Shown here piece by piece: positions 1 to 64,000 of a DNA stretch of 64,000 nt. Position numbers and translations under genes: made by a program. Where the stretch lies: the IMG/VR virus record IMGVR_UViG_3300031414_000012, positions 39,149 through 103,148 of that record. One strand, given 5' to 3'. The notes below the pieces were generated by a model, which saw only the letters and a list, made by a program, of their open reading frames with translations, ran no database searches and had not been told where the DNA came from. Numbering within the stretch: the first letter of the stretch is position 1; every line of letters starts with the position of its first letter. This DNA is from a virus.

Positions 1-2979
1 GGTGTATTGAAGACAGGCGTTGATAGTCTCTTGAAACGTCTGAATCCACTTCGGTACCTGAAAGACATCTTGATGGCTACTCGCGCTGGCGGTATGCTCG
101 GCGATATGTTGGGTGGTGGTAAAGGTAAGCTGTTACGTAGGGCAGGGTCGGCTATCGGAACAGGAGCTAAGTTCCTGGGTCGTGGTGCCTTAGCGACCGG
201 TGCACGCATTGCAGCAACTGGTGTTGGTAGTGCCGTACTGAGTGGTGGTGCTAGTGCACTGACTGCCATTGGTGCTGGTGCTGCCGCAGTGGGTTCAGCA
301 GCCATGGCTGTATTGACCTCGCCGGTTACTTTGACCGCAGCTGCTGTGGTTGCCGTAGGTTTTGGTGCGTGGTACCTCTGGAAGAAATTTGGTAGTTCAC
401 CAGATCCACTCCAGAAAGTTCGTTTGGCTGAATACGGTATTCCTTCAGGAGACCGTGACACCAATGCGAAGGTACTGAAACTCGAAGAGTCGTTGGCTGA
501 TTATGTCACTGTAACTGGTGAGTCCGCTCGCTTCTCTAAAGAACTGCCACTGAAAGACATCTTTGCGATGTTCAATGTGGATACGTCGAACGATCAGAAT
601 ATCGTGTCGTTCACTAACTGGTTGAAATATCGTTTCCGTCCGGTGTTCCTGAAGTTTGCAGCTAAGGGTAACGAGATTATTCCTGGCTCTAAGGTACACG
701 AACAAGACGATAAGATCCCAGACGGTGAGAAACCGAGACTGGTACGTGAAACTAAGTTCAGTAGCGAGGCACCGGATTACCCATACAACCTGCCAGATGG
801 TCCAACACCACCTGCGCCAGCTGTAACGGGTACAGAGGCAATCGATGCGGCTATTCTGGCGGTTGAGCAGAAGTTTGCTAAAGCAGAACGTGAGAAACGC
901 GCACGCGATACAACCAACCAGAGACGCGCTGAGAACGACGCAGCAACTAAAGGCGGTAAGAACCCGCTTGAGGTTGCAAAACGCCTTAACTCGAAGGAGA
1001 ATGCGTATACGACACAGTCCAAGCTTGATCAAGTCCGTAAGGATACGATTAGCAAGAACGGTGACGTTGGCATGGCGCTTTGGGAAGCTGGGTCATCTCG
1101 TCGTATCGATGAACTCGCGGGTATTCGTCTGCGTACGTACGGCTTAGTTGAGTTGGACAAAGCTAGGGTAGATGCCCTGCTGTTGCTGGAAGGTGATCTG
1201 GAATCTCAGTTGACCTATAAAGGCGATGGCACCGCATCGTTGGATTACAATCCGATTAAGATGTTTGAGTTGTATGGACCACGGTTCCAGCTTAACGTCA
1301 CGGATTGGGGACAACGCAGTAAGTGGATGACATGGTTCAACGATCGTTTCATTCCAGCGTATCTGGCCTTTGCTACAGCAGTGCGTCGTTGCGATAAAGC
1401 AGTTGCTCCTAAGGAAGCATGGAACAAGCTGAAACCTGAAGATCAACTGAAAGTCGCACAAGCAGTAATCGCTGCAACAACGACCTCGTGGTTTAGAACG
1501 ATCAGTGTCTGGACAGTCACCGACTCTCCGTGGCCTGATTACGTGCTGAACCAGGATAGTGCTTCTACCAATGAAGCCATCGATTCACTGAAAGCTCGCA
1601 TTAAGCAAGCCAAGGTGGAAGAGGAACGTAAGTCAAGGGAATCGCCGAAGGTTGGCGATGGTTTGCCTAAGTACGTTAAACCGAAAACTCAGGCAGACAC
1701 AGCGTTGGCGAATAATATCAACAATGCTCTCTTGAACAGCGGTGCGGGTGCACTCAACAACATCAAGCCAATGCCACCTACCAGCGATGGTAGTAATCCA
1801 GGTGGCGCAGCTGGCTATAACAGTGGCGGCTCTACCGGCGACTTTGGCGATGGTGCTGGCGGACAATGGCAATCACTGCCTGCGTCTAAGGGGAATGGTT
1901 GGGAGAACAACAAAGACCTGCTCGTCGCGGTTTCCAAGATGACAGGTGTGGATGCTGGTATCCTGGCCACCTTTGCAGGTATCGAGTCTGACTTCAGACC
2001 AGGAGTGGGTGCGGGTACGTCTAGTGCAACTGGCTTGTTCCAGTTCATTAAATCTACCTGGAAAACAATGCTTCAGAAGTACGGAGCTAAGTATGGAATC
2101 CCACTGGACACACCACCGACTGATGCGAGAGCAAACGCCCTCATGGGCGCAGAGTTCTTACGTGAGAACCGTGATGGTCTGTCTAAGTTCCTGGGTCGTG
2201 AGCCGACAGACGTAGACCTGTACGCTGCGCACTTCATGGGTCTGGGTGGTGCACGTAAGTTCATGTCAATGAGTGGTAACGCTATTGCGGCACAGGCTAT
2301 GCCTGACGCTGCTCGTGCTAACGAACCTATCTTCTATGCTAACGGTAGAGCCAGAACTCGTGATGAGGTAATGGAAGAACTCAACCGTCGTGTAGCAAGC
2401 AAAGGACGTAAATACGCAGGCGTTGCTAACTCAATGGCAGCTGGCGGCGCACCGGGTGCAGTAGACATCGATTCCGTAGCTCAAGACGATCAACCGACTT
2501 CGGGTGATAACGTTGTAGCTGTAGCGGGTAGCGATGTCAATGCTAAGGCTAACGAAGGTGCTGGCGGTACGCCGCCTCCTACTGGAGAGCCGGGCAAAGG
2601 TGGATATATGGGCAGCGCTGTTCCAGCAATGTCCGTTCCACCTGCTGGACTTGACCCACAGGCCGACTTGTCACCTGCCGCACAGCAAGCACTGGGTACG
2701 TCTGCTGCGAAGGATCGTAGTGCTGCTCAAACTGCTGCGCGTGCACCTGCTGCTGAACTTGTCACGACTAAAGACTTGGCTGACATTATGTCTAAACAGT
2801 TGACCACCCAAATTGAAACACGCGATTTGGTTAAATCACTGCTGGAGATTGTGCAGTCTCGTTCTAACGGGAATGACACCGCAACACCACCTGCAACGGG
2901 TAACGATAAATCTGCTGCTGTGAATCGGGCTGCTTCACCAGGTCGTTCTGGCCCAGTGAACATGAACCGTAATCACTGA
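1..2979 (+). CDS. Tape-measure-like virion protein with lytic transglycosylase (SLT) domain, phiKZ gp181-like; probably 5'-partial
   Basis: Frame open from window start; Ala/Gly-rich hydrophobic segment; SLT motifs AGIESDF...SSATGLFQFIKSTW...DARANALMGAEFL...YAAHFMGLGGA. Confidence 0.85.
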   Translation, partial: GVLKTGVDSLLKRLNPLRYLKDILMATRAGGMLGDMLGGGKGKLLRRAGSAIGTGAKFLGRGALATGARIAATGVGSAVLSGGASALTAIGAGAAAVGSAAMAVLTSPVTLTAAAVVAVGFGAWYLWKKFGSSPDPLQKVRLAEYGIPSGDRDTNAKVLKLEESLADYVTVTGESARFSKELPLKDIFAMFNVDTSNDQNIVSFTNWLKYRFRPVFLKFAAKGNEIIPGSKVHEQDDKIPDGEKPRLVRETKFSSEAPDYPYNLPDGPTPPAPAVTGTEAIDAAILAVEQKFAKAEREKRARDTTNQRRAENDAATKGGKNPLEVAKRLNSKENAYTTQSKLDQVRKDTISKNGDVGMALWEAGSSRRIDELAGIRLRTYGLVELDKARVDALLLLEGDLESQLTYKGDGTASLDYNPIKMFELYGPRFQLNVTDWGQRSKWMTWFNDRFIPAYLAFATAVRRCDKAVAPKEAWNKLKPEDQLKVAQAVIAATTTSWFRTISVWTVTDSPWPDYVLNQDSASTNEAIDSLKARIKQAKVEEERKSRESPKVGDGLPKYVKPKTQADTALANNINNALLNSGAGALNNIKPMPPTSDGSNPGGAAGYNSGGSTGDFGDGAGGQWQSLPASKGNGWENNKDLLVAVSKMTGVDAGILATFAGIESDFRPGVGAGTSSATGLFQFIKSTWKTMLQKYGAKYGIPLDTPPTDARANALMGAEFLRENRDGLSKFLGREPTDVDLYAAHFMGLGGARKFMSMSGNAIAAQAMPDAARANEPIFYANGRARTRDEVMEELNRRVASKGRKYAGVANSMAAGGAPGAVDIDSVAQDDQPTSGDNVVAVAGSDVNAKANEGAGGTPPPTGEPGKGGYMGSAVPAMSVPPAGLDPQADLSPAAQQALGTSAAKDRSAAQTAARAPAAELVTTKDLADIMSKQLTTQIETRDLVKSLLEIVQSRSNGNDTATPPATGNDKSAAVNRAASPGRSGPVNMNRNH

Positions 2980-2991
2980 CAGTAGTTGGTT

Positions 2992-3016
2992 AAGGGGACT
3001 TCGGTCCCCTTTCTTC
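2992..3016 (+). terminator. Intrinsic terminator
   Basis: AAGGGGAC-TTCG-GTCCCCTT followed by T-rich tail. Confidence 0.8.
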
Positions 3017-3029
3017 ATTGAGGTATCAC

Positions 3030-5009
3030 ATGGCACAAGAAACTCGTTTTCTAAAGGAAGACCATCGTTGGATACGCCAGATGTTTTTAACGGACGGCAA
3101 TAGTTTCGACGACTTCCTACGCTCTAAGCGCACAGCTACCTCGAACTTCTATAAGTACGAGGACACCACATTAGGTGGTCACCGGACAATGAACCCCCCA
3201 CCGCAGTTCACACGTTTCTGCGATCCAAAAGGGGACCGTCTGTTACCGGGCATCAGTCGTGGGATGGGCGACTACTACAGCGAAGCAATCGACGACAACG
3301 CCAGAACGATCTCAATGCGATTTGGTGTACCAGAATATACTGGACTTGTCAGCTTCTTCAGTAACTTCTATAGTTCTGATGCTGCACAGGTTGTCAAATC
3401 AGGTAAGTCAAGTAGTTTCTTCTACGACGCTGGTAAACTTTCCGGTTATGTAGCGATTCTACCTTTCATGCCCTTTATCATGATCGGTCGCACACTTAAA
3501 GCGCTGGCAGGTACACCGTCTACTCGCTTCTATTATCTGCGTCCGTCTATGCCGATCTATTGGAATGCCGTACAGAGCTTTGCTAACCGTTTAGCAGCTA
3601 ACATCGGCTTGACCATGGGTCAACAGAATACCGAACTCGCTGTTGCTAAACTGGATGCACAGGGCATGCCAGTGAAGAACCCTGAAACTGGCGCTATCGT
3701 TTACGACAACATTAACTTCGACGTTCCGAATAGTCAGTTTGATGAATATCTTAAACTGCTGCCAGAGTTGTGGACACCGAACGGTTCAATCGATGTTTAT
3801 TCGCTATCTAACCGTGCACAGCGACTTTCCGATGTATGGAACAACTATCTGGCTAAGATTGCTACCGATACTGCAATCGTCTCAGATGAGAGTTGGCGTC
3901 AACGCCTGACGAGCTATCCTGGTCATACCCACAAAGAGATGATCGATGCGCTGAATGGCACGCCACTTCAATTGGCACTGCAACGTTGGTACAACACACC
4001 GGCTGGTGAACGCGCGTTAGACGATCAAGGTAAAGATCCAAAACGTGGTGAAATCACAAAGGATGCAAGTGCGGTAGATCGCTTTATGAACTACGCATTG
4101 GCGGAAGCACGAGATGGTGCACAGTTTGTCTCCTTCTATATTCAGGAAGGTGGCACAGCAAGCGAGAGCTTCAGTAACTCCACTCGTGCGCCAGACATCG
4201 GTGAGAAGTTCAACAGTGTAAGCAGTGGTGTCCGTCAAGCACGCATTAACTTTGCAGATGGTAACACTGGTATCGCACCTATCGATGCGGCTATTGGTGC
4301 TGCAACCGAGTTTATCAATGGTGCGGTGGGTGGTATCCAGATGTCCGGCCTACTTGCTTTGGCGGGTAACGCATTAACTGACATTCCTAAGGTGTGGGAT
4401 AGCTCAACTTCCTCTCTACCTAGGATGGATTACACCATCCAGCTTCGCTCTCCGTATGGCAATAAACTCTCACGCTTCCAGAACCTCCTGTTGCCACTGG
4501 CAATGATTCTGGTTGGTGGCTTGCCGCGCTCTACGGGTGCTCAGTCCTATGGTGCTCCGTTCCTCGTTGAGTTGTATGACAAAGGTCGTGCTCAGACTCG
4601 TTTGGGTATGATCGAAAGCATCAACGTAACACGCGGTGTGGGTAACATCGGATGGAACCAGGATGATGAATTCCTAGGCATTGACGTACAGTTCAGTGTG
4701 GTGGATTTGTCCAGCATTATGCACATGCCGTTGGGTACGAGTTCTGGTCCACTTGACGTTATTCGTCCAGGCGGGTTGAACCGTGCATTCTTCGGTGACG
4801 ATACTGCGTTTACTGATTACCTTGCTGTTCTTTCTAGCATGGGGTTAGCAGACCAGATCTACCGCACGCGTGCACTTGCTCGTAACTGGCGCAGAATGAA
4901 GCTTGAATTCAATAGCTTCTTCAGCGTGTCGCATGCCGCCAGTTGGTTCGGTGGTACGTTACCGGGCCGTGTTATCTCCGCACTGTCCAATGTCCGTGCT
5001 AACGGATAA
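3030..5009 (+). CDS. Conserved phiKZ-like virion structural protein (gp182-like)
   Basis: About 660 aa ORF directly after the gp181-like gene; GAGG RBS before ATG 3030. Confidence 0.65.
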   Translation: MAQETRFLKEDHRWIRQMFLTDGNSFDDFLRSKRTATSNFYKYEDTTLGGHRTMNPPPQFTRFCDPKGDRLLPGISRGMGDYYSEAIDDNARTISMRFGVPEYTGLVSFFSNFYSSDAAQVVKSGKSSSFFYDAGKLSGYVAILPFMPFIMIGRTLKALAGTPSTRFYYLRPSMPIYWNAVQSFANRLAANIGLTMGQQNTELAVAKLDAQGMPVKNPETGAIVYDNINFDVPNSQFDEYLKLLPELWTPNGSIDVYSLSNRAQRLSDVWNNYLAKIATDTAIVSDESWRQRLTSYPGHTHKEMIDALNGTPLQLALQRWYNTPAGERALDDQGKDPKRGEITKDASAVDRFMNYALAEARDGAQFVSFYIQEGGTASESFSNSTRAPDIGEKFNSVSSGVRQARINFADGNTGIAPIDAAIGAATEFINGAVGGIQMSGLLALAGNALTDIPKVWDSSTSSLPRMDYTIQLRSPYGNKLSRFQNLLLPLAMILVGGLPRSTGAQSYGAPFLVELYDKGRAQTRLGMIESINVTRGVGNIGWNQDDEFLGIDVQFSVVDLSSIMHMPLGTSSGPLDVIRPGGLNRAFFGDDTAFTDYLAVLSSMGLADQIYRTRALARNWRRMKLEFNSFFSVSHAASWFGGTLPGRVISALSNVRANG

Positions 5010-5021
5010 CAGCATAAAAGC

Positions 5022-5047
5022 CTCCTCTTCCCATTCGGGAAGAGGAG
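5022..5047. terminator. Bidirectional terminator between convergent genes
   Basis: CTCCTCTTCCC-ATTC-GGGAAGAGGAG flanked by GCATAAAA and TGCTTATTT. Confidence 0.8.
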
Positions 5048-5054
5048 TGCTTAT

Positions 5055-6200
5055 TTATGCGTAAGGGATGTTCGGATAGAATGCACGCAGCAATGAACTG
5101 CCGCTCTGTCGTGGATAACTACTTGCAATTAATGCGCAGATAGATTCCGGGTTAGCGTCAGACTTAGCTTGTGCGATCAATGACGTATCGAGTGAGGATT
5201 GCGTGAAGATAGCCAATACAACTTCGTTCGCTTTCAAGAACGGATCGAGTCGATAGCTACCCGAGTGCGCGTCGTCAAACTTCAACCACTGTGGGTCTAA
5301 CCGAGTCATAGTGTCGACAATCTTAGTACGCAACGTAGGGTACTCACCAGGTGACGTGTCGTACGGAACGTTGTAGTTGCCGAGGAAATCGGTGATAGCG
5401 GTCGGGTACTGCTGCATGATAGCGTCACCACCCATCTTATCGATGAGCTTATTCAACATTTCCAGGTCGCCGTTGTACAAGACAGATGGAATGCTGTTGG
5501 ACGCACTGTAACGAGCAAAGTTACCATTGTACTGCTGATCGTTGGCATAGACTTTGTCCCACAGCTTATCAAACAGGTCAATCATACCAAGCTGACTGGC
5601 CTGTTGCAGCAGACTACCAAACACAGCAGACTCGCTTCGGGTATCAAACAGTGTGCCGACTGTGTTCGTGCCTAATAACCGGTTAGCAGCCGTGAATAGA
5701 GAGTTAACATCGCCCAGGTCAGCCCCAGCAGCGATTCGCTGGATGCTTTGACTGTCACGCATAACCTTTTGCATATCCATACCCGTCACATTAGACATGG
5801 TAGTGATAGCAGCTTCATTCAAGCTCGCTTTAGCGGCACCAATAGAGTTAAGGTTCAGGCCAGTATAGTTCTCTAACTGTTTCTTTGCGTCGTTCACTGC
5901 GGTTAATGCTGAGTTAGCAGTTTTAGCAATATCGGACAGCGTTGATTTGGTGAGAGAGATGATTTTGTTATTGGAGAAGAATCCGTCAAACGCACCTTTG
6001 ATACCAGCCGCCTGCTGGTTGACGTAACTAACACTACGTTTACCGAATCGGTCAACTGCAACAACGACATCCTTTGGTCCAGTCTCAAAGATACTTGGTG
6101 CTACCTTAGGAGCGGCTTGCGCTACTTTGGCAGTTACGTTTTGCGTATCTTTCGTTACGCCGGAGACGGACGACTTAACACTCTCTTCAAAACTAGGCAT
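5055..6200 (-). CDS. Hypothetical (probable virion) protein
   Basis: Long ORF; GGAG RBS before ATG 6200. Confidence 0.6.
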   Translation of the reverse strand: MPSFEESVKSSVSGVTKDTQNVTAKVAQAAPKVAPSIFETGPKDVVVAVDRFGKRSVSYVNQQAAGIKGAFDGFFSNNKIISLTKSTLSDIAKTANSALTAVNDAKKQLENYTGLNLNSIGAAKASLNEAAITTMSNVTGMDMQKVMRDSQSIQRIAAGADLGDVNSLFTAANRLLGTNTVGTLFDTRSESAVFGSLLQQASQLGMIDLFDKLWDKVYANDQQYNGNFARYSASNSIPSVLYNGDLEMLNKLIDKMGGDAIMQQYPTAITDFLGNYNVPYDTSPGEYPTLRTKIVDTMTRLDPQWLKFDDAHSGSYRLDPFLKANEVVLAIFTQSSLDTSLIAQAKSDANPESICALIASSYPRQSGSSLLRAFYPNIPYA

Positions 6201-6234
6201 CTCGAACTCCAAAAAAAAAAATAAGAAGAGTGTA

Positions 6235-6254
6235 GGTGTCCCCGAAGGGACACC
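6235..6254 (-). terminator. Intrinsic terminator
   Basis: GGTGTCCC-TTCG-GGGACACC on the minus strand, with a downstream poly-T run (6211-6221). Confidence 0.7.
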
Positions 6255-6258
6255 GTGG

Positions 6259-6723
6259 TTATTTCTTGCCTGATCGCGCTATGCGTTCGATATAGGCATC
6301 AACATCCGCATCTGGCGATACATTATCAGAAGCGTCTGTAGAAACGGTCATATTATTTTCTATGACGTCACCTAAAACCACTCTTACCTTTTTCAGCGTC
6401 CTTTTGTTGCCTCGGTGAATCAACACATAAACATCGGCCTTGTCTACTTCTAACACACGTAACCCGCGCATGAAACTATCCCAGGTTATCTTATCCTTCT
6501 CTAAGGCTTTCGGCAAGTTACCGCGCACGGTTGTACGTTTATCACGCGGCACCCCGTTCAGAGGGTTTAAGACATAACGTGTAAGTAGTTTGGACCAAGT
6601 GTTAGGGCGAATACCAAGATCAATTAAGAAGCCGCGAAAGAGTTTAGCTAGCGCATCTCGTGCTGCGGCTTGACCGTAGTCTTCCGAGTCAAAGATGTCG
6701 TGCTTCTTACGCATGCAGTTCAT
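6259..6723 (-). CDS. Hypothetical protein
   Basis: 154 aa ORF overlapping the upstream gene; start may be 6714. Confidence 0.6.
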   Translation of the reverse strand: MNCMRKKHDIFDSEDYGQAAARDALAKLFRGFLIDLGIRPNTWSKLLTRYVLNPLNGVPRDKRTTVRGNLPKALEKDKITWDSFMRGLRVLEVDKADVYVLIHRGNKRTLKKVRVVLGDVIENNMTVSTDASDNVSPDADVDAYIERIARSGKK

Positions 6724-7222
6724 CCCTCGCGGTTATAAGTTCAGCTAACATTTCAGCCAGTGACATTACGTCACAGCCCAGGCCATATGTACGACGTTGA
6801 TAATACCCAACCTTCTCAGTTGGAGCGTTGTTGTAAGCATCAACCAACTCACCAAATGCCGTACGGAATTCGACTAACATATTGCCGAAGTTGCACGCCA
6901 CCGGAGTAGGTTGAATCCATACGTTTAATCCAACACCGGTTGGTTCGCCCACTGGCGTTTCGATGTAGGAGTTCGTACGAATGCTAACAGCAGCCTGACG
7001 GATGGCTTCGAGCAGGTCGTCAGTACTTTGATGGTAGACTGTACCATGAAAGTTACGGAGGTATCTGACATGACTTTGATCGAACTTGCGCACCACCGTT
7101 AGCGGTAAGCGCTCCAGCAGTTCACGGACATCCTGCAAGGCAACTTCCCACTCTCCTGTCTCATTACGCTTCTCGCGATTGAGCCTTTTGTAGTAACGCT
7201 TAAAGCGATAAACTTCCAACAT
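6707..7222 (-). CDS. Hypothetical protein
   Basis: 171 aa ORF; AGGAGG upstream. Confidence 0.65.
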   Translation of the reverse strand: MLEVYRFKRYYKRLNREKRNETGEWEVALQDVRELLERLPLTVVRKFDQSHVRYLRNFHGTVYHQSTDDLLEAIRQAAVSIRTNSYIETPVGEPTGVGLNVWIQPTPVACNFGNMLVEFRTAFGELVDAYNNAPTEKVGYYQRRTYGLGCDVMSLAEMLAELITARDELHA

Positions 7223-7264
7223 AGTCTATAGACCTCCTACTAATTAATATGGTATATACACATT

Positions 7265-7282
7265 AATAATGTATGTTTAAAA
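7265..7282 (-). promoter_or_regulatory. Putative early (virion RNAP) promoter
   Basis: TTTTAAACATACATTATT, 13/18 identical to the motif at 60696-60713; resembles the phiKZ early TATATTAC-type promoter. Confidence 0.4.
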
Positions 7283-7304
7283 TTACTACGAAACGAGGTG
7301 AGTT

Positions 7305-7739
7305 ATGACGGTTGAAGTCATTCCTGCCAGCGACAACGACGAGGTATTGGCTTATACTCAGAACCTACGCAGGCGTATAGTCACTAAACTGATTGGCGTG
7401 CATCCTGAGGATATGCCAGATGACCCTAAGGTAGTAGGTGCTATCAACCAGACTCTGGATTCGATGGACCGTCAAGCCCTCGTCCTACGCCGTTTGGCAC
7501 AAGACAAGAAACGTAACGACGATGATCGCTCAGCAGCTGTAATGATCGCACAGATCAACCAGATGACGGGCAAGGGTGAAAACCCATTCAGGATCGGTAC
7601 AAACCCAGTTGAACCAAGCACTAATCCGGAACTCGCATACGAGCAAATCGCAACGCGAGAGATTCTACCGGGTGAAGATCTCGTGGGTATCGAAGACGAC
7701 TCCTACGATAAATTCATCGAGCGTTTGGAAAACGAATAA
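7305..7739 (+). CDS. Hypothetical protein
   Basis: 144 aa ORF; GAGGTG RBS. Confidence 0.7.
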   Translation: MTVEVIPASDNDEVLAYTQNLRRRIVTKLIGVHPEDMPDDPKVVGAINQTLDSMDRQALVLRRLAQDKKRNDDDRSAAVMIAQINQMTGKGENPFRIGTNPVEPSTNPELAYEQIATREILPGEDLVGIEDDSYDKFIERLENE

Positions 7740-7748
7740 GAGCATAGT

Positions 7749-7770
7749 AGGCTGGGGAAAACCCCAGCCT
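7749..7770. terminator. Bidirectional terminator
   Basis: AGGCTGGGG-AAAA-CCCCAGCCT then CTTTATGCCG. Confidence 0.75.
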
Positions 7771-7780
7771 CTTTATGCCG

Positions 7781-8491
7781 TCAGTGCGCCATTGAGAAGA
7801 ATGACACTCGCTCAAATGACATGCCGATATAGTCCGCTAATGCAAACTCCATATAGGCAGTGGGGTGTGCAACTTTAAAGGCTGCCTTTACCGTATCGTC
7901 CGGCTTCTCAGGCAAACGCTCACCGCGCAGGATATCAGGCGCAACCATAGTTACCCCCGGAGCTGCTTCGTTTCGGAAAGACCGTTCGTTAGCACATGCC
8001 CAATCTACCCAGTCGTAGATGACCACAGTATGGTAGTTCTTCGCCAGATAGTTAAGTGACATCGATTCGTATGGAACTCGAACCGGTGTTACCTTAACAA
8101 CGCCACCCAGCTTAAACTCAACCAGGTCAGCCATCACCCGCGCTGTTTCTTTATCCAGGTTATACGGATAAATATTCAGGTCTAACTCCAACGGACCGCT
8201 GCGTGTTGGGTTAATCATCGTGCTGTACTGATGGATGGCATTCTGTACGATGGGTAAGATGTTTGTCATCATCGAACTGCGTAACGTATATTCGTCACGG
8301 TTACGATAGGCGACGTTAAACAGCTCAGTGTCGATGCCAATAAACGGAAACTCATCCCGTGTGCGCAGCAGGTAATCTGGCGGGTTCATACCGACAACCG
8401 CTTCGGGGTCCAGAATGTTCAGGGTGCCAAGACGAGTGTCAATAACGGCATCCAGCAACAACATGACTTTGGTGACCGCTAATCCACTCAT
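7781..8491 (-). CDS. Conserved phiKZ-like hypothetical protein
   Basis: 236 aa ORF, ATGA-coupled to the upstream gene. Confidence 0.6.
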   Translation of the reverse strand: MSGLAVTKVMLLLDAVIDTRLGTLNILDPEAVVGMNPPDYLLRTRDEFPFIGIDTELFNVAYRNRDEYTLRSSMMTNILPIVQNAIHQYSTMINPTRSGPLELDLNIYPYNLDKETARVMADLVEFKLGGVVKVTPVRVPYESMSLNYLAKNYHTVVIYDWVDWACANERSFRNEAAPGVTMVAPDILRGERLPEKPDDTVKAAFKVAHPTAYMEFALADYIGMSFERVSFFSMAH

Positions 8492-9033
8492 GCGTTTTGT
8501 GCCTCTTTCTGGGAATCCTTAGTACTCTGCGCAATGGCTAAACCAATCTCGTCAGGCTCAAGCTGTTCGAGCAGAAGGATAGGGATAACCCATGCGTTGC
8601 CGGCCAACAACTCACCGACTTCCTTTGCGCTACCAACCGCATCGAGATAGTCATCGCCAATAACTGAAAGTTGGTCATCAAACTGAACTACGCTCTGGGT
8701 GATTGTCTCAAGGTAAGCCCGATAGTCAGTTTCATCTTCAAAGCAACGCTGACGAACTTCGAAACATAGACCAAAGAGAAACTCACGCACGGGCGCTTTA
8801 GGAGCAATGTCATTCCAGACGGAGGCCAGGGTCTCTTTATTGAGCATCATCACAGGCAGCGTGTTAAACTGCGTATCGATAATCCACTCTTGGATATCCT
8901 CGTACTGGTCGGGACGAACACGGGCGGTGGAGATCAGACGACGCTTAATGATCTCACGAAATAAGACCCGCACTCGTTCAACACAACTCAGATTTGGATT
9001 AAGCGGATAAGGAACACTAGGGGTCTGGCTCAC
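8488..9033 (-). CDS. Hypothetical protein
   Basis: 181 aa ORF, GTG start, co-operonic. Confidence 0.6.
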   Translation of the reverse strand: MSQTPSVPYPLNPNLSCVERVRVLFREIIKRRLISTARVRPDQYEDIQEWIIDTQFNTLPVMMLNKETLASVWNDIAPKAPVREFLFGLCFEVRQRCFEDETDYRAYLETITQSVVQFDDQLSVIGDDYLDAVGSAKEVGELLAGNAWVIPILLLEQLEPDEIGLAIAQSTKDSQKEAQNA

Positions 9034-9042
9034 GGTTACACC

Positions 9043-9714
9043 TTAAAGGTTGTTATCGAGCATCATGCTTTTCAGAATGATATTCAATGTGATTGTAGAT
9101 TCCGGCCGAGAGTTCATTTGCAGAATCTCAGTCATGTTTGCCGTACCGGTTCGGGCGATTTGACGATTCATCTCAGCGAATGCGTCGAGGTCACCACCGC
9201 GCAGCTTAGCCAACTCCAGTCCAGTGTAGTTAAGACCTTTAGCATAAAAGATCTGCCACTCCGGGTAACTCAAACTCGCGCCCTTAGAGACGCCAGTGGG
9301 CTGGCCGGTTAACTGGTTAATGTGGAGGTTGTCATCCGGTACGCTGGTTTTCTTAACACGGAGCTGCTGCTGTCTACGCAAAGGTAAATGGATAACCATA
9401 TATTTCTTTGGTGTCAGCGTACAGTCACCGGTAACGGGGTCAGTCAACCAAAGTCGCTGATAGAATTCAATGCCCATCTTCTTACCGACTTCGATATTGC
9501 GTGTGGTATCCATCGCAACATCACGCAGTGGCGGTACAAAGATTCGAACATGAGCTTCGCCGGATTCAAGCTTTTGTATCCACGCGTCGAACTGCTCATC
9601 GGTCATACCAGCGAACAGATCTTTATATAACTTGGCGTTACCGCCACCGGGTAAGATTTCCTCTACCCATTTCAAAACCACTGCCTCGGCAGCAGCACGA
9701 TTACCAAGTGCCAT
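9043..9714 (-). CDS. Virion RNA polymerase beta-subunit C-terminal fragment (phiKZ gp149-like)
   Basis: LTDPVTG...LTGQPTGVSKGASLSYPEWQIFYAKG...LELAKLRGGD aligns by eye with the RpoB C-terminus (LYDGRTG...VTQQPLGG...FGEMEVWALEAYG...QEMLTVKSDD). Confidence 0.8.
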   Translation of the reverse strand: MALGNRAAAEAVVLKWVEEILPGGGNAKLYKDLFAGMTDEQFDAWIQKLESGEAHVRIFVPPLRDVAMDTTRNIEVGKKMGIEFYQRLWLTDPVTGDCTLTPKKYMVIHLPLRRQQQLRVKKTSVPDDNLHINQLTGQPTGVSKGASLSYPEWQIFYAKGLNYTGLELAKLRGGDLDAFAEMNRQIARTGTANMTEILQMNSRPESTITLNIILKSMMLDNNL

Positions 9715-9794
9715 GATAGTTTCCTACTTGTGTTAGCTTCATACGATGCGTCACAAAAAGAACGGAAGAGACGCCGAAGCGCTCTTCACATTCA

Positions 9795-10106
9795 TCAGAG
9801 ATCACGAGGTACGTAGGCATCACGATAATCGTCACACCGGAACAAGATAGGATAGCCGTCGCCCCGCCACGTCATATCGCGTATTTTATCGCGACCACCA
9901 CAATAGTCACGCATCCATCGGATTTCACGAGTAGAGGGTCCAGACGTTGGGGTAAGCGTACCATTGGCTAGATTGATAATGTCTACTGCACGTTCACGAT
10001 CAACCGGCTCTTTTAACCAGTCGGCAATAAAACACACATTAGCCACTATTGATAAAAGAAGGCCAGCGATTAAGAAAATAATCGCATTGACTTTGCGCTC
10101 TTTCAT
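9795..10106 (-). CDS. Small membrane-anchored protein
   Basis: N-terminal hydrophobic helix; GGGG RBS. Confidence 0.6.
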   Translation of the reverse strand: MKERKVNAIIFLIAGLLLSIVANVCFIADWLKEPVDRERAVDIINLANGTLTPTSGPSTREIRWMRDYCGGRDKIRDMTWRGDGYPILFRCDDYRDAYVPRDL

Positions 10107-10107
10107 T

Positions 10108-10596
10108 CTACCCCTTTATCTTTATCTTGGATCTACTTGGATCACCTAAACGACGATACTTAACCAGGCTCTGGATATTACGATCTTCGGCGTCTTCTGC
10201 ACCTTCGATTCGAATTACCGTTGAGGGAATGCTTCGACGTTCGGCAGTATCGATTGCATTACGTGTACCGCTAGAAACCCCATCCCAAACTGCGATCAGA
10301 TTGTCTGCGTGTAGCAACATCGATGCGTTACGAACCATACCCGCCCGTCTACCATTCGCCTCCCAGTTAGCAGGCCACCCAACACATTTCCACCCATTGC
10401 GTTTTGCGAAGATGCGAGCAAGACGATCAACGCCGAACTTAGCTTCCCCTTGCAACAGGATGGTATCTGCCTTAGAGCGATCCTTAAGGCAGGCAGTCAT
10501 ATGTCTGGAGAATTCCCAGTAACTACGAATAGTTCGAGACCCAGAAATAACATACACATCGCCACCGGTTAACTGCCAGGGTTTAGCTATAGACAT
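10108..10596 (-). CDS. SLOG-superfamily (DUF2493/YspA-like) protein
   Basis: VISGSR...GEAKFGVD...PANW...AGMVRNASM...LIAVWDGVSSGT motifs. Confidence 0.8.
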   Translation of the reverse strand: MSIAKPWQLTGGDVYVISGSRTIRSYWEFSRHMTACLKDRSKADTILLQGEAKFGVDRLARIFAKRNGWKCVGWPANWEANGRRAGMVRNASMLLHADNLIAVWDGVSSGTRNAIDTAERRSIPSTVIRIEGAEDAEDRNIQSLVKYRRLGDPSRSKIKIKG

Positions 10597-11060
10597 TCAG
10601 CCACCCCTTTCAGGACTCTCCGTATAGCAACATCCGTACCTTGGATCTGATCGATGGTTAATACACTGAAGTCAGCCCGAACATTGGTGTACCAGATTGA
10701 CATGGTCAAATCAGCCAGCGTTCTGGTAGATGGATCTGAAAGCAAATCCAACACGCGTGCACGTTTATTACCAGTCAACCATTCCAATGGATCAGCCAAT
10801 GCTTGTTCGTCCACAGGGACCGCTGACATTAGTCTAACCACACCATCTGCTTCATTGGCGTGGAGCACGGCGTCCAGGCTGTCACCAAAGAACATATAGT
10901 GACTGAACTCATGTCTCCACAACTTGCACAGGGTTTCATTATCTAACTTACGAAAGATTTCAACGGTGCGAAGGAATGAAAGGTTGGTGGGGTCGTCGTA
11001 CGTAAGACGGATAGTCTTTTTGATTTGACTGCGTAGCAACAGTCGCTGTACGTAATTCAT
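10587..11060 (-). CDS. Hypothetical protein
   Basis: 157 aa ORF in a tightly packed operon. Confidence 0.55.
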   Translation of the reverse strand: MNYVQRLLLRSQIKKTIRLTYDDPTNLSFLRTVEIFRKLDNETLCKLWRHEFSHYMFFGDSLDAVLHANEADGVVRLMSAVPVDEQALADPLEWLTGNKRARVLDLLSDPSTRTLADLTMSIWYTNVRADFSVLTIDQIQGTDVAIRRVLKGVAECL

Positions 11061-11434
11061 TTAGCTTTCCTTAAATAGTCAATGTAATCCCTAAAGATCA
11101 CATCACGCTCGGGGTAGCTCAGACCGTTGATATAGATGATCAGATTCCCCACTGCCACTGCCCTTGCTCTGACGGTAGACGCTTTCTTCCATTCCGTGTA
11201 AAGTACCCACAAGTTCTTGGAGACAATGCGGCGTTGACTGTACCTACGATACAGCAGCCTAAAGTGCATCTCCACCCACTCGTTGATGTAGATGTTGAAC
11301 ATCAGGGCATGTCCATTAGAGGCGTGGTCTACAAACTCTACGGCAGCATCGATCGTATCACTCACAACTGAGTGCCGTAAGGTTTTCTGAAGCTGTCGGT
11401 ACCGCCACTTAGTAACTAAATGGCTAAACCACAC
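11057..11434 (-). CDS. Hypothetical protein
   Basis: 125 aa; GGAGG RBS, GTG start. Confidence 0.6.
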   Translation of the reverse strand: MWFSHLVTKWRYRQLQKTLRHSVVSDTIDAAVEFVDHASNGHALMFNIYINEWVEMHFRLLYRRYSQRRIVSKNLWVLYTEWKKASTVRARAVAVGNLIIYINGLSYPERDVIFRDYIDYLRKAK

Positions 11435-11442
11435 ACCGCCTC

Positions 11443-11910
11443 CTATTTAATGGCCCTGTGGTTAACAACGATGTCGCAAAGAGTCAGGATATCGATAATA
11501 AGCTCCTGTCTGGCATTGTGCCACTTCTCACGACGTTCCTTGTTGGAAATGTACCGGCCGGGACTCGGCTGCGTTAGAACGCGTCTGAGAGCGTCTACGT
11601 CGTCATTGCCAAAATTGCCAAGACACCAGTCGAATACACGGCGGGATGCCAAGTCCGGGTACGCATTAGAAGCTGCATGCTCTGGTTGTGAATACAACAC
11701 ACGAGCGCGCTCTACTAACTGACGAGTGGACTTCGTGTATGTTTTAATGAAAGTATGCTTTGCTGGTAAATGTTCGCCAGTTTTGGTTGCATACATCACT
11801 TCCAGACGGTCGAGAATACCTACTGCAAGTTCAGGACTATTGGCGGCATGAATCAGGCCCAGAAGGGCCTGAAGATAGCCGTCTACAACAACAGCTTTTA
11901 ATTTGTTCAC
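11443..11910 (-). CDS. Hypothetical protein
   Basis: 155 aa ORF coupled to the uvsX stop. Confidence 0.55.
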   Translation of the reverse strand: MNKLKAVVVDGYLQALLGLIHAANSPELAVGILDRLEVMYATKTGEHLPAKHTFIKTYTKSTRQLVERARVLYSQPEHAASNAYPDLASRRVFDWCLGNFGNDDVDALRRVLTQPSPGRYISNKERREKWHNARQELIIDILTLCDIVVNHRAIK

Positions 11911-13352
11911 TATTTCATCCAGTAAGGTTTGTAATAGTCCGGGTCATCTTTAGGCAGACGCATGCGCAGGACGTCCATGGTGGAAAGCTCAGGACGGCGA
12001 TCGCCTTCGTCTTCTGTGTAGCACCAGTGCTTACTGGTCTCTAACAGCACATCCCAATCATAGCCAGCTGCTTTGATGTCGGTGTACAGTTGATCCATTG
12101 TGCAATAGTACTTAGACTCCAGACGATGGTGCGAGTTGTGCAGCAACTGATGTACTTCACATGTGATTTCCATCGCACGGTTCAGTTTATAATCAGCATC
12201 ACACAAACGACGCACGGTGGTACGTTGCAGTTTAACGTCAGGGTAGATCTCGCAGAAGTAACCCTTATCGTGTCCACCCATGCCCCAGCCTGGAGAGCTG
12301 CTGCTGTCTTTGTTCTGACGGAGATAACGCAGGAAGGTCAGACCTTCTTTAACACCTTCAGACTGAGACACAACCACATCGAACGTACCACCGGTTTTAC
12401 CTTGCTTATTACGCAGGTACTGAACCGTGATCGCTTGCAGGTCGGTATCGCCTTTGATGTTATCGTTAGCATCGCGTGGGAACTCAGGTGCCTTAGTTGT
12501 CTGGTTAATAAGAATTTCCAGGCTACGGCAATACAGCAGCACATCGGTCAGGAAGGTAAACTTCTCAGGAGTAGCTTTAAACTTAATGTTACCCTTCATG
12601 AAGCTCAGCTTCTTCTTATCACCGGCGTACTTGTCCATGATGATTTCATCACCAACGTGAGCAGTGATGATCATGTACAGACCACCTGAACCAGTCAGGT
12701 ATGGCATCTGCAACAGCATCTGGTTCTTAGCCATACTGCTTCGCATTGCTTCGGCGTTCAGCTCCGAGTCACCTACTTCGGCTTTGTCGTAAAGCTTGGA
12801 GACTTCTTCGATGGTCATCTGTGAGATGCCGTCAAGTTCTCCAATGGTCGGAAGCATGGCTTTAATCGGATTGCCTGACGCATCAAGGAATGGCGTTTCA
12901 CGAGTGTACGCTTTGCTGTCTTTGATTTTCATCGAGACGAGTGCACGTAACTGATCGAACCATTTAGAGCCGAACATGACAGTCAGGTCACTAAAGCTCA
13001 GACGACCTTCACGAACCAGGTCCAGGCCGGCGATTTCTTCAAAGCCTTGTGCCAGTGTACAATAACGCATCGGACTACCGGAACCTTCGGTGTCGTGCGC
13101 AACCAGGATACTACGGATGTATTTCGCTAAAGCTGACAGGGCATAGTGGTGCGAGATCGTAGATTTGTACATGTTACCACGACCGCCCACGCCTGTAATC
13201 TTCGGCAGACCGCCATTGACGATACTGTTGCCTCGCTTACCACGATAGATAACCCCAGTTGGGATATCTAACAGGCAGCCGACGTTCAGCCATGGACGGA
13301 CGTCCGGTGCCTTTTCGAAAAGGGCAAGTAAGGGATTCTCAGCGTTTGACAT
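11910..13352 (-). CDS. uvsX: UvsX/RecA-like recombinase (phiKZ gp152-like)
   Basis: GGLPKITGVGGRGNMYKST Walker A variant, HDTEGS, ELDGIS Walker B-like motif, LRNKQG; GAGGAG RBS. Confidence 0.8.
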   Translation of the reverse strand: MSNAENPLLALFEKAPDVRPWLNVGCLLDIPTGVIYRGKRGNSIVNGGLPKITGVGGRGNMYKSTISHHYALSALAKYIRSILVAHDTEGSGSPMRYCTLAQGFEEIAGLDLVREGRLSFSDLTVMFGSKWFDQLRALVSMKIKDSKAYTRETPFLDASGNPIKAMLPTIGELDGISQMTIEEVSKLYDKAEVGDSELNAEAMRSSMAKNQMLLQMPYLTGSGGLYMIITAHVGDEIIMDKYAGDKKKLSFMKGNIKFKATPEKFTFLTDVLLYCRSLEILINQTTKAPEFPRDANDNIKGDTDLQAITVQYLRNKQGKTGGTFDVVVSQSEGVKEGLTFLRYLRQNKDSSSSPGWGMGGHDKGYFCEIYPDVKLQRTTVRRLCDADYKLNRAMEITCEVHQLLHNSHHRLESKYYCTMDQLYTDIKAAGYDWDVLLETSKHWCYTEDEGDRRPELSTMDVLRMRLPKDDPDYYKPYWMK

Positions 13353-13419
13353 TCAAACAACTCCTCGTTGTTAATCATTTCTATGAAGCGCAACGTTCTG
13401 CTCATAAAAAGGTAATAGC

Positions 13420-14232
13420 ATGTTAAAAAGTATAGAACTCCAGAAAAACGTCATTACGGTAGAATCGTTGGCGTTGTTTCGTCCTAACCAGAAAACGCTA
13501 GACCGTCTGGGTGGCTTTTTCACGGATGCCAGTGACGCTATCCGCAAACTATTGGGGAACATTACCGGGGCTAATGTCGCGGTAACTGTCGATGGTCGTA
13601 AATTCCTTCCATTGATCCAAAAAGCGGACTACACATCCATGTCTGCACTGCGTGTCCCGTTCCCAAAAGAGTTTGGTGTGGACTACGGCACGATCGTACA
13701 GATCATGCAGGAAGTCAATGGTGCACCGGAATCACTGTATCGTGATTTCCTTCAGCCATTCAGTCAGTGGATCGCTATCACACTGAACGACCCAACCAAG
13801 ATGGAAAGCATTAACCAGTTCGTTAATGTCGACGTAGATCGCTCTAAGATCGCCCGTGCGCATCTGGCGAAAATCACCAAGGGTGGTAGTCAGTCCGAAG
13901 TACGTTACTCTCGTGCTGTCCGTAGTAATAAAGCGTGGGAGCCTATTCTGGATGGCATTAACCAGATTGCTGCACAGAATGCTAACGTCACTATCGATGA
14001 CGTGCGTGTCAAGGTTAAAGAAATCGATGACATGCTCCAGATTCTGATCGGTAAGATGAACGAACCCTCGTTCGAATATCGTCCGTCTGGCGCATTCGTA
14101 GAGCGCCTGGTAAACCTGACCTATGCAATGGCCGCAGAGATTGAACTGTACGCTGAGTATCAGTACCTGTTTGGTTCTCTGGTTGAAGCGGTACGCGCTG
14201 ACGTAGCCCTGCTGACTAAACATCTTAGCTAA
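13420..14232 (+). CDS. Virion (head) protein
   Basis: 270 aa; N-terminal TVE/S site resembling prohead-protease x-x-E cleavage sites; TATG upstream. Confidence 0.55.
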   Translation: MLKSIELQKNVITVESLALFRPNQKTLDRLGGFFTDASDAIRKLLGNITGANVAVTVDGRKFLPLIQKADYTSMSALRVPFPKEFGVDYGTIVQIMQEVNGAPESLYRDFLQPFSQWIAITLNDPTKMESINQFVNVDVDRSKIARAHLAKITKGGSQSEVRYSRAVRSNKAWEPILDGINQIAAQNANVTIDDVRVKVKEIDDMLQILIGKMNEPSFEYRPSGAFVERLVNLTYAMAAEIELYAEYQYLFGSLVEAVRADVALLTKHLS

Positions 14233-14244
14233 GGCACATAAAGC

Positions 14245-14274
14245 CCCTCCAGACGCCCTTAGGTGTCTGGAGGG
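14245..14274. terminator. Bidirectional terminator
   Basis: CCCTCCAGACGCC-CTTA-GGTGTCTGGAGGG then TTTATGCCG. Confidence 0.8.
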
Positions 14275-14291
14275 TTTATGCCGTTCTGTCT

Positions 14292-14684
14292 TTACAAAGC
14301 CATCCGTAGAACGCGCAGGATGTCTTCTCGCATTTGTGTGACTGACCCGTAACGAAGTGAAGCTGGCGTTTTGGATACGATGTCCATAGCCAGTTGGTAG
14401 AGCGGACCCCTTTCGGATGGGATGCTGATATGATGTTCAATAGTGCGTCCCCGTACGAGCATGGCGAAACGAGTAGGCAGTCTTAAAGCCTCACTGTCAC
14501 GACAAAACGAGAACTCACGATTCAAACGTTCTAATGCAACGGTCTCATCAAACGAGTCCGAAGCAATATAGCCAAACAAGCACGAAAGCGCTATCATCCG
14601 CTTGATGCGGTTGGGTAGCACTTTGCAGAACACACAACCCGCCGTAAAGGTGGGTATCTCGTGGTGCCATAATGTCATGGCCAT
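14292..14684 (-). CDS. Hypothetical protein
   Basis: ATG 14684 preceded by AAAGGAG, which removes the overlap with the RNase H gene. Confidence 0.6.
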   Translation of the reverse strand: MAMTLWHHEIPTFTAGCVFCKVLPNRIKRMIALSCLFGYIASDSFDETVALERLNREFSFCRDSEALRLPTRFAMLVRGRTIEHHISIPSERGPLYQLAMDIVSKTPASLRYGSVTQMREDILRVLRMAL

Positions 14685-14688
14685 ACGA

Positions 14689-16152
14689 CTACTCCTTTGG
14701 AATAACACGGTAGTTAGCCGGGTACCCCATCCAAATCGTCGCGTCTTCGCCTGCAACCACCACAGTGGCGAAGTAAAGGCTATTAGGATCATTTGACCAG
14801 CTCAACACGGTGACCTTCGGATCTTTCGATGCGAGGTGTGACAGAGTGTTACGGCGTGGCAGGTCTTGACCCAATACAATACGAGTAGACAATGTACCAA
14901 TCGACCCGTCTGCTTTCTTATAGTCGAGTGAAACAGGGATTGTCTTAGCAGCAGAATCAATCTCCTTCTTCAACTTAGAAGCAGTCTTACCTTTCTTCTC
15001 CTCGATATCATACAGACTATCGGTGATTTCACGAGCATGAACGTCTTTCAGCTTACCGGCTAAGAATTCAGTCAGTAACTTTTCAGCTTTCATGAGCGTA
15101 TCGATTGCGTTCAACGCAAGTCTCGGTTTGGTGAGTTCCCGAGTGAGTAATTGGTCGCCACCATACATCAGGTCGTTTGTACCTGGGCATGGGTCCAACC
15201 ACCGAGTACCATTTACAAAGATAGAACCATAGACACGCGAGTTGAGGATGTTATCCAAATGCCCGATAACCATCTCGCTGTAGTTATCAGAGTTGAGTTT
15301 GTATTGCGCCTGACGAATACTTTCCAGTACAGGGTCGGCTTCCTTTAAGAAGCTTACGCAGTACGTTGAGTCCGCCATGGGCTTAGCAAACAGTTCGTCA
15401 TCTTTACCATGTGCGCCACCATAGTAAACAAAGCGACCATCTGGTGCCTGATGTGTTTCGTCACTGTCATTGGTAAAGTACCAACGAGGAGTAGACAACA
15501 TTTTATTCACACCTGGAACTTTGACAGTCTCTCCACGTTCTACCGGAGGAGCATCAGTAAACTTAACGGTCCGCGATGCCTTAGCCAGCATAGCGAGCTG
15601 TTTCCCCTGAGTCGCGAGTTGGTCAGCACGTTGGTTACCAGGATCGTCGCCGTGTCCCTTAATCCAACGCCAGTCAACTTTCACGTCGTCACGAGCGAAT
15701 TCAGATTTGAACTGATAGATAGACTCCCATTGCGATTGGTTTGCAACAGGCTCATGGTTTGCGGTTTGCCATCCGTTCTGACGCCACTTATCCAAATTAT
15801 CCAGATAGTTCTTGCGCACGTACTCGGAATCCGGACGCATTAAAACGTCTTTCCATCCGTGTTCGCGAACAATCTCAAAGGCAAGGATTGCTGCACCTAA
15901 TTCTGCGATGTTGTTTGTCACAGGCATAGGGTAGCTCACCAGCCCCTCGAAGTACTGAATCGGCTGTACCCATTTCGCGTCAGCCGGTACGTTCTTAACT
16001 GAATAATATCCTTTGTCGGTTGGGTGGTAGGAATCATCGTTTGGACCTTCAACAACTTCGCTGAAAGTATAACCGAATAATCCACTACCACCTGGTCCGC
16101 GTGGCGGTTCAGCACCACCGTCCGTGTAAATGACTACTTTGATTCCAGACAT
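14689..16152 (-). CDS. rnhA: Ribonuclease HI with C-terminal extension (phiKZ gp155-like)
   Basis: IYTDGG, TNNIAELGA, RPDSEYV, WIKGH, GNQRADQLA catalytic motifs. Confidence 0.9.
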   Translation of the reverse strand: MSGIKVVIYTDGGAEPPRGPGGSGLFGYTFSEVVEGPNDDSYHPTDKGYYSVKNVPADAKWVQPIQYFEGLVSYPMPVTNNIAELGAAILAFEIVREHGWKDVLMRPDSEYVRKNYLDNLDKWRQNGWQTANHEPVANQSQWESIYQFKSEFARDDVKVDWRWIKGHGDDPGNQRADQLATQGKQLAMLAKASRTVKFTDAPPVERGETVKVPGVNKMLSTPRWYFTNDSDETHQAPDGRFVYYGGAHGKDDELFAKPMADSTYCVSFLKEADPVLESIRQAQYKLNSDNYSEMVIGHLDNILNSRVYGSIFVNGTRWLDPCPGTNDLMYGGDQLLTRELTKPRLALNAIDTLMKAEKLLTEFLAGKLKDVHAREITDSLYDIEEKKGKTASKLKKEIDSAAKTIPVSLDYKKADGSIGTLSTRIVLGQDLPRRNTLSHLASKDPKVTVLSWSNDPNSLYFATVVVAGEDATIWMGYPANYRVIPKE

Positions 16153-16232
16153 TACAGTGCTCCGTTTTAGACTGTGTTACTTCTACAGACCATTCGTATG
16201 CCCTGTAAGATTTTATTTATACTCGACCTGTC

Positions 16233-16610
16233 TTATGGTTTCTGTCTTTTGTCCTCGGGTTGCAAAAAATCCAATCTGGCATTTGCAGCAGAGAGATCTC
16301 GACCGAGCGCTACGTTAGCCTTTTTGATTTCGGCATTCTCTGCTTCAAGAGCCTTAATACGATCCGAGTCCATTCTTGCTCCCTGTTTGAGCGAAGCGTT
16401 TTCCAACATGTAACCTTGATTTGCGGTGTATAGAGTTTTGATTACATCATAACTCACAGCCCCAGCCAGAGCGATAATGATCAAAAAGACTGCAATATAT
16501 TTAAAGACAGGGGATTTTTGTTTTCCGCCTCTCGGCCTGCTGTTGCCTCCGAAGAGTTCTTTCAGGAAAGGCCAAAGGGTCGGTACTAGCTTTATTAATA
16601 AGCCGAGCAT
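16233..16610 (-). CDS. Membrane-anchored coiled-coil protein
   Basis: TM helix YIAVFLIIIALAGAV plus heptad-rich C-terminus. Confidence 0.6.
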   Translation of the reverse strand: MLGLLIKLVPTLWPFLKELFGGNSRPRGGKQKSPVFKYIAVFLIIIALAGAVSYDVIKTLYTANQGYMLENASLKQGARMDSDRIKALEAENAEIKKANVALGRDLSAANARLDFLQPEDKRQKP

Positions 16611-16668
16611 CGATTGACCCCTAAATATTATGTTGTACTATTATCCCTAACGAGCGAGGATTACCACG

Positions 16669-17985
16669 ATGTATCAGTTACGTGGTTTTGTGCCAATTAC
16701 TGCTTTCTCTGACAACACAGAGGGCAAAGTAGCCGCCATCGGTGAATTGTCCCAGTTGTCTCGCAGCTTCAGTCGCGATGTGAACTTCCTTCGCGTTACT
16801 GAATCCCCTGATGTCGCACTTGCTGTATTTAACAACACGCGTGACGATAAGGTTGTAGCCCCGGAGGTAGTTTATTATACGCTATTGCTGAACATCTCGC
16901 AATGGCTTTTTACTAAATCTATTTCCGGTGATCTGCCAAAAGACATTAACACCCTCTTACAAAACCTGAACGCCGCGTTTAGTACGCGTGCTAAGGTTTT
17001 AGAAGTAGGTGAGATTGTCAGCAACGGTCGTTACTGGTTCCCAACGTACATTACCTGTTCCGCACTGGAATCGGATAATGAGGACAGCTGGCTTAAAGTT
17101 TGGTATACGGATGACGCATTCCGTCGTGAGTATGACCTCTACGAGCACAATGTCGCTAACCCACCATCGTTCGATAACCTGGACGATTTCTTCCTGCCAG
17201 CTGCGACAGTCATTGCGCGAATTAAAGCTATTGATTCTGAGTTAACAAACAAACAGAACAACAAGTATCGCGGTGACTACCCTGAAACCAAGCTGCTTAC
17301 CACCAACTATGACTTCGTCAGTCCGCTGGATGAAGAAGATACCTACCCAGTTCCGTGGAGCGTATTCGTCTACGGTTTGGCTGGTATTTCCTCTGACAGC
17401 ATTCGTGACAGCATCGTTGATCATATCCTGGCGAACTCCACCCATTCCCGTGATGAGTGGGAGCAGATCTTCCCGGATCTGTTTACACCGACGGAGTTCT
17501 ATATCATTCCGTTCTGGGATCGCTATTCTTTGCCGGATAACAAGTTGGTTGCTGGTTTCTACTCACCTATCATCCCACTGAAAGCACAGCTGCCGACCGC
17601 CAAGAAATACTGCGTAGGTACTGAGTACACTGAAGCTCACCTGACTGCCAATCTGGATCTCGTGGGTAATCTGTATCGCTCATTGCAGTTCCTTACCGTG
17701 GGTAACCCGAAGAACCGTAACGCACCACTAGACTTCCTGTCGCTGTGGCCTAAGTACGCAATGATCTCTACGACCAATCTGGACTTCGGTCGCATTGATC
17801 CAGACACGCGTGAATTTATGATGCGTTTGACGGAGCTGTTACAGACCGCTGAGAAAGCGACTCAGTACACAGCAATCCCAGACGGCATGACTCGCGTAAT
17901 TCGTGATGAGAAGATGTACATGACGATGGTACATGCCAAAGTCCAGTATGTCTGCGCCGTTAAACTTAACTTCGTGAGCGGGTGA
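16669..17985 (+). CDS. Conserved virion structural protein
   Basis: 438 aa; GAGGA RBS; TATG late-promoter-like motif upstream. Confidence 0.6.
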   Translation: MYQLRGFVPITAFSDNTEGKVAAIGELSQLSRSFSRDVNFLRVTESPDVALAVFNNTRDDKVVAPEVVYYTLLLNISQWLFTKSISGDLPKDINTLLQNLNAAFSTRAKVLEVGEIVSNGRYWFPTYITCSALESDNEDSWLKVWYTDDAFRREYDLYEHNVANPPSFDNLDDFFLPAATVIARIKAIDSELTNKQNNKYRGDYPETKLLTTNYDFVSPLDEEDTYPVPWSVFVYGLAGISSDSIRDSIVDHILANSTHSRDEWEQIFPDLFTPTEFYIIPFWDRYSLPDNKLVAGFYSPIIPLKAQLPTAKKYCVGTEYTEAHLTANLDLVGNLYRSLQFLTVGNPKNRNAPLDFLSLWPKYAMISTTNLDFGRIDPDTREFMMRLTELLQTAEKATQYTAIPDGMTRVIRDEKMYMTMVHAKVQYVCAVKLNFVSG

Positions 17986-18593
17986 TAGCAATGGGTATCG
18001 TACCTACTTTAAACTCCTCCGGCCAATTCACGGTACAGACGCCGTTTAAGCTGGTTGATGGTGTGTCTTATACCTGTATTGCCAATCGTAAGTTTAAGGA
18101 CTTACTGAATCAACAGGTGGCGGTTTGGGATCGGTACTATTCCCCTTATGGACTGACCCAGGAACAGTATAATCAGGACTTAAAAGATGAAGCGGTGTTG
18201 GTGACATTGTTTAGCGACGATGCACCTACGGTTTACATACCGAGCACCTACATCCTTTCCTACCCTGACGCTTCTGCTACCACGTTCAGGCATCGGGTGC
18301 TGAGCTGCTCGTTAGGCGCTATTCCCGATAGCCTTGCATTGGACGACTTCATTCAGAAGGTACGTGCGCTTGCCAGTGACGTTGTTGGTATTGAACCGAC
18401 TGTAGCACTACACAGCATCACGTTGTCCACTGTGGTCACCAAGGAAGCAGCAGAAGCCTTCGAGGCAGCCAGACAGGCGCGTATTAACAATCGCACTACC
18501 GAACATGCTCAGTTACTGGCATCGCAATCGGAGAACGCGGAATTACGTACACGCGTTCAAATGCTGGAAGAAATACTGGTTCAAAACTCATAG
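17982..18593 (+). CDS. Conserved hypothetical/virion protein
   Basis: About 200 aa (ATG 17991 possible); coiled-coil C-terminus. Confidence 0.6.
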   Translation: MIAMGIVPTLNSSGQFTVQTPFKLVDGVSYTCIANRKFKDLLNQQVAVWDRYYSPYGLTQEQYNQDLKDEAVLVTLFSDDAPTVYIPSTYILSYPDASATTFRHRVLSCSLGAIPDSLALDDFIQKVRALASDVVGIEPTVALHSITLSTVVTKEAAEAFEAARQARINNRTTEHAQLLASQSENAELRTRVQMLEEILVQNS

Positions 18594-18605
18594 CGACATA
18601 AAAGC

Positions 18606-18631
18606 CTCTCTACCCTTTGCGGGGTAGAGGG
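18606..18631. terminator. Bidirectional terminator
   Basis: CTCTCTACCC...GGGTAGAGGG between convergent genes. Confidence 0.75.
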
Positions 18632-18638
18632 TGCTTAT

Positions 18639-21122
18639 TTATGCGTATTCAATTTGCAGACAACGATTAGCACCTTCCACTGTACCCACGTTCGCCGCAT
18701 CCATCACAATGACATCAGCATTAACTAATGTATCGTGAGCTTCTGGGTTGTGTGAGATGTAGAAGACCTGAGAGATTCGTCTAGAGTCAATCAGTTGCTT
18801 AAAGAACTCCACTACCCGCTGGCGATGTTCTGGGTCAAAAGTAGCACCAAGCTCATCGGGGTAGATTGGATAGCCGTGCATGTCAGTAAATGACAAGTAG
18901 ACTAACACAAAGGTGAAGTTAATAAATGCACGCATTGCACCGGACCCTTTAGCAATATCAGGAACCAGTTTAGGCCGACCTTTAATCTCGATAGGGAATC
19001 GATAGTCAAGATCGGTTGCATCGAGACCACACGGTTTAATGACCATGTCGTATGTCCATACACACGCAATGAAATCGTTCATCTGGTTAACCAGCGAGTC
19101 GATACATGCGCTCAGCTGATCTGCAATCAAACCGGACGTCGGTGACATCTGCTCGATAAGAATCTTCATATCAGACTCTTTCTGCATAAGCTCATCGCGC
19201 TGGCGCTCTAGACTGGCTACAATCTCCTTCGCTGACTTACGCTCGTTTAACTGATACGAGAGCTGTGCGAGTTCCGCTTGCTGCCGTTCGATGTTCTGAC
19301 GGAACTGATCGTTCAACTGAGACGCAAGATAATTACGCATTGCCGTATTAACGCTTTCCAAAGAAGTAGCGAGTTTGTCTTTTAAGGACTCCCACTCTTT
19401 CGCTTGGTTGTAAGCCTCGTTCAACTCATCGCGTTGGCGACGCCATTTCTGCTCATCGTGCGTTAAAGCAGCAACGATATCTTCCAGCTGTTTAGCTCGT
19501 TGAGTCAAGAACTGCGAACTTCCCCCACCTGCAATCTCAGTAGCACGTTTCAGTACTACATTGATTTCATCGATGCGGTTCTCAACACGAGTACGGTCAG
19601 CCAATACACGCAGTTGCTCTTTCCAGCGATAGAACAGATGTACGCAAGCGTTAGGGTCTTCGAATACCAAGTCGTTAGTTGCAAACTCTTTCCACAGCAC
19701 ACCCAAGGCAGTATTCGAACTCACGACGTTACGGAAGTCACCGAAGAGTCTACGCCACTCATTCAGTTCATCCAACCATGCCTGATTGCGAGCATACGCC
19801 TCGTTCACCTGATTCAGCTGGACATTGAGAAGCTCAATCTTCTCACCGAGGATACGCAGTTCGTTTTCAGAGACGCCCGGTACCCAAGTATAACCACACT
19901 TCGGACACTGGGTGTTTTCAGCACCTTCAATCATCTCTTTACGAGCAGATAACTTAGTGAGTTCGGTTGCCTTGATATTGCGAGCAGTGACCAACTCATC
20001 GTGCTTACGTTGAGCCTCAGCTAATGCGTCACGATTGTATCGCTTGCCAGGGTTTGGTGGGAGAGCCAACAGCTTATCCGTGATCGGACCATCGAGTTCA
20101 TCTGCTAGACGGAACAGATAGATAAAGTCACATTCACCATAGTCAAACTCGATGCGTTGCACTGAATAGAAATCTTTCAGTTTAGCTTTTAACTGCTCGA
20201 GTTCTTCCGTTAGAGTATTACCGCCAGAGCCAGCCATTACTGACATCTGATGGATCGTGTCTTCGATCTCTGTGAACTCACGACGACGTTCGACTAACCC
20301 AGCCTCTGCGTTTGCACGAGCTTGTTCGGCGTAGTTAATTTGGCGAAGGATGTTTTCAATGTCCTTTTGCCCCCGAAGCATCTCAGTATCCATGGATAGG
20401 ATACGATCGCCAGCCAGTGACTTCAATTCACCCATTGCCTGCTCAAGCCGACGGTTAGCTTCGTGTCTAGGTGCGGCGTGTTGGTCGACAGCGAACATAA
20501 GGTCGGTAATGTTGGCCGTTAAGCGGTCTATATGGTCCTGTAGATCGTTTAACTCCTCATCGGTAAACAAACCCTTGTACTCAACCGCCAGTCGCGTCTC
20601 GGCGTGTTTACGAGCACCTGTGGCATCACGAGCAATTGACTTCATTTTGTTAAATAAAGCTAATGCATAAGTCACATCGTAAGAACAGGCTTTCGATATC
20701 CACTCACGACGCTGCTGTGGTGTCATTGCTGTCAGTGTAATCTCACCTGTCAGTAACTGATGCAGTGCGTCCGTGTATTTGAAATATTGGAAGACCAGCT
20801 CTTTCTGAGTTGCGCCGGTACCCTCATCGTTCAATACTTCTTTGTTACGAATAAAGGTGTGCTTGTTACCCACACGGAAATCAGAGATTAGGGTGTAGTG
20901 GTTACCTTCGTCATCTGTGATCTCTACGTGTTTAAGTCCGCCGGCTAAAAAGTCCTGGCGAGAAGCGGGTAATGGTGACAGCTCTGCGAACAGAGAACTC
21001 TTACCAGACCCGTTTGTTCCGATGACTAACTGGTACTCAGACTCAGGGGTATAGACAACCCGTTTGATTCCAGCGTACAGCAACCGAACGTTGCCTTCTA
21101 AGATCAGTTTGTTAATGCGCAT
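18639..21122 (-). CDS. sbcC: SbcC/Rad50-like SMC ATPase
   Basis: Walker A GTNGSGKSS, long coiled coil with CPKC zinc hook, signature GSGAM, Walker B YPDE, H-loop ISHN; GGAG RBS at ATG 21122. Confidence 0.9.
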   Translation of the reverse strand: MRINKLILEGNVRLLYAGIKRVVYTPESEYQLVIGTNGSGKSSLFAELSPLPASRQDFLAGGLKHVEITDDEGNHYTLISDFRVGNKHTFIRNKEVLNDEGTGATQKELVFQYFKYTDALHQLLTGEITLTAMTPQQRREWISKACSYDVTYALALFNKMKSIARDATGARKHAETRLAVEYKGLFTDEELNDLQDHIDRLTANITDLMFAVDQHAAPRHEANRRLEQAMGELKSLAGDRILSMDTEMLRGQKDIENILRQINYAEQARANAEAGLVERRREFTEIEDTIHQMSVMAGSGGNTLTEELEQLKAKLKDFYSVQRIEFDYGECDFIYLFRLADELDGPITDKLLALPPNPGKRYNRDALAEAQRKHDELVTARNIKATELTKLSARKEMIEGAENTQCPKCGYTWVPGVSENELRILGEKIELLNVQLNQVNEAYARNQAWLDELNEWRRLFGDFRNVVSSNTALGVLWKEFATNDLVFEDPNACVHLFYRWKEQLRVLADRTRVENRIDEINVVLKRATEIAGGGSSQFLTQRAKQLEDIVAALTHDEQKWRRQRDELNEAYNQAKEWESLKDKLATSLESVNTAMRNYLASQLNDQFRQNIERQQAELAQLSYQLNERKSAKEIVASLERQRDELMQKESDMKILIEQMSPTSGLIADQLSACIDSLVNQMNDFIACVWTYDMVIKPCGLDATDLDYRFPIEIKGRPKLVPDIAKGSGAMRAFINFTFVLVYLSFTDMHGYPIYPDELGATFDPEHRQRVVEFFKQLIDSRRISQVFYISHNPEAHDTLVNADVIVMDAANVGTVEGANRCLQIEYA

Positions 21123-21357
21123 GGTGACTCCGGAAATACATTCATCTATACGATACTGCTGTCGTGTTAATTTTAATTCCTTGTTGTGGTAATTTATTAC
21201 AATTACCACTAATCAAATGGAAGAGTTTTTAATATTAACTCTAATAATAAATATATTCCTTCCCTCCTTTCTGCTTAGACAGAAAGGGTTTTGTTTGTAT
21301 GCAACTTTGCAAATTATAGGACAAGCAAATTAATTTTTACTAAAGCGGAGCTGGGCT

Positions 21358-22326
21358 ATGCAGGAGATGAGTAGCAACTTCAAACCCGTGTCAGTTGCAC
21401 GCGTACTGGAAGACCTGGAACCTGGCACGGAGATCCTACTGGTCGGTGGGTTAGAATCGAATCCCGGTCCAACGGGGATGATGGTTTCTGATACCCAAGT
21501 CGTAGAGGCTAAAGGTAAGGACTCCACTGGGAAAGAGTACAGTAGTAAGACAACTACTGATACTGTAATAAAGGCTAAGTGGTTACGCTGGGGTAGCCAG
21601 CGTTTAACACCGCCTAATGTCCGTCGTAAGATGCGGGTGATGCTCTATCGCTTTGCAGACCAAGATGAGTACTATTGGGAGTACATGGGTCTCGATGGAC
21701 ACCTGATGCGATTGGAAACAATCGTCTGGGGGATTAACAATAATGCCAATGCCGACGGCGAGTCCACGGTTAAACCGGAGAACATGCACACCTTAGAGTG
21801 GTCGACCCACACTAAGCAGCTGACGCTCCGTACGTGTAAGTCTCAGGACGAGCCAGTGGCCTATATCTTCCAGTTTAACTTGAAGGAAGGTTCTGTTACT
21901 TTGGCTGACGATCTTGGCAATATCGCTAGCTTGGATTCACAAGAGGCGATCTGGTTACTACAGAATAGTTTTGGCTCACACCTCAAGGTTGACAAAAACA
22001 GCATCTTTGCCTTTGCTGCGGAGTTGATCAAGGCCGAAACAAAACTGTTCCAGGTAATCGCAGAGACCGTTGAGATTAAGGCTAACTTATTCAGCGGGGA
22101 TATCTCTGAACAGTTCCATGTAGACACACCACAGGCAAACTTCACTAGTAACGTTACCGTTGGTCAGATCTCCACCGGCTATAACAATAACGGCAACGGG
22201 ATGGTGTCCAAAGGTAACATGCGTATCGAAGGTGAACTCGTTACGACTGGTGATGCGGTGATTGGTGGTAAGATCACTTGCGCTGGCATTGATAGTTCAC
22301 GAAACGTTAATGCACCGAACATATAA
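21358..22326 (+). CDS. Baseplate central spike / tail-tip protein (phiKZ gp164-like)
   Basis: N-terminal OB-like region (KWLRWGSQRLTPPNVRR); C-terminal beta-helix-like repeats (GNMRIEGELVTTGDAVIGGKIT). Confidence 0.65.
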   Translation: MQEMSSNFKPVSVARVLEDLEPGTEILLVGGLESNPGPTGMMVSDTQVVEAKGKDSTGKEYSSKTTTDTVIKAKWLRWGSQRLTPPNVRRKMRVMLYRFADQDEYYWEYMGLDGHLMRLETIVWGINNNANADGESTVKPENMHTLEWSTHTKQLTLRTCKSQDEPVAYIFQFNLKEGSVTLADDLGNIASLDSQEAIWLLQNSFGSHLKVDKNSIFAFAAELIKAETKLFQVIAETVEIKANLFSGDISEQFHVDTPQANFTSNVTVGQISTGYNNNGNGMVSKGNMRIEGELVTTGDAVIGGKITCAGIDSSRNVNAPNI

Positions 22327-22333
22327 AGAAGCA

Positions 22334-22358
22334 CTCCCTACCCACTGCGGGTAGGGAG
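22334..22358. terminator. Bidirectional terminator
   Basis: CTCCCTACCC-ACTGC-GGGTAGGGAG then GCTTTTATGCCG. Confidence 0.8.
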
Positions 22359-22370
22359 GCTTTTATGCCG

Positions 22371-23609
22371 TTAGTGCTTGGTACGATAAATCTGAAGCCA
22401 GAAAGCATCCTGATAGTTCGTCGGCTTATGCACGTAGCGGTGGTTCGTTACGTACTTCTGCTTACGGAACTCAGTCGTGCGACGCATGTAGTTAGTGAAG
22501 AAGTAATCGCTAGTCCTCACCACGTAATCGTGCTTAGCTGCGTACCAGGTGTAGTTGATCAGTCGACCTGTATCGGAGATCATCGGGTACATTGGTTTGC
22601 TATAGGCCATGTAACGACCCGCTAACTCTGCCTGATGCACCATCAGTCTTTCAACGCCTACATCGGTAGCGTCGATAGTGAAAACAAAACTCTGACTCAG
22701 CGTCAGTAACGCGGCGATGTTCTCCGTTGTCGTCAACTCAGTGAAATCCAGTTTATCCTTACGGTTATTAAAGGAAGTCAACTTGATAGAAGAGACATCG
22801 GTGGATTGCTTGAGTATCCAGTAGCGTTCTACGATCGGATAGTCACGCATGTTCAACTTCAGCAGGTTAGATCCCACTTGATCGTAGGCGTTATCTAACA
22901 GGTGCAAGTAACCGCCAATGACAATACCTACCGTTTTATTGGTGGTATCGATACCAGACAGTTTCAAGTAAACGCTATCAGTATAAGGGAGGTCGTCAGT
23001 CGGCGGGATCAACATATCAGCGGTAATAGCGAACCGCTCAATCTGACCGATTTTCTCGAAGTTGAGGATACCGACACGATTCTCTTTAGAAGCCTGTAGG
23101 CTGCGCCCAGCATCTTCGATGACAAACCCATCAGGTATGGCCACAGAGTTGTGCACAAGCCCATTCACGAGGAATAAGACATACTTATCGGCAGTAGTAT
23201 AGTCTACGTCTGACTTGGTTACGATGGCATCAATAACCTGGTCAAGCGTTAACTCCTGCTCGACGGCAATATTCCTGTTATAACCCTGAACCTGGAAGCC
23301 ATAGTTCCAGACATCGCGGTACGTTGCGTATACCCGATCGTTTGCTGGTAAGTCATCGCTTAGCGGAATCGTCTGATTCCCGATGGATGTCAGCCACTCA
23401 CCGAACTTAATTGGAAGGAAGCGAAGGTTGGTATTTAAGTCCCACAGATTCAAACTGTAGCGACGCTGTAACTCAACAACTTCAATCTCTGCCAAGGCAC
23501 CGGTGTAGTTCGTGAATATCTCAGCCAGCGTTAAGTCAGCCAGATTTACGGGATTCCACGCACCCGGAGCACCGACCTCGACGGCCGTTGCTTGTATGTA
23601 TCTATACAT
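22371..23609 (-). CDS. Conserved virion structural protein
   Basis: 412 aa; GAGG RBS; divergent from the fibre cluster. Confidence 0.55.
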   Translation of the reverse strand: MYRYIQATAVEVGAPGAWNPVNLADLTLAEIFTNYTGALAEIEVVELQRRYSLNLWDLNTNLRFLPIKFGEWLTSIGNQTIPLSDDLPANDRVYATYRDVWNYGFQVQGYNRNIAVEQELTLDQVIDAIVTKSDVDYTTADKYVLFLVNGLVHNSVAIPDGFVIEDAGRSLQASKENRVGILNFEKIGQIERFAITADMLIPPTDDLPYTDSVYLKLSGIDTTNKTVGIVIGGYLHLLDNAYDQVGSNLLKLNMRDYPIVERYWILKQSTDVSSIKLTSFNNRKDKLDFTELTTTENIAALLTLSQSFVFTIDATDVGVERLMVHQAELAGRYMAYSKPMYPMISDTGRLINYTWYAAKHDYVVRTSDYFFTNYMRRTTEFRKQKYVTNHRYVHKPTNYQDAFWLQIYRTKH

Positions 23610-23722
23610 GTCATTACCTCGATAATCCGTGCTCGGAGGCCGACTTATAATATGTCATAGCCTACACCACGTAATACCCAAAGAAATTATTTTTTACACT
23701 AGGCTCGCAGAGGCGAACAGTT

Positions 23723-26368
23723 ATGTTTGATAAAAAGTATCTATACGAATTCGATCCGTCTGGAGGTTTGGCGGCGAACCGTGTCCCGCCAGAATCACAT
23801 AGTATTAACCCCGCCAGTGGGGCTGACTACGATGTGATTATCCCTACCTTCGCACCGTTCTTCCGACAGGGCCTGGTCGTAAAACACATCACCAGCGGTC
23901 AAACGCTGACTGAGGGTGTGCATTTCGACTTAGGCTATCATTTCGAAGCCGCGTCACTCGAATGCGGTACGCCAATCTACGGTGGTATCGTTGTAATAGA
24001 CCGTACCTTGTCCGGTCGACTTACCGTTGAATACCAAACCCTCGGTGGTGAATGGGTATTGGACTCGCAAGAGATCCTTAATATCCTGGCCAATATCAAA
24101 AACGACCCACGTAAAGTTAAGTGGGATGACGTCATCGATAAGCCGATTGTTTTCCCACCCGTCGATCACCTTCATCACTCTGATGACCTTGTCGGCATGG
24201 ATGAAGTGGTACAGGGTATCGAGGCTATCCGTCAGACACTGGGTGATTCTGCTGCTAAGTCGCTGACAGCGCTATTGGAACACATCCGTGACCACGCTAA
24301 CCCACACCACGTCACTCTGGCACAATTGGGTCTTGATTCACTGGGTCAACTCTCAGAAGCAACTGAGCAAGACGTTGATGCTGGGACAGACAACCTGCGT
24401 TTTATCAGTGCTCGCCGTTTGGCGTACTTCCTGACGAAGAAAGTACAGCCTATCGTTGATGCCCACGCAAGTAAAACAGATAACCCACATGGTGTTACTA
24501 AGTCCCAAGTTGGACTGAGTGACGTTCCTAACTATCGCATGGCTACATTGGCTGAAGCGATGGAAGGTGTGTTGGGTAACCGCTTTATGTCGCCTGCTCT
24601 GGTGCAAGCACTGGTCGCCGATCGAATTGCAGCAGCCATGGCAGATAGCGGTGATAAGCCTACGAAAGAGTCTATCGGTTTAGGCAACGTCGAGAACTAC
24701 GCCATTGCTGACTTCGAGCAGGCTGTAGCAGGTACGTCTAATGCGCTCTACATGACACCACTTCGTGTGGCTAACCATGTCGCTAACGCAATTGCAACAG
24801 CGATGCAGGCGCACCTTGATGCTGACAACCCACACAAGATCACCGCCACCACAGTTGGTCTGAATCTGGTTCAGAACTATGGTGTGGCTACCGCAGCAGA
24901 GTTGGTCTCCGGCACAGCGACGAATAAGTACGTTACTGTCGCTGGCGTTAGCACAATGATCAAGAATGCGGTGGGATCTGGTGTTGCGGATGATCTGAGC
25001 AATCACATTGCAGATAAAGAAAACCCGCACGGCGTTACCAAGACACAAGTAGGTCTGGGTGACGTAGACAACTACAAAACTGCCACTGTAAGTAACGTGC
25101 TACTTACCGTTTCCAATATGTTCATGACCCCAGCTGCATTCCTGGGTTCGCTGTGGACTAAACTGTCTGACCGGGCACTGGAAAATGGTAAGCTGGGTGA
25201 TATCGCAATTCTGGATGGCAACCCACAGACCGGTGGTGTTCGCTATGGTCGTGTTGTTTCACGCGATCTGGTTATCTCCACTAACTCGGACGAGCTGGCT
25301 AAGCTGAAAGATGCTAACGAAGACTTCTCTCGTGTGTTCTCTACCTGGAAACGTTTCAGTGTGGATAAGAACACGATGGTATCTCCGGCAGTGTCTTCTG
25401 AATTAGAAGCCTGGGTGTTCGACAAAACCAACAACCGTATCGTCTGTCAGGTTAACTCTGTATCGGTTATCGGGTTCGTGTCACCTAAGTCCTATTCAGA
25501 CTATACCTTCGAAGTCAACGCCGCTTCTAGCGATGCTGATGACGACTTGCTGGGTATCCTTATCGGGTACTATCAGGAAGATGGTAAGACGCACACCCTT
25601 ACAGCCCTGCGTAGCTGTGGTGGTGACGGCAGTGGTCTGAGTGGTAACGTTACCGGTAACCGTGGTCGTAGCCTTTGGTATATCGCCAAAGACTTCGGCA
25701 CCGCAGAGGTCAAGTATCTCTACGAGGGTAATGGTGGGTTGAAATGGCCCGATACCGGCACTGTAGACGATTCACGCCATCCGATGGCCGACGTAGGTAG
25801 TGCGGCTAATAAAGGATGGGGCGAGTGGCTGAAGGGCGTTAAGATCAGAGCAACGCGTGATGGCGACACTATTGTAGTAGAAACAACCGACTACAATGGC
25901 GACACGTACGTCTCAACCTCTAAAGTCACCATTGACCTGAGTGCTGACGACGACCTCGCTGGTTTCATGGGTAGCTCACCGGTTGGTTATGTCTGCTTTA
26001 GTCAGAACCAAACCACCTGGACTACCCTGACGCGTCCGGACGGCAAGCAACCTATCTACGATCTGGAAGCCGGTCAAGTCCTGGAGTTCGATGGTTCTGA
26101 TTGGGTCAACAACGAGGGTTCTGATGAACTCGTTCACCCTGGCCAGATCTACCATACTCCACTTACTGGTAAAACCCACTTTGTGGATACGTACGGCGAT
26201 ACGTTCCTGATCGCAGATCTTAATCCGCCTGCGAATGTCATCACTCAAAACAGTGGCGATATTCTGTTCAGCGGTAACGGTTCTAAGGCCACGCCTCTTA
26301 CTGCTGAGTTTAGCGGTACGACTACTAAGGCAATGCACTCTGATACCGACATGACTGCGGGCAGTTAA
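23723..26368 (+). CDS. Tail fibre protein with NPH repeats
   Basis: Four H..D..NPHxVTxxQVGL-type repeats; N-terminus paralogous to 30333..31769. Confidence 0.8.
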   Translation: MFDKKYLYEFDPSGGLAANRVPPESHSINPASGADYDVIIPTFAPFFRQGLVVKHITSGQTLTEGVHFDLGYHFEAASLECGTPIYGGIVVIDRTLSGRLTVEYQTLGGEWVLDSQEILNILANIKNDPRKVKWDDVIDKPIVFPPVDHLHHSDDLVGMDEVVQGIEAIRQTLGDSAAKSLTALLEHIRDHANPHHVTLAQLGLDSLGQLSEATEQDVDAGTDNLRFISARRLAYFLTKKVQPIVDAHASKTDNPHGVTKSQVGLSDVPNYRMATLAEAMEGVLGNRFMSPALVQALVADRIAAAMADSGDKPTKESIGLGNVENYAIADFEQAVAGTSNALYMTPLRVANHVANAIATAMQAHLDADNPHKITATTVGLNLVQNYGVATAAELVSGTATNKYVTVAGVSTMIKNAVGSGVADDLSNHIADKENPHGVTKTQVGLGDVDNYKTATVSNVLLTVSNMFMTPAAFLGSLWTKLSDRALENGKLGDIAILDGNPQTGGVRYGRVVSRDLVISTNSDELAKLKDANEDFSRVFSTWKRFSVDKNTMVSPAVSSELEAWVFDKTNNRIVCQVNSVSVIGFVSPKSYSDYTFEVNAASSDADDDLLGILIGYYQEDGKTHTLTALRSCGGDGSGLSGNVTGNRGRSLWYIAKDFGTAEVKYLYEGNGGLKWPDTGTVDDSRHPMADVGSAANKGWGEWLKGVKIRATRDGDTIVVETTDYNGDTYVSTSKVTIDLSADDDLAGFMGSSPVGYVCFSQNQTTWTTLTRPDGKQPIYDLEAGQVLEFDGSDWVNNEGSDELVHPGQIYHTPLTGKTHFVDTYGDTFLIADLNPPANVITQNSGDILFSGNGSKATPLTAEFSGTTTKAMHSDTDMTAGS

Positions 26369-26375
26369 TAAACAT

Positions 26376-26402
26376 AGAGGGGTCCAAGTGACCCCTCTTT
26401 TT
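26376..26402 (+). terminator. Intrinsic terminator
   Basis: AGAGGGGTC-CAAGT-GACCCCTCT-TTTT. Confidence 0.75.
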
Positions 26403-26416
26403 ATTCTGGAGTTAAC

Positions 26417-27001
26417 ATGGCAAAAGTTAGCCTTACTACCCTTTGGAATGACTTCCATGCTTGGATCGCAAGGAAGGACAACCCACACGCAGTTACTGCT
26501 GATCAGGCTGGTGCGTATACCCGGTCGGAGATAGATTCACTGTTGGCTGGTTACTTACCGGCTGGCGTTTTACCGATTACATCTTTTGGTTTCCCCAACA
26601 GTGACCGTATAGAGTACAGTGCCTCCAGGCTGACAGGTAACATCTGTCGAGTCGTATTTGCTAATATGGCTACCCCGGTTTTAATGGATGGTCGTAAGTA
26701 CCTGTTGGAGCAAGCGTCGTGGCAATTCACGGTCCCAGCTAACACCACTGTCTATCTCTATTTAAAACGAGATGCTTCGTTGGGATATAACTCGGTGCAG
26801 CTTGAGGCGGCAACCGCTGCTCGCGCCGATACGTCAAGTAACTTCTTCATTGGCACTGCCGTGAGCGATGGTACTAATATCACCGTTACCATTAAACCCG
26901 TGGTCATGATATCGGTTTATCGCATCTCACCCGATCCTATCGGCGGTGCCATCCCAACCTCCACTGGCCTGCCAACTGAGACTGGTACCTTTAAGTGGTG
27001 A
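26417..27001 (+). CDS. Short tail-fibre-associated protein (single NPH motif)
   Basis: RKDNPHAVTADQ; N- and C-termini homologous to the next gene. Confidence 0.7.
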   Translation: MAKVSLTTLWNDFHAWIARKDNPHAVTADQAGAYTRSEIDSLLAGYLPAGVLPITSFGFPNSDRIEYSASRLTGNICRVVFANMATPVLMDGRKYLLEQASWQFTVPANTTVYLYLKRDASLGYNSVQLEAATAARADTSSNFFIGTAVSDGTNITVTIKPVVMISVYRISPDPIGGAIPTSTGLPTETGTFKW

Positions 27002-27005
27002 TAAC

Positions 27006-29696
27006 ATGATTTCATTAGTTAAGTTGGGAAGCGACTTTGCTTCTTGGATATTGCGTAGGGATAACCCTCATCAGGTTACAGCAGATCAGATTGGTACGTA
27101 CGCTACGACTGAACTGAATGAAAGCACCCTAAACGCTGACCTGGTCCCAGCAGGAACAATCCCAATAACACGTTTTGGTAACTTGCTGTGGATGCCCATA
27201 AACTTCTCAGGTAGTTTCGAAGGCGCAACTAGGACAGAAACGTTCTGGTTCAACGCGATGACTGTTGAAGACGACGGTACACTAGTGCTGTTGATGAACG
27301 CGACTAATGGCGTTCGTGAGTCTGTCTACTACAGCTCGTTCGAGATAGCCAATGCTGAGATCGTTAAGCACAATCCCATTGCTACAGAGTACCGACCCCC
27401 ATTCCTCAAATCGACGGAGTGGATTGGTGGTCTTTATCAATGCATGGCTAAAACAGCTATCTGGGGTAAGCTCTACGGTAACAGCTCGTACGACGCCTTT
27501 ATCGTTTTAACCAGTGGGACGTTAAACCCAGAGAGTCATGTTGGCGCGTATCTGGATAACACTGGTTTGAGTGTTACTGACTCAGGAACAGTTGTTGCAT
27601 CAGGACAGTATGTCTATCTCCTGCAACCATCGACTGGTGTGGATATTGATGTCTATCGAATTGCGATTGTCGATATCAAAACTAAGTCTGTTGTTTCGTG
27701 GCAGAAAGTGACCGGCATTACTACCTACGGCATAAATTTAAATGCCCCGAACTATCCGAGCATTCATGTCGCTGACAATCTCTTCGGTGCGGAGATCAAC
27801 GATTATCCGTTATTCCGTAAGGTGGGTAATCCACCAACGTTTAGTCCGTCGCGTATCCAAATCTACGGCGACGTAAACCCGACGACTGGGGAGATTTGGT
27901 TTAGGTGGTTAGCCTGCGGTCAGCACCAATCGAATAACACGTACTACGGCGACGCCATGGGCTTTGTTTGTGTATTCGATCCGAGTACGATGACAGCCAC
28001 AGTGCCCGAGGCTTTACGTGGTGACACACAGATTCAGGAGGCCAGTAACGGTCCTGGTTATGTGTTATCCGGACCAAATGCGTACAGCGACAATGCTGTT
28101 AAGATCCGTGCAAATGCCCAACCACACGATAGTGCCATAATCGGTCAAAACGGAATAGGTTTCACGATCAATTACGGAAATGAAAACGCCGGGACAATCT
28201 GTCCATTTACCGTACCCAACTTCAAGAACTATTGGGAGTTCTGGGATTACAGTAAATATACCACGGTAAATAAAACAAACCGTAACTTGATACGTCGTTA
28301 CCCCGGCCCGTTTGGCGATTCGTCGAGGTTGCTGCATGTATTGGCAACAGATCGCATTGGATGCATCTCCTACACCAATAACGGTGACGATTGGAACAGC
28401 CGTCGTACCTCGTTTCCCGTGACTGCGATTACTGCGTCGATGAACTATACCTTCAATACGCAAAGATTAGGAACGATAAACGGATTCCAACCCGTGGATC
28501 GCACCGACCTGATCTCCAGTTTTAAAGGTACGCACTGTGAATACCATGACTTGAATGGTACTTCTGTAAGCGTGGGTTGTGGTAGACTCTGGGAGAATAG
28601 CCTTAGTGCGTTCACCACCGTTGACAAGGACTTGAACTACTCCGGTACTGTCTCAGTAACACAGTCACAGTGGGACTCGTTAAAGCAGGCAGTAAAAGCC
28701 GCTGCCGGTGAAAGTATCTGGCCGTCTAATGTGACTCTGAACGTCTATATGGAATTGCAGGTCTTTAACGACACGCGTATCCCGTGCATTGGTATTGTCA
28801 GCTTGTATGATGCAAGTGCGCGTACCCTAATGACTGTAGCGTTTAGTTTCAACACGAGCGGTAGAACGGGTGCGATTGCGACCCTAACTTTTAAGCGAGT
28901 TCTGTTCACTTGGAACCAAACAAACTCAAACGGTATTCTCAATCGTGGTCGTGAGACACTGGCTCCGACGTGCGTGGCTAGAAATGCAAGCGAGGGTTTC
29001 ACTGTTGTCTCAATGTCGGCGTACTATGCTAACAACGGGATCGGTAGTCAGCCAGGATTGGGTATTACGGTGATGCACATTGATGGTGCCGATGACTATC
29101 GCAGTGACTGGATTAAGACCGCTTCTAATAACCCATGGTATTTCGGTTTCACACATTACGGTGTCATACCGGGCTATGGGTTAGGTGCACACGACATGAC
29201 GGCTAACCGCTCACTAAGTGGCACAGGGTTGGTGTGGAGACCGATAGGTAAGACGAAGACCGAGATAGAAGCCTGGACTGCTGGCACGCCACAGTACATG
29301 GTGATGTCTCAGCAAGCACCGGTTGGTTGGTTTGCTTATGTCGGTGAGTCAGTTCCTGTTTATATGGCCGGTAAATACGTGACGGTTCCCGCAACGTCCA
29401 TCGATCTCACGAAGGTGAAATCGAATCCGGCTAATAGCAAGTTCTACGTTTACGTAGTGGACACTGGGTCGACGTTTGAATACCAAACCTTCACTGCCCC
29501 AGTTGAAGAAACACTGTCACGGTGTTATGTGGGTTATATTGAAACCGACAGTCTGAAGATCGCTCGACAGACTATGACCAAAATAACCCGCATCGGCATT
29601 TATCGTTTATCTGCGGCACAAGTCGGTTCGGCTATCCCAGTTGTGGGTGGTCTACCTACGTCGTCTGCTTCACTTGAATGGACTAAGACCAGCTAG
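27006..29696 (+). CDS. Tail fibre / receptor-binding protein
   Basis: RRDNPHQVTADQ N-terminus, large beta-rich central region; ATG 27006 follows the previous stop. Confidence 0.7.
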   Translation: MISLVKLGSDFASWILRRDNPHQVTADQIGTYATTELNESTLNADLVPAGTIPITRFGNLLWMPINFSGSFEGATRTETFWFNAMTVEDDGTLVLLMNATNGVRESVYYSSFEIANAEIVKHNPIATEYRPPFLKSTEWIGGLYQCMAKTAIWGKLYGNSSYDAFIVLTSGTLNPESHVGAYLDNTGLSVTDSGTVVASGQYVYLLQPSTGVDIDVYRIAIVDIKTKSVVSWQKVTGITTYGINLNAPNYPSIHVADNLFGAEINDYPLFRKVGNPPTFSPSRIQIYGDVNPTTGEIWFRWLACGQHQSNNTYYGDAMGFVCVFDPSTMTATVPEALRGDTQIQEASNGPGYVLSGPNAYSDNAVKIRANAQPHDSAIIGQNGIGFTINYGNENAGTICPFTVPNFKNYWEFWDYSKYTTVNKTNRNLIRRYPGPFGDSSRLLHVLATDRIGCISYTNNGDDWNSRRTSFPVTAITASMNYTFNTQRLGTINGFQPVDRTDLISSFKGTHCEYHDLNGTSVSVGCGRLWENSLSAFTTVDKDLNYSGTVSVTQSQWDSLKQAVKAAAGESIWPSNVTLNVYMELQVFNDTRIPCIGIVSLYDASARTLMTVAFSFNTSGRTGAIATLTFKRVLFTWNQTNSNGILNRGRETLAPTCVARNASEGFTVVSMSAYYANNGIGSQPGLGITVMHIDGADDYRSDWIKTASNNPWYFGFTHYGVIPGYGLGAHDMTANRSLSGTGLVWRPIGKTKTEIEAWTAGTPQYMVMSQQAPVGWFAYVGESVPVYMAGKYVTVPATSIDLTKVKSNPANSKFYVYVVDTGSTFEYQTFTAPVEETLSRCYVGYIETDSLKIARQTMTKITRIGIYRLSAAQVGSAIPVVGGLPTSSASLEWTKTS

Positions 29697-29743
29697 AGCT
29701 AACCCAAACTTATGAGTTAGGTCTTTGGTTTGGCCCTCCCGTT

Positions 29744-29787
29744 GTCGCTCAGATTGGTGCTGTTCCGGCAGGACGTACCGTGAACGG
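29744..29787 (+). repeat. 44-bp perfect direct repeat, copy 1
   Basis: GTCGCTCAGATTGGTGCTGTTCCGGCAGGACGTACCGTGAACGG, identical to 31437-31480. Confidence 0.95.
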
Positions 29788-30289
29788 TCAAAGTCTTGAT
29801 AAGGACATCTGGGTTGGTGGTGTACTACCCGGTATGATAGTCATGTGGTACAGCGACTGGATTCCACCGGGTTGGTTACTCTGCAACGGGCAGGGTGTAG
29901 GCAATAACCCAAAACTGCGATCGGTGGTTGGGAATAACGTTCCTGACTTTCGTGGGTATTTCCCTAGGGCTAAAGATGGTGGCCGTGGGATAGACCCCGA
30001 TTACGGACGTGGTTTGGGTTCCATTCAAAACGATGGTTTACAGAACATAACCGGTACCTTGTTAGTCGATGTTGCGGCTACAGAAAACATTGGTCTCGGT
30101 TTGTCTGGTGCGTTTTACGATGGAGGTAGCCTCGGTAGACCTTCTGATAAAGGAACGACATGGCGTGACGAGATTCGAAGCATTCGCTTTGATGCCTCAC
30201 GCAGTGTAAGGACTGCATCGGAAACGAGACCGAAGAACATCGCGATTAACTTTATCATCGCTGGTGATAACGCTACTACGCAACTTTAG
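29780..30289 (+). CDS. Orphan tail-fibre C-terminal cassette (tail-collar domain plus tip); possibly silent
   Basis: PGMIVMW..IPPGWLLCNGQ..VPDFRGYFPR..ETRPKNIAINFII; frame open from 29687 with no start codon before the GTG inside the repeat. Confidence 0.75.
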   Translation: MNGQSLDKDIWVGGVLPGMIVMWYSDWIPPGWLLCNGQGVGNNPKLRSVVGNNVPDFRGYFPRAKDGGRGIDPDYGRGLGSIQNDGLQNITGTLLVDVAATENIGLGLSGAFYDGGSLGRPSDKGTTWRDEIRSIRFDASRSVRTASETRPKNIAINFIIAGDNATTQL

Positions 30290-30291
30290 AA

Positions 30292-30330
30292 TTGAAAAGA
30301 GGGTTGTCCTCTTTTCAAACGAGGACAACT
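30292..30330 (+). promoter_or_regulatory. Mutually exclusive hairpins overlapping the RBS of the fibre gene
   Basis: TTGAAAAGAGG/CCTCTTTTCAA (30292-30318) versus GTTGTCCTC/GAGGACAAC (30303-30311 with 30321-30329). Confidence 0.6.
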
Positions 30331-30332
30331 AA

Positions 30333-31769
30333 ATGGCTACAAAAGTTATTAAGTACCCGTTGGATACGACTGGAAAGTCGAAAGACAACTTGGTGCTAGC
30401 TGAGCCTCATGTTGTTCCACGAGATAACTCTCGGGCGTTTGCGACCTTCTATGGTCCATTCTATACCGATAGCCTCGTGGTTCGACAGAAGGGTAACGTC
30501 ACACCCTTGAAGCAAGGCACCGACTATAAACCGATCATGCTGTATCAGGATGCTACAGTGATGTTGGGTCTGTCGGTTAGTGCTGCGATTATCATTACCA
30601 ACAAATCACTCGGTAGCGATTTTGAGATCGATTATCAGGTGGTGGGTGGTCCGTTCAGTCTGTCCTCCGGTGCGGTGGCGGATTTGTTCGAAGCGCTTGA
30701 GCTGGATAACCGCAAAGTTAACTGGGTTGACGTTCTGGGTAAACCCGTGCGCTTCCCGCCAGCACCTCACCTTCATGACGCCGATGACCTTTACGGCATG
30801 GAGTTCGTGACGGAGGCTCTGGAAAACCTGCGTATTGCTATCCTTACTGGCGACGTGGCGTCGCATGAACAGATCTACGATTATATCGATCGTGTTAAAG
30901 ATCTGATCTACATCGATATTGATAAAGTCAATGCCCGTATCGATGCCACCAACAATGACGTGACTAAACTTCGTCAGGATCTTCAGAACCTGATTGACGG
31001 TGATGTTGCTGATTTGAAACGCAACCTGGCTAACCACATCGCTGACAAAAATAACCCACACGGGGTGACTAAAACCCAAGTAGGTTTAAGCAACGTACAG
31101 AACTATTCGATGTCGACGAATGCTAACGCAATCGACGAAGCGAACAGCACTACGTACTTGTCACCATCGGCAATGTGGTACGCACTGAAGCAGAAAGTCC
31201 TACCGATTATCAACAACCACATCGCGGATAAAAACAATCCGCATGGTGTTACTAAAAGTCAGGTCGGTCTGGGCGATGTTCCAAACAACCCAATGGCTAC
31301 TCAGCAAGAAGCTGAAGCCGCTGCTACGAACGACCGCTTCATGTCGCCGCTGCGCGTGATGCAGTTGATCAATTCTAAAGTAATGCCTACCATCAACAAC
31401 CACATCAACAACCGTAACAACCCCCACGGTGTAACGGTCGCTCAGATTGGTGCTGTTCCGGCAGGACGTACCGTGAACGGGAAACCGTTGACGACTGATA
31501 TTTGGTTGTCAGCAGGTGACGTTGGTGCATATACCACCGGACAGGTAGACCAGATCGTTGCCCAGCTCCGTGCCGAGATGCAGCAGTCTGGTGGTGGGCA
31601 GCTGAAGATGGGTCCTGCGCAGAGCTTTAAAGAGCGTCGTGCTAACGAGCGTATGGGTGGTGGCGTCATGACCGCATGGGCCGACTACGGCGGCTCTAAC
31701 TACTGGGTCGTATTGCGTCCACTGTATTACTGGAAAAATAACCAATGGTTGCTGACGCCTTATGAGTGA
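30333..31769 (+). CDS. Tail fibre protein (NPH repeats, enterobacterial-phage-type tip)
   Basis: Three NPHGVT repeats; RTVNGKPLTTDIWLSAGDVGA motif; C-terminal LRPLYYWKNNQW. Confidence 0.85.
   Translation: MATKVIKYPLDTTGKSKDNLVLAEPHVVPRDNSRAFATFYGPFYTDSLVVRQKGNVTPLKQGTDYKPIMLYQDATVMLGLSVSAAIIITNKSLGSDFEIDYQVVGGPFSLSSGAVADLFEALELDNRKVNWVDVLGKPVRFPPAPHLHDADDLYGMEFVTEALENLRIAILTGDVASHEQIYDYIDRVKDLIYIDIDKVNARIDATNNDVTKLRQDLQNLIDGDVADLKRNLANHIADKNNPHGVTKTQVGLSNVQNYSMSTNANAIDEANSTTYLSPSAMWYALKQKVLPIINNHIADKNNPHGVTKSQVGLGDVPNNPMATQQEAEAAATNDRFMSPLRVMQLINSKVMPTINNHINNRNNPHGVTVAQIGAVPAGRTVNGKPLTTDIWLSAGDVGAYTTGQVDQIVAQLRAEMQQSGGGQLKMGPAQSFKERRANERMGGGVMTAWADYGGSNYWVVLRPLYYWKNNQWLLTPYE
31437..31480 (+). 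repeat. 44-bp perfect direct repeat, copy 2 (inside the fibre gene)
   Basis: Identical to 29744-29787 and read in the same frame (VAQIGAVPAGRTVNG). Confidence 0.95.
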
Positions 31770-32280
31770 TTTATTGACAGTCACTGGTTTCCACCAGTAC
31801 ACACCTGAGGACGCCATGGATGGCGTTCCTTATTACAGGGACAGTGAGGGCCGTGACTGGTATCAGCTGCGGTATCTCTTCAACGATGACACAATGAAAT
31901 TCATCTACGATGAAGAAGGTCGTCTGTTGTGTTTCGCTAAGTCTGCCGAGTTTATGGCTCCTACTGGTACTATCAGTGAGATGCCACTGAAGGACTGGCC
32001 GCCGGGTGTAAGTCTGAATGGCTTCTGGCGCTGTAGTCCACACGCAATCGAGTGTCGTGTTGAGAACTTAGGCGATCGAATGATTGCACTCACTGAGTTT
32101 TTCAAAGACATTGCGGCTGAAACGAAATCAGTTCGCTTGGCGATTGAAGACTGGCAGTCTGATCCGTGTTACCCGTTAATTCCATTCCCGCGCTTCTCTA
32201 ACGGTATTGTTGAGAAGGCGGTTGAGAAAGGGATGGACATTAATGAGTATCGTCTTTTAACCTTGAAGGAGGCTCCCTAA
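31762..32280 (+). CDS. Tail fibre assembly chaperone (Tfa-like)
   Basis: YYRDSEGRDWYQ...FNDDTMKFIYDEEG motif; directly after the fibre gene. Confidence 0.75.
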   Translation: MSDLLTVTGFHQYTPEDAMDGVPYYRDSEGRDWYQLRYLFNDDTMKFIYDEEGRLLCFAKSAEFMAPTGTISEMPLKDWPPGVSLNGFWRCSPHAIECRVENLGDRMIALTEFFKDIAAETKSVRLAIEDWQSDPCYPLIPFPRFSNGIVEKAVEKGMDINEYRLLTLKEAP

Positions 32281-32870
32281 TGACTGATTACAGTCTGTTC
32301 ACGAAAGACAGCATCATCCGTCGCAAGACGGCTATCGAAGCGGGCTACGTGAACAATAAAGATGACTTGGGTGGTGAAACCATCTGGGGCATCACGATCG
32401 CCACTGCACGCGAATATGGCTATAAAGGTGCCATGCGCGATATGCCGCAGTCTCTTGCTTTTGAGATCTACGACAAGATGTGGTGGCAGCGTCTCATGCT
32501 CGATGACATCCTCGCGTTCCAGCCGTTCCTCGCCGACCGTCTGTTTGACTTCGGCATCAATGCTGGTCGTAAGAATGCCGTTATCGCGTTGCAGCGTATC
32601 CTCAACAGCCTGAACAACCAAGAGAAGCTTTACGCTGACCTGGTTGTTGACGGTGGTATGGGCACTAAGACCATTACTGCCATTAAGGCATTGCAGGGTA
32701 TTCGTGGTGCTGAAGGTATGGCTATCCTGGCTATGGCACTGACGCATTTCCAAACCTACTACTACTTAGACATTTCTGAGAAACGTAAACAGAACGAAAC
32801 CTTTACTTACGGTTGGTTCCGTCGCGTGTACCAGGAAGTCAAAGAGTACGCTAAAGCAGCCCTGGGGTAA
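32280..32870 (+). CDS. Endolysin, glycoside hydrolase family 108 with PG-binding domain
   Basis: EAGYVNNKDDLGGETIWGIT, LFDFGINAG, LQRILN, VDGGMGTKT, FTYGWFRR. Confidence 0.9.
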   Translation: MTDYSLFTKDSIIRRKTAIEAGYVNNKDDLGGETIWGITIATAREYGYKGAMRDMPQSLAFEIYDKMWWQRLMLDDILAFQPFLADRLFDFGINAGRKNAVIALQRILNSLNNQEKLYADLVVDGGMGTKTITAIKALQGIRGAEGMAILAMALTHFQTYYYLDISEKRKQNETFTYGWFRRVYQEVKEYAKAALG

Positions 32871-32873
32871 TAT

Positions 32874-33428
32874 ATGGAAACCTCACCTACCAATGTTTGG
32901 ATTAAAGTTGCACTTGTATTGCTTCTGCTCGGTGGGGTTTCCGTTGTCAGTTGGAAACTTGCCGTTCGCGCTACAAATGCTGACTGGGTAATCAAACAAA
33001 ATGATATTGCTACTAAGCATAATGCGCAGGTCAAACTTCTGAATGCCTCAATTACGAAGCTCGAAGAAGATGCGCGTCTTGCTCAGCAGCAACGCACAGC
33101 TACCTATTTGCAAGGGTTACAAGATGGCCGTAAACAAACTGAAGATACTATTGCTCAGCTGCGTGCTACCAATAGCGGGTTGTGGCTCCAAGTACGTGCC
33201 TCCGGTGAACGAGCAAGTCGAGCTGAAAATGCCGCCGTTCAATCAAAACGTGATGCAGCCGAGGCAGCCCAACTTACAACAGAGGCTTCTGAAGCTCTCA
33301 TCCGAATCACAGCCGACGGAGACGAAGCCATTAAGCAATTAGGGCTTTGTCAGGCAGAGTATAAAGGGCTGTGGGATTACACAGACCAGGTTGTAAAGGA
33401 ATACAATAAATTGCGATTCGGCAAATAA
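32874..33428 (+). CDS. Inner-membrane spanin (Rz-like)
   Basis: N-terminal TM helix plus coiled coil, late Cys, located after the endolysin. Confidence 0.8.
   Translation: METSPTNVWIKVALVLLLLGGVSVVSWKLAVRATNADWVIKQNDIATKHNAQVKLLNASITKLEEDARLAQQQRTATYLQGLQDGRKQTEDTIAQLRATNSGLWLQVRASGERASRAENAAVQSKRDAAEAAQLTTEASEALIRITADGDEAIKQLGLCQAEYKGLWDYTDQVVKEYNKLRFGK
33124..33342 (+). CDS. Outer-membrane lipoprotein spanin (Rz1-like), embedded in the +1 frame
   Basis: MAVNKLKILLLSCVLPIAG-C lipobox; Pro-rich mature part. Confidence 0.8.
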   Translation: MAVNKLKILLLSCVLPIAGCGSKYVPPVNEQVELKMPPFNQNVMQPRQPNLQQRLLKLSSESQPTETKPLSN

Positions 33429-33433
33429 GCACT

Positions 33434-33462
33434 CTCCTCTCTCCCAAAGCGGGAGAGAGGAG
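33434..33462. terminator. Bidirectional terminator
   Basis: CTCCTCTCTCCC-AAAGC-GGGAGAGAGGAG then TTTATGC. Confidence 0.8.
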
Positions 33463-33473
33463 TTTATGCTGTT

Positions 33474-34190
33474 TTATTTATTCTGGTTAGGGGCATCCGT
33501 GTCCATATTAGCCGCTCCCGGAGGAGGGTTGTCATCAGGCATATCAGAAGCCGCTGGCTGGCTCTGTGGAGCCGTCTGACTTGCAGGTGGTGCAACTGGT
33601 GCCTGTTGAACAGTAGTCGTGTTCTGCTGCGTTACAGGACGTTTACGGGTTATTGCATCGATCACCGCACCCCATGCGCCAGTCTTGGGCATTTCACCCA
33701 GCGCGGCACTGATAATATCGCGGTTCTCTTTGGTCAGTACGCCATACCAGGTCCAGACAATACCACCTGGTACAATGATGATACACGTAATGTCCTGCCA
33801 GTGCGGAAGTGGCAAACCACGAAACATCAGGTAGGCATACGTAATTACCATCACACCAACCAACAGCGCCATGAATACAGCTACTGCCGTTTTCCAACCT
33901 GACTGCCCAGCACGAAGCTGTGAGATCAAGCTAGTCAACTGCTGCATATCAGAGGCACCAGAGTCGGTGTCAACTTCTTTGTTCAGATACGCGTCTCGCT
34001 GTGTTGCAGAAAGACCGCTCAGTGCTTTCAAGCAGTCGCTACCTGTAGCGCTGACAGTGTCCAAAGAAACGCCAGTCAAGCTAGCGATTTCACTTACGTG
34101 TTTCTCACCGTCGGTAAGCGCCTCGTAAAGTGAGACATCACCAATGCGCCGCAGGAGTTCACCAATTTTCATCTTTTGTCTTCTCATCAT
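33474..34190 (-). CDS. Membrane protein with two TM helices (holin candidate)
   Basis: Two hydrophobic segments, Pro/Gln-rich tail, adjacent to the lysis genes. Confidence 0.45.
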   Translation of the reverse strand: MMRRQKMKIGELLRRIGDVSLYEALTDGEKHVSEIASLTGVSLDTVSATGSDCLKALSGLSATQRDAYLNKEVDTDSGASDMQQLTSLISQLRAGQSGWKTAVAVFMALLVGVMVITYAYLMFRGLPLPHWQDITCIIIVPGGIVWTWYGVLTKENRDIISAALGEMPKTGAWGAVIDAITRKRPVTQQNTTTVQQAPVAPPASQTAPQSQPAASDMPDDNPPPGAANMDTDAPNQNK

Positions 34191-34804
34191 GAAGACGCCG
34201 GGATAGCCCCTACTTCTACTAAAATCTCAAGGACGTCACTGTAGACTTTTTCACGGGACTGCGTGGCGTCAATAAGCCTAAATTTATTAGGCAGGGTACG
34301 ATTACACCGTAGGTAGAAATCACGCACCTTATTGAAATAATCGTCGTCGCGTTTTTCGATGGTATCGAGATCGCCGACTGCCGCAACGCGAGCACGACTG
34401 ACTTCTAATGGAATATCCAAATAGATGATCAGGTCAGGGGTAGCGGTTTTACGCACAGTCTGCGCAGTCACCTCATTGATCAGGGTCATGTTGCTATGAC
34501 CCGTCGCACCCTGATAGGCTAACGTCGAATAGAAACAGCGATCACTGATAACCAGCTTACCTGCATTTAACGCAGGTGCAACTACTTTACGTAGTAACTC
34601 ATTGCGAGATGCCATGTAAACTAGTGCTTCTGTGTCCGGATGTAGTGGCTCGTCACTGTGAATAACGATCTTACGCAACTCTTCTGCTACGGGAGTTCCA
34701 CCTGGTTCACGTACGTATACGGCATCAGGAAATAGCTCACGTAGTTTCATCAGCAGTGTTCCGTTGCCACTACCATCCAATCCTTCAATAGCGAGATAAC
34801 GCAT
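34187..34804 (-). CDS. tmk: Thymidylate kinase (P-loop Lys replaced by Asn)
   Basis: AIEGLDGSGNGT, REPGGT, VISDRCFYSTLAYQG, PDLIIYLD, IDATQS. Confidence 0.9.
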   Translation of the reverse strand: MRYLAIEGLDGSGNGTLLMKLRELFPDAVYVREPGGTPVAEELRKIVIHSDEPLHPDTEALVYMASRNELLRKVVAPALNAGKLVISDRCFYSTLAYQGATGHSNMTLINEVTAQTVRKTATPDLIIYLDIPLEVSRARVAAVGDLDTIEKRDDDYFNKVRDFYLRCNRTLPNKFRLIDATQSREKVYSDVLEILVEVGAIPASS

Positions 34805-34806
34805 AA

Positions 34807-35415
34807 TCAAATAGCTCCAATGAACTTTAAGAACTTCCACTTAGCAACGGCTACCGAGTCGTAAATGTGCTCAGTATGTCCAGTGCGAGGAAGGCTAGGG
34901 TCGAAGATGATACTCGTGTCAGCAATCACGGCCTTTTGGATATCGTCTTTACTGCTACCCTTTGCCTTTACACCCATGCTCTTTTTAGCAGAAGGTGGGT
35001 CGACTGTTTCGAGTAACATATATTGACGATAACGAGTGACTGCTGAGCGGATGGCTTGCATACATTCTACAAGCGCACCAAACGCGGCTGCAAAGCGTCC
35101 CATGAAGGGGGCCTCACTAACTATAGCATCTGGTCGCCAATATACAAAAATACCATACAGCGCTTCCTCCAGCATGTAGAGTCGCGCTTGCTTTTCACCA
35201 TGCAGTTCCGTATAACCAGGAACAGTGGTGATCATCTTAGCACCCTGTAGCGTAGTAACTTCCCGTACAGTCAGTGTCTTTGTGTTAAGATCAATCTCAC
35301 AAAGAGAAAGACCCAGGGTGTCAGTCCCCGGGTCAATTGCCACAAACCGATAGGTGTCGTTACTCGCGAACGTTGCTAGTCGTTGCTGTAAGTTTTGAAG
35401 TGACATCCAATGCAC
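34807..35415 (-). CDS. ruvC: RuvC-like Holliday junction resolvase
   Basis: VAIDPGT, IVSEAPF, SKDDI, HIYDSVAVA. Confidence 0.8.
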   Translation of the reverse strand: MHWMSLQNLQQRLATFASNDTYRFVAIDPGTDTLGLSLCEIDLNTKTLTVREVTTLQGAKMITTVPGYTELHGEKQARLYMLEEALYGIFVYWRPDAIVSEAPFMGRFAAAFGALVECMQAIRSAVTRYRQYMLLETVDPPSAKKSMGVKAKGSSKDDIQKAVIADTSIIFDPSLPRTGHTEHIYDSVAVAKWKFLKFIGAI

Positions 35416-36283
35416 CTTCTCCCATCATCGGCTCAGTTGCACCCAGCTCTACACGAATGGAGAAGCCTTTGTTGGTGTAACCCACGGCATGGTAAACAGT
35501 AACGTGAGTAGCTACCTGTAAACCGATCGCCTCAGTGTATGAAATGCCGCTTGTGCCTACACCTTCCCCAGTAACAACCTGATCGTTACCGGTGCACATG
35601 GCCAGCTCAGAGATGATCGCACGCAGCGGGTTATCGTATTTGATACGGGCCACGTTGATATACTCTTTAACGTCGTTAGCATCGAATACAATGCCAACGT
35701 CATTAGACACAGACAGGAAGTCGCCATTAGTCGTGGTTGATTCACGGCTGGACAACTCAGGTGCTTTAGGTGAGAGGTTATCGCTGGTAGGAATGAACGG
35801 CACTGTGCTGGACACGCCATCAACCACGGTAGTGTGTTCCATAACGATCTTCTTAGAAGTTTCGTCTTCGACCACACGTTTAGCGTAACACGCTACGTAG
35901 TTTTTGTTGTTCCAGATTTCTTTAACACGCAATGCGTATTTGGCCAGCTCGTCCGCAGACAGCTCATTGCCTTCCTGACGCAGCACAAACGGTTCGTGGT
36001 TAAAACAAGCAGCGTCGGACGCACGGTGTCTGATTGGTGCGGTATAAGAAATACCGTCAGCACCTGCCTGCATGCGGTGACCACCACTACCGATTGCGTA
36101 ATAACGCAGTGAAGGGGTTACCTTAGGCTGGACATCGGCTTGCACACCGAACTTCTCGTTGAGCGTGGTATGTTCCGGGATCGTATATGGCAAACCGCGC
36201 AGAAGGGCAACCTGTAGAGCACTGCCGTACACTGTGCGGGTAATCTGCATAAAGTCCGAAACGTTGTTTTCAGTACTCATCAC
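35360..36283 (-). CDS. Conserved virion (baseplate-associated) protein
   Basis: 307 aa; TTLNEKFGV..YYAIGSGGH motif typical of phiKZ-like structural genes. Confidence 0.6.
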   Translation of the reverse strand: MMSTENNVSDFMQITRTVYGSALQVALLRGLPYTIPEHTTLNEKFGVQADVQPKVTPSLRYYAIGSGGHRMQAGADGISYTAPIRHRASDAACFNHEPFVLRQEGNELSADELAKYALRVKEIWNNKNYVACYAKRVVEDETSKKIVMEHTTVVDGVSSTVPFIPTSDNLSPKAPELSSRESTTTNGDFLSVSNDVGIVFDANDVKEYINVARIKYDNPLRAIISELAMCTGNDQVVTGEGVGTSGISYTEAIGLQVATHVTVYHAVGYTNKGFSIRVELGATEPMMGEGALDVTSKLTATTSNVRE

Positions 36284-36295
36284 TTTACCTCAAGT

Positions 36296-36856
36296 TTATC
36301 GTACGTCGCTCGGCACAAAGCCAAGAATACGTGTGTTAGTCAATTCATCGGTGATGGGCTTATCAATCACGTCATCTAACGTGAAACCCGTTAAGTCGGT
36401 ATGTGTGATTACCGTACTAATATCGCCTTTACCCAACTTGACTTTAGCAGTAGCACTACCAAAGACTAAGGGGTGTTTATGGAAATCAAAAACAACAATA
36501 GCGTTTTCTTCTGAAAGGATCACCCGGCTTGCGATGACGATCTCTTCAGGTGAACACGGGATGTTGTACGTGGCTAACAGAGTATTACAGATAGAGCCAA
36601 CCACAGTATTCAGGTTGTACGCCGAGGTCTCGATGACGCTGTTGTCGCCCAATTGCCTGGAATCCAAACGATTATACGACGTCGTGGTAGACCTGTCGTA
36701 TTGTTTATCCTCCGGGTTAGCAAAGACTTCGATCCATGTGTTATACCGCCTGTCACCTGAAATGTTAGGCGAGCCAAATGACACACGACTTTTGTCTATG
36801 CGCATGTGGTTATTGCGATTTAACATTTCCACTAAACGTATTTCAGATGGTTTCAT
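36296..36856 (-). CDS. Paralog-array virion protein with two C-terminal peptide motifs
   Basis: LVEMLNRNN...NT...YNRLD; tail ISTVITHTDLTGF / ITDELTNTRILGF. Confidence 0.7.
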   Translation of the reverse strand: MKPSEIRLVEMLNRNNHMRIDKSRVSFGSPNISGDRRYNTWIEVFANPEDKQYDRSTTTSYNRLDSRQLGDNSVIETSAYNLNTVVGSICNTLLATYNIPCSPEEIVIASRVILSEENAIVVFDFHKHPLVFGSATAKVKLGKGDISTVITHTDLTGFTLDDVIDKPITDELTNTRILGFVPSDVR

Positions 36857-37247
36857 CTGGCTTACACTCCAGCTTTATCTTAGCGACAACAACGTAGTCA
36901 TCGATGGTGAGCCAGGGCACGCCATCTACCGTCACAACTTTGAAACAGCCCGGCTCGAACTCGACACGGTTGGCAATCTCTAAGCCATGAACAAACGACG
37001 CAATTGTTCCTTCCGATAAATCTTCCACCCGCGCAGAGTGGTTGATAACCCGGCGGTCATACCGTAAAGTAATGCTCTCACCCTCATTGACCTCATTCGT
37101 TATGGGCGTGACTACGACGGACGTTTTGCCATCATCATCCAGCGTCCTCGGTTCTGAGAAAGAAAAACTGTTCAGTCCAAACTCACGATTAGACTCGCGG
37201 TTTAACTGAGCAATCACACGACAACGCGAACTCAGCAAAAAGTCCAT
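36843..37247 (-). CDS. Divergent paralog-array protein
   Basis: VIAQLNRESN...FSEP...LRYDRR; GAGG RBS. Confidence 0.6.
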   Translation of the reverse strand: MDFLLSSRCRVIAQLNRESNREFGLNSFSFSEPRTLDDDGKTSVVVTPITNEVNEGESITLRYDRRVINHSARVEDLSEGTIASFVHGLEIANRVEFEPGCFKVVTVDGVPWLTIDDYVVVAKIKLECKPDETI

Positions 37248-37307
37248 ATAAACGCCTCGTATCAAAAGAATATAGGTTGAACATAATATTTAACCGCCAC
37301 ACGGCAT

Positions 37308-37331
37308 AAAGAGGTGGAAACCCACCTCTTT
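37308..37331 (-). terminator. Terminator
   Basis: AAAGAGGTGG-AAAC-CCACCTCTTT; the minus strand continues TTTATGCCG. Confidence 0.7.
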
Positions 37332-37334
37332 AGA

Positions 37335-37883
37335 TTAGCCATTGTCTTCAAGTTCAGACTGGTCTTCTTTAAAGCCATCAAGACGAACAATAGTAATCAC
37401 ATCGGGAAGAGGGATTTTCTCATTCATCACGGTAACGGTTAATTGACCATGCAGCACGTAGTTAGGACTCAGATCGATGGTGAGTGTACCAATGATAGCG
37501 TCATCGATAGTACCGGTTTTATCATAGTTCCAGCTACCGATTTCGCCCTCAGCTGAAAGCGGCAGACTCCATTTGGAACTGAGTTCAGCCAGTACCCCAG
37601 CTAACACAGTTTCACCAGATACCTCCACATCGCCGTGTAGGGTGTAGTGGTAGTCAGTGATACCAAATGCGTCGGATGTGCTCAGGCGGTTATATTCGAT
37701 GTCGACATAACCACGATAGCCTTTACCCGCGATTGCGGTGAACCGTGCCTTCGAGTTAGTTCCTGTTCCAACGAAATCGGACGGCGCTCCAACAGTGATG
37801 ACTTTCAGGGTAAAGGCTTTCTTATTTTCGGCATTTACCAGATCGACAAGTGCCTGCTTTGTTGAAGTTACGTTAAGTGCCAT
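37335..37883 (-). CDS. Paralog-array virion protein
   Basis: STKQALVDLVNAEN...GYVDIEYNRL; C-terminal LPDVITIVRLDGF. Confidence 0.75.
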   Translation of the reverse strand: MALNVTSTKQALVDLVNAENKKAFTLKVITVGAPSDFVGTGTNSKARFTAIAGKGYRGYVDIEYNRLSTSDAFGITDYHYTLHGDVEVSGETVLAGVLAELSSKWSLPLSAEGEIGSWNYDKTGTIDDAIIGTLTIDLSPNYVLHGQLTVTVMNEKIPLPDVITIVRLDGFKEDQSELEDNG

Positions 37884-37893
37884 TTACGATTCC

Positions 37894-38856
37894 TTAGGTA
37901 GTAGTCTTCTTCGATGTCACTGTGATGCCACCGGCACTACGAAGAATATAGTTATCGACAATCGATACGCTGGCTGTAAAGTTGTCACCATTATTCGACT
38001 GACTACGCACCTTAAGCTCAGATGCCAAAACAGGCACACCATAAAGCTGTGTTAAAATACCGGCCATATACGCTGGAGTGACTCCATTGTAGAAAGCGGT
38101 GAAGGATGCAAAGTCTTCGAGTTCTACACCATTGGGCGAAAGATCTTCAATATTTAAACGATCATAATTGAAGGACGTTTTATCGCCGTATCCGCCAGAT
38201 TCGAGGCCAGTGATGGTCACGCTGTCGTGAGGGGTAGGTGCACCTGCAATGGCAGATGGCTTCGAGAAGGAAACATCACTGAACGTGAGTGTAGTACTGT
38301 TAACCTGGTTTATTAAAGCAAGGAGTGTTTCTGCTGAAGTTGACGCAGAACTTTTATCCTCACTAGTAAAGTGATCGCTAGTCGACGTTTGTTTGATAAT
38401 TGTCCCGATGGCAATTAATTCTTTTAGTGTGATGTCGACTGCGTTTCTTAGGACGTGGTGTGTATTAAAAACAACCCGAACAACACCATCGTTTCGTGTA
38501 GCGGTATAGGTGCCCGCATCCATCGGCATGCCCCACACATTCTTGATGTGCGTAAGTACCGTACTGATGATATTGCTGTTGCTGTTATTGGCTAACACTA
38601 CACCGACGGTTGGTGTCTCACCAAAGGCAGTCTCAGCATCAAGTCGATGGTAGCCAATATCAACATAGTCACTACCGTCATCCACGACAGTTAACCGGAC
38701 CACGCTATTTGTGGTAGACATCTTAGCCACAAAGTCGCTTGCTGATACATCAGTAGGTGCCGCAACCGATACGTCTGACAAAGTAAGCGACAAGCCATTA
38801 GACTCATTGATTAAGTCTAACAAACTCTGCTTGGCAGTACTCGCTAGATTATACAT
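37894..38856 (-). CDS. Paralog-array protein with a tandem-duplicated domain
   Basis: AKQSLLDLINESN...YHRLD and AETLLALINQVN...YDRLN. Confidence 0.75.
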   Translation of the reverse strand: MYNLASTAKQSLLDLINESNGLSLTLSDVSVAAPTDVSASDFVAKMSTTNSVVRLTVVDDGSDYVDIGYHRLDAETAFGETPTVGVVLANNSNSNIISTVLTHIKNVWGMPMDAGTYTATRNDGVVRVVFNTHHVLRNAVDITLKELIAIGTIIKQTSTSDHFTSEDKSSASTSAETLLALINQVNSTTLTFSDVSFSKPSAIAGAPTPHDSVTITGLESGGYGDKTSFNYDRLNIEDLSPNGVELEDFASFTAFYNGVTPAYMAGILTQLYGVPVLASELKVRSQSNNGDNFTASVSIVDNYILRSAGGITVTSKKTTT

Positions 38857-38881
38857 GAAGTACCTCATACGAAATAAAAAG

Positions 38882-38909
38882 AAACGTAGCCCCATGAGAG
38901 GCTACGTTT
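38882..38909 (-). terminator. Terminator after the 38932-39498 gene
   Basis: AAACGTAGCC...GGCTACGTTT with T-run on the minus strand. Confidence 0.7.
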
Positions 38910-38931
38910 TATGACGTCAGTAGCGGACTAC

Positions 38932-39498
38932 TTAGCCCTGCTGAGCCGGTTTAACGTCGTCGTTGCTAAAGCCAGACAGTTCAGTGGTCTTCACCTGATC
39001 GTCCAGAGTAGCAGCGGCAATGCCAACGGTCAGCGGCAGTGTATCACCCAGCACGTAGTGTTTGCTGAAGTCTACAGTTACTTTCCACGGATAGTCCGCG
39101 TTGTAATCTGCATCGCCTTCAGCCATTTGCGAAACGTTGATCTCGTACGATCCGTCTTCCAGTGGAACGGACTTAATGCCGTCTTCGATCAGACCACTTT
39201 TAACTGCGGCGGCTACGCCTTCCACAGTGGCGGAAGTTCCCGCTGGTGCGCGCCAGCTTGACAGTGCCAGGAGCACTTTAACTGACGGACGGGTATAGGT
39301 AACAGTAACCGAACCAGGCAGTTTGTCTGCATCGGCACCAGTTACCGCGACAGTGGTATTCAGTGCATCGGTAGCGCCTTTGCCATTTGCCGTGGCAGGA
39401 GCAGCCAGAACGAGATCGGAGAGTTTGAAAGTGGTGTTGTTGTCTTTGTTGATGAGATCAACAAGGGCCTGTTTGCTGCTACTAGCAGTAATCGCCAT
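38932..39498 (-). CDS. Paralog-array protein, probable high-copy fibre subunit
   Basis: SSKQALVDLINKDN...GSVTVTYTR; C-terminal LDDQVKTTELSGF; GAGGA RBS, own TATG and terminator; MCP-like codon bias judged by eye. Confidence 0.75.
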   Translation of the reverse strand: MAITASSSKQALVDLINKDNNTTFKLSDLVLAAPATANGKGATDALNTTVAVTGADADKLPGSVTVTYTRPSVKVLLALSSWRAPAGTSATVEGVAAAVKSGLIEDGIKSVPLEDGSYEINVSQMAEGDADYNADYPWKVTVDFSKHYVLGDTLPLTVGIAAATLDDQVKTTELSGFSNDDVKPAQQG

Positions 39499-39557
39499 TT
39501 CTATATCCTCTAATTTACCATGACAACATGTACATGGTGCATCAAGCATAAAATAGG

Positions 39558-42500
39558 TTATTCCCAGGTGATGTTGGGATTGCCTCTAAACACGGTGCTC
39601 ATATCGCTCTGGTCGAGACCGATGCTCGTCAACAGTGTTTTTGCAGTGCCGGTAAGTTTGTTATTCGGCGTGTTGTTACGAGTAGCCATGAGGTTACTGT
39701 ACTGACTGGGTTTCTCACCCGATGGAATGGTGAATACACCCTCCAGCCGATTGATGGAACCAGCAATACCCACATAACCGCCACCGGAAGAGAGTATATA
39801 CGTACCCAACATACCGGTAATTGTACTCGACTTGGTTAATGGGATGCTTGCCTGTTCGAATACAATGTCATCTGCAACCATCTCAAACGCGCAAGTGAAA
39901 TCCACAGTTCCAGACTTAGTCGGAGTGGTAAACCAACCCGCTTCGACCAGGGACAGATTACGTGCTTCGGAGAACACGTAGGTGAGGCTACCAAGTTGCT
40001 CTTTATTCGAGAACAATCCAGCAGGCACTTTAGTGACACCACTGCGTCTGAACATAGAGTCAACGCGATACAATGCGGTGGGAACGCTGAACCAACTGCC
40101 GTAGATCGTGGTCAAAGCTGCGCAACCAGCAAACGTATTCTGCGCATAACTAATAACACTACCCAACACTAGTGGCTCATCAGGTACCACCGCCAGAGAA
40201 CTACAGTTAAGGAACATGTCACTTATATTAGTAACTTTGGTGGAGGGACCCAACGCTCCCGACTCCACCTCTGTTAATGAGAGACAGCCGCTGCACAACC
40301 CGGTAAGTGTAACCAGAGCATTGAACTGTCCGAGATAACTGTTCCTCAGTTTGGTTATGGCTGTTTTACTAAACGCCCCTTCGACTGTGGTGACGCTACT
40401 CGACATAGGCAATAATAATCCATCGGGAATATCAGTGAGTTGGGTTAATCCGTAGAAAATATTGCTGATGTCGGTTACACCGGTGTAACCATCAAAAAGA
40501 CCAGCCGGTAATTCCTTTAAATTGACACACCCATAGAAGAGACTAGCTAGGGATTTAACCGAAGCTTTCTTAGGGAGGTTGGTAAAGAAGTTGGCTGGTA
40601 TCGAGGTCAAGCCAGTTGAGGCAAAGAAACCAGACAGACTCACGACGGACGCACACTTAGACAATAAATTCCCAGGCACCGTTGTGAATTGTCCGCCAGC
40701 CGGGGACCAACTAGGACCACCAAAGAAATAGTCCAGTGCAGTGACTTTGGTCAGCGAGTCTAACGCGCCTTCTTCAATTGTTCCAAAAGGACACCCTAGG
40801 AACGCACGAACAGCGGTCTTGAGATTACCTAGGTCCGCCATAAAGTCAGACGTGAAGGTTACTGGGTTACTGTAACGATAAGATGACCCACACAATTCGA
40901 ATGCGGAGTTAATGTTCGTTAGGCTAACCAACCCCTTCAATATTCCGATTGGGAATGGGCTAACGTTTCTCGTTCCGTAGAAGCAGTACGACAGGTCGGT
41001 TAGTGCAGTACAATTCTCCAGTAGCTTTGACGGGATGGTGGTTAAAGAATTGCAGTACATGAAACCGTAACTTAGCGTCGTGAGCTTAGTCAGTGAAGCA
41101 AAGAGCCGTTCAGGTATCTCCGCAATAGCAGTACCGTTGAATGAGTTACTCAAATCCGTAAGCGCCGTGTTGTGCTTGAACAAGTACTCCGGTATGGACT
41201 GCAACTTACTAGAGCCAAATATGCCATGTCCATTCGTTAGGTTTACACAGTCGTCTAACAATCCCTCAGGTAAAGAAACTAACCCACTACTCCCGAAAGC
41301 AGAAGACAGATTCGCTACGCCACTGCATCCCTTCAATAGACCGGTTGGTATGGCTGTCAGTTGCCCACAACCATAGAACACGCCCGTCATATCCGAACAC
41401 GTCTTACCAGCGTGGCGAATGACATCCACCCCAATGTCCATAAGTGAGGCACAGTTATAACAGAACCCGAACAGGTTAGTTATCTCAGATGTCTCTGGGA
41501 AAGCACCTTCCTCGATCTGGCCCAACTGCGATTGCCTAAACGCGTGTGACCAATCTCCAGAAAGTTTGGCTTTTGCAAATGCACCTGCGCGCACGGTGTT
41601 TACGCGAGAGCTTTGAAACGCGCGGTTAGCGCCAACTATGGTCTGATTGTCGAACAGTCCGTCTGTTATTTCCAGAACGTTGGCGTTGGCGAACAAACCG
41701 CTAATATCAATGGGGACTCGGTTCTTCTGAAATGCATCGGCCTCTATCCAAATGGCGTCGTTGTTCTGTGTTGGGTTAATAAAACCCAACGTCCCGTCTA
41801 CGATACCGTCCTGCGTTACTTCGTAGATTGTGAGAATTGGGAAATCGAGACCATTTGTTAAAGTTGGCTCAGACGTAGTTGTAGTACGCATGACGCCAGT
41901 GCCAAAAGGAATGCTACTCGTTACCGTAATCTCGGTCTCCCCGGCTACCAAGGCTTCAGGAAGGTTAACCACCACTATCCATAGACCAACTACCCACTGT
42001 AAAAACGAGACCTTAGCAACAGTACCATTAATCTTTACATCAAAGATGCTGGGTGTAGGGGTTACAGTGGAGCGGACATAGCCTAAATAAAAACCGGTGT
42101 TAGCGGGTTTAGCCGTCGCTTTGACTGAAAATCTCAGTCGTGCAGATGGTGGCAAAAACACAGTTGCTTTAGTGCTGCCAGAGAAACGAACAGAGGTGGT
42201 TTTAGCGACTAGATCAATTGTTGACCCATTCTCTGCTTCACTTAGATCGAGTGGGAAAGTTAAATCGAAGTCGCTATCTGTGACAACAATCGCGTTGTAT
42301 GTGTGGAAATCCGCAGCGAACGTAGAGAAGTCCGGATACACCCTGGCTGGTATTCGTGGGTTTCCCCACTTGGAGCTGATGTCTGACAACGACACATGCT
42401 GATAGGTGGATGTGACAGCGGCGGTGCCCATTAATGGTACACCGTCCGCCACCGGACTAATCGTCATCTCGCTCGCGCCACCGACAACATCGATATTATC

Positions 42501-42581
42501 GGCAGTGGCGGGTAACGCATAGAGACGCCTTAGTGATGCAGCTACCGCGCCTTTACCATCGTCATCGAGGTTATTAAGCAT
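39558..42581 (-). CDS. Giant LRR (BspA/DUF285-like) virion protein
   Basis: Many ~25-aa repeats FxxCxxLxxIPxxLF after a divergent array-type N-terminal domain. Confidence 0.8.
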   Translation of the reverse strand: MLNNLDDDGKGAVAASLRRLYALPATADNIDVVGGASEMTISPVADGVPLMGTAAVTSTYQHVSLSDISSKWGNPRIPARVYPDFSTFAADFHTYNAIVVTDSDFDLTFPLDLSEAENGSTIDLVAKTTSVRFSGSTKATVFLPPSARLRFSVKATAKPANTGFYLGYVRSTVTPTPSIFDVKINGTVAKVSFLQWVVGLWIVVVNLPEALVAGETEITVTSSIPFGTGVMRTTTTSEPTLTNGLDFPILTIYEVTQDGIVDGTLGFINPTQNNDAIWIEADAFQKNRVPIDISGLFANANVLEITDGLFDNQTIVGANRAFQSSRVNTVRAGAFAKAKLSGDWSHAFRQSQLGQIEEGAFPETSEITNLFGFCYNCASLMDIGVDVIRHAGKTCSDMTGVFYGCGQLTAIPTGLLKGCSGVANLSSAFGSSGLVSLPEGLLDDCVNLTNGHGIFGSSKLQSIPEYLFKHNTALTDLSNSFNGTAIAEIPERLFASLTKLTTLSYGFMYCNSLTTIPSKLLENCTALTDLSYCFYGTRNVSPFPIGILKGLVSLTNINSAFELCGSSYRYSNPVTFTSDFMADLGNLKTAVRAFLGCPFGTIEEGALDSLTKVTALDYFFGGPSWSPAGGQFTTVPGNLLSKCASVVSLSGFFASTGLTSIPANFFTNLPKKASVKSLASLFYGCVNLKELPAGLFDGYTGVTDISNIFYGLTQLTDIPDGLLLPMSSSVTTVEGAFSKTAITKLRNSYLGQFNALVTLTGLCSGCLSLTEVESGALGPSTKVTNISDMFLNCSSLAVVPDEPLVLGSVISYAQNTFAGCAALTTIYGSWFSVPTALYRVDSMFRRSGVTKVPAGLFSNKEQLGSLTYVFSEARNLSLVEAGWFTTPTKSGTVDFTCAFEMVADDIVFEQASIPLTKSSTITGMLGTYILSSGGGYVGIAGSINRLEGVFTIPSGEKPSQYSNLMATRNNTPNNKLTGTAKTLLTSIGLDQSDMSTVFRGNPNITWE

Positions 42582-42590
42582 GGATAATCC

Positions 42591-45263
42591 TTAGGATGTA
42601 AGTGAGCAAAGTAAGTATGTGTCTGGACTATTCCAATCGGCGGTGGTGATTGACCGGTCGAACACCAGACATGCTACCAAACGAACCTCTGGTCTGACGT
42701 ACGCTGTTGGGAAACCAATAGAGCCATACGCCCTCGACATTAAGCTAACTGTCTTAACGGTGGTAGGCAGTGTAAGACCCAACGTAAGAAAAACTCTAGA
42801 CAACCAGACCCGCATAGCGCCCGTTATCTCAACGTTGTCCAATGTGCCGAAACTGTTGGAGAGCGTATCGCGAGGTATATTAACATAGTAACTCGCAAAC
42901 AACGGTACAACGGCGTGTCCGGCCGGCTTGGTGGTTTTATCCATGGTAAAGACATCCAGTGCGTTGCCATCCGCACGGCTCAAATTGATAGCGGTTGTCC
43001 ACCACGGGCTTTTGACGGCCTCGTAGTCATCAAGCAGAAAACACTGCTCGACGAAATTGAGACGTATTCGGTTGGCATTAGGTACAACCGAGTTGGTCAT
43101 CGCGTTCCACAGTTCCATACAACTGCCGGTTAACCAAATAACCCCGTTACAGAAGTTAGACGCATCAAACTTTTGTCCAGCCTGGTTAGTCATCCCAATG
43201 ACAATCTTCTTCAGCAAGGCTGTGGTACTTACTACCAATTTTCCCGCGTTAAGTAAGAAACCATTTATCGAGAACACCATTCCATTAATTTGCACTGCGT
43301 TATCTTCAATTGTTAACAAGTTGGGACAGTTAGCAAAGAAGTTAACAAACGAACCGCCGCCGTCCGTAATCCCAGTAGTAACGTCTATCGCACCCTTAGA
43401 CACCTTGACTAATCTAGAACAGCCGGAGAAAACGCCGTCTGCTTTAATGAGCGTAGCGTTGAGTGTAATAAATACGTTTGCTGGAACTGAGTCAATGGCC
43501 GTACCTGCAAAGGCATACTCGATGGCACGAAGTGTGGTGTGTGATGAAAATAAACCCGCTTCGATTGAAACCAACCCAGAGTTCTGAAAAACCCCACTGG
43601 CGTCCCTAATACCAGCCCCTGGAAAGAAATCGCCAGGTATAGCAAAAGGTTGCGTAACGCCCCGGAATGCCTGGGCGACGTTAGTTAATTTGGTGGTGTA
43701 TTTAAAAAGGTCTGACGGAATTGACGTCAGTGAAATGCAACCATCAAAGATGTTATTAACTACGCTAAGCGACGCACTATTAATAAAAAGCGCTTCCGGG
43801 ATAGAAGATAGCGCCGTGTTGTTAGCCATCAGGGAATCGGCATAGACTATTTTAGAGTTAGCATCGAAGAACCCACTAGGGATGGAGGCGATTGAGGTTC
43901 GCATGAACAACTCTCTAACCTGAATCAAGCTGGGGTTGTTCGACAAAAAGTCTGCGGCAATGTCGGTGACGCTCACACAACCTTTGAAGACCCCATTTGC
44001 CACAGTTAGTTGCGAAAGATCCTTAAAGAAACCATCTGGAATAACCTTTAACTTAGTGCAGCCGTAGAACACATTGGTGAGTGTCGTCAGACCGGGGGAG
44101 TCGTTTAGCAGGTTGGTGGGTACTGTCTCGACATTAAGGCACGACATAAACATCGAAGATAACGTTTTGAGGCTTGGGAACGCAGCAAGTAATTTTTCTG
44201 GTATAACACTCACCCCTGAGTTCTGGAATAGCTGAGTTGAGCTGATGACGTTTGCACCAATTGGTGTAAATAGATCGGCTGGTATTTCCCTAAGGGACAG
44301 CGTGTCCATAAAAACCATGTCTAGCGTGGTGTCCTGCAAATCCAAATTCTTAAACAGTGTAGAGCTTACACTTTCTATCCCGGTGGCGCGCAGCAGCCCA
44401 CTAATGCGGTACACCGAACTATCGCGCATAAATAACACGCTTGGGAGTGTCTTAAGTCCGCTACAGCCCCAAAACAGATTAGATATGTTGGTGCTTAACC
44501 CGCCAGCTGCGTGAATACACTCCTCATCGATTGTAGTTAAATTCACACAATCTTTAAAGAGCTGGGTGTACGTACCGCTATACACACGCAATAACCGGAG
44601 ACGCGTTGGGCCAAGAAACTTAAACCCGTTCGAAACCAGACCAAAGTTCTTGATCTCGATCTTGTGATTACCCGCTATGATCGTATATGGTAAAGGCTGG
44701 TACACCCCATCAACATAAAGAGAACCATACCCGATAACTGCCGGCGTTACCGACACATTACCGGGTAGAGAAACATCCATTACTACCTGGTTAATCCACG
44801 GGTGGGTTAGCGTTACACGCAAGGTACCATAATAGTAGAAGCTAGTCGACTTAGCCGTAAGCTCCACAGTGACATCGTAACGCGGGTCTGGCGTGATGAG
44901 CACCGCTTCGAAATCATCAGTCGACAATGAAACACCCAGGTACTCCGACAGCATGGAGAGCAACTCAGCTTGACCAGATGGTGTTTTGTCGTGTAGTAAT
45001 ACATCGGCATTGAAGACTTTGATGTCATTCTGCCAATCGAAGACGTAGGTTTTGTTAGAGAGGTCCATGCGGTCAATATTGAACGTACTGGAACCTTTCA
45101 TCTTGTCCGAACCCTGGGACGATGGTTTGATCGTTACCTGAATAGTTTTACCGGAGACCACCTTCTGGTCGGAGAGGACAAAGTCCTCCCATACCAGTTC
45201 AAGGCCAGTCTTCGCCATTAACTGATTCACGATGTTTTGTTTGTAATCATCGTAATTCATCAC
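42591..45263 (-). CDS. Giant LRR (BspA/DUF285-like) virion protein
   Basis: KQNIVNQL...FNIDRMDLS N-terminal domain; repeats such as FYGCTKLKVIPDGFF and FDGCISLTSIPSDLF. Confidence 0.8.
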   Translation of the reverse strand: MMNYDDYKQNIVNQLMAKTGLELVWEDFVLSDQKVVSGKTIQVTIKPSSQGSDKMKGSSTFNIDRMDLSNKTYVFDWQNDIKVFNADVLLHDKTPSGQAELLSMLSEYLGVSLSTDDFEAVLITPDPRYDVTVELTAKSTSFYYYGTLRVTLTHPWINQVVMDVSLPGNVSVTPAVIGYGSLYVDGVYQPLPYTIIAGNHKIEIKNFGLVSNGFKFLGPTRLRLLRVYSGTYTQLFKDCVNLTTIDEECIHAAGGLSTNISNLFWGCSGLKTLPSVLFMRDSSVYRISGLLRATGIESVSSTLFKNLDLQDTTLDMVFMDTLSLREIPADLFTPIGANVISSTQLFQNSGVSVIPEKLLAAFPSLKTLSSMFMSCLNVETVPTNLLNDSPGLTTLTNVFYGCTKLKVIPDGFFKDLSQLTVANGVFKGCVSVTDIAADFLSNNPSLIQVRELFMRTSIASIPSGFFDANSKIVYADSLMANNTALSSIPEALFINSASLSVVNNIFDGCISLTSIPSDLFKYTTKLTNVAQAFRGVTQPFAIPGDFFPGAGIRDASGVFQNSGLVSIEAGLFSSHTTLRAIEYAFAGTAIDSVPANVFITLNATLIKADGVFSGCSRLVKVSKGAIDVTTGITDGGGSFVNFFANCPNLLTIEDNAVQINGMVFSINGFLLNAGKLVVSTTALLKKIVIGMTNQAGQKFDASNFCNGVIWLTGSCMELWNAMTNSVVPNANRIRLNFVEQCFLLDDYEAVKSPWWTTAINLSRADGNALDVFTMDKTTKPAGHAVVPLFASYYVNIPRDTLSNSFGTLDNVEITGAMRVWLSRVFLTLGLTLPTTVKTVSLMSRAYGSIGFPTAYVRPEVRLVACLVFDRSITTADWNSPDTYLLCSLTS

Positions 45264-45271
45264 GAAGTTCC

Positions 45272-46066
45272 TTAGTCGTTAAAGTGCGCCCATATATTTA
45301 ACTTAGGCACGATAAGCAGGCTACTGAAACCAGCCCTACCGCCTGCCGTTTTCACGTTTGCCTCGCCAGTGTAAAGTACACCGGTAATGCCAGACGCCCA
45401 CTGGTTTGTTCTACCACCCATCAAGGCGTTCCAGAGGTTCTGTCTCAGCAACGGAGTGGACGCAGCCACACCCTGACGTAACAGTGAGCCACACCCGGTG
45501 TAATCGTAGTTATATGTCAGTGTAAAGTTAGAGTCCACCTTAGGCAACTCAGTGTACGCACCGGAGTTCCAACCGGGTTCGATAATGTCACCAAGGTCAG
45601 GTTTACCGCGCGTGAAGTAGACATGGCACTTACCAGTAATCCACGGTGAGTCCTCTTCAGCTTCTATCTCGATGTAGCTGTTGTTAGAAGACGTTGGGAT
45701 ACTTGCGGCCTTGATATCACTTGCTTCCATCGGGATGCCAAATTCATTGCTGACCCATGCTGCGAAGTCTTTGGTATTGTTGCTGGAGGTTAACCAAACG
45801 ACATCAACGCCCTTAAACAGCAGACTTAAATCAAGTCGGTTATAAAAGACGTCGACATATTTACCGTAAGACTCGCCGAATGAGTTCTGTATACCAGTAG
45901 CAACAAGTGTCGCCTGGGTGTTCGACTTCTCCGCACCAGTAACACCCGAGATTGCTCTCGGGTTAGTCACGTTGTACATCTTATCAGTCAGTTCGAAAGG
46001 CAAGCTATTGACGGCGTTGATGGCGCTAGTCAGAGTTGCCTTGAACCCTTTGCTATAAAACGACAT
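45272..46066 (-). CDS. Paralog-array virion protein
   Basis: TLTSAINAVN...NTQATL...VFYNRLDL; C-terminal YNYDYT domain. Confidence 0.75.
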   Translation of the reverse strand: MSFYSKGFKATLTSAINAVNSLPFELTDKMYNVTNPRAISGVTGAEKSNTQATLVATGIQNSFGESYGKYVDVFYNRLDLSLLFKGVDVVWLTSSNNTKDFAAWVSNEFGIPMEASDIKAASIPTSSNNSYIEIEAEEDSPWITGKCHVYFTRGKPDLGDIIEPGWNSGAYTELPKVDSNFTLTYNYDYTGCGSLLRQGVAASTPLLRQNLWNALMGGRTNQWASGITGVLYTGEANVKTAGGRAGFSSLLIVPKLNIWAHFND

Positions 46067-46075
46067 AGCTTATCC

Positions 46076-48751
46076 TCAAGTGAGATTTTTAGCACCATTG
46101 AGTGCGTTGGAAACAACCGTGGCATTGACCTGACTTGCATCACTCACGCCCCACAATGCCTTCACCAGCGCGTCCTTGCTACCAGTCAACCAGGTGGCAT
46201 TGAGTAAGAACAGGTTTGTGTTTGTAGTGCTATCGGAGAGAGGGATCTTGTTACCATCAGTCACCCCAATGGTCAAAAGGAACTGATCGACCGTCAGATC
46301 GGCTAACTTAGTGTTGCCGAACATTGTCGAAATCGTACCCGTCAGAGGTATGTTCGCCTTTACTTGACCGATGTTCAGGTTAGACAGTGTCAAGTTATAG
46401 AACAACCCACCGACGTTCGGTTTGTTCTTATAGACCTCGGGATGAAACATGTCCGTTACATCACCACGCAACTCAGCTCGTTCAAACAGACTATAAGCTA
46501 AACTCAACGACGCCATCTTACTAAACAGACCTTTTGGTATCGTCAGTGCCAGAGAGTACCGGAAGAGATACGTGATGTCCGTCACACTAACCAGTGGATC
46601 AAACAAACCCTCTGGGATGACAAATTGCTTCTTCAGGTTGCTGAACATTTCCCTGGCCGACGTCACAGCACCGAATGGGGCGAATATGCCGCTAGGTAAA
46701 GTGGTAAGATTTCGAGCACCGAAGAACATTGTTGCGATGTTTGTGCATTTGGTCATTCGCTGGAATATTTTCTCAGGGAACTCCGTAGCCGCCGTATTTT
46801 CAAACAAGCGGTTAGCGCTGGTGACGTTATCGGCATATTCCAGTAAGTCCTCAGGGAACGTGGATGCACCACAAGAACCAAACATGTCATACAGCACTTT
46901 CGCGCTTTTGGCTTTAGGTAAGACACTACCTTTAAATTCAATGTTTGATGTGCTGACAAATACGTTACTGAAATCGCTGACCAAACTCTGGTTAGCAAAG
47001 ATTCCGGCTGGGATGGACAATGGATTATTCACTCCGCTTGCACCACGGAAACACATTACTAGGTTAGTAACGTTCGTCAGCGTGTCGAAAAGTCCAGGTG
47101 GGCAATACCCATTGCGGAACTTTGCTCCGTAGAATAGCTGCCCTATGTTAGTTACGCCTGTCAGGTCTTTAAAGAGATCTGCGTTCCCATCTGTAAGTTG
47201 GAATGTGGCATTGTAGAAAGCATTGTAGAGTGAGGTTAACTTACTCTGCCCAGCAAACAGGTTAGAGAAATCGCCGACAACGGTAGTGTCACTAAAGAGC
47301 GAACTAGCGTCAGACAACAACGCACCCGAAAATACATCCTTATCGATCGATTGGATAACTGCTTTACTGAGCATGCTCGATACAGATACGGTTGCACCAT
47401 TAGGTAAGATGCCTTTCCCGACCGAGTCGACCTTAACGCCCTGACACGCGTTAGTTAGGGTTAGGTTATTAGAAAAACCAGCAAACGCACCATCCTCAAT
47501 ATTAGGGATATTCGAATATGCGAGAACAGAAAGCGCGTTCGTCACCGACGGGTGTCTCTTAAAGAGACGACTCGGCCAATAGCTAGCTTTAACATAGCTA
47601 AACATAGTCCCCACTTGCTGAAGACTCGTCATGTCATCCAGTAAGCCGTCGGGGAGATGGCAACCATTCGTAGTCGAGTAACCAACCATATTAAACGCAG
47701 CAGTCGCTACGGCTACATTCTTCATCCCTTTAAACAGACCCAATGGGATGTTAGTTAGTTTGGAACAACCGTCAAAGAGTCCTTGGATCGTCGAGGTTGA
47801 GTGTTCAGTAACTTGACTCTCTGTCTCACCAAAATCCGTTAGGTTAGTGCATTGGGAAAACGTACGATCTAACGAAGAAAACCCGCCAGCGTGATTGGCG
47901 AACCCGGTGCCCACAGTGGTGAGATTACGACATTGGAAGAACATCGTGGCGGCATTAATCGGCTGCGTGTTACCAAGGAACACGTCGTCGCCAATTTCAA
48001 TCAAGCTGCTGTTATACATGAACAGCGAGCCTGAAACCACCCTTGACCCATATCCCACAACACGATCAATCCGAACGATTGGTAGACTCGTGCCCACCGT
48101 ACCCAGTGAAGGGGTGGCGTAGTAAAAATCCCACACGCCAGTTTCGACTGTTACAGTAAAGTAACCCTTCTCGTCGATAGGGTGGAGGACGCCATTTATT
48201 ACCAAATAGGCATATGCACTATCGGGGAATATGGCTGATGACGTTGCGCCGTATACGCGATAACGTGCTCCCTTGGTGACTGATACCGTACCGCGTAGCA
48301 TATACGCACTGCGGCTCTTCAAAGTAAACGTGAGTTGTCCTTTGTATTTCGGTGAGTCGTTTGCACACTTGAGTACAAAGGTCTCCCCATGATCACCTTT
48401 AAGATCAATCTGCTGGTCAACGATGTCACTCGTCTCCAGATTCAACTTACAATTGCGGTTTATCTCTTCTAAGGCGTCGGATACCTTAGCCAGCGGGCGC
48501 GCTGGTAAGACGGCGGATAACACACCCACCAAGCTAGAAAGCTCTACGCGATTGTAGTTAAAGTCGGCCTGACCTTCCACGGTATTTCCACTTATGTTTG
48601 TGGCCTTCCCACGAACTTGTGAATTACGTGTGGCACTTGCACTCGACTGCACATCACTAAATTCGATCTGTGCAGGTACAATGCGAGTACCATTTACATC
48701 GTTGATGGCATCAACAAATGCCTGCTTTGTTACTGAATCGCGTAGGCTCAT
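46076..48751 (-). CDS. Giant LRR (BspA/DUF285-like) virion protein
   Basis: TKQAFVDAINDVN...FNYNRVEL N-terminal domain; repeats such as FDGCSKLTNIPLGLF and FFGARNLTTLPSGIF. Confidence 0.8.
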   Translation of the reverse strand: MSLRDSVTKQAFVDAINDVNGTRIVPAQIEFSDVQSSASATRNSQVRGKATNISGNTVEGQADFNYNRVELSSLVGVLSAVLPARPLAKVSDALEEINRNCKLNLETSDIVDQQIDLKGDHGETFVLKCANDSPKYKGQLTFTLKSRSAYMLRGTVSVTKGARYRVYGATSSAIFPDSAYAYLVINGVLHPIDEKGYFTVTVETGVWDFYYATPSLGTVGTSLPIVRIDRVVGYGSRVVSGSLFMYNSSLIEIGDDVFLGNTQPINAATMFFQCRNLTTVGTGFANHAGGFSSLDRTFSQCTNLTDFGETESQVTEHSTSTIQGLFDGCSKLTNIPLGLFKGMKNVAVATAAFNMVGYSTTNGCHLPDGLLDDMTSLQQVGTMFSYVKASYWPSRLFKRHPSVTNALSVLAYSNIPNIEDGAFAGFSNNLTLTNACQGVKVDSVGKGILPNGATVSVSSMLSKAVIQSIDKDVFSGALLSDASSLFSDTTVVGDFSNLFAGQSKLTSLYNAFYNATFQLTDGNADLFKDLTGVTNIGQLFYGAKFRNGYCPPGLFDTLTNVTNLVMCFRGASGVNNPLSIPAGIFANQSLVSDFSNVFVSTSNIEFKGSVLPKAKSAKVLYDMFGSCGASTFPEDLLEYADNVTSANRLFENTAATEFPEKIFQRMTKCTNIATMFFGARNLTTLPSGIFAPFGAVTSAREMFSNLKKQFVIPEGLFDPLVSVTDITYLFRYSLALTIPKGLFSKMASLSLAYSLFERAELRGDVTDMFHPEVYKNKPNVGGLFYNLTLSNLNIGQVKANIPLTGTISTMFGNTKLADLTVDQFLLTIGVTDGNKIPLSDSTTNTNLFLLNATWLTGSKDALVKALWGVSDASQVNATVVSNALNGAKNLT

Positions 48752-48753
48752 AA

Positions 48754-49593
48754 CTACTCCGGAATTGTGTACTTCATTGACAAATAGTCAACTTTGCCTG
48801 GTATTTTGAAAAGGACTAACCCAACACCGCTGTTGTTAGCTGAGGCCGTTGTAACGATCGATTGGTTCGTTACGGAACCAAGATCTATACCGAACTCTGC
48901 CAGCATCACCTTACCGAGTATAATCCGGTTGGCTGCTTCATTTGTACTTCCCTTGCGGATGCTATCGAGGTCTGTAGCGTAGAAACTAAAGTCAACATCC
49001 TTAGTTAACCGTAGTCCGTTTGCAGGGAGTGTCTTATCTACGCCGTTTTCGGTGGCATACACGAAATCACTTACTGCATCAGCATCGACAAAGATGTTCA
49101 AGTCTTTATCGAGTGTGGATAGATCGACTGGCGGTACAACAACTTCTATATCAAAACTGCCGATGTAGTTTAAAGATGTTGCCTTAGCCTTGACCGTAAT
49201 CTTCTCCAGAGTATCGTCAGTGAGGTCTACGTCATAAACGTCCTCTGGGTAGAACTGTACGCCGCAAAGCTCTGAGAACGTGTCTAAGAACTCATACAGG
49301 GTACTTGCCTTGCTCGTCTTGCCGATCTCGTATTCAAACAGAATGCCTTTGAATAACAGACCAAGGTCGAGGCGATTATACGTGAGCGATACTTGACCCA
49401 CGTAGATATCCTTAAACCCTTCGACGTCATTCCCAGTACCGGATAGCACCACTTGGGTGTTTTCTGAACCAGACACAACTAAAGGCGCGCTGAGCGACAC
49501 GGATTCCCCATTAAGGGGAACCACGATGCCGGTTTGCTCGCCAGTTGCGTAGGCCAGTAGGGTGTCATTTCGAAATGCTTCTACAATGGCCAT
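48754..49593 (-). CDS. Paralog-array virion protein
   Basis: NTQVVL...GQVSLTYNRLDL...SLNYIGSF. Confidence 0.75.
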   Translation of the reverse strand: MAIVEAFRNDTLLAYATGEQTGIVVPLNGESVSLSAPLVVSGSENTQVVLSGTGNDVEGFKDIYVGQVSLTYNRLDLGLLFKGILFEYEIGKTSKASTLYEFLDTFSELCGVQFYPEDVYDVDLTDDTLEKITVKAKATSLNYIGSFDIEVVVPPVDLSTLDKDLNIFVDADAVSDFVYATENGVDKTLPANGLRLTKDVDFSFYATDLDSIRKGSTNEAANRIILGKVMLAEFGIDLGSVTNQSIVTTASANNSGVGLVLFKIPGKVDYLSMKYTIPE

Positions 49594-49601
49594 AATGCAC
49601 C

Positions 49602-50447
49602 TTATGCGTTGTAGTGGAACAGTAAACGACCCGCCATATTGCTACAGAGCTTATCCAACTGTACGACCAACAGTCGCGTGAAGCCACGACGGGTACTGTA
49701 GGTGTCAACAACCGGGCCGTTATAAATGGCCTCAGCGTTATACAGGTTAAAGTCGGCAGCCTGAGAACGCATTACCCAAACGTCAGGTTTTGCGTACTTA
49801 TTCAGCAACTGAAGCACACCATCCAGCGGCGTATTGAAGTCGACGTTAACCAGGATACTAGCGTCATCAGTAAAGTCCTTACTGTATACGTACAGATCGC
49901 CCTGTATCAGCGTAGACTGGCCTGTCGGGTAGCGAAGCACCGGTAGCACTCGATTGAGTACAGCGTCGTCCAGATTGATTGGGAGGCGCTCAACGATGAC
50001 CTGGAAAGATCCCTGCCAGGCTGGGTTATCGTGTTTGAATACGATATCTACCGTAACGGGTAATTTACTCAGGTCAACAAGACCATCCTCAATGTCTTCA
50101 GAAGACAACGCTAACCCGTAAAGGCTATTGATATCTTCCAGCAGGTCGGTAATGTTTTTCTGGCTCTTCGGACGAATAACGGTGGCTACTGATCCGAAGA
50201 TATTAGCCGCGTCTAACCGTCGATAGGTAATGACGGTATTCTCCTTGAAGTCACCGCCAAACACCGCCAGTAAGTCAGCCATGGTATCGCGGATGGCTGG
50301 CGTACCTTCGATTAAGGTAGGGTCTGGATTTGCTCGCGGGTTCGACACGATAACGTCAGAACGCGAAAGCATCAGATTGTTATCGCGATTGATTAACGCA
50401 ATGACCATCTCTTGGGACGGTAGATTACGTGGGATATCAGTATACAT
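49602..50447 (-). CDS. Paralog-array virion protein (phiKZ gp130-like position)
   Basis: SQEMVIALINRDN...ITYRRLD...WQGSF; VYSKDFT C-terminal domain. Confidence 0.75.
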   Translation of the reverse strand: MYTDIPRNLPSQEMVIALINRDNNLMLSRSDVIVSNPRANPDPTLIEGTPAIRDTMADLLAVFGGDFKENTVITYRRLDAANIFGSVATVIRPKSQKNITDLLEDINSLYGLALSSEDIEDGLVDLSKLPVTVDIVFKHDNPAWQGSFQVIVERLPINLDDAVLNRVLPVLRYPTGQSTLIQGDLYVYSKDFTDDASILVNVDFNTPLDGVLQLLNKYAKPDVWVMRSQAADFNLYNAEAIYNGPVVDTYSTRRGFTRLLVVQLDKLCSNMAGRLLFHYNA

Positions 50448-50462
50448 TCGTTACCTCAGGAA

Positions 50463-52736
50463 TCAGCGAACATCTTTCGGTCTAAAACCGATAAGACTCT
50501 TAGTGGTGACCTCGTCAGAAATTTCTTTCTCACTCAGATCTCCCAGTCCGTTCAAATCGTTCGTGGTCAGCGTCTTGCCGTTTTCGTTGGTGTAGGTCCA
50601 ATCAAGTAAACCATTAAGATCGGTATTACCCAACACAGCGTCCAACTCAACCATCTTCGCCCTGCGGATATAAACCGTAGGGATTTGTCCGCGTATGCGA
50701 ATCTCGCCACGTCCGGTCAAGTTGAAGTCGAGATCAACACTATCCTTTATAGCAGCGTTAGACTGAACTTCGGCAGACCATTGCGTGCCCTGCTCGGTGA
50801 GGCCGTAGTCTATCGCCGCTTCAGATTTCACACCCCAGTTCTTAACGTGTGCTGGCATCCATGGGTGTCGGATATTACCATAGCCGTAAAGTCCAATATC
50901 ACCCAAACGTATAACACGCCAGTCTGCCACAATGGCAGGGTTCTGGTTGATTGTTTGAATAGCATGGATGGTGTATGAACTTAACTGAAGGAACAGACGC
51001 AGCATTGCGGCGTGTATCTCAGCCAGTGACTTACTATAGAACAAGTCACTTCCCGTTGCCTGGGTAAAGATAGCTGTAGCCAACTGCATGTACGTATCTG
51101 CATCCCAACCATCTAACTCCCAGTTACGCTCACGGAAGTAGTCGCTCAACAACGTACCTTTCGGTGCGAAATAGCAGCGTTTAGTTTGGAACAACTTACG
51201 ACAGACAGCTTCCATCTGACCACGAGCACGGTAGTGTTCACGGAGTGAGTAAAGTTCACGGTGCGCTAGTTGCGTTTCACGAATCTCTACGCATTTCAAA
51301 TAGAACCCTTCCGTCGATACCAGCTTTGGTAACGCTGGCATTGCACGCATGGCAACTGTAATCAGGTCATCACTGACAAGATACGGCTCAGCTACACCAC
51401 GGAGTTCGTCAAACGTCGGACGATCTAAGCGGACCACGTCCCATGCCTCTGGAATAGGCACTTGCGTTAAGGTTACGCCGAATGCTCTATTCAGACAGTA
51501 GTTGAAAGCAACCCATGCGTCTTTAACAGACATAACCATGTTCAATCCAGAACGCGGATTTTGTACGGTTATCATCGAGGTGAAGACGCCTTCACTACCA
51601 AACAGTATCCAATGGTTATAGAGCGTATCCACCAAACGTACCGGTGTCAGCAATGAAATATCAACAACCTCGGACTCAAGGACTTTGGTTGGAATCTCGC
51701 CCATCAACCCGCGACTAAACTTGAAGTTGATATCGGCATCTGCCGTTTCAAGGTTGTCCGTGTTGTCTCGTGCTAATGGTTGCTCTTTTTCAAGGATTTC
51801 ACGAACTGTTTTGTTGTCGTGACGAATCTCCTGCTCCTGTTGGAAGTTCAACGGTGTGAAGGAAAGACTGGCACGGTTATAAAGCGTTGTCAGCAAGTCT
51901 TCGTCACTAGCCACCATGTTATACTGACCAATCGGGAATCCACGTTTTGTCATGACGTTTTTGATAAGGACGGTTTTGGTTTCGTCTTTACCGTTGTTAT
52001 GATCAATCCAACGAATATCACGATATAACCACATAGCTTGTTCGCGAGTCAGGAACTCACGGTAATCATCTAAATAGTTATGAGAAGCCAGGTAAGCCCA
52101 AAGGTGAAAACTATGGACGTAGTTGGTCCTACAGTTCCTTTGGCGTATTTCCATGATGGCACTAGGAATTGCAAAATGCAACTGTCGAAGTGCTGATGCC
52201 AGATACAGATCTTCTACCAGCGAGAAGTCGTTATGCAAATAACGTCTCACGAAGGAATCAATGAATTTCTGTAACTCTGGGATTAAGTTCTCTTCCCACG
52301 GCTCAACGAGGTCGTCGTCGTAATAAAGGATGCTGTGATCTGGGGCACTAATTGCCGTCTGTAAATCAACAGGCGTGATAATGCCGCGAATCAGAGCACG
52401 CTGCTCGGGATATCGTCTGACCAGTTCCTTATAGTAGCTACTGCCCAGGGTGTATTCACGCGCCGTGGTACTGTGCTTCAATAAGTTTTCTTTGGTGAAG
52501 TCAATCTCTTCTAACGTATCCAAAGAACGAACTGTCATCATTGTGTTCTCAGGATGATACTCACCTGCAAGGTTGAGGTAATACATCCAGGACTCGGGGC
52601 GTGTCGTATCGACATCACGCCGATATTCCATCAGTCCTCTATTTAGTGCCTCTGCCGAACCTGCGGACTTAATGACCAGCGTCTTACCCAGCTGGAGCGT
52701 ATTAGCCCGATAGATATCGTATAAGTTACTGGACAT
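50463..52736 (-). CDS. Conserved virion/baseplate protein (phiKZ gp128-like) with repeated C-terminal peptide motif
   Basis: WMYYLNLAGEYH, SLDTLEEIDFTKENL; tail LDAVLGNTDLNGL / TTNDLNGL / ISDEVTTKSLIGF. Confidence 0.7.
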   Translation of the reverse strand: MSSNLYDIYRANTLQLGKTLVIKSAGSAEALNRGLMEYRRDVDTTRPESWMYYLNLAGEYHPENTMMTVRSLDTLEEIDFTKENLLKHSTTAREYTLGSSYYKELVRRYPEQRALIRGIITPVDLQTAISAPDHSILYYDDDLVEPWEENLIPELQKFIDSFVRRYLHNDFSLVEDLYLASALRQLHFAIPSAIMEIRQRNCRTNYVHSFHLWAYLASHNYLDDYREFLTREQAMWLYRDIRWIDHNNGKDETKTVLIKNVMTKRGFPIGQYNMVASDEDLLTTLYNRASLSFTPLNFQQEQEIRHDNKTVREILEKEQPLARDNTDNLETADADINFKFSRGLMGEIPTKVLESEVVDISLLTPVRLVDTLYNHWILFGSEGVFTSMITVQNPRSGLNMVMSVKDAWVAFNYCLNRAFGVTLTQVPIPEAWDVVRLDRPTFDELRGVAEPYLVSDDLITVAMRAMPALPKLVSTEGFYLKCVEIRETQLAHRELYSLREHYRARGQMEAVCRKLFQTKRCYFAPKGTLLSDYFRERNWELDGWDADTYMQLATAIFTQATGSDLFYSKSLAEIHAAMLRLFLQLSSYTIHAIQTINQNPAIVADWRVIRLGDIGLYGYGNIRHPWMPAHVKNWGVKSEAAIDYGLTEQGTQWSAEVQSNAAIKDSVDLDFNLTGRGEIRIRGQIPTVYIRRAKMVELDAVLGNTDLNGLLDWTYTNENGKTLTTNDLNGLGDLSEKEISDEVTTKSLIGFRPKDVR

Positions 52737-52779
52737 TAAACGTCCTCCAAAATATCACTAAACCCTACGAGGTTTCGCA

Positions 52780-55455
52780 ATGACAGATAAGATTAAGAAA
52801 GAGTCGGTAATGATTCGCGCCGAAAGTGTAATGGGGGGTCGGTCTAAACACCGTCGTGAGTCACCCATTACAGCCGCTGTAGCGACCAAACTCGTACGGG
52901 ACACTCGCTCAGGTAGCACTAACCGCAACTATGCAAATACGTTGCAGGCGAAGACCGATGTGCTTTTCGGACAGTCCGAGAAGATCGCAGCAAACATGAA
53001 CGACATTGAGAATATCTTTGAAGTTCTACCGGAAACCGAACGCTGTGAGATGATTATCACAAGCTGCATTCTGTCTCCGGACGACATGAAGTCGGTTAAC
53101 CTGCGCTACGTTGCTGACCGCACAAGACTCCCTGCATCCATCCAGGCGGGCATGTTAGCCGTCATGGAGGACTTCGGCACGAAGACCTATAACATTAAGG
53201 AGAAGCTCCCTAAGATCATCAGTAAAGCTCTCTTTAAATCGGGTAGTTTTCCTATTCTTTGCATCCCAGAAAGCTCTCTGGATCTGCTGATCAACCACGA
53301 TAACCGTATCTCGGTAGAGTCGGCTAACTTCCTGCAAAATGAGATTGCTCCGAAGGGTGTTCTGGGTGATAACAACGCAACCCTGAGTAAAGAGCGTGCT
53401 GAGACACGCCATGCCGGACGTGCAGTTTCTCTGGAGTCAATGGTTGGCGATTCTCGTCCTACGCGGGGCATGACAAACAACCGCATTATTGGCTCACTGT
53501 CGGTTAGCGATAACCCCAACATCATCAAGTTACCGCGTGTCCAGGAGGCGATCACTACTCAGCGCGTAATGGACGCTTATCACAGTAGCGGCACGTATGG
53601 GATGGAGAACTATGAGGACGGTCGCCGTTTAAACGACATCGCTCGTCGCCTTTATGTTCGTCGCCGTAACCGAACTGAGGAAGTCGTTCGTATCCGCACA
53701 CAGGATCAAACCAACCGTAACTCTGTTGGCCATCCAATGCTGATCGACCTGAGTTCCGATGCCGTTATTCCGGTAGGCAACCCAACGAACATGTCAGAAC
53801 ACTTCGGCTACTTCGTTTTAGTTGATGGTTTTGGTAACCCGCTTAATAACTCTCAGGATAGTTTGTATTCTACGCAGCTGAATGCGCGTTTGAATCGTAA
53901 CAAAACTGAAGCGTCGTCTATGTTGAACGACATGCGTACTAACCTCTATGGCGACTGTGGTGACGCAGACCAAGAGTATAAGGCACACATGTATGATGAC
54001 TTTATGGACTTCATTGAGCGTGACTTACTGGAGCGTTTCGACAATGGTGCGATGCGTGGCCGTGCTGTTCAGATTGCTCGTCCAAATGCCGTGTATCAGA
54101 TGATGTGGTCTCGTGTGCTGGCTAATAAACAGACGCAGGTAGTTTACGTACCACGCGAACTGATGACCTACTTTGCATTCGACTATAACAAAGTCGGTGT
54201 CGGTAAGTCTCTGACCGATGGCACTAAAATCCTGGCGTCTCTCCGCGCACTGTTACTGTTTGCAACCACCCGTGCGGCTGTACGTTCAGCGGTAGGCCAC
54301 AAGGTCTTGAACCTGCAACTTGACCCAGCAATCACTGACCCTGAGAAATGGGTACAGCAGATGGTCCATGAGTACATTCGTGTAAACAATGGTAACTATC
54401 CTCTGGGTACGTCTGACCCTAACGACATTATGTCTTATATGGAACAGGCGGGTATCTCGGTGAACGTTGAAAACCACCCAGGTTATCCTGAGGTTAAAGC
54501 CAACGTTGAAGCGGTATCGAGTGCGGTACAGCAGATCGATCCAGACATTGACCGTGAACTCCGTAACCGTCACATCTCTCGTTATGGTTTACCACCTGAG
54601 GTTGTCGATAGCTCCACTGGCGTTGACTTTGCTGCGACTATTCGTACATCAAACGTGTTCTTCGATAAGCAGATCACGATGTACGCTACGTCGTTGTGTG
54701 AGCAAGTGAGTGACCACTTCAGGATGATTGCGGTTAACAGTGGTACCATCATGGCCGATCTGTTTGCTGTAATCGATGAGAACGAAGATCAGGTTCCTGC
54801 TGGGGAACGTAATGGCGACTGGCGTGCGGAGATGGTTATCGAGTTCCTCGAAAACTTCCGTGTCGAATTGCCTGAGTCTAACAACACTCGTCTGGAAACC
54901 CAGCTTCAGAAGATCGCTACCTATACCCAGGTATTGGATGCGGTGTTTGCTGCGTTTGCTAACGTGGAAGTGTTGCAACAGATGGACCCTGATGCTGATC
55001 GTGAAGCTTGTGAAGCAACCATCACAGCAATGCGTATGCACTTCATGCGTGAGTTTATTATCAGTGAGGGTATCCTGCCTGAAGTTACTGAGGCACTTAC
55101 CTGGCCTGGTGACGATGAAGACCCGGCTTACGACTTCATGCGTAAACAGACTGGCTACTTCGAAGCGCTTAGCAATACCATGAAAACCCTGATGGACAAC
55201 ATCAAGGACATGCGTTCTAAGCAGAAGCCAGAAGGCACTGACAATGAAAACACGAACACCGGCGATAACTGGAACACTGGCGGTTCCGATACTAGCTGGG
55301 ATACTGGTAGCACGGACACTTCGTTGACACAGCCGACCATGCCAAGCGACACCAATGCTGACCTTCCGAATGACGGTGGGACTCCATCGGGGTTAGATGA
55401 AACCTTAGGTGGCAACGGTAACGACGCGCAGTTAGATAATGACTTGAGCGTTTAA
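52780..55455 (+). CDS. Portal protein (phiKZ gp129-like)
   Basis: 891 aa; SVE/S, SLE/S and GME/N protease-type sites; acidic disordered tail; gene order. Confidence 0.65.
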   Translation: MTDKIKKESVMIRAESVMGGRSKHRRESPITAAVATKLVRDTRSGSTNRNYANTLQAKTDVLFGQSEKIAANMNDIENIFEVLPETERCEMIITSCILSPDDMKSVNLRYVADRTRLPASIQAGMLAVMEDFGTKTYNIKEKLPKIISKALFKSGSFPILCIPESSLDLLINHDNRISVESANFLQNEIAPKGVLGDNNATLSKERAETRHAGRAVSLESMVGDSRPTRGMTNNRIIGSLSVSDNPNIIKLPRVQEAITTQRVMDAYHSSGTYGMENYEDGRRLNDIARRLYVRRRNRTEEVVRIRTQDQTNRNSVGHPMLIDLSSDAVIPVGNPTNMSEHFGYFVLVDGFGNPLNNSQDSLYSTQLNARLNRNKTEASSMLNDMRTNLYGDCGDADQEYKAHMYDDFMDFIERDLLERFDNGAMRGRAVQIARPNAVYQMMWSRVLANKQTQVVYVPRELMTYFAFDYNKVGVGKSLTDGTKILASLRALLLFATTRAAVRSAVGHKVLNLQLDPAITDPEKWVQQMVHEYIRVNNGNYPLGTSDPNDIMSYMEQAGISVNVENHPGYPEVKANVEAVSSAVQQIDPDIDRELRNRHISRYGLPPEVVDSSTGVDFAATIRTSNVFFDKQITMYATSLCEQVSDHFRMIAVNSGTIMADLFAVIDENEDQVPAGERNGDWRAEMVIEFLENFRVELPESNNTRLETQLQKIATYTQVLDAVFAAFANVEVLQQMDPDADREACEATITAMRMHFMREFIISEGILPEVTEALTWPGDDEDPAYDFMRKQTGYFEALSNTMKTLMDNIKDMRSKQKPEGTDNENTNTGDNWNTGGSDTSWDTGSTDTSLTQPTMPSDTNADLPNDGGTPSGLDETLGGNGNDAQLDNDLSV

Positions 55456-55482
55456 AAGCACAAAAAAAAAATAAGCATAGCA

Positions 55483-55508
55483 CTCCTCTACCCTTGTGGG
55501 TAGAGGAG
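55483..55508. terminator. Bidirectional terminator
   Basis: CTCCTCTACCC-TTGT-GGGTAGAGGAG with A and T runs on both sides. Confidence 0.8.
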
Positions 55509-55620
55509 GCTTGCTTTTTATGCCGGTTTCGAATAAGACTGGGTGTAGGGTTAGTACTACCCAGTTACTCTAACTGAATATCCGATGTGTGTGATTAGCA
55601 CTCCATCGGCAACTCTCGGG

Positions 55621-57930
55621 TTAAGAGAGAAGTTCAGCTACTCGGTTATGGTGAGAGATGATGAAGCAATCGCCATCCACTGCAAATGCACCAACATCCA
55701 CGTAGAACGTCGCATTATCGGTTGTAATAACGCGCACCACATCCGCCGGGTTGTTGAAGACTTCGTGTGAGCTTTTGCGCACAGTGGTCAACAGTTTATG
55801 GAGGTGCGGTGACTGAGAGGCAGCCACACCGACAAAGCGTTCTTCTGAATCAGGTACTACACCCAAACCATCCACGGTACTGAACGGTAGGGTAACTGTT
55901 GACACCGTGGTCACAAAGACTGCGTAATCTTCAGTTGCCAGCTCACTGCCGAGAATATCAGTGTAGCGGGTAGCCTCCCGAGGAAGGATTTTTGCGAAAC
56001 GACTGAATTGTTTAAACTCAGTGTTCAGCTTCTCAGTTGCGGTGGACTCACCTAATTCTTCAACAATAGCCGCCATTGCATCGTTGTAGTCCTCGGTGAA
56101 GCTTTCTACTTCGAACGACATTGCCAGGCGGTTACGCAGGAAGTCGTTGAAGCGTGCGGTCAGGCGAGACAGGTAAACTTCCTGGAAGCCTTTAGGCAGT
56201 TTAGCAACAGCGTCGGGTAACGCTTCAGCCATACGCTTAAAGGTAGCCATTCCAGCCACTACGTGGCGGAGCTTATCCAGTTCTTTGAACCCGTCTTTGC
56301 CCAGATACACTGGAACCAGCCGACGCTCGTTGAAACCTTCAATGGTAACTTCACGCTCTTTGGACAGCTTGTCCTTAATAGCGCGTGCAATGCTATCACT
56401 GGTGGTGTTGCGTGGGCTAGTATCAAACGCTTTGCGGTCAGCAGTTGCAACCACAGCTTCGATACCATTTGCTTCGTCAGCCTTGACTTCCCGACGGTTG
56501 TCAGAAACGTCAATACGCTTCTCAGTCTGTTGAAGCAGTTCCAATACGTTAATGCTTGAGCCTTTACTCTGCACAACAAGCAGTTCGGCGATGTGATCTT
56601 GCATTTCCACGTCGGTGTCCTCAGGATATTTCGGTTTAATGAATTCCACCAACAGTCCTTCCGGATTGATAAAGCGGAACTTTACATAATGTAACGCATC
56701 GTACGCCATCGGCCACGGAGTAATCCGGCGGTCATAGGCAACAATACCATCCACATCATGTTCATAAAACTTCCATCCACCACACAACTGCGGATCGTTC
56801 AACGTGCGAGCAGCGAAGTTCAGCATAGCTAATGCATCGTGCTTCTCATCGAACGGATCAAATGCTACATCATCGAAATCTTCCATGACGCCATCGTTGC
56901 CGGTTTGGTTCATCAGGTCATCGTGATTTGGCTGGAAGATAACCTCACCGCCATCAGATAAACCTAACTCACTTTCATCGACCATGTCCACACCACGCAT
57001 TGGAGCTTCGGTGCGGTTTTGGTGTAGGGTATCGCGCTGCATTGCTGCATTCTGCATACCGTCGAACATGTTGTTGAAAACAGGATCGTTTCCATATTCG
57101 AACGGTTTAGCAGTTGGCTTAGGCTCTTGCTCTACTGGAGTGAACTGAGCAGCAGCTGCTTCCGCTGTCCAATCCAGCACTGAACCGGTACGCACACGCA
57201 GTGGGTCTGGTTTATACTCAGAGTTTTCTGAATACGAACGTTCGCCTGGTTCTACGTGCCCGCCGGCAGGACGACTGTGCCCGCCTGTTTCAGCTTCAGC
57301 CTCGGCTTCCATAAACATCGAAGCAATGCTGCCGCCAGCAACCCCAGTCAGATTACTACTGCGTTTAGCCTCTGGTTCACGATGACTGACAAACAGGTCA
57401 TTCTTCTGACCGCGAGATCCATAGGACCCAGCGCCGGTTTCGCGTGAAGTTTCGCGCCCTCCTTGGGAACCATACCCATAGCCACCACCGCCGCGACGTA
57501 AACCCATGACGTTAGCGTAATCGGCTGAGGTCCCGGCGATCATATCGAATGTCTGACCAGCGAAGCGCTCGATGTCACCACGCAGACGAGGGTCTTCCTG
57601 ACAGATGATCGAATACAGCAACCATCCGCCTAAACCAACACCCGCCATCAGTAGTGGATCGTCGTTATTACGACGCGCCGCCTGGTCAAAGTTACCCATA
57701 GCTGCCATTACATCAGGCAGATAGCGATTGATACCATTCATCGCCATTCGATAGAAGTTCTCACCAACGTTTGCATTTAAACCACGGTCGATGTCTTGAC
57801 ACATGGATGTTACAAACTTGTCGGCCTCAGCCGCAACACGTTCTTCGTCGCGACGGTTGTTGCCATAACCGGCGGAATGGTATCCGCCTTGGCTTGGAGA
57901 TTGGCTGCGATAGCCCTGAGACTGATACAT
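55621..57930 (-). CDS. Conserved hypothetical protein with low-complexity N-terminal half
   Basis: 769 aa; G/S/R/Y-rich and acidic stretches; co-operonic with the nvRNAP subunit gene. Confidence 0.6.
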   Translation of the reverse strand: MYQSQGYRSQSPSQGGYHSAGYGNNRRDEERVAAEADKFVTSMCQDIDRGLNANVGENFYRMAMNGINRYLPDVMAAMGNFDQAARRNNDDPLLMAGVGLGGWLLYSIICQEDPRLRGDIERFAGQTFDMIAGTSADYANVMGLRRGGGGYGYGSQGGRETSRETGAGSYGSRGQKNDLFVSHREPEAKRSSNLTGVAGGSIASMFMEAEAEAETGGHSRPAGGHVEPGERSYSENSEYKPDPLRVRTGSVLDWTAEAAAAQFTPVEQEPKPTAKPFEYGNDPVFNNMFDGMQNAAMQRDTLHQNRTEAPMRGVDMVDESELGLSDGGEVIFQPNHDDLMNQTGNDGVMEDFDDVAFDPFDEKHDALAMLNFAARTLNDPQLCGGWKFYEHDVDGIVAYDRRITPWPMAYDALHYVKFRFINPEGLLVEFIKPKYPEDTDVEMQDHIAELLVVQSKGSSINVLELLQQTEKRIDVSDNRREVKADEANGIEAVVATADRKAFDTSPRNTTSDSIARAIKDKLSKEREVTIEGFNERRLVPVYLGKDGFKELDKLRHVVAGMATFKRMAEALPDAVAKLPKGFQEVYLSRLTARFNDFLRNRLAMSFEVESFTEDYNDAMAAIVEELGESTATEKLNTEFKQFSRFAKILPREATRYTDILGSELATEDYAVFVTTVSTVTLPFSTVDGLGVVPDSEERFVGVAASQSPHLHKLLTTVRKSSHEVFNNPADVVRVITTDNATFYVDVGAFAVDGDCFIISHHNRVAELLS

Positions 57931-57939
57931 TCTGATTCC

Positions 57940-59547
57940 TTATTTACGTGAAATTTTGTTCTGAAGATCGCTGATGATCGGCTGTCGCGCCGGATCTGGC
58001 ACAATCGTACCATCCGGTTCCAACCTAACTGCCGGGTTGGCGCGAGTACGACCGGTGGGTTCAGATTTAGGTTGGTTGGTTAAACTACCTGCCTCAACGA
58101 TAGAGCCATGCAGGAACTTCGCAGGGTCAGCCAGGTTGGCAGATTTCTTATTGCCGCTACCTGCTGTTGCGTCGCCTTGCAGAACAACGTTAGACGTAAT
58201 CTTAAACATCATGTTATCGCCAGGATAACTTACGCCACCAACTTCGCCGTGTTTCGCACCTGAGATCTCCAGGATACGATCTGGCTTCAACCACCGTTGC
58301 AGAATCTTGTTGATGTCTGTTTCGGTAATCTTGTTCGGTGGCAGAGACTGAAGCTTAAAGATCAGCTTCGAGATCTCTTTGGTGATATCAAACAACAGAT
58401 AGCGCAGCACGGTAAGTCGTTTACCGTACATCGATGCGATGTCTGAGCTGATGATCATGTTAGAGAAGTTCTGGATAATGTACAGGAACAGTTCGTAGAT
58501 ATCAACAGCTGGGATATTGTCATCCGCAAGCTGCTCACGAATCATTCCGTCCATATAGCCTTCGACAGAGTTCAGGTGCGTGTCAATGCTTTCCAGTAAT
58601 TTCCCCAGATTGTTTTTGTTCTTAAAGACAATCTGACCCAGCAAGATCTTCCACTGTTGAACGTCATCCATTTCGTCCAGGTTAACGCGATCAGGGAAAT
58701 AATCCACGACATAAAAGAAGGTAGCAATCAATGAACTGACCGTAGGGGTCATATCACTTTCATGCACCAGTAAAGCAATGTCCGTTGGGCGGTAGTAGTT
58801 GGTTTTCAATGAAGCGGGTTTATAGCCTGTTGACGTACACACGCGATAGCCCTTCTTCACATTGACGAAATCATCTACCGTACCGATGCTAACGCCACCT
58901 TTACATATGCGCTCAAACGTTCCCCGCACCCCGTACTTACAGAAGAGATAGAGGAACAACGGTGTTTTCATATCCGTTGGGACAGTGGCCGTACCATCTG
59001 TGTTCGGTTTCTTGAGTCCGTGGTGAATCGCGGACCAATAGACGTAGGCAGTTTCAGTACGACCGTCAACTTTGAAGTGTGCGGATAGTCTTTCGAAAGT
59101 AAGCTTATCGCGGTTAAATGGTAAAAAGAGATCGTTCGTACCAACAGAGATTAAACGATCAGCCAACACCGGATAAACAAAGAAGCTGGAACCACGGATA
59201 TGAATCTCACCGGCATCTCCAACAAATGGCAGGAAGATCTTAACGGGATCTAACGTTTTGCCATGTAAGCTCATTGAGTATTCGCACATAAAAACATCAC
59301 TACGCGCTAGCTCAAATGCCTGCACGTTGTTACGCTTTTTAGTGACTGCCATATACTCAGCTTTTGGAGTACAACGACGCCAACCTTCATAGCGCATTCC
59401 TTCGGGAAAGCTTTCCTGCGCACACCGGAACAGGTGGTCGACATAACGCTCCGACCCCGGTACCTCACGAACAGCCACGCCCTCTGCGATCGTGCTGTTG
59501 AACTTCGGTGTGTTATCGTAGACCAAACCAAATAGATAGTTGTCCAC
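57940..59547 (-). CDS. Non-virion RNA polymerase beta-like subunit (phiKZ gp123-like)
   Basis: IFLPFVGDAGEIHIRGS (RpoB N-terminal-like), YGKRL, KSEPTGRTRANP; position near the MCP gene. Confidence 0.75.
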   Translation of the reverse strand: MDNYLFGLVYDNTPKFNSTIAEGVAVREVPGSERYVDHLFRCAQESFPEGMRYEGWRRCTPKAEYMAVTKKRNNVQAFELARSDVFMCEYSMSLHGKTLDPVKIFLPFVGDAGEIHIRGSSFFVYPVLADRLISVGTNDLFLPFNRDKLTFERLSAHFKVDGRTETAYVYWSAIHHGLKKPNTDGTATVPTDMKTPLFLYLFCKYGVRGTFERICKGGVSIGTVDDFVNVKKGYRVCTSTGYKPASLKTNYYRPTDIALLVHESDMTPTVSSLIATFFYVVDYFPDRVNLDEMDDVQQWKILLGQIVFKNKNNLGKLLESIDTHLNSVEGYMDGMIREQLADDNIPAVDIYELFLYIIQNFSNMIISSDIASMYGKRLTVLRYLLFDITKEISKLIFKLQSLPPNKITETDINKILQRWLKPDRILEISGAKHGEVGGVSYPGDNMMFKITSNVVLQGDATAGSGNKKSANLADPAKFLHGSIVEAGSLTNQPKSEPTGRTRANPAVRLEPDGTIVPDPARQPIISDLQNKISRK

Positions 59548-60632
59548 TACTGCCCTCCAGTACTAAACCACTTACCAAATCCCTCACGATGAGTCATTCG
59601 AATTATCTGCCCCATGAGAGAGTCTAGCAATTCCATTACCAGCACGAACCACGACCGTTCACCGCTTGCCTTTTCATAGCGACTGCGACGATCGAAAGAA
59701 TGTGTTGCGCCTTGAGCTGAACTTGCACCTGCACCGCCTTTACCACCGGTTGACTGCGCCTGGGGTTGTGCGTTAAAGTTAGGATGGCGTTCTGCGCGAT
59801 CGCGTAAGCGTTCGGAGATACTCCTATTACTAAAACCACTCCCGCCGCTTGCTGCTTTCTTACCTGACGGCATAGATTGATTATCCATGAAAGACTCCGC
59901 CTCAGAGTGTCTTTCAAATATGGCAAGGTTTTCTTCAGCCCTACACAATTCACAAGTGCTGTAACATTTTACTTCTAGATCTCCAATCTCGTTTAAAGTG
60001 GTTACATAGACACCTGGCATTTTGCCTGCAATGTGTGATGGTGTCGCCCGTACTACTTCAACTGCTTTAACCCCCGCTATAAAGATAGCTTCACGATTGT
60101 CGTCCACATACTCAACTGCTTGTAGGCGGCCCCTAAACTTACTGTCCCGACCGACGAAATTACTCAACGGACTACCGGATACACTCCGCCAATCACAATT
60201 ACCCACACCGATCAGAATCCCAGACACAGCGTCCTTGTGTATAGTACTGTCTACGAGATTATATTCACTTATCGAGAAACCATACTCGTATACCGTACAG
60301 CGTCCTGTGCTGTGCACATTGCCTTGCTCAACTGCTGCGCTAATTAGTTCGTTCATATACGTCCCGATGGATTGATTGGGAATATCAGTTGGAACCTCCA
60401 GTGTAACAATAACGCTAACGCCAGATCTTTCCCTATGATCACCGGTGATGCTGGCTGCATTAATGACTCCGTAACGATTATCGTAATAGGTTATTGCTTT
60501 ACTGGATAGGTTTAATACGGTAGTGGTTACCTTGATAGATTGTACACCGCCGTAGAAACCCAGTAGAGTACGGATCTCTCCGTTATCTAAAGCGCAACAA
60601 AGGGCAGGTCGTATTATTGGATGGCGCGCCAT
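59547..60632 (-). CDS. Hypothetical protein
   Basis: Long ORF between the MCP and RNAP genes; start uncertain (60632 or 60692). Confidence 0.55.
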   Translation of the reverse strand: MARHPIIRPALCCALDNGEIRTLLGFYGGVQSIKVTTTVLNLSSKAITYYDNRYGVINAASITGDHRERSGVSVIVTLEVPTDIPNQSIGTYMNELISAAVEQGNVHSTGRCTVYEYGFSISEYNLVDSTIHKDAVSGILIGVGNCDWRSVSGSPLSNFVGRDSKFRGRLQAVEYVDDNREAIFIAGVKAVEVVRATPSHIAGKMPGVYVTTLNEIGDLEVKCYSTCELCRAEENLAIFERHSEAESFMDNQSMPSGKKAASGGSGFSNRSISERLRDRAERHPNFNAQPQAQSTGGKGGAGASSAQGATHSFDRRSRYEKASGERSWFVLVMELLDSLMGQIIRMTHREGFGKWFSTGGQ

Positions 60633-60695
60633 ACTTCTCAACCCTCTCGTACTTTTCGTTTTTGCAAATGGGTACCGCCATCTACATGCCACTAG

Positions 60696-60713
60696 GATAA
60701 TATATACTTGAAA
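60696..60713 (-). promoter_or_regulatory. Putative early promoter for the nvRNAP operon
   Basis: TTTCAAGTATATATTATC, similar to the phiKZ early consensus. Confidence 0.5.
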
Positions 60714-60749
60714 TCGACTTGGATCGGAGTAGCGGCATAAAAGGAAGAA

Positions 60750-60775
60750 GGACTACTCCCCGAAGGGAGTAGCCC
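60750..60775 (-). terminator. MCP transcript terminator
   Basis: GGGCTACTCCC-TTCG-GGGAGTAGTCC-TTCTTCCTTTTATGCCG. Confidence 0.85.
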
Positions 60776-60779
60776 GTCT

Positions 60780-60914
60780 CTGTCTGACCAAGGATCGCTT
60801 GGTGTTTCCAAGAACCACTAAGTAAACCGTCTGGTCAGCAGCTGTTGACCGTCATCAGTTTACCTGTTCCGGGGTGAACCCCGTTAACTTAGTATTCTGG
60901 ATGACATCAGACAG
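60780..60914 (-). other. Structured RNA element 3' of the MCP UGA (candidate readthrough stimulator)
   Basis: Nested stems CUGUCUGA/UCAGACAG and ACUAAGU/ACUUAGU; hairpins CGGGG/CCCCG, GGUCA/UGACC, CCAAG/CUUGG. Confidence 0.6.
60855..60914 (-). CDS. Putative readthrough extension of the MCP (LSDVIQNTKLTGFTPEQVN)
   Basis: In frame after UGA-C, closed by TGA TGA; matches the array C-terminal motif. Confidence 0.65.
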   Translation of the reverse strand: MSDVIQNTKLTGFTPEQVN

Positions 60915-63209
60915 TCACTCGCCAGTAGCGCCGCCGTTTCCGCCTTCGCTGCCGCCGTTACCACCAGTACCGCCTTCGCTACCGCCATTGCCACCGGTGC
61001 CACCTTCGCTGGTGTCTTTCACAGCTTTGCTGTTGACGTCCAGCTGAGTGCGGGTCGCAGTTGCGATATCCAGGTTCTTAACTTCGATCATGCCCATGAT
61101 AGGCAGGTTGGTGATCTGAAGGTTACGCATCTGGATCATGGTCTCGCGGTTGATCGCGCCGTGACGCGGAACCGGTACCACAGAAGACAGCTCTGGGATG
61201 TAGATGTGTGAACCGAAGCTCAGCGCATCTGGCTCAGAGGTGTTCTTACGAACGAACGCCAGTACGATTTTGCCAACCATACGTTTGTCCGGAGACGCAA
61301 CGATGGTGTGGTCCATACCGATGCTCAGGGTGCGAGTATCGCCAGTTACCATCAGGAACTGCTGGGTAACGATGTCGGTACCTACAACCAGGTGTGGACG
61401 CTCAGAGCGGCCTTCAGCATCAGCATCCAGCGCAGCCTGGTAGTTAGAGTCACGCACCAGCTCGTAAGCCATGTTGCGGATCGGAGTTACCAGAGCACCC
61501 TGGATATCTTCAGCGCGCTGTGCAGACTGAACAGAGTTGACTTCTTTCGCCAGATCGATTTCCAGGTACTTGAAGGTAGGCTCTACCAGCAGACGGCCGA
61601 CACCAGGAACGGTGGTCAGTGAAGATTTGAAGAAGCTGGTCTGAGTTGCGGCTTTCAGATCGTCAGCGTAGTTCAGCAGCAGGGTAACTGCGTTGTTGTT
61701 GGTACGGATGTTCGCAGAGTTGATCAGCGCTTGCAGATCTTTAGCGGACTTATCAGTCGCCAGCGGAGCAACGGTGCTCAGCGGTGAGCTGATTGGAACG
61801 GTGTAACGCTCTGCGTATTCGGTTACGTCAACCAGCAGACCCTGGGTACGACGGTTGGCGTTGTTACGACGACCAAACAGTTCGAAACCGAACGGAGCCA
61901 GTTTCAGTGCATCGATGATCGCTTTAGCAGATGCGTCGTTCAGAGAAACAGGTTCGTTCTGCTCGTCGAATACTGCTTTAACTTCCAGGCCGGTAGCGTT
62001 CAGGTTGATGTTGCCGTACTCGACAGACATGCGACCTACAACGTCAACTGCAACGCGCAGTTTCAGACCATTCAGGTTAGCCAGTTCCGGCGCAACCACA
62101 CCAGCGGTGTTTTTGGTTTCGGCGGTCAGCAGCAGATCCTGAGTAGTGAACTGGAAGTTCATCTCACGGCTATCGCCTTCTACCGATTTAACAGCACCGG
62201 CACGAGGTGAGCGACGCACGTTGAATGCAACGACAGAGTCGCCAACAGACAGATAGATGTTGTCCAGACGAGCGTACGCATCGATTGCGTCGGTGTTGTC
62301 AACAACGCCAGCTTTCAGCAGCTGATCAGTCTGAGACACGCCCAGCAGGTCGATGGTTTTGCCGAATTTCAGCGGTGCAGTTTCAACATCATAGCCGTCA
62401 ACCGGCACGGTGCGCACTGGCACTTTGGTAACGTCAACGAAGTTGTCTTTGCTTTCTTCACGGTAAACCGGAACCAGCAGAGTCGATTCGTTAGACAGGA
62501 TGTTGTGGTCGCGGAACGCTTCCAGCAGGTTCACTTTTTCCAGATCCATCGGCTTGCCGGTGACTGGGTGCAGTTTACGGTTCAGAACCATGTTACGGCG
62601 GACGCGAACGTCGGTACCGATCTGCTCAGGTGAAACTACGTAGGTAGGGAAGAACGCTTCTGCGAAGTCAGCCTGACGCGCAGTTGCAGCAGCGAATACG
62701 GTAGAGAATGCGATGTGCTTACGCAGTTCGTTCTCGTCGTATGACTCCAGACCGAATGCGGCATTTTCCAGGTACTGCATGTCGCCATGCGCGCCTTCAG
62801 CGATCGCGTTGACTTTACGGCCCTGAGAAGAATCTTTGAAATCTTCAACAGAGGCAGCCAGGCCGCGCTGTAAGTAACCAACCGGGTCACCAGCGGCCAT
62901 CATCACGATGGAAGCAGCTTCTTTAGAAGCATTGGTACGACGCTCGTCCAGGTAGCCCAGACCAGAATCGTTGTTAGATGCGCCAGACAGGCCCATGTGG
63001 TCGAACATGCTTTCCAGGGACTGAGTTGCACCACCGGCAACGTCACGGACTTCGGCCAGTTCGGCGTCAGACAGTGATTCCAGTGACGCTACGCGATCAG
63101 CCAGTTGTTTGCTGAATACGCCGACGCTTTGTTTGGTGATGTGGCTGTTAACCGCGCTCACTGCCTCAGACAGATTGCTGCGAGTTTTGGTATCAAAGAG
63201 CTTACCCAT
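60915..63209 (-). CDS. Major capsid protein (phiKZ gp120-like)
   Basis: 764 aa; strong codon bias; propeptide with SLE/S, SVE/D and GLE/S protease sites; AARQADFAEAFFPT-type motif; Gly-rich tail. Confidence 0.88.
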   Translation of the reverse strand: MGKLFDTKTRSNLSEAVSAVNSHITKQSVGVFSKQLADRVASLESLSDAELAEVRDVAGGATQSLESMFDHMGLSGASNNDSGLGYLDERRTNASKEAASIVMMAAGDPVGYLQRGLAASVEDFKDSSQGRKVNAIAEGAHGDMQYLENAAFGLESYDENELRKHIAFSTVFAAATARQADFAEAFFPTYVVSPEQIGTDVRVRRNMVLNRKLHPVTGKPMDLEKVNLLEAFRDHNILSNESTLLVPVYREESKDNFVDVTKVPVRTVPVDGYDVETAPLKFGKTIDLLGVSQTDQLLKAGVVDNTDAIDAYARLDNIYLSVGDSVVAFNVRRSPRAGAVKSVEGDSREMNFQFTTQDLLLTAETKNTAGVVAPELANLNGLKLRVAVDVVGRMSVEYGNINLNATGLEVKAVFDEQNEPVSLNDASAKAIIDALKLAPFGFELFGRRNNANRRTQGLLVDVTEYAERYTVPISSPLSTVAPLATDKSAKDLQALINSANIRTNNNAVTLLLNYADDLKAATQTSFFKSSLTTVPGVGRLLVEPTFKYLEIDLAKEVNSVQSAQRAEDIQGALVTPIRNMAYELVRDSNYQAALDADAEGRSERPHLVVGTDIVTQQFLMVTGDTRTLSIGMDHTIVASPDKRMVGKIVLAFVRKNTSEPDALSFGSHIYIPELSSVVPVPRHGAINRETMIQMRNLQITNLPIMGMIEVKNLDIATATRTQLDVNSKAVKDTSEGGTGGNGGSEGGTGGNGGSEGGNGGATGE

Positions 63210-63294
63210 TATTTATATCCTTCAACGTTGAAGATTAAGCAGTGACAGTGTATATACAGTAATGCATAGTATTACAATATATAAAGTCAGTTTC

Positions 63295-63837
63295 CTATAG
63301 AGAACTTTGCTTCTGATTGGCTACAATGAATGCGTCGAGCACCCGGGAATGTATCGCTTGGTCGTATCCGACCATCAGGCTCAGCTGATTCATAGCAGCA
63401 GAGAAATAGTCAATATACGTCACATATATTGATGTTGTACGGCCCAATAAAAAGAGCGTAGTGTTGCTGAGGCTGCGTGGCTCATAGAATGCTACACGGA
63501 GATCAGTAGGTACCGGAATACCTTCGCCGACGAATTGGTCGCCAGACAATTGGATCTCTGCTTCACAATCATTGATCAACTCCGCATGCGCTTGTACCCA
63601 CGCCGCATTATCTGGGTGGTCTACAATATTACGCATATTATCGTAAACACCGTCAGTGAAAGTGTTCACGCGTTTAGCGTAAGAATAATAAAAAGATACA
63701 TCACGCTCAGATAATATGCTAGCCAAGCGCTCAAAACTTTCAAGGTCTTTTAGAGTCAGTCGACCAGAATCGACGTGAGCCGTCAACCACGGAGGAACAG
63801 CACTCACATAGAGTGTGTCTACAAGACTAGGTTTCAT
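63295..63837 (-). CDS. Conserved hypothetical/virion protein
   Basis: 180 aa; AAGGA RBS; between the helicase and MCP genes. Confidence 0.6.
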   Translation of the reverse strand: MKPSLVDTLYVSAVPPWLTAHVDSGRLTLKDLESFERLASILSERDVSFYYSYAKRVNTFTDGVYDNMRNIVDHPDNAAWVQAHAELINDCEAEIQLSGDQFVGEGIPVPTDLRVAFYEPRSLSNTTLFLLGRTTSIYVTYIDYFSAAMNQLSLMVGYDQAIHSRVLDAFIVANQKQSSL

Positions 63838-63889
63838 ATTTATTCCTTCAATATAGAAGCAAAAGACTTATAACAAGGTAACACGTACA

Positions 63890-64000
63890 ATGGATACTAA
63901 ACTCGTTTTATTCAAATGCATCATGTTACTCTATTGGGAATCCCGCGTGCCGAACCCGATAGACAACTCAGCTTCTTTAGTAAAGGAACTGCTGTCGAAG
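63890..64000 (+). CDS. N-terminus of a probable DnaB-like helicase (phiKZ gp118-like), 3'-partial
   Basis: MDTKLVLFKCIMLLYWES...NSASLVKELL resembles the N-terminus of phiKZ-family helicases; gene order. Confidence 0.55.
   Translation, partial: MDTKLVLFKCIMLLYWESRVPNPIDNSASLVKELLSK

Follow-up and report, generated by a model that had tools for sequence, protein, structure and literature searches.

To our knowledge, the programmed fibre-tip switches known in phages each employ a dedicated enzyme, either an invertase or a reverse transcriptase. Invertible tail-fibre segments were reportedly described by Sandmeier, Iida and Arber in 1990-92 for Mu (G segment and Gin), P1 (C segment and Cin) and p15B (Min). 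In the Gin, Cin and Min systems, a serine invertase is encoded next to crossover sites that are inverted and measure about 26-34 bp. Mosaic exchange at conserved motifs was reportedly described by Tetart et al. in 1998 for the distal fibre and adhesin segments of T-even phages. In Neisseria, the pilE/pilS system holds variant cassettes lacking promoter and start codon, which are used through RecA-type recombination.

An orphan C-terminal toxin module is present in the rhs-main/rhs-CT-orphan arrangement of Salmonella Typhimurium (Koskiniemi et al., 2014, PMC3967940). In that arrangement the module stands 3′ of the main gene, to which a deletion is enough to fuse it; the homology extends over 522 bp at 95% identity (PMC3967940).

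Here, we analyse a jumbo-phage locus in which a tail-collar tip without a shaft stands upstream of a complete fibre gene and shares with it an exact repeat of 44 nt (copies R1 and R2). We propose that 29744-30289 is a maintained alternative receptor-binding tip for the fibre encoded at 30333-31769, reached by general recombination at R1/R2, and consider that this reading has about an even chance of being right.

Organisation of the fibre locus

Coordinates refer to the window, the 64,000-nt stretch of DNA that was analysed, which belongs to a contig of 103,148 nt. The features of the locus are as follows.

27006..29696, + strand: virion or fibre-like gene, 896 aa, with its own natural stop (phrog_3573 at 1.3e-108)
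29710..29715, + strand: TTATGA motif, candidate phiKZ-type late promoter (TATG), a role assigned by inference
29718..29743, + strand: non-coding block of 26 nt abutting R1 on its 5′ side
29744..29787, + strand: R1, repeat copy 1, 44 nt, putative recombination handle heading the orphan tip
29780..30289, + strand: orphan tail-collar tip cassette, its frame continuing from R1 (169-aa ORF, P0006)
30290..30332, + strand: fibre-gene intergenic leader, predicted to form a terminator-like hairpin or, alternatively, one of 10 bp
30333..31436, + strand: fibre gene, N-terminal anchor domain and shaft (phrog_2163 at 2e-115)
31437..31480, + strand: R2, repeat copy 2, where shaft and tip meet in the expressed fibre gene
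31481..31769, + strand: expressed tip 2, of the chaperone-dependent type
31762..32280, + strand: tail-fibre assembly chaperone accompanying tip 2 (phrog_136 at 1.2e-13)

A repeat search found 29744-29787 to be identical to 31437-31480 over all 44 nt, in direct orientation and at a spacing of 1693 nt. The sequence occurs exactly twice in the 103,148-nt contig, in which no third copy was found within a Hamming distance of 16 on either strand. Both copies are in frame and supply the same 14 and two-thirds codons, which in R2 correspond to residues 369-383 of the 478-aa fibre. Past the repeat the copies part: R1 leads into the Collar tip, and R2 into the C-terminal tip of the chaperone type, followed by the tail-fibre assembly gene. 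A preliminary description of this DNA had reported a perfect in-frame 44-bp direct repeat at the shaft/tip junction, a split into unlike tips beyond it, and a direct arrangement unlike that of Mu gin or P1 cin; all three observations hold, the last in that no reverse-strand copy exists within the same Hamming distance. No further repeat of at least 16 nt joins the ends of the two tips, leaving a single common block. The contig has one other exact repeat, of 61 nt, which is a shared terminator unrelated to the tip locus.

The orphan tip matches the Pfam Collar profile PF07484 at 38.1 bits (cut-off 24; residues 49-93 of P0001) and phrog_523, 'tail collar fiber protein', at 1e-35. The reading frame is open from 29687 onwards, with the GTG at 29780, within the repeat, as the earliest in-frame ATG, GTG or TTG. 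Copy 1 indeed has neither a shaft nor an upstream ATG, as originally noted, and this internal GTG is a possible start. The cassette lies 43 nt upstream of the ATG of the fibre gene, in the same orientation. Two other ways of expressing it were considered and rejected. For a −1 frameshift fusing the tip to the 896-aa gene, the 10-nt overlap offers no slippery site; fusion to that gene is further contradicted in the related genome L002 (see below), where the tip frame has a TGA past the stop of the upstream gene. The internal ATG at 29831 was rejected as sole start because the 17 codons ahead of it are under amino-acid selection.

Upstream, the orthologue of the 896-aa gene in Erwinia phage pEa_SNUABM_54 has the same kind of ending, and the exact protein is on record. 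In alignments the TTATGA motif is kept in the window, in L002 and at the empty site of pEa_SNUABM_54, and 7-mers of the TTTATG type show a 6-8-fold enrichment ahead of the ORFs of the contig. The 26-nt block, present at R1 only, is 100% identical in L002, where absence of any change is expected by chance at ~1e-3 given the mean identity. RNA folding of the leader at 29709-29800 was not significant (z +0.35 and +0.13). The fibre-gene leader, with 41 of 43 nt the same in L002, has a folding z of −2.8 in both genomes, and its alternative 10-bp hairpin (30302-30330) hides a GAGGA ribosome-binding site. The fibre shaft holds three repeats of 183 nt (61 aa) at 31032-31435.

The phage and its relatives

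The window is a piece of a ~272-kb phiKZ-like jumbo phage. It carries a fragment of an RNA polymerase beta subunit (phrog_3233, 9043-9714) of a split multisubunit enzyme; the exact proteins P0003 and P0006 are encoded on a 271,721-nt contig from ENA; and the contig is syntenic with pEa_SNUABM_54 (272,635 nt), its nearest GenBank relative. Megablast of 29000-32300 against GenBank phages gave no match, and relatives were reached at the protein level. The order around the cassette is repeated in independent assemblies: the JGI contig of 103 kb, the ENA contigs of 271,721 nt and 5604 nt, and L002.

L002 shares 77% nucleotide identity with the window and agrees with it in the order of the parts, in the repeat boundaries and in the spacing of 1693 nt, a stretch without indels between the two. 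It was the sole further match when a conserved 24-mer was scanned through viral contigs; a scan of genome contigs with P0003 and with a 22-mer spanning the junction of block and repeat gave no matches. Among 35 related jumbo-phage fibre loci searched for exact repeats of at least 24 nt, no other orphan-tip layout was found; these loci showed shaft-internal periodicity of 183/195 nt and brief stretches of identity among fibre paralogues.

The preliminary description had suggested looking for the swapped arrangement in relatives. L002 keeps the layout of the window, a fused form exists as the protein P0282, and pEa_SNUABM_54 is without the cassette, its promoter-like motif and fibre leader enclosing an empty site. 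Against this site, the cassette represents an insertion of about 600 bp. In a relative with at least 90% amino-acid identity (P0280), a Logan contig of 28,589 nt, assembled at k=31, runs through the fibre without a break, and a duplicated repeat is therefore absent; from this relative, the cassette appears to be dispensable in some lineages. At least five tip types are found on one shaft family, all switching at the same junction, and homology with relatives bearing other tips stops at R2. The phrog_136 chaperone is missing in relatives with collar or gp53-like tips.

Fused fibres document the cassette in another context. P0282 (540 aa) has an L002-type shaft with one difference in 383 residues, then the same junction and a collar tip; past the junction it matches the first ~58 residues of the L002 orphan with two differences, and the distal half of its tip is unlike that of the L002 orphan. 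The window's shaft is only 91% identical to the L002-type shaft. The P0282 shaft is thus far nearer to L002 than is that of the window, and the fused gene therefore postdates the orphan layout. The fused shaft and collar tip that had been anticipated exists in this protein, in a near-identical background. P0282 is known as a protein, and a repeat-induced mis-join in its 2870-nt contig may have occurred. Collar tips are also fused in the more distant orthologous fibres P0162 and P0007. As judged from these predicted proteins, fibres of the form shaft, junction and collar are shown to occur naturally, and because P0007, P0162 and P0282 carry the cassette tip fused, the view that it truly belongs among the tips of the window's fibre family is supported.

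Evolution of the repeat and the cassette

The two repeat copies of L002 are 100% identical to each other and differ from those of the window at 7 of 44 positions; three of the seven changes are synonymous, and an AG-to-TS change is also present. The chance of such co-variation under independent evolution is ~2e-12. Sequencing run X23 has a divergence of 3-9%; its k=31 graph is broken at the same coordinates and contains a collapsed 44-nt unitig with one change. Comparison of these copies shows that in three or more lineages recombination has homogenised R1 and R2.

In the comparison with L002, dN/dS is 0.068 for the orphan tip (167 codons, dS 1.0), 0.067 for the shaft and 0.106 for tip 2, at a dS between window and L002 of ~1, which is saturated. 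The first 17 codons past R1, a neck motif, have eight synonymous and two conservative changes, a constraint consistent with the segment continuing a trimeric shaft. Codon comparison shows the cassette to be under full purifying selection, and the layout to be old and conserved.

Recombination enzymes and the search for recombinants

The following genes outside the fibre locus bear on recombination.

11910..13352, − strand: UvsX-like recombinase, a candidate for catalysing exchange between the repeat copies (phrog_97, 2e-30)
18639-21209: SbcC/Rad50-like gene

The preliminary description had credited the phage with UvsX and RuvC. The former stands as a UvsX-like gene, detected through PHROGs only (the Pfam profiles RecA, Rad51 and Pox_A22 had no matches in the contig); for RuvC, neither PF02075 nor PF04848 matched the contig. 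Its statement that the window has no site-specific recombinase agrees with our searches, in which serine and tyrosine recombinases (PF00239, PF00589) were found neither in the 103-kb contig (38% of the genome) nor in the complete genome of pEa_SNUABM_54 (MW879341). Reverse transcriptase (PF00078) had no match in the contig.

Raised coverage over the repeat-bounded segment had been predicted and was not seen. Depth of its unitig relative to the flanks was 1.07 in X1, 1.02 in X22 (about 100x) and 1.07 in X23, which leaves duplications or circles a share of no more than a few percent. An identical unitig graph, its parts at 1:1:1 depth, was obtained in these three samples from different studies. 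Run X3 (3-5x, with holes) was left out of the depth comparison. Read placement gave no joint between 29700 and 31500 and no recombinant molecule; the contigs of all four runs, built with k=31, break at the longer 44-nt repeat and cannot show junctions.

Interpretation of the orphan cassette

Several explanations of the cassette have to be weighed. It could be a stand-alone gene, translated from GTG 29780 into a free tail-collar protein of 169 aa as the first cistron of a late fibre operon, with an accessory receptor-binding or fibre-associated role; the 44-nt identity would then reflect descent from a 5′-truncated fibre gene and be kept up by passive gene conversion, which could by itself be sufficient to keep R1 and R2 identical. 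We regard this as a serious possibility, if somewhat on the improbable side. The GTG is the sole canonical in-frame start and is kept in L002, with a purine-rich stretch 7-10 nt upstream in both lineages; the window has AGGA 6 nt 5′ of it and L002 has GAG at the equivalent place, although the AGGA itself is not retained there, and an identical start context lies inside the fibre gene at R2. The 169-aa protein was called by gene callers in four assemblies, its dN/dS is consistent with constant expression, and the homologues commonly include free collar-domain proteins of 160-200 aa; however, only 17 residues precede the collar domain, with no virion anchor, these residues are the shaft-neck motif, constrained equally with the domain, and the close homologues of known context (P0007, P0162 and P0282) are all tips of full fibres. 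A conserved TATG-type motif lies closely upstream of the gene, and its stop is 2 nt 5′ of the conserved hairpins over the fibre ribosome-binding site, which suggests translational coupling.

Much less probable is an archived allele, in which an older, displaced tip would lie idle in ordinary infections and be reused by rare recombination over evolutionary time. The mosaic locus with its many tip types, the cassette missing or unlinked in some close relatives and the absence of a subpopulation by read depth would fit; relaxed constraint would be expected, whereas the orphan has a lower dN/dS than the expressed tip at saturated dS, and the 1693 nt have no indels between two lineages. Use of the repeats by an unrecognised site-specific recombinase, excising and integrating the 1693-bp segment, is very improbable: the repeat borders are sharp and conserved and the block by R1 is perfectly kept, but the recombinase families searched for are missing from the contig, which covers 38% of the genome, and from the complete nearest relative, the repeats are direct, and R2 lacks the conserved block. 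A functionless, decaying scar of a recent tip swap or insertion would account for the empty site in pEa_SNUABM_54. This suggestion, also made in the preliminary description, has to be given up almost entirely, as the layout is common to two lineages at 77% identity and dS ~1, with an intact frame, purifying selection on the cassette and a co-varying repeat. An assembly artefact, in the form of a mis-joined cassette or repeat, is hardly credible even for a window from a metagenome assembly, given the same order in independent assemblies and the uniform depth in three samples.

For a maintained alternative tip reached by general recombination, the following course is proposed. Through UvsX-like general recombination, R2 would cross with the R1 of a second genome copy, and a tandem duplication of 1693 bp, or a corresponding circle, would result; 44 bp is close to the lower limit for efficient homologous recombination. 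The product would carry a complete second gene, from ATG 30333 through shaft and repeat to the collar tip and the stop at 30289, with its own ribosome-binding site, the adjoining tip-2 gene being unaltered. Since the cassette is upstream, co-oriented and in frame, a duplication or circle would give an intact gene and spare tip 2 and its chaperone. Virions from cells with the duplication would carry collar-tipped fibres, and the duplication would readily collapse, making the state reversible and rare at any moment. The locus points to ordinary recombination, with no switch enzyme dedicated to the task, as a means of changing the fibre tip and hence probably the host range.

How often this would happen is a separate matter. 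More tentatively, and with less confidence than in the maintained tip itself, we suggest that the handles may cross among replicating genomes in every infection, so that a minor share of templates, as duplication or circle, would encode a second fibre with the collar tip, with phenotypic mixing placing collar fibres on some virions of each burst, as a form of host-range bet-hedging that needs no site-specific recombinase. Such constant use would account for the shaft-like constraint on a start-less cassette and for its letter-perfect handle; the same constraint weighs against the proposed reading where the tip would be used only now and then, being easier to explain by expression of the cassette in every infection.

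The 44-nt repeat is an unusually clean natural case of concerted evolution over so short a stretch with fixed boundaries, and would give a lower bound on the homology usable by jumbo-phage recombination. Start-less cassettes of this kind may be annotated as small 'tail collar' genes or overlooked. Host-range predictions for jumbo phages and phage-therapy cocktails would then overlook a latent second specificity.

Comparison with known systems

No account of such a layout, an orphan tip with an exact handle, was found in literature searches. With Gin, Cin and Min it shares a constant fibre part and alternative 3′ tips stored by the gene for host-range switching; in contrast to these systems, its repeats are direct, no invertase was found, and the alternative tip is upstream in the same orientation. 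As in T-even phages, a short conserved coding motif at a module border would be the crossover point, and relatives change their tip at this junction. Exchange in T-even phages is between genomes, whereas here both partners reside in one genome and are homogenised. Use of intact silent cassettes through recombination would be common to this locus and pilE/pilS, in which homology is present on both sides and conversion is non-reciprocal; here there is one block of homology. Diversity-generating retroelements of the BPP-1 type likewise tie a direct repeat to a fibre tip and a change of tropism. They differ from our locus, where the contig has no reverse transcriptase and the repeats are exact, without adenine-specific differences, and stand at the junction, outside the variable part.

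By organisation, the closest analogue of the locus is the orphan toxin module of the Rhs (and CdiA) systems. Both consist of a 5′-truncated fragment encoding an alternative functional C-terminal module, with identity to the full-length gene at the module junction, here over 44 nt at 100% and in frame. The Rhs fragment has no translation start; the phage cassette has no ATG, and its internal GTG at 29780 may serve as one. As for Rhs, general homologous recombination would fuse the orphan to the main gene in the phage, and a duplication step would preserve the original and keep the change reversible. The Rhs orphan is downstream, whereas the orphan tip is upstream, so that fusion would proceed only via a duplication or circle; the cargo is a bacterial toxin with its immunity gene in one case and a phage receptor-binding tip in the other; and a homology of 522 bp at 95% is replaced by an exact handle of 44 nt. 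The comparison suggests that the logic of Rhs orphan toxins has been carried over to a phage receptor-binding protein, and with it a third route to fibre-tip change, in which a silent upstream tip would be accessed by general recombination via a short exact handle.

Organisation of the fibre locus

The window comes from a phiKZ-like jumbo phage. Its fibre and its 169-aa ORF recur as exact copies on an independent contig of 271,721 nt. Among GenBank phages, Erwinia phage pEa_SNUABM_54 (272,635 bp) is nearest, with 74% identity in the fibre across residues 1-406. The relevant features of the window are:

11910-13352, minus strand, UvsX-like recombinase (phrog_97, 2e-30)
18639-21209, minus strand, SbcC/Rad50-like protein (phrog_77)
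26417-27001, 194-aa protein
27006-29696, 896-aa protein
29687-30289, orphan frame, with copy 1 of the repeat at its head
29710-29715, TTATGA motif
29718-29743, 26-nt non-coding block directly 5′ of copy 1
29744-29787, copy 1
29780, GTG, first canonical start of the orphan frame, within copy 1
30290-30332, 43-nt leader before the fibre ATG
30333-31769, 478-aa fibre
31032-31435, three shaft repeats of 183 nt (61 aa), each with an NNPHG motif
31437-31480, copy 2

The preliminary description of an exact 44-nt direct repeat, in frame at both places, was reproduced by a repeat search, with a spacing of 1693 nt. The repeat occurs exactly twice in the 103,148-nt contig, where no further site within 16 mismatches was found on either strand. 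Copy 2 encodes residues 369-383 of the fibre, directly after the third shaft repeat, and leads into one tip, behind which lie genes for a tail-fibre assembly chaperone (phrog_136), an endolysin and a spanin. Copy 1 leads into a different tip with a tail-collar domain (PF07484, 38.1 bits; phrog_523, 1e-35), and its frame holds no ATG, so that the divergence of the tips and the missing upstream start both stand. Relatives carry from one (P0007) to several (P0164) shaft repeats, up to five or more, and shaft length thus varies by whole repeats.

Since pEa_SNUABM_54 has the same gene order, yet only 41 nt between its 895-aa gene and the fibre gene, the cassette is a ~600-bp insertion between the conserved TTATGA motif and the fibre leader hairpin. 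Three genomes (the window and the relatives L001, 8968-8974, and L002, 1715-1720) keep the motif ahead of the fibre or cassette. It may be a phiKZ-type late promoter, a role suggested by the 6-8-fold enrichment of TTTATG-type 7-mers upstream of ORFs in the contig. The 26-nt block is 100% identical in L002, which is 77% identical overall; it is single-copy in the window and folds into no significant RNA structure. The leader, conserved at 41 of 43 positions in L002, can form two mutually exclusive hairpins, one terminator-like and the other a 10-bp stem (30302-30330) in which the GAGGA ribosome-binding site is buried; L002 keeps this stem intact (z -2.8 in the window genome and L002). L003, a relative without the cassette, has a different hairpin in its fibre leader, and also lacks the 194-aa gene, the 896-aa gene and the chaperone.

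Two further repetitions were observed. The C-terminal ~115 residues of the 194-aa protein are shared with the following 896-aa protein, and correspond to the C-terminus of phrog_3573 and to phrog_26864. Outside the window, an exact 61-nt direct repeat lies in two intergenic regions (contig positions 3171-3231 and 14310-14370); it represents one hairpin terminator with a TTTATGCC motif, present at both sites, and has no relation to the fibre repeat.

Age of the layout and exchange between the copies

L002, an IMG/VR contig of 4852 nt, has the gene order of the window (upstream gene end, orphan collar cassette, 478-aa fibre, chaperone, endolysin), and an exact 44-nt repeat with the same boundaries and 1693-nt spacing. 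In L002 the copies match each other perfectly and depart from those of the window at 7 of 44 positions, with three synonymous changes and the others accounting for an AG-to-TS change. Under independent evolution this pattern has a probability of ~2e-12. A third lineage, sampled in sequencing run X23 and 3-9% diverged, agrees: the breaks in its k=31 unitig graph fall at the coordinates found in the source sample, and the collapsed 44-nt unitig bears one changed letter, which both copies therefore share. Because the copies co-vary in L002 and X23, genome comparison shows them to be exchanging sequence repeatedly, if on an evolutionary scale, and this co-variation is the strongest evidence for real recombination at the repeat. 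The fallback of the preliminary description, a scar of a recent tip swap, is refuted by L002, with the same layout at 77% identity, a co-varying repeat and a functional cassette.

One unbroken Logan contig (k=31; 28,589 nt) carries an 896-aa gene, the fibre P0280, a chaperone and an endolysin without the duplicated repeat (proteins P0280, P0299, P0287 and P0294). Neighbouring proteins are at least 90% identical, and the junction allele has Ile where the GTG encodes Val. Since P0280 sits on an unbroken contig, the cassette is apparently polymorphic, present in some close relatives and absent from others.

Selection on the cassette

Comparison of the window with L002 gave the following values.

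dN/dS between the window and L002
Orphan tip: 0.068 (167 codons, dS 1.0, 91% amino acid identity)
N-terminal domain and shaft: 0.067
Expressed tip 2: 0.106
Chaperone: 0.125
Endolysin: 0.070

There are no indels in 1693 nt. The 17 codons right after the repeat, which form the neck motif leading on from the shaft in every full fibre, differ by eight synonymous and two conservative replacement changes; these codons are constrained, and any translated product therefore includes them. The cassette is, judged by this constraint, functional coding sequence, and the decay in relatives that had been envisaged is not seen against L002, given its dN/dS and intact length. Fusion of the tip to the upstream 896-aa gene is excluded, as L002 has a tip-frame stop after the stop of that gene.

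A mosaic locus: five kinds of tip on one shaft family

Five kinds of tip were found on one shaft family, with homology ending at or right beside the repeat in every case.

Tips on the shaft family
Chaperone-dependent: window, L002, P0157-P0161
Short: pEa_SNUABM_54
gp53-like, without chaperone: L003
Another type: P0163
Collar: P0007 (on contig L036), P0162, P0282

Because collar tips occur fused on the same shafts, with homology breaking at the repeat, the orphan is a bona fide tip of this fibre and no foreign domain.

The swapped arrangement, for which relatives were to be checked, has a candidate in the protein record P0282, a 540-aa member of the 90% cluster of the L002-type fibre, on a JGI contig of 2870 nt. 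Its residues 1-383 differ once from the L002 fibre, its junction peptide is the L002 allele, and the next ~58 residues match the L002 orphan apart from two. The distal tip is a different collar allele ending in the family's conserved C-terminus. That an L002-type shaft, the repeat and the proximal collar follow one another unbroken is accounted for most simply by a template joined at the repeat, although P0282 may be a repeat-induced mis-join. If the contig is correctly joined, the orphan layout was in place in its lineage before the fused gene arose, since its shaft is far closer to that of L002 than is the window's (91%), and window and L002 share the layout.

In the sample of run X22, a second, related phage (44-kb contig, depth 12.6; matches to window 31050-31069 and 31218-31243) has a fibre passing from the first shaft repeat directly to a junction with the L002-type peptide allele, encoded by different nucleotides. 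In other jumbo phages, stretches of 25-128 nt are exactly alike between paralogous fibre genes, among them the opening 45 nt of two genes (L143 3782/6803 and 6999/10931; L117 4673/8360; L125 2457/6205). Gene conversion among fibre paralogues thus seems common in this group.

Use of the cassette

Recombination through the repeat is the most likely way in which the cassette is used, and we give it an even chance. The geometry of a crossover between direct copies permits one productive outcome only, reached by an excised 1693-bp circle (intramolecular crossover) or a 1693-bp tandem duplication (unequal crossover between two genome copies). In both products the frame would run from ATG 30333, with its native ribosome-binding site upstream, via anchor, shaft and repeat into the collar tip and its stop at 30289. 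The duplication would keep the tip-2 gene and chaperone intact; the reciprocal deletion, left without anchor or shaft, is expected to be a dead end. With 1.7 kb of homology the duplication should collapse readily; the fused state would thus be reversible and, at steady state, rare, in keeping with the observed depths. These come from Logan contigs (k=31) of three runs, X1 being probably the source sample and X22 a separate study at about 100x, which share one graph of flank A, repeat, 1709-nt segment B, repeat and flank C.

Depth of segments A, B and C, and ratio of B to flanks
X1: 9.3, 10.3, 9.9; 1.07
X22: 102.1, 101.3, 96.2; 1.02
X23: 18.6, 20.5, 19.7; 1.07

The raised coverage over 29744-31480 that had been proposed as a check is absent from all three runs, nor is a deletion variant detectable by depth, so that a recombinant subpopulation amounts to at most a few percent. 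As the repeat is longer than k, a shaft-repeat-collar junction makes no new k-mer, and rare junctions are invisible in these contigs. That the locus is an assembly artefact can be ruled out, given equal depths together with independent assemblies at large k.

The absence of a site-specific recombinase from the window was borne out: no serine or tyrosine recombinase was found in the contig (38% of the genome) or in the complete pEa_SNUABM_54. Of the enzymes named for homologous recombination, UvsX is represented by the UvsX-like protein, which the Pfam RecA and Rad51 profiles miss; RuvC had no PF02075 match in the contig (38% of the genome).

The main rival, which we hold possible but less probable, is a stand-alone gene, with a free 169-aa collar protein translated from GTG 29780. 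This start is conserved, purines predominate at -7 to -10 in both lineages, constraint is strong and constant, and the stop codon adjoins the conserved hairpin pair that buries the ribosome-binding site of the fibre. However, the product would lack an anchor, its first 17 residues are the shaft-neck motif, and all close homologues of known context are fused. That the cassette is a rarely used archive is improbable: the mosaic locus and the lack of a duplicated repeat in the close relative with P0280 would suit it, but it fits the dN/dS values poorly. The cassette itself is functional; it may be expressed through recombination or alone.

Comparison with known systems

The fibre switches of Mu, P1 and p15B are defined by inverted sites and an invertase. 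Their outcome is alike, but the present locus has no inverted sites and no invertase was found. It is not a diversity-generating retroelement, as the contig (38% of the genome) yielded no reverse transcriptase, and its single homology block rules out a pilS-type conversion system. No phage fibre locus of this kind was found described in the full-text literature, which is weak evidence of novelty. The same logic is seen in the orphan toxin modules of Salmonella Rhs: a C-terminal fragment without a start of its own has 522 bp (95%) in common with the main gene, and homologous recombination after a duplication joins the two reversibly (PMC3967940). Unlike Rhs, the fibre locus has its orphan upstream, an exact handle of 44 nt, a phage setting and a different cargo.

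Follow-up and report, generated by a model that had tools for sequence, protein, structure and literature searches.

The DUF7941 array

The window, a stretch of 64,000 nucleotides from the virus record IMGVR_UViG_3300031414_000012 (positions 39,149 to 103,148), belongs to a giant phiKZ-like phage. It carries an array of 11 genes on the minus strand, from 36296 to 50447, all of which encode the N-terminal domain (N-domain) of Pfam DUF7941 (PF25613). A related family label is phrog_1037, a group of virion proteins. The array is flanked by a wedge gene (gp128-like) and a spoke gene (gp139-like). Genes are named below by their left coordinate, and bit scores refer to an HMM of a 19-residue motif treated in the next section.

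35360..36283, minus strand: DUF7208 protein, spoke homolog (phiKZ gp139 / Goslar gp32), flanking the array; Pfam DUF7208 E = 1.2e-93, PDB 9xpg_A (PHIKZ139) E = 5e-54
36296..36856, minus strand: short DUF7941 protein of 186 aa whose C-terminus holds two motifs (28.6 and 30.3 bits)
36843..37265, minus strand: small protein (140 aa) with a marginal N-domain and without the motif
37335..37883, minus strand: short DUF7941 protein of 182 aa that ends in a single motif (25.6 bits); Pfam E = 2e-17
37894..38895, minus strand: DUF7941 protein with two N-domains, matched by the family HMM in two stretches
38882..38909, minus strand: terminator-like hairpin (12-bp stem and T run) directly after 38932
38932..39498, minus strand: short DUF7941 protein of 188 aa, made up of the N-domain and a single motif at the C-terminus (31.9 bits); Pfam E = 9.5e-15
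39558..42581, minus strand: BspA-type leucine-rich-repeat (LRR) protein of 1007 aa; its N-domain is truncated and matches weakly
42591..45263, minus strand: DUF7941 N-domain plus repeat region (890 aa), without the motif; Pfam E = 7.3e-8, family HMM E = 1.6e-14
45272..46066, minus strand: DUF7941 protein (264 aa); Pfam E = 4.9e-26
46076..48751, minus strand: DUF7941 N-domain plus LRR region (891 aa), without the motif
48754..49593, minus strand: DUF7941 protein with internal linker (279 aa); Pfam E = 5e-22, family HMM E = 1.7e-35
49602..50447, minus strand: full-length DUF7941 protein, phiKZ gp127-like (281 aa: N-domain, linker, C-domain)

Nine of the 11 proteins passed the DUF7941 gathering cut-off (36296, 37335, 37894, 38932, 45272, 48754, 49602, 42591, and 46076). 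A custom family HMM, built from 125 independent family representatives and run against the 1072 ORFs of the contig, matched all 11, with E ≤ 1.6e-14 in nine and marginal matches to 36843 (E = 1.6e-4) and 39558 (E = 1.8e-3, confined to the domain's second half at profile positions 63-145). A preliminary description of this DNA had read a shared N-terminal domain in about 11 adjacent genes, and both searches identify that domain as DUF7941. The two domains it reported for 37894 were matched at aa 14-127 (E = 1e-12) and aa 186-311 (E = 1.5e-14), so the array holds 12 domains in 11 genes; the 103-kb fragment as a whole contains at least 20, with eight situated upstream of the array. Gene 49602 aligned to Pfam profile positions 5-276 (E = 2.7e-57) and to PHIKZ127 in PDB 9xqd (E = 3.3e-11). 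Gene 36843 had neither a Pfam nor a PHROG match and is kept in pEa_SNUABM_54, a cultured Erwinia phage related to ours whose genes follow the same order. Megablast of the array against phage genomes gave a single match of 834 bp, and relatives were therefore reached through their proteins. A scan for sigma-70 promoters found no more sites than in shuffled sequence and is uninformative because the phage has its own RNA polymerase.

The linker motif

The motif spans 19 residues, roughly x-L-s-D-x-I-t-x-T-x-L-s-G-F-t-x-d-D-V, and is the conserved DUF7941 linker that joins the N- and C-terminal halves of the family. Across the 125 representatives the linker consensus was L....t.t.L.Gl.YP at profile positions of about 154-169. 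It follows the N-domain in short and full-length paralogs alike, and tandem (N-domain-linker)n proteins are common across the DUF7941 family. Terminal copies in 37335, 38932, and 36296 scored 25.6-31.9 bits with the motif HMM, in the same numbers (one, one, and two) that had been counted by the first reading. That reading had missed the copies in the full-length paralogs, which are internal because the motif is the linker between the two halves.

The strongest copy lay outside the array:

60858..60914, minus strand: 19-codon frame directly after the UGA stop of the capsid gene, with a full motif copy

Of 3019 six-frame peptides, this one ranked first with the motif HMM (34.0 bits, E = 2.8e-9); the training set had not included it. 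The C-terminus of the gp139-like spoke (35360) was also considered as a motif carrier and rejected, as its likeness by eye was faint, it was absent from the HMM matches, and it was not conserved in homologs.

Short paralogs and LRR fusions

The start of 38932 was placed at 39498, giving a 188-aa protein that matches orthologs of 180-189 aa. We regard it as a candidate major filament (chain) subunit, comparable to Goslar gp23 and SPN3US gp160. Two other genes depart from this plan of one domain and one motif. Gene 36296 has orthologs with two motif copies in five cases and four copies in one, and is a candidate bivalent hub. In gene 37894 a degenerate motif separates the two domains, and the C-terminal end carries no motif.

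The three LRR proteins gave zero matches to either motif HMM, in keeping with the earlier view of them as carriers of the domain without the motif. Gene 46076 matched DUF7941 at aa 6-148 (Pfam E = 3e-18; family HMM E = 5e-28) as well as DUF285, and we propose it as a distal adhesin. Gene 39558, in which the domain is marginal, matched LRR_5 (E = 6.7e-8).

The wedge protein and its tail

50463..52736, minus strand: baseplate wedge protein (757 aa, phrog_3222), homolog of phiKZ gp128 / Goslar gp35
50466..50645, minus strand: tail at the C-terminus of the wedge protein, bearing three linker-like copies (aa 698-710, 723-731, and 739-757), proposed anchor peptides

The wedge protein matched solved structures in a PDB sequence search (11lx_Bh, E = 5e-139; 9xqs_C, PHIKZ128, E = 7e-114), and gp128 is a wedge subunit in the phiKZ atlas (PMC13250141). 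These alignments stop at about residue 636, and the motif-bearing tail lies beyond. Up to three peptide copies in the absence of the domain had been described here, and the last 60 residues do hold three, which are weaker (5.1-5.7 bits each) than those of the array, in a protein with no DUF7941 domain by Pfam. Jointly, the last 90 residues scored 17.8 bits against a shuffle maximum of 9.8, a score reached by 0 of 500 composition-preserving shuffles. The best copy scored 2.9 bits in a whole-ORF search with the family-wide linker HMM and was not significant alone, so that significance for the tail is seen only in tail-versus-shuffle tests. Residues L728, G730, and L731 were invariant across nine relatives, and the last wedge copy has a G-F-x-x-x-D-V ending in common with the terminal copy of 36296.

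Repeats of the L(D/N)GL type, from two to nine per protein, were also found in the wedge tails of FBKp24, SA002, Goslar, LucasX, PCH45, and P0009. With a linker HMM built without wedge proteins, six of 12 wedge tails beat all 200 of their shuffles and two more beat all but one. The P0009 tail, whose repeats have the full L-x-G-L-x-Y-P, reached E = 1.4e-7, and the Goslar tail did not rise above its own shuffles. The wedge tails of the phiKZ clade lacked the motif. PhiPA3 and RVTF4, both without tail motifs, had the fewest DUF7941 matches, with three each. Motif likeness, conservation in relatives, and the repeats in other chimalliviruses lead us to propose the wedge protein as a chain anchor, a role that its sequence suggests.

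Structure predictions

The AF2 model of 38932 (pLDDT 92) resembled the N-domain of phiKZ gp127 (9xqd_0) with a Foldseek probability of 1.0 and, by VIA, a Z-score of 8.9 (rmsd 3.5 Å over 139 residues). Fold searches with 38932 beyond phiKZ gp127 gave weak (Z ≤ 4.4) and partial matches to which no known fold could be assigned. DSSP of the AF2 models of 38932 and 36296 found two long helices within the domain of each (H8-20 and H92-107 in 38932), and on these models the N-domain is a mixed alpha/beta (helix/sheet) fold. The motif was modelled as short helices and coil with no strand. In the 38932 monomer it was placed at pLDDT 77-90, so that it may pack in cis against the domain of the same chain; in 36296 both motifs had low confidence. 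The wedge tail (aa 685-757) was also folded together with the 38932 N-domain (aa 1-160, alignment of 65 rows); the runs scored 0.45, 0.29, and 0.12, and their median of 0.29, below the mark of 0.32, speaks neither for nor against binding.

Comparison with known systems

DUF7941 homologs are virion proteins in Goslar (bioRxiv 10.64898/2026.04.21.720040) and SPN3US (PMC5694885). The Goslar preprint proposes chains of DUF7941 proteins as host-seeking filaments, a "fiber cloud" of gp22, gp23, gp31, gp33, gp34, gp86, gp91-93, and gp161. Its model is based on AF3 head-to-tail dimers, negative-stain filaments of purified gp22, virion mass spectrometry, and a fit of gp126-gp127 into phiKZ density, and it notes LRR and CBM fusions and high virion copy numbers (bioRxiv 10.64898/2026.04.21.720040). 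The mechanism as published rests mainly on structure prediction. Our array resembles the Goslar set in its Pfam family, in its position beside wedge and spoke genes, and in three architectures: N-domain plus linker; N-domain, linker, and C-domain; and N-domain plus LRR or carbohydrate-binding parts. It differs in scale, the 103-kb fragment having 20 or more domains and Goslar 10 proteins, and in having two-motif, two-domain, and three LRR members within one array. The preprint puts the anchor on the peripheral baseplate (bioRxiv 10.64898/2026.04.21.720040) and makes no mention of a sequence motif, repeats in the wedge (gp35) tail, multi-motif hubs, or a capsid-linked copy.

Likeness to phiKZ gp126/gp127 (PDB 9xqd; Nat Commun 2026, PMC13250141) is seen in 49602, a sequence homolog of gp127 that adjoins the gp128 homolog, and in the superposition of the modelled 38932 N-domain on that of gp127. 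In contrast to our phage, phiKZ has only about three family members, the wedge tails of its clade are without the motif, and its one resolved DUF7941 protein (gp127) sits at the end of the outer gp139 band and not on gp128.

A large tandem DUF7941 expansion like that of our array is found in paralog family B of SPN3US, which has 20 members (Thomas et al. 2016, Ali et al. 2017, PMC5694885). Abundance varies widely in this family, with one short member highly abundant (PMC5694885). Its members gp144, gp145, and gp160 matched DUF7941, and the family was found on tailless heads (PMC5694885). The SPN3US papers differ from the present view in placing the family on the head, on the grounds that its members turned up in a tailless mutant, and in proposing no assembly mechanism (PMC5694885).

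Likeness to the donor-strand pili of the chaperone-usher systems is by analogy alone, both being polymers whose subunits would give a neighbor a short peptide. Those pilins have an all-beta, incomplete Ig fold, as opposed to the mixed alpha/beta N-domain here, and donate an N-terminal beta-strand as opposed to a C-terminal helix/coil peptide. There is no chaperone or usher here and no evident homology, and pilins were absent among the matches listed by Foldseek and VIA for the 38932 model.

Proposed assembly and alternative readings

In the preliminary description the domain was thought to bind the peptide of the preceding subunit and so build a fiber by donor-strand assembly. The first half of this idea matches the published head-to-tail model of Goslar, which applies to our array because of homology; the donor-strand particulars fail on the alpha/beta fold and the helix/coil peptide. 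The socket-and-peptide idea is thus sound and partly supported, mostly published already and carried to the array by homology. We interpret the array as a set of chimallivirus DUF7941 virion proteins that dock head-to-tail into filaments, with inferred chain, cap, valency, and anchor roles, and give this reading a probability of about 0.7. Each protein would consist of a globular N-domain followed in most cases by the 19-residue linker, either ending there or continuing into a C-domain, with an LRR region replacing the linker in some. Homology to Goslar gp22/gp23 and phiKZ gp126/gp127 suggests that each protomer would dock its linker (together with the C-domain where present) on the N-domain of the next, and such docking would build flexible filaments around the particle. 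The LRR proteins, with a domain and no motif, would end the chains and carry the host-binding part, while the two motifs of 36296 and the two domains of 37894 would add valency. Proteins with the motif only would attach chains to the particle, by way of the wedge tail and perhaps also of a read-through tail on the capsid protein. The branch and cap roles are inferred from, and consistent with, the numbers of domains and motifs.

The DUF7941 proteins could instead be low-copy structural parts of the peripheral baseplate. The linker would then be an intramolecular connector packed against the domain of its own chain, the short paralogs would be duplicates that have been truncated, and extended filaments would be absent. 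Such an arrangement would agree with phiKZ gp127, of which each star lobe shows a single resolved copy where the gp139 band ends (PMC13250141), with the location of the array among baseplate genes, and with the confident placement of the 38932 motif in its own monomer. We consider it improbable, as filaments of Goslar gp22 form in vitro and each virion has hundreds to thousands of copies of gp22 and gp23 (bioRxiv 10.64898/2026.04.21.720040), motif copies in the wedge tail and after the capsid stop have no domain in cis, and 36296 has more motifs than domains, with neither of its motifs modelled confidently. A separate question concerns the wedge tail, whose repeats might dock something else in the baseplate or fibers (the gp139-like spoke or the tail fibers, for example) and resemble the linker by convergence on an L-x-G-L/F core. 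The individual copies are weak (5-6 bits), the repeats vary widely among phages (LDGLW, LDDLxYP, LNGL), the Goslar tail is indistinguishable from its shuffles, and phiKZ gp128 touches dimer A of gp139 (PMC13250141). Against this stand the scores of the wedge-free linker HMM, which placed half of the 12 tails above every shuffle and found P0009 outright, and the ending common to the last wedge copy and 36296, so that we hold convergence to be unlikely, if less so than the absence of filaments.

Since the basic idea of head-to-tail filaments has already been published, what the array adds is detail. The fiber-cloud model for nucleus-forming jumbo phages is recent, and the array narrows it to a 19-residue peptide and a domain of ~150 residues, while pointing to possible sites of filament attachment (the wedge tail and the capsid read-through tail), branching, and adhesin endings. 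Less explored is that a baseplate wedge protein bears copies of what would be a docking peptide. The wedge-tail motifs in several chimallivirus lineages, the multi-motif hubs, and the strong motif after the capsid stop go beyond the Goslar preprint. If true, this picture would explain why such phages keep up to 20 paralogs and why the family is located on the head in SPN3US versus the baseplate in phiKZ and Goslar.

More tentatively, and with the odds against it, one 19-residue peptide could wire the DUF7941 system into a network with branches and multiple anchors, in place of six linear filaments. Six wedge tails with three docking peptides each would provide 18 start sites on the baseplate, and rare read-through capsid subunits would provide start sites on the head. 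Chains would branch at multi-motif hubs (36296, one ortholog of which has four motifs) and terminate at motif-less LRR proteins, and the fiber cloud would then take its shape from how many copies of the domains and peptides there are.

Genomic context

The eleven minus-strand genes at 36296-50447, named here by their lower coordinate, lie on a 103 kb IMG/VR record with an estimated completeness of 38%; the window spans record bases 39149-103148. The DNA-level match to phages in our genome collection was limited to 834 bp of Erwinia phage pEa_SNUABM_54. At the protein level each gene of the region had its counterpart, in the same order, among gp35-gp47 of that phage, every one of which is annotated as hypothetical.

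Features of the array and its surroundings (window coordinates unless noted)
23723-31769 (+): tail-fibre-type gene cluster upstream of the array (phrog_2163, phrog_13857, phrog_3573)
35360-36283 (-): spoke protein at one array end, homolog of phiKZ gp139 and Goslar gp32
38882-38909 (-): terminator-like hairpin with a 12-bp stem, directly 3' of 38932
50463-52736 (-): wedge protein at the other end, 757 aa, homolog of phiKZ gp128 and Goslar gp35 (PDB 9xqs_C, 11lx_Bh)
60858-60914 (-): full motif copy, 19 codons directly 3' of the capsid gene's UGA stop (34.0 bits, E 2.8e-9)
Record bases 7044-14304 (L001:7044-14304, L001 being this record), upstream of the window: second DUF7941 array, nine genes

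The phiKZ structural atlas assigns gp128 as a subunit of the baseplate wedge, and the gp139-type spoke protein connects the wedge with the peripheral baseplate (PMC13250141). The wedge, spoke, and tail-fibre genes around the array place it inside a module of a chimallivirus-type jumbo phage that combines fibre and baseplate genes.

The DUF7941 domain

The N-terminal domain common to the array was Pfam DUF7941 (PF25613; phrog_1037, 'virion structural protein'). Nine of the eleven genes passed the Pfam cut-off, 37894 with two separate stretches, and a family HMM from 125 independent family representatives matched all 11, marginally for 36843 (E 1.6e-4) and for 39558 (E 1.8e-3, only the second half of the domain). 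These matches confirmed the preliminary description, which had reported about 11 adjacent genes sharing an N-terminal domain and two such domains in 37894. The family comprised 3598 representative proteins at E <= 0.001, with 20 matches in this record and 19 in pEa_SNUABM_54, which has the same two arrays (the upstream counterpart at 115-122 kb). The upstream array consisted of eight full-length tandem DUF7941 genes and a 104-aa ORF holding the C-terminal domain only, whose first residues were exactly the linker's Y-P. Gene 36843-37265 (140 aa) and the start of 36296-36856 share 14 bases (36843-36856); the 140-aa product, with a marginal N-domain and no motif, is kept in pEa_SNUABM_54 as gp45.

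The linker motif

By paralog alignment, the 19-residue terminal peptide of the array proteins is no add-on but the linker conserved behind the N-domain throughout the family (consensus L....t.t.L.Gl.YP, profile positions about 154-169, immediately ahead of the C-terminal domain). The short proteins 36296, 37335, and 38932 end after it, as Goslar gp23 does; the roughly 280-aa paralogs go on to a C-domain, the layout of Goslar gp22 and phiKZ gp127. The terminal version in this clade, represented by 26 distinct sequences gathered from the three short genes and their orthologs, was a clean 19-mer with a G-F-x-x-x-D-V ending. Orthologs of 36296 retained two copies, and one (P0175, 229 aa) had four in tandem, ~21 residues apart, so copy number varies among close relatives. 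A degenerate motif lay between the two domains of 37894, with no copy at its C-terminal end. The LRR proteins 39558, 42591, and 46076 matched neither the family linker HMM nor the clade motif HMM, as expected from their earlier description as having the domain and no recognisable motif.

Motif copies without a domain

No DUF7941 domain was found in the wedge protein, whose homology to solved wedge structures stops near residue 636. Its last 60 residues held three motif-like stretches, each weak with the clade motif HMM (5.1-5.7 bits), and the last 90 residues scored 17.8 bits where none of 500 shuffles exceeded 9.8, upholding the claim of up to three domain-free peptides in this gp128-like protein. 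The tails of its four closest relatives likewise exceeded all their shuffles, and the second copy kept an invariant L-x-G-L core in nine relatives, down to 37% identity. Tandem repeats of like kind occurred in the wedge tails of FBKp24 (about 4-6), SA002 (6), Goslar gp35 (3), Xanthomonas phage LucasX (about 9), PCH45 (4), and P0009 (3), and were absent from those of PhiPA3 and RVTF4. With a linker HMM whose training set contained no wedge protein, 6/12 wedge tails scored above all 200 shuffles (P0009 at E 1.4e-7) and 2 more above all but one. PhiPA3 and RVTF4 also had the fewest DUF7941 matches, three each versus 4-19 in the others, in a small, non-independent sample. The LucasX wedge gene (L010:4001-6745) had the highest number of repeats seen, of the form L-(D/N)-(D/E/R)-L-x-Y-P; that genome has 19 DUF7941 matches. 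Among the 3019 six-frame peptides of our record, the best clade-motif match outside the training set was the frame after the capsid stop.

Relation to published systems

The Goslar preprint of April 2026 describes DUF7941 as a chimallivirus-specific family, with about 580 copies of gp22 and about 2140 of gp23 in the virion, and reports fusions to LRR, carbohydrate-binding, and glycosidase domains (bioRxiv 10.64898/2026.04.21.720040). AlphaFold 3 predicted that a protomer's linker (and C-domain) docks onto the next N-domain, and purified gp22 formed filaments by negative stain. A gp126-gp127 heterodimer was fitted in unexplained phiKZ density, with the gp126 N-domain held by gp127 through its linker and C-domain, and a 'fiber cloud' was proposed that has its anchor on the peripheral baseplate; the preprint defines no sequence motif and leaves the gp35 tail unmentioned (bioRxiv 10.64898/2026.04.21.720040). 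The polarity proposed for our array agrees with the phiKZ fit. SPN3US 'paralog family B' (20 members, detected on tailless heads; PMC5694885) is the same family, as gp144, gp145, and gp160 match DUF7941.

The preliminary description had each domain bind the preceding subunit's peptide, as in donor-strand pili, with LRR proteins as caps. This interpretation is partly supported: its core is essentially the fiber-cloud model, already published, which extends to this array by homology, but the system is no member of the donor-strand class. AF2 modelled 38932 (188 aa, pLDDT 92) with an alpha/beta N-domain at residues 1-160, and the sole clear structural match was the phiKZ gp127 N-domain (Foldseek probability 1.0; VIA Z 8.9, next best 4.4), so the fold is not a pilin-type Ig. 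The peptide is C-terminal and formed no strand in the models: in 38932 it was short helices and coil (pLDDT 77-90), and in 36296, whose domain was confident, the first motif had pLDDT 58-67 and the second below 50. The DUF7941 system may still work loosely like donor-strand polymerisation.

Proposed assembly

Docking of linkers on domains in trans is argued for indirectly by motif copies lacking a cis domain (wedge tail, after the capsid stop), by the excess of motifs over domains in 36296 and its four-motif ortholog, by LRR proteins with a domain and no motif, and by the tandem (N-domain-linker)n proteins common in the family, in which the next domain begins 5-12 residues past each linker. 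From homology and domain and motif counts, chains would grow by linker docking on an N-domain, with the LRR proteins as likely ends bearing the host-binding part, 36296 and 37894 raising valency, and the wedge tail as the likely baseplate attachment site. The wedge-tail anchor, the multi-motif hubs, and the capsid-linked copy are putative, sequence-based additions to the Goslar model. A head attachment site, if present, would account for SPN3US family B on tailless heads.

A likely major chain subunit is 38932, which shares its small size with Goslar gp23 and SPN3US gp160 and has a strong terminator-like hairpin directly 3'. This hairpin, the only strong one within the array, suggests separate or higher-level expression of 38932.

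Follow-up and report, generated by a model that had tools for sequence, protein, structure and literature searches.

The window, that is, the whole stretch of DNA analyzed here (64,000 nucleotides), derives from a jumbo phage of the phiKZ-like, nucleus-forming kind (a chimallivirus); of its complete relatives, an Erwinia phage is the nearest. On its minus strand, the gene for the major capsid protein ends in a low-complexity spacer and a TGA stop codon, behind which the same frame stays open for a short distance:

60915..63209, minus strand: major capsid protein gene, HK97 fold, chimallivirus type (764 aa, TGA stop included)
About 60918..61019, minus strand: Gly/Asn/Ser/Glu-rich low-complexity C-terminal spacer, read from the translation and present on every capsid subunit
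60915..60917, minus strand: candidate leaky stop UGA, with C as the next base (60914)
60858..60914, minus strand: 19-codon in-frame extension, assigned from profile score and selection as a putative copy of the DUF7941 tail/linker motif, core Leu-x-Gly-Phe
60852..60857, minus strand: two tandem TGA codons closing the extension, from the sequence

The capsid protein matches 218 phage records, nearly all of them phiKZ-like jumbo phages, and its sequence matches in the PDB are the capsids of phiKZ (gp120), Goslar, and PhiKp24 (E 1e-82 to 1e-100, residues 42-730). Its homologs carry PF25620, and the protein is of the Chimalliviridae type (phiKZ gp120, Goslar gp41). The spacer lies outside the region aligned to the solved capsid structures and is hypervariable in length and composition among relatives that are 50-92% identical (P0001-P0012), as expected for a flexible tether. 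Prohead-protease sites (Ser/Ala/Gly-x-Glu) were considered as a reason for conservation of the spacer and rejected, since the spacer of pEa_SNUABM_54 lacks any Glu. An earlier note on this DNA had described the Gly-rich spacer, the TGA-C, the open frame behind it, and the double TGA; all of these are present at this locus on the minus strand, the open frame comprising exactly 19 codons with no in-frame ATG, GTG, or TTG. The tandem TGA also follows the extension in the metagenome contig Ga0308168_1000897.

The peptide encoded behind the capsid stop had been likened to the C-terminal motifs of four other proteins of the window, and these motifs are present as they had been quoted:

36296..36856, minus strand: short DUF7941 paralog of 186 aa, an N-domain and a tail with two tandem motif copies (36299-36424); PF25613, phrog_1037
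37335..37883, minus strand: short DUF7941 paralog of 182 aa with one terminal motif copy (37347-37412); PF25613, phrog_1037, motif profile
38932..39549, minus strand: short DUF7941 paralog of 205 aa with one terminal motif copy (38944-39009); PF25613, phrog_1037, motif profile
50463..52736, minus strand: baseplate wedge homolog (phiKZ gp128) with an added C-terminal tail ending in the motif (50466-50525), from a PDB match

When a motif profile was built only from the five non-capsid copies, with the capsid extension left out, the extension scored 28.0 bits (independent E 3e-7) and the runner-up among the 3,798 six-frame peptides of the 103-kb contig scored 7.2 bits, so that the scoring suggested in the earlier note bears out the likeness, to an extent well above chance. 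Smith-Waterman comparison of the extension with all six-frame peptides of the contig likewise returned the tails of those four proteins as the best four matches, the closest being the first motif copy of the 186-aa paralog (10/19 identity). Between the extension and the paralog tails, 7-10 of the 19 residues are identical and only 23-31 of the 57 bases, and the identical residues mostly differ in codon; the resemblance therefore appears to be one of protein and not of DNA. Recent gene conversion from the paralog tails into the capsid flank was rejected on the same grounds, as stretches with 37-62% identical residues share only 40-57% of their bases. In an AF2 model of the 186-aa paralog, the N-domain (residues 1-141) has a pLDDT of 77-92 and the tail (residues 142-186) one of 42-54, and the motif-bearing tail is thus predicted to be disordered, the modeled segment being the tail of the paralog and not the capsid extension itself.

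The polypeptide that would carry the capsid extension has no DUF7941 N-domain. The motif follows the capsid protein, and therefore a read-through product would carry the motif only and would not be a DUF7941 family member. The gp128-like protein is comparable in this respect: its PDB match (E 7e-114) covers residues 5-625 only, and the motif sits at the extreme C-terminus. Since the motif also occurs on this homolog of phiKZ gp128, the wedge subunit in the phiKZ atlas (PMC13250141), it behaves as a portable handle.

Two close relatives were compared with the window at the DNA level: pEa_SNUABM_54 (complete, 272 kb), whose capsid protein is 82% identical to that of the window, and Ga0308168_1000897. 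In both, the TGA-C, the reading frame, and the length of 19 codons are all kept; loss of the extension, a varying stop, or a sense codon in its place, which the earlier note had named as outcomes that would speak against translation, did not appear. Between the window and pEa_SNUABM_54, 23 of the 57 bases of the extension differ and 11 of the 19 residues are kept, with eight synonymous codon changes and no new stop. This retention of residues was rare in a neutral simulation (P about 5e-4), and none of the other five frames of the region is conserved between the two sequences. The substitution pattern is typical of a translated peptide and points to purifying selection on the extension. As a control, we looked among 78 orthologous gene pairs for the same pattern (both stops TGA, equal open length, and high residue with low base identity), and the capsid gene alone shows it; conserved non-coding DNA does occur after other genes in this comparison. 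A 26-residue motif-like peptide of pEa_SNUABM_54 (179677-179754) was dismissed as chance, its frame being full of stops.

The pattern extends well beyond the close relatives. Among the capsid genes sampled, 15 of 32 are followed by a tail-like in-frame extension, those of phiKZ and Goslar included. All 15 of these genes stop at TGA, and 16 of the 17 without an extension stop at TAA or TAG (Fisher P 6e-8 for the association, uncorrected for phylogeny); TGA ends only 15-25% of the long ORFs in these genomes. Translation of the 3′ flanks in related jumbo phages had been proposed as a check, and 13 more distant chimalliviruses do pair the TGA with a peptide like their own DUF7941 tails. The best genome-wide six-frame match of the Goslar extension is the C-terminal tail of gp23 (score 55, 99.9th percentile 33), that of the phiKZ/fnug extension is the tail of gp143 (63, 99.9th percentile 32), and that of the PhiEaH1 extension is the tail of a DUF7941 protein 202 aa long (40, 99.9th percentile 29); for PCH45 and pEa_SNUABM_54, DUF7941 tails rank second or third genome-wide. 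The extension thus appears, as judged from these matches, to co-vary with each phage's own DUF7941 tails, and the likeness is again one of protein rather than DNA. The indels that separate phiKZ from PhiPA3, and PCH45 from SPLA10, preserve the reading frame, and the motif profile matches only frame 0 downstream of the capsid stops, this being the zero frame in every lineage. The extension itself ends at TGA in five lineages, with TAA, TAG, or TGA-T among the others. The distant matches of FLC9, Moabite, and RP12 are individually weak, and an apparent TGA inside a DUF7941 gene of FLC9 was set aside as a match that simply extended past the ordinary stop.

In E. coli, termination at UGA-C is weak, and the earlier note had laid stress on this context. 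The notion of a weak stop holds insofar as UGA is common to all 15 extension lineages. The C, however, is not required: the next base is C in six, A in six, G in three, and T in none, and the emphasis on UGA-C was therefore too narrow. The feature common to the relatives is a UGA that is never followed by T, TGA-T being the commonest TGA context (36%).

Two further features lie beyond the extension on the capsid transcript:

60785..60805, minus strand: conserved palindromic element between extension and terminator, untranslated, recognized from relatives
60740..60775, minus strand: intrinsic terminator of the capsid transcript, 11-pair hairpin and T tract, from a terminator scan

About 20 bases of the palindromic element are identical in pEa_SNUABM_54 despite an overall identity of 81%, and the element is present in the close sequence L070 too; where the terminator lies, pEa_SNUABM_54 also forms a hairpin, though one with another sequence. 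In the three close sequences, hairpins begin at the UGA or immediately behind it (z = -3.4 in the window, -3.1 in L070, and -1.7 in the third), with differing shapes and weak RNAalifold covariation among the three, and no convincing conserved structure that might stimulate read-through was found among them. No Rfam match, selenocysteine-insertion elements included, was found in the region, and a small hairpin within the extension does not recur in pEa_SNUABM_54; selenocysteine recoding was rejected on these two counts. Genome-wide reassignment of TGA by a phage suppressor tRNA was rejected likewise, as the 103-kb contig and the 272-kb relative yielded no tRNA genes and TGA ends both ordinary long ORFs and the extension. 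A programmed frameshift of the T7 10B type was also rejected, since the motif lies in the zero frame behind the stop in every lineage and frameshifting is not needed to reach it.

Sequence comparison thus supports what the motif is, that it is conserved, that the peptide is under selection, and that it goes with TGA. With fair confidence, we propose that low-level read-through of the UGA provides a capsid-borne docking handle that anchors DUF7941 filaments on the head, and the earlier note's interpretation, in which a minority of capsomers carry a tethered motif that recruits the paralog-array proteins, is on this evidence supported overall. A weak UGA with a conserved copy of a docking peptide in frame behind it suggests that occasional read-through probably yields a few filament-anchoring capsid subunits. 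Most ribosomes would stop at the UGA and release the normal 764-aa subunit with its flexible Gly-rich spacer. A small fraction would insert an amino acid at the UGA, presumably Trp via a host near-cognate tRNA, continue for a further 19 codons, and terminate at the tandem TGA, thereby adding what appears to be a copy of the short disordered DUF7941 tail. A minority of subunits would then display the handle at the tip of the spacer, near the center of the capsomer, where it could seed or anchor DUF7941 filaments on the head; the motif on the gp128-like wedge protein may anchor such filaments at the baseplate likewise. In this scheme, four things are inferred: the route (read-through), the proportion of long to short form, the exposure at the outer surface, and the binding.

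The proposed docking follows from what has been described for the DUF7941 proteins of Goslar, which consist of an N-domain, a linker that is disordered, and a C-domain and of which gp22 forms filaments seen by EM (bioRxiv 10.64898/2026.04.21.720040). In AlphaFold 3 predictions for the Goslar proteins, the tail or linker is docked on the N-domain of the next protomer, giving head-to-tail filaments (bioRxiv 10.64898/2026.04.21.720040). This predicted docking of the linker fits the idea of a docking peptide, and the capsid extension may be expected to bind a DUF7941 N-domain on the strength of those models and of motif homology. The same preprint reports about 2,140 copies of gp23 and 580 of gp22 per Goslar virion and places the proteins at the peripheral baseplate, calculating filaments of roughly 3 microns under the assumption of six anchor sites (bioRxiv 10.64898/2026.04.21.720040). 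As for the capsid, its C-terminal arm lies at the hexon's center and in pentons contacts gp244 atop the capsomer, and the phiKZ model stops with residue 747, the last one annotated (PMC11297242). Read-through is unmentioned in the phiKZ atlas (PMC13250141) and in the Goslar preprint (bioRxiv 10.64898/2026.04.21.720040), the latter mentioning neither the capsid gene nor capsid anchoring, and no earlier report of a leaky stop in a capsid gene of this arrangement was found in the literature searched.

Several other explanations could account for the extension. Read-through may be real and serve another job, such as nucleating or capping DUF7941 polymers in the cytoplasm or, during assembly, tethering capsids to tails or to adjacent virions (as in the late "bouquets" of chimalliviruses), or the extended subunit may face the inside of the capsid. 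The evidence for translation and selection applies equally to such roles, outward head fibers are not described in the papers on the phiKZ and Goslar capsid structures, and the preprint locates DUF7941 at the baseplate (bioRxiv 10.64898/2026.04.21.720040). We nevertheless regard these roles as unlikely, because a surface anchor best fits the long flexible spacer before the stop, the contact of the penton C-arm with an outer decoration protein, and the presence of the same motif on a baseplate wedge protein, and because six baseplate sites could hardly accommodate the roughly 2,500 DUF7941 copies of a Goslar virion. It is very unlikely, in turn, that the 19 codons are untranslated, whether because they are a remnant of a DUF7941 gene's 3′ end (which might have been copied along with its terminator) or because they form a DNA or RNA element with only the look of coding sequence. 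The region is rich in RNA structure (the z values of the window and L070), a terminator lies downstream, and conserved non-coding DNA exists after other genes, all of which such an origin would accommodate; the RNA folds, however, differ between relatives, synonymous changes dominate the conserved half of the peptide while the other frames are not conserved, and the resemblance to the paralog tails is at the protein level. Frame, length, and TGA are, moreover, kept in the close relatives, as are the zero frame and the TGA in 15 diverged lineages.

That the peptide is under selection is not in itself proof that it is fused to the capsid protein. A free 19-residue micropeptide made by re-initiation after the UGA could act as a soluble competitor or regulator of DUF7941 polymerization, and in some lineages the extension does contain an in-frame TTG, GTG, or ATG. 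This is nonetheless highly improbable: six of the 15 extensions (those of the window, L070, pEa_SNUABM_54, FLC1-1B, RP12, and Moabite) have no canonical in-frame start, the existing starts often lie past the beginning of the motif, and re-initiation does not explain why the stop is strictly TGA or why TGA-T does not occur. Stop recoding by phage suppressor tRNAs occurs in other large phages, and with this precedent one might suppose that the UGA is decoded efficiently late in infection, through altered termination, a suppressor tRNA, or selenocysteine, such that most or all subunits carry the handle. We find this scarcely credible, given that searches found no tRNA genes in the contig and the 272-kb relative and no Rfam match in the region, and given the use of TGA to end 15-25% of ordinary genes and, in five lineages, the extension itself, and a phiKZ model that stops at annotated residue 747.

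Low-level read-through toward a capsid-borne handle has partial parallels in known systems. In Qbeta, the UGA of the coat gene is sometimes read through by a host tRNA, and the few extended A1 subunits thus placed in the capsid function in interaction with the host. The likeness lies in a UGA that ends a coat gene and in minor C-terminally extended subunits, the long form being here proposed from sequence. In contrast, Qbeta is a small ssRNA levivirus with a folded extension of about 200 residues, whereas chimalliviruses are dsDNA jumbo phages with a T=27-type capsid and a linear motif of 15-55 residues that would copy the docking peptide of another protein family. A minor extended form of the major capsid protein is also displayed on the heads of T7 (gp10B) and the Listeria phages PSA and A118 through recoding at the 3′ end of the gene; there, however, the device is a -1 or +1 frameshift at slippery sites, whereas here the extension lies in the zero frame behind a stop. 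The extension shares its short disordered motif with the DUF7941 proteins themselves (Goslar gp22/gp23, phiKZ gp126/gp127/gp143), in which the motif lies at the end of the short members and between the two domains of the long members, but on the capsid it would come without a DUF7941 domain and be gated by a stop codon. The gp128-like wedge protein (50463-52736) offers a further comparison, as a non-DUF7941 structural protein whose C-terminal tail ends in the motif, although there the motif is constitutive on every copy, whereas on the capsid it would be conditional on read-through.

Programmed read-through is textbook knowledge for Qbeta but, as far as we are aware, has scarcely been described for tailed dsDNA phages, whose recoding usually proceeds by frameshifting. 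Whether the capsid read-through is an ancient recoding conserved across much of the Chimalliviridae, phiKZ and Goslar included, that makes anchors of a small, tunable share of capsid subunits, with the head as well as the baseplate carrying a cloud of host-searching fibers whose density is set by the leakiness of the UGA, we judge to be evenly balanced. If this proposal is right, an additional capsid isoform, as yet unannotated, would exist in the most-studied jumbo phages and would have escaped decades of proteomics as well as the recent near-atomic structures; neither icosahedral averaging nor standard search databases would reveal it. The capsid would also be physically linked to the DUF7941 filament proteins, which are very abundant and whose location the 2026 Goslar preprint leaves open, and the presence of about 2,500 DUF7941 copies on a single Goslar virion would be accounted for. 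The context of the stop codon would serve as a simple evolutionary dial for the number of host-searching fibers. In practical terms, display on the heads of jumbo phages could make use of the locus as a naturally permissive site and of its docking peptide, and annotation pipelines should check structural genes for conserved zero-frame extensions behind TGA.

About half of the lineages (16/32) are without the extension, yet DUF7941 genes are present where this was checked, and the handle is therefore not universally required. The marine relatives among the viral-contig matches, which also included one truncated close relative, are without it as well. In RTH11, LucasX, and Deimos-Minion, a linker-like motif lies before a TAA stop as a candidate constitutive fusion, and in RTH11 the match of this motif within its own genome is weakly above background (37, 99.9th percentile 31).

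The window carries a major capsid protein gene of the chimallivirus (phiKZ-like jumbo phage) type, whose 764-aa ORF matched the capsid proteins of known structure from Goslar, phiKZ, and PhiKp24 with E values of 1e-82 to 1e-100. Matches to this protein were found in 218 phage records, nearly all of them phiKZ-like, and the nearest complete genome is that of Erwinia phage pEa_SNUABM_54 (identity of 82% for the protein and 81% for the DNA). The capsid C-terminus is a Gly/Asn/Ser-rich low-complexity spacer followed by TGA with C as the next base; the frame then stays open for 19 codons (the extension) and is closed by two adjacent TGA codons, with an intrinsic terminator ~80 nt beyond. The earlier note had described this end of the gene and quoted similar C-terminal motifs from four other proteins, and all of these are present in the sequence as it stated. 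The features concerned are:

60915-63209, minus strand: major capsid protein gene (764-aa ORF)
60858-60914, minus strand: extension, 19 codons in frame after the capsid TGA
36296-36856: short DUF7941 protein (186 aa)
37335-37883: short DUF7941 protein
38932-39549: short DUF7941 protein
50463-52736, minus strand: homologue of phiKZ gp128 (757 aa)

A profile trained only on the five non-capsid motif copies was searched against every stop-to-stop peptide from the six frames of the 103-kb contig holding the window. The training copies scored 30-32 bits and the capsid extension 28.0 bits, with the next peptide at 7.2 bits. When the extension was compared with every six-frame peptide of the contig by Smith-Waterman alignment, ranks 1-4 were the tails of the same four proteins. 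Extension and tails match in 7-10 of 19 residues and 23-31 of 57 bases, the shared residues being encoded mostly by different codons; since the likeness therefore lies at the protein level, a DNA repeat and recent gene conversion were both ruled out as its source.

In pEa_SNUABM_54, too, the capsid gene closes with TGA-C, and precisely 19 in-frame codons precede the next stop; a closely related soil metagenome contig (Ga0308168_1000897) has this arrangement as well, including the tandem TGA. Between the window and pEa_SNUABM_54, 11 of the 19 residues are the same despite differences at 23 of 57 bases. Eight extension codons carry synonymous changes, seven of them within a nine-codon core with a single residue change, and random substitution at equal density gave such identity without a new stop in ~5 of 10,000 trials. 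None of the other five frames of the region is conserved. As a control, the 19 codons past the stop were compared in every one of the 78 pairs of orthologous genes that the two genomes share. Most pairs had 0-4 residues in common; high base identity, or a stop in one of the two partners, marks the few high-scoring ones as pointing to DNA-level elements. TGA in both genomes, the same open length, and high residue but low base identity came together in the capsid gene alone.

Of 32 chimallivirus lineages whose capsid 3' ends were read, 15 have an in-frame post-stop peptide resembling DUF7941 tails. Extensions with a hydrophobic-x-Gly-Phe core occur in the window group, FLC9, FLC1-1B, RP12, Moabite, PhiEaH1, PCH45, SPLA10, and Goslar, and extensions with Arg-Tyr-Leu-Glu-Asp/Asn-Gly-type repeats in phiKZ, PhiPA3, Psa21, and Noxifer. 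The capsid stop is TGA in all 15 extension-bearing lineages and TAA or TAG in 16 of the 17 lacking an extension (Fisher P = 6e-8 before any correction for shared ancestry), against a background in which TGA ends 15-25% of long ORFs. This TGA is followed by C or A in six lineages each, by G in three, and never by T; TGA-T is the commonest TGA context in these genomes (36%). Of the five extensions that themselves end in TGA, four have a doubled stop or one with T after it.

The extension also tracks each phage's own DUF7941 tails, judging from unbiased searches of it against the six-frame peptides of the respective genome. The top match was the C-terminus of gp23 in Goslar (score 55 against a 99.9th percentile of 33; gp23 identity confirmed by annotation), the C-terminus of gp143 in phiKZ strain fnug (63 versus 32), and the tail of a 202-aa DUF7941 protein in PhiEaH1. 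DUF7941 tails ranked second or third in pEa_SNUABM_54 and PCH45, and matches in FLC9 and Moabite were weak. Again, the similarity is at the protein and not the DNA level.

Short DUF7941 members (PF25613; phrog_1037, "virion structural protein") account for three of the motif-bearing proteins; in full-length members (about 280-310 aa), the motif is internal, near residues 165-190, between two domains. DUF7941 proteins of the Goslar virion comprise an N-domain followed by a linker that is disordered and then a C-domain, and according to AlphaFold 3 predictions, one protomer's linker docks on the following protomer's N-domain; gp22, when purified, makes filaments (bioRxiv 10.64898/2026.04.21.720040). 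Each virion holds ~2,140 copies of gp23, a short form with N-domain and linker, and ~580 of gp22, from which filaments of ~3 microns were calculated on the authors' assumption of six baseplate anchor sites (bioRxiv 10.64898/2026.04.21.720040). An AlphaFold 2 model of the window's 186-aa paralogue, with pLDDT 77-92 over residues 1-141 and 42-54 over the tail (142-186), agrees with this architecture. The fourth protein is the homologue of phiKZ gp128, a baseplate wedge subunit (phiKZ atlas, PMC13250141), with an extra C-terminal tail ending in the motif. Present on DUF7941 proteins and a baseplate protein as well as past the capsid stop, the motif behaves as a portable handle.

It is very probable that the extension is translated and under selection; the substitution pattern, like the conserved frame and TGA, contradicts an untranslated relic or RNA element, which we consider improbable. 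A free micropeptide made by re-initiation seems slightly less probable still: in-frame ATG, GTG, and TTG are absent from the extension in six lineages, the window's included. Least likely is efficient decoding of the UGA through a suppressor tRNA, selenocysteine, or altered termination, as TGA serves as a real stop, no Rfam element was found, and there are no tRNA genes in the 103-kb contig or in the 272-kb relative. Without an in-frame start or a phage tRNA, read-through of the UGA by a host tRNA is the simplest route, and a likely one.

In phiKZ, the last 20 residues of the capsid protein form a six-helix bundle around the pore at the hexon center, and in pentons this arm reaches gp244, located atop the capsomer (PMC11297242). 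In Goslar, the hexon center holds a six-stranded barrel made of these arms. From this position an extension would leave the capsomer along its axis, presumably outward in hexons. The flexible spacer ahead of the stop is 30-40 residues long in the window's lineage and hypervariable (60918-61019, minus strand) among related capsid proteins that are otherwise 80-92% identical, with Gly-Asn, Asp-Asn-Gly-Gly, or Pro-Thr-Asp repeats, as expected for a tether. We propose that most ribosomes would stop at the UGA, while a minority would read through, append the 19-residue handle, and end at the tandem TGA; subunits with the handle would be built into the shell along with the others and would bind a DUF7941 protein by its N-domain, and a head-to-tail filament could grow out from that protein. 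Taken as a whole, this scheme is the reading we favor, with some reserve. As far as sequence analysis goes, the earlier note's interpretation is supported: comparative analyses bear out the identity of the motif, selection on the peptide, its tie to TGA, and co-variation, while we infer the occurrence and ratio of read-through, display on the surface, and binding. Read-through in another role, as an assembly nucleator, a capsid-tail or virion-virion tether, or at an interior location, is a less likely but appreciable alternative.

The proposed subunit would resemble in function Qbeta A1, a minor extended coat subunit made by UGA read-through, and T7 gp10B, where frameshifting yields the minor extended capsid protein; carrying only the docking motif of DUF7941, the subunit does not belong to that family. 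Read-through is not mentioned in the phiKZ atlas (PMC13250141) or the Goslar preprint (bioRxiv 10.64898/2026.04.21.720040), and full-text literature searches combining it with jumbo-phage capsid terms returned nothing relevant. Such recoding would reach widely within an intensively studied phage family, and the proposal is directly testable from existing mass-spectrometry data.

Several further observations concern the motif. The gp128-like protein has ~110 extra C-terminal residues (50463-50620, minus strand) that its solved homologues from phiKZ and Goslar lack; with two more Leu-Asn-Gly-Leu-type repeats in this stretch ahead of the terminal motif, it may bind several DUF7941 N-domains. An orthologue of the 186-aa paralogue has four tandem tail motifs rather than two, suggesting rapid evolution of copy number and, with it, of filament branching. 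A 333-aa ORF (37894-38895, minus strand) with two DUF7941 N-domain-like stretches and no terminal motif could act as an adaptor with two sockets. Three proteins of 890-1,007 aa (39558-48751, minus strand) join a DUF7941-type N-terminal module to leucine-rich repeats (LRR_5 on the 1,007-aa protein), matching the preprint's class of DUF7941 fused to host-recognition domains. In PhiEaH1 (66031-66477, plus strand) and Moabite (172524-172964, plus strand), short DUF7941 proteins end in phiKZ-type repeats (aromatic-Glu-Asp-Gly), unlike the Gly-Phe-type capsid extensions, which implies two tail flavors per genome. RTH11, LucasX, and Deimos-Minion, with TAA as capsid stop, have a linker-like Leu-x-Gly-Leu motif within the last 15 codons, so the handle may be constitutive there; the own-genome search gave weak support in RTH11.

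A stimulatory RNA structure is possible. Folding of the first 140 nt past the stop gave z scores against shuffles of -3.4 (window), -3.1 (closest relative), and -1.7 (pEa_SNUABM_54), but predicted hairpin shapes differ among the three, and the covariation signal from only three sequences is weak. In the window and its closest relative, the first extension codons pair with the tandem stop region in a long hairpin (60852-60917, minus strand; z about -3); pEa_SNUABM_54 has another, smaller hairpin that includes the UGA. Many related capsid genes encode Pro directly before the stop, and Pro at this position is known to slow termination. Between extension and terminator, a palindromic element of ~20 nt (60785-60805, minus strand), identical in pEa_SNUABM_54 and almost so in Ga0308168_1000897 amid diverged DNA, may serve the capsid transcript as a regulatory or processing site. 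The DNA upstream of the capsid gene (63210-63294, minus strand) is conserved with pEa_SNUABM_54 as well, at 39 of the 57 bases that follow the stop of the preceding gene, which would fit a late promoter or leader of this transcript.
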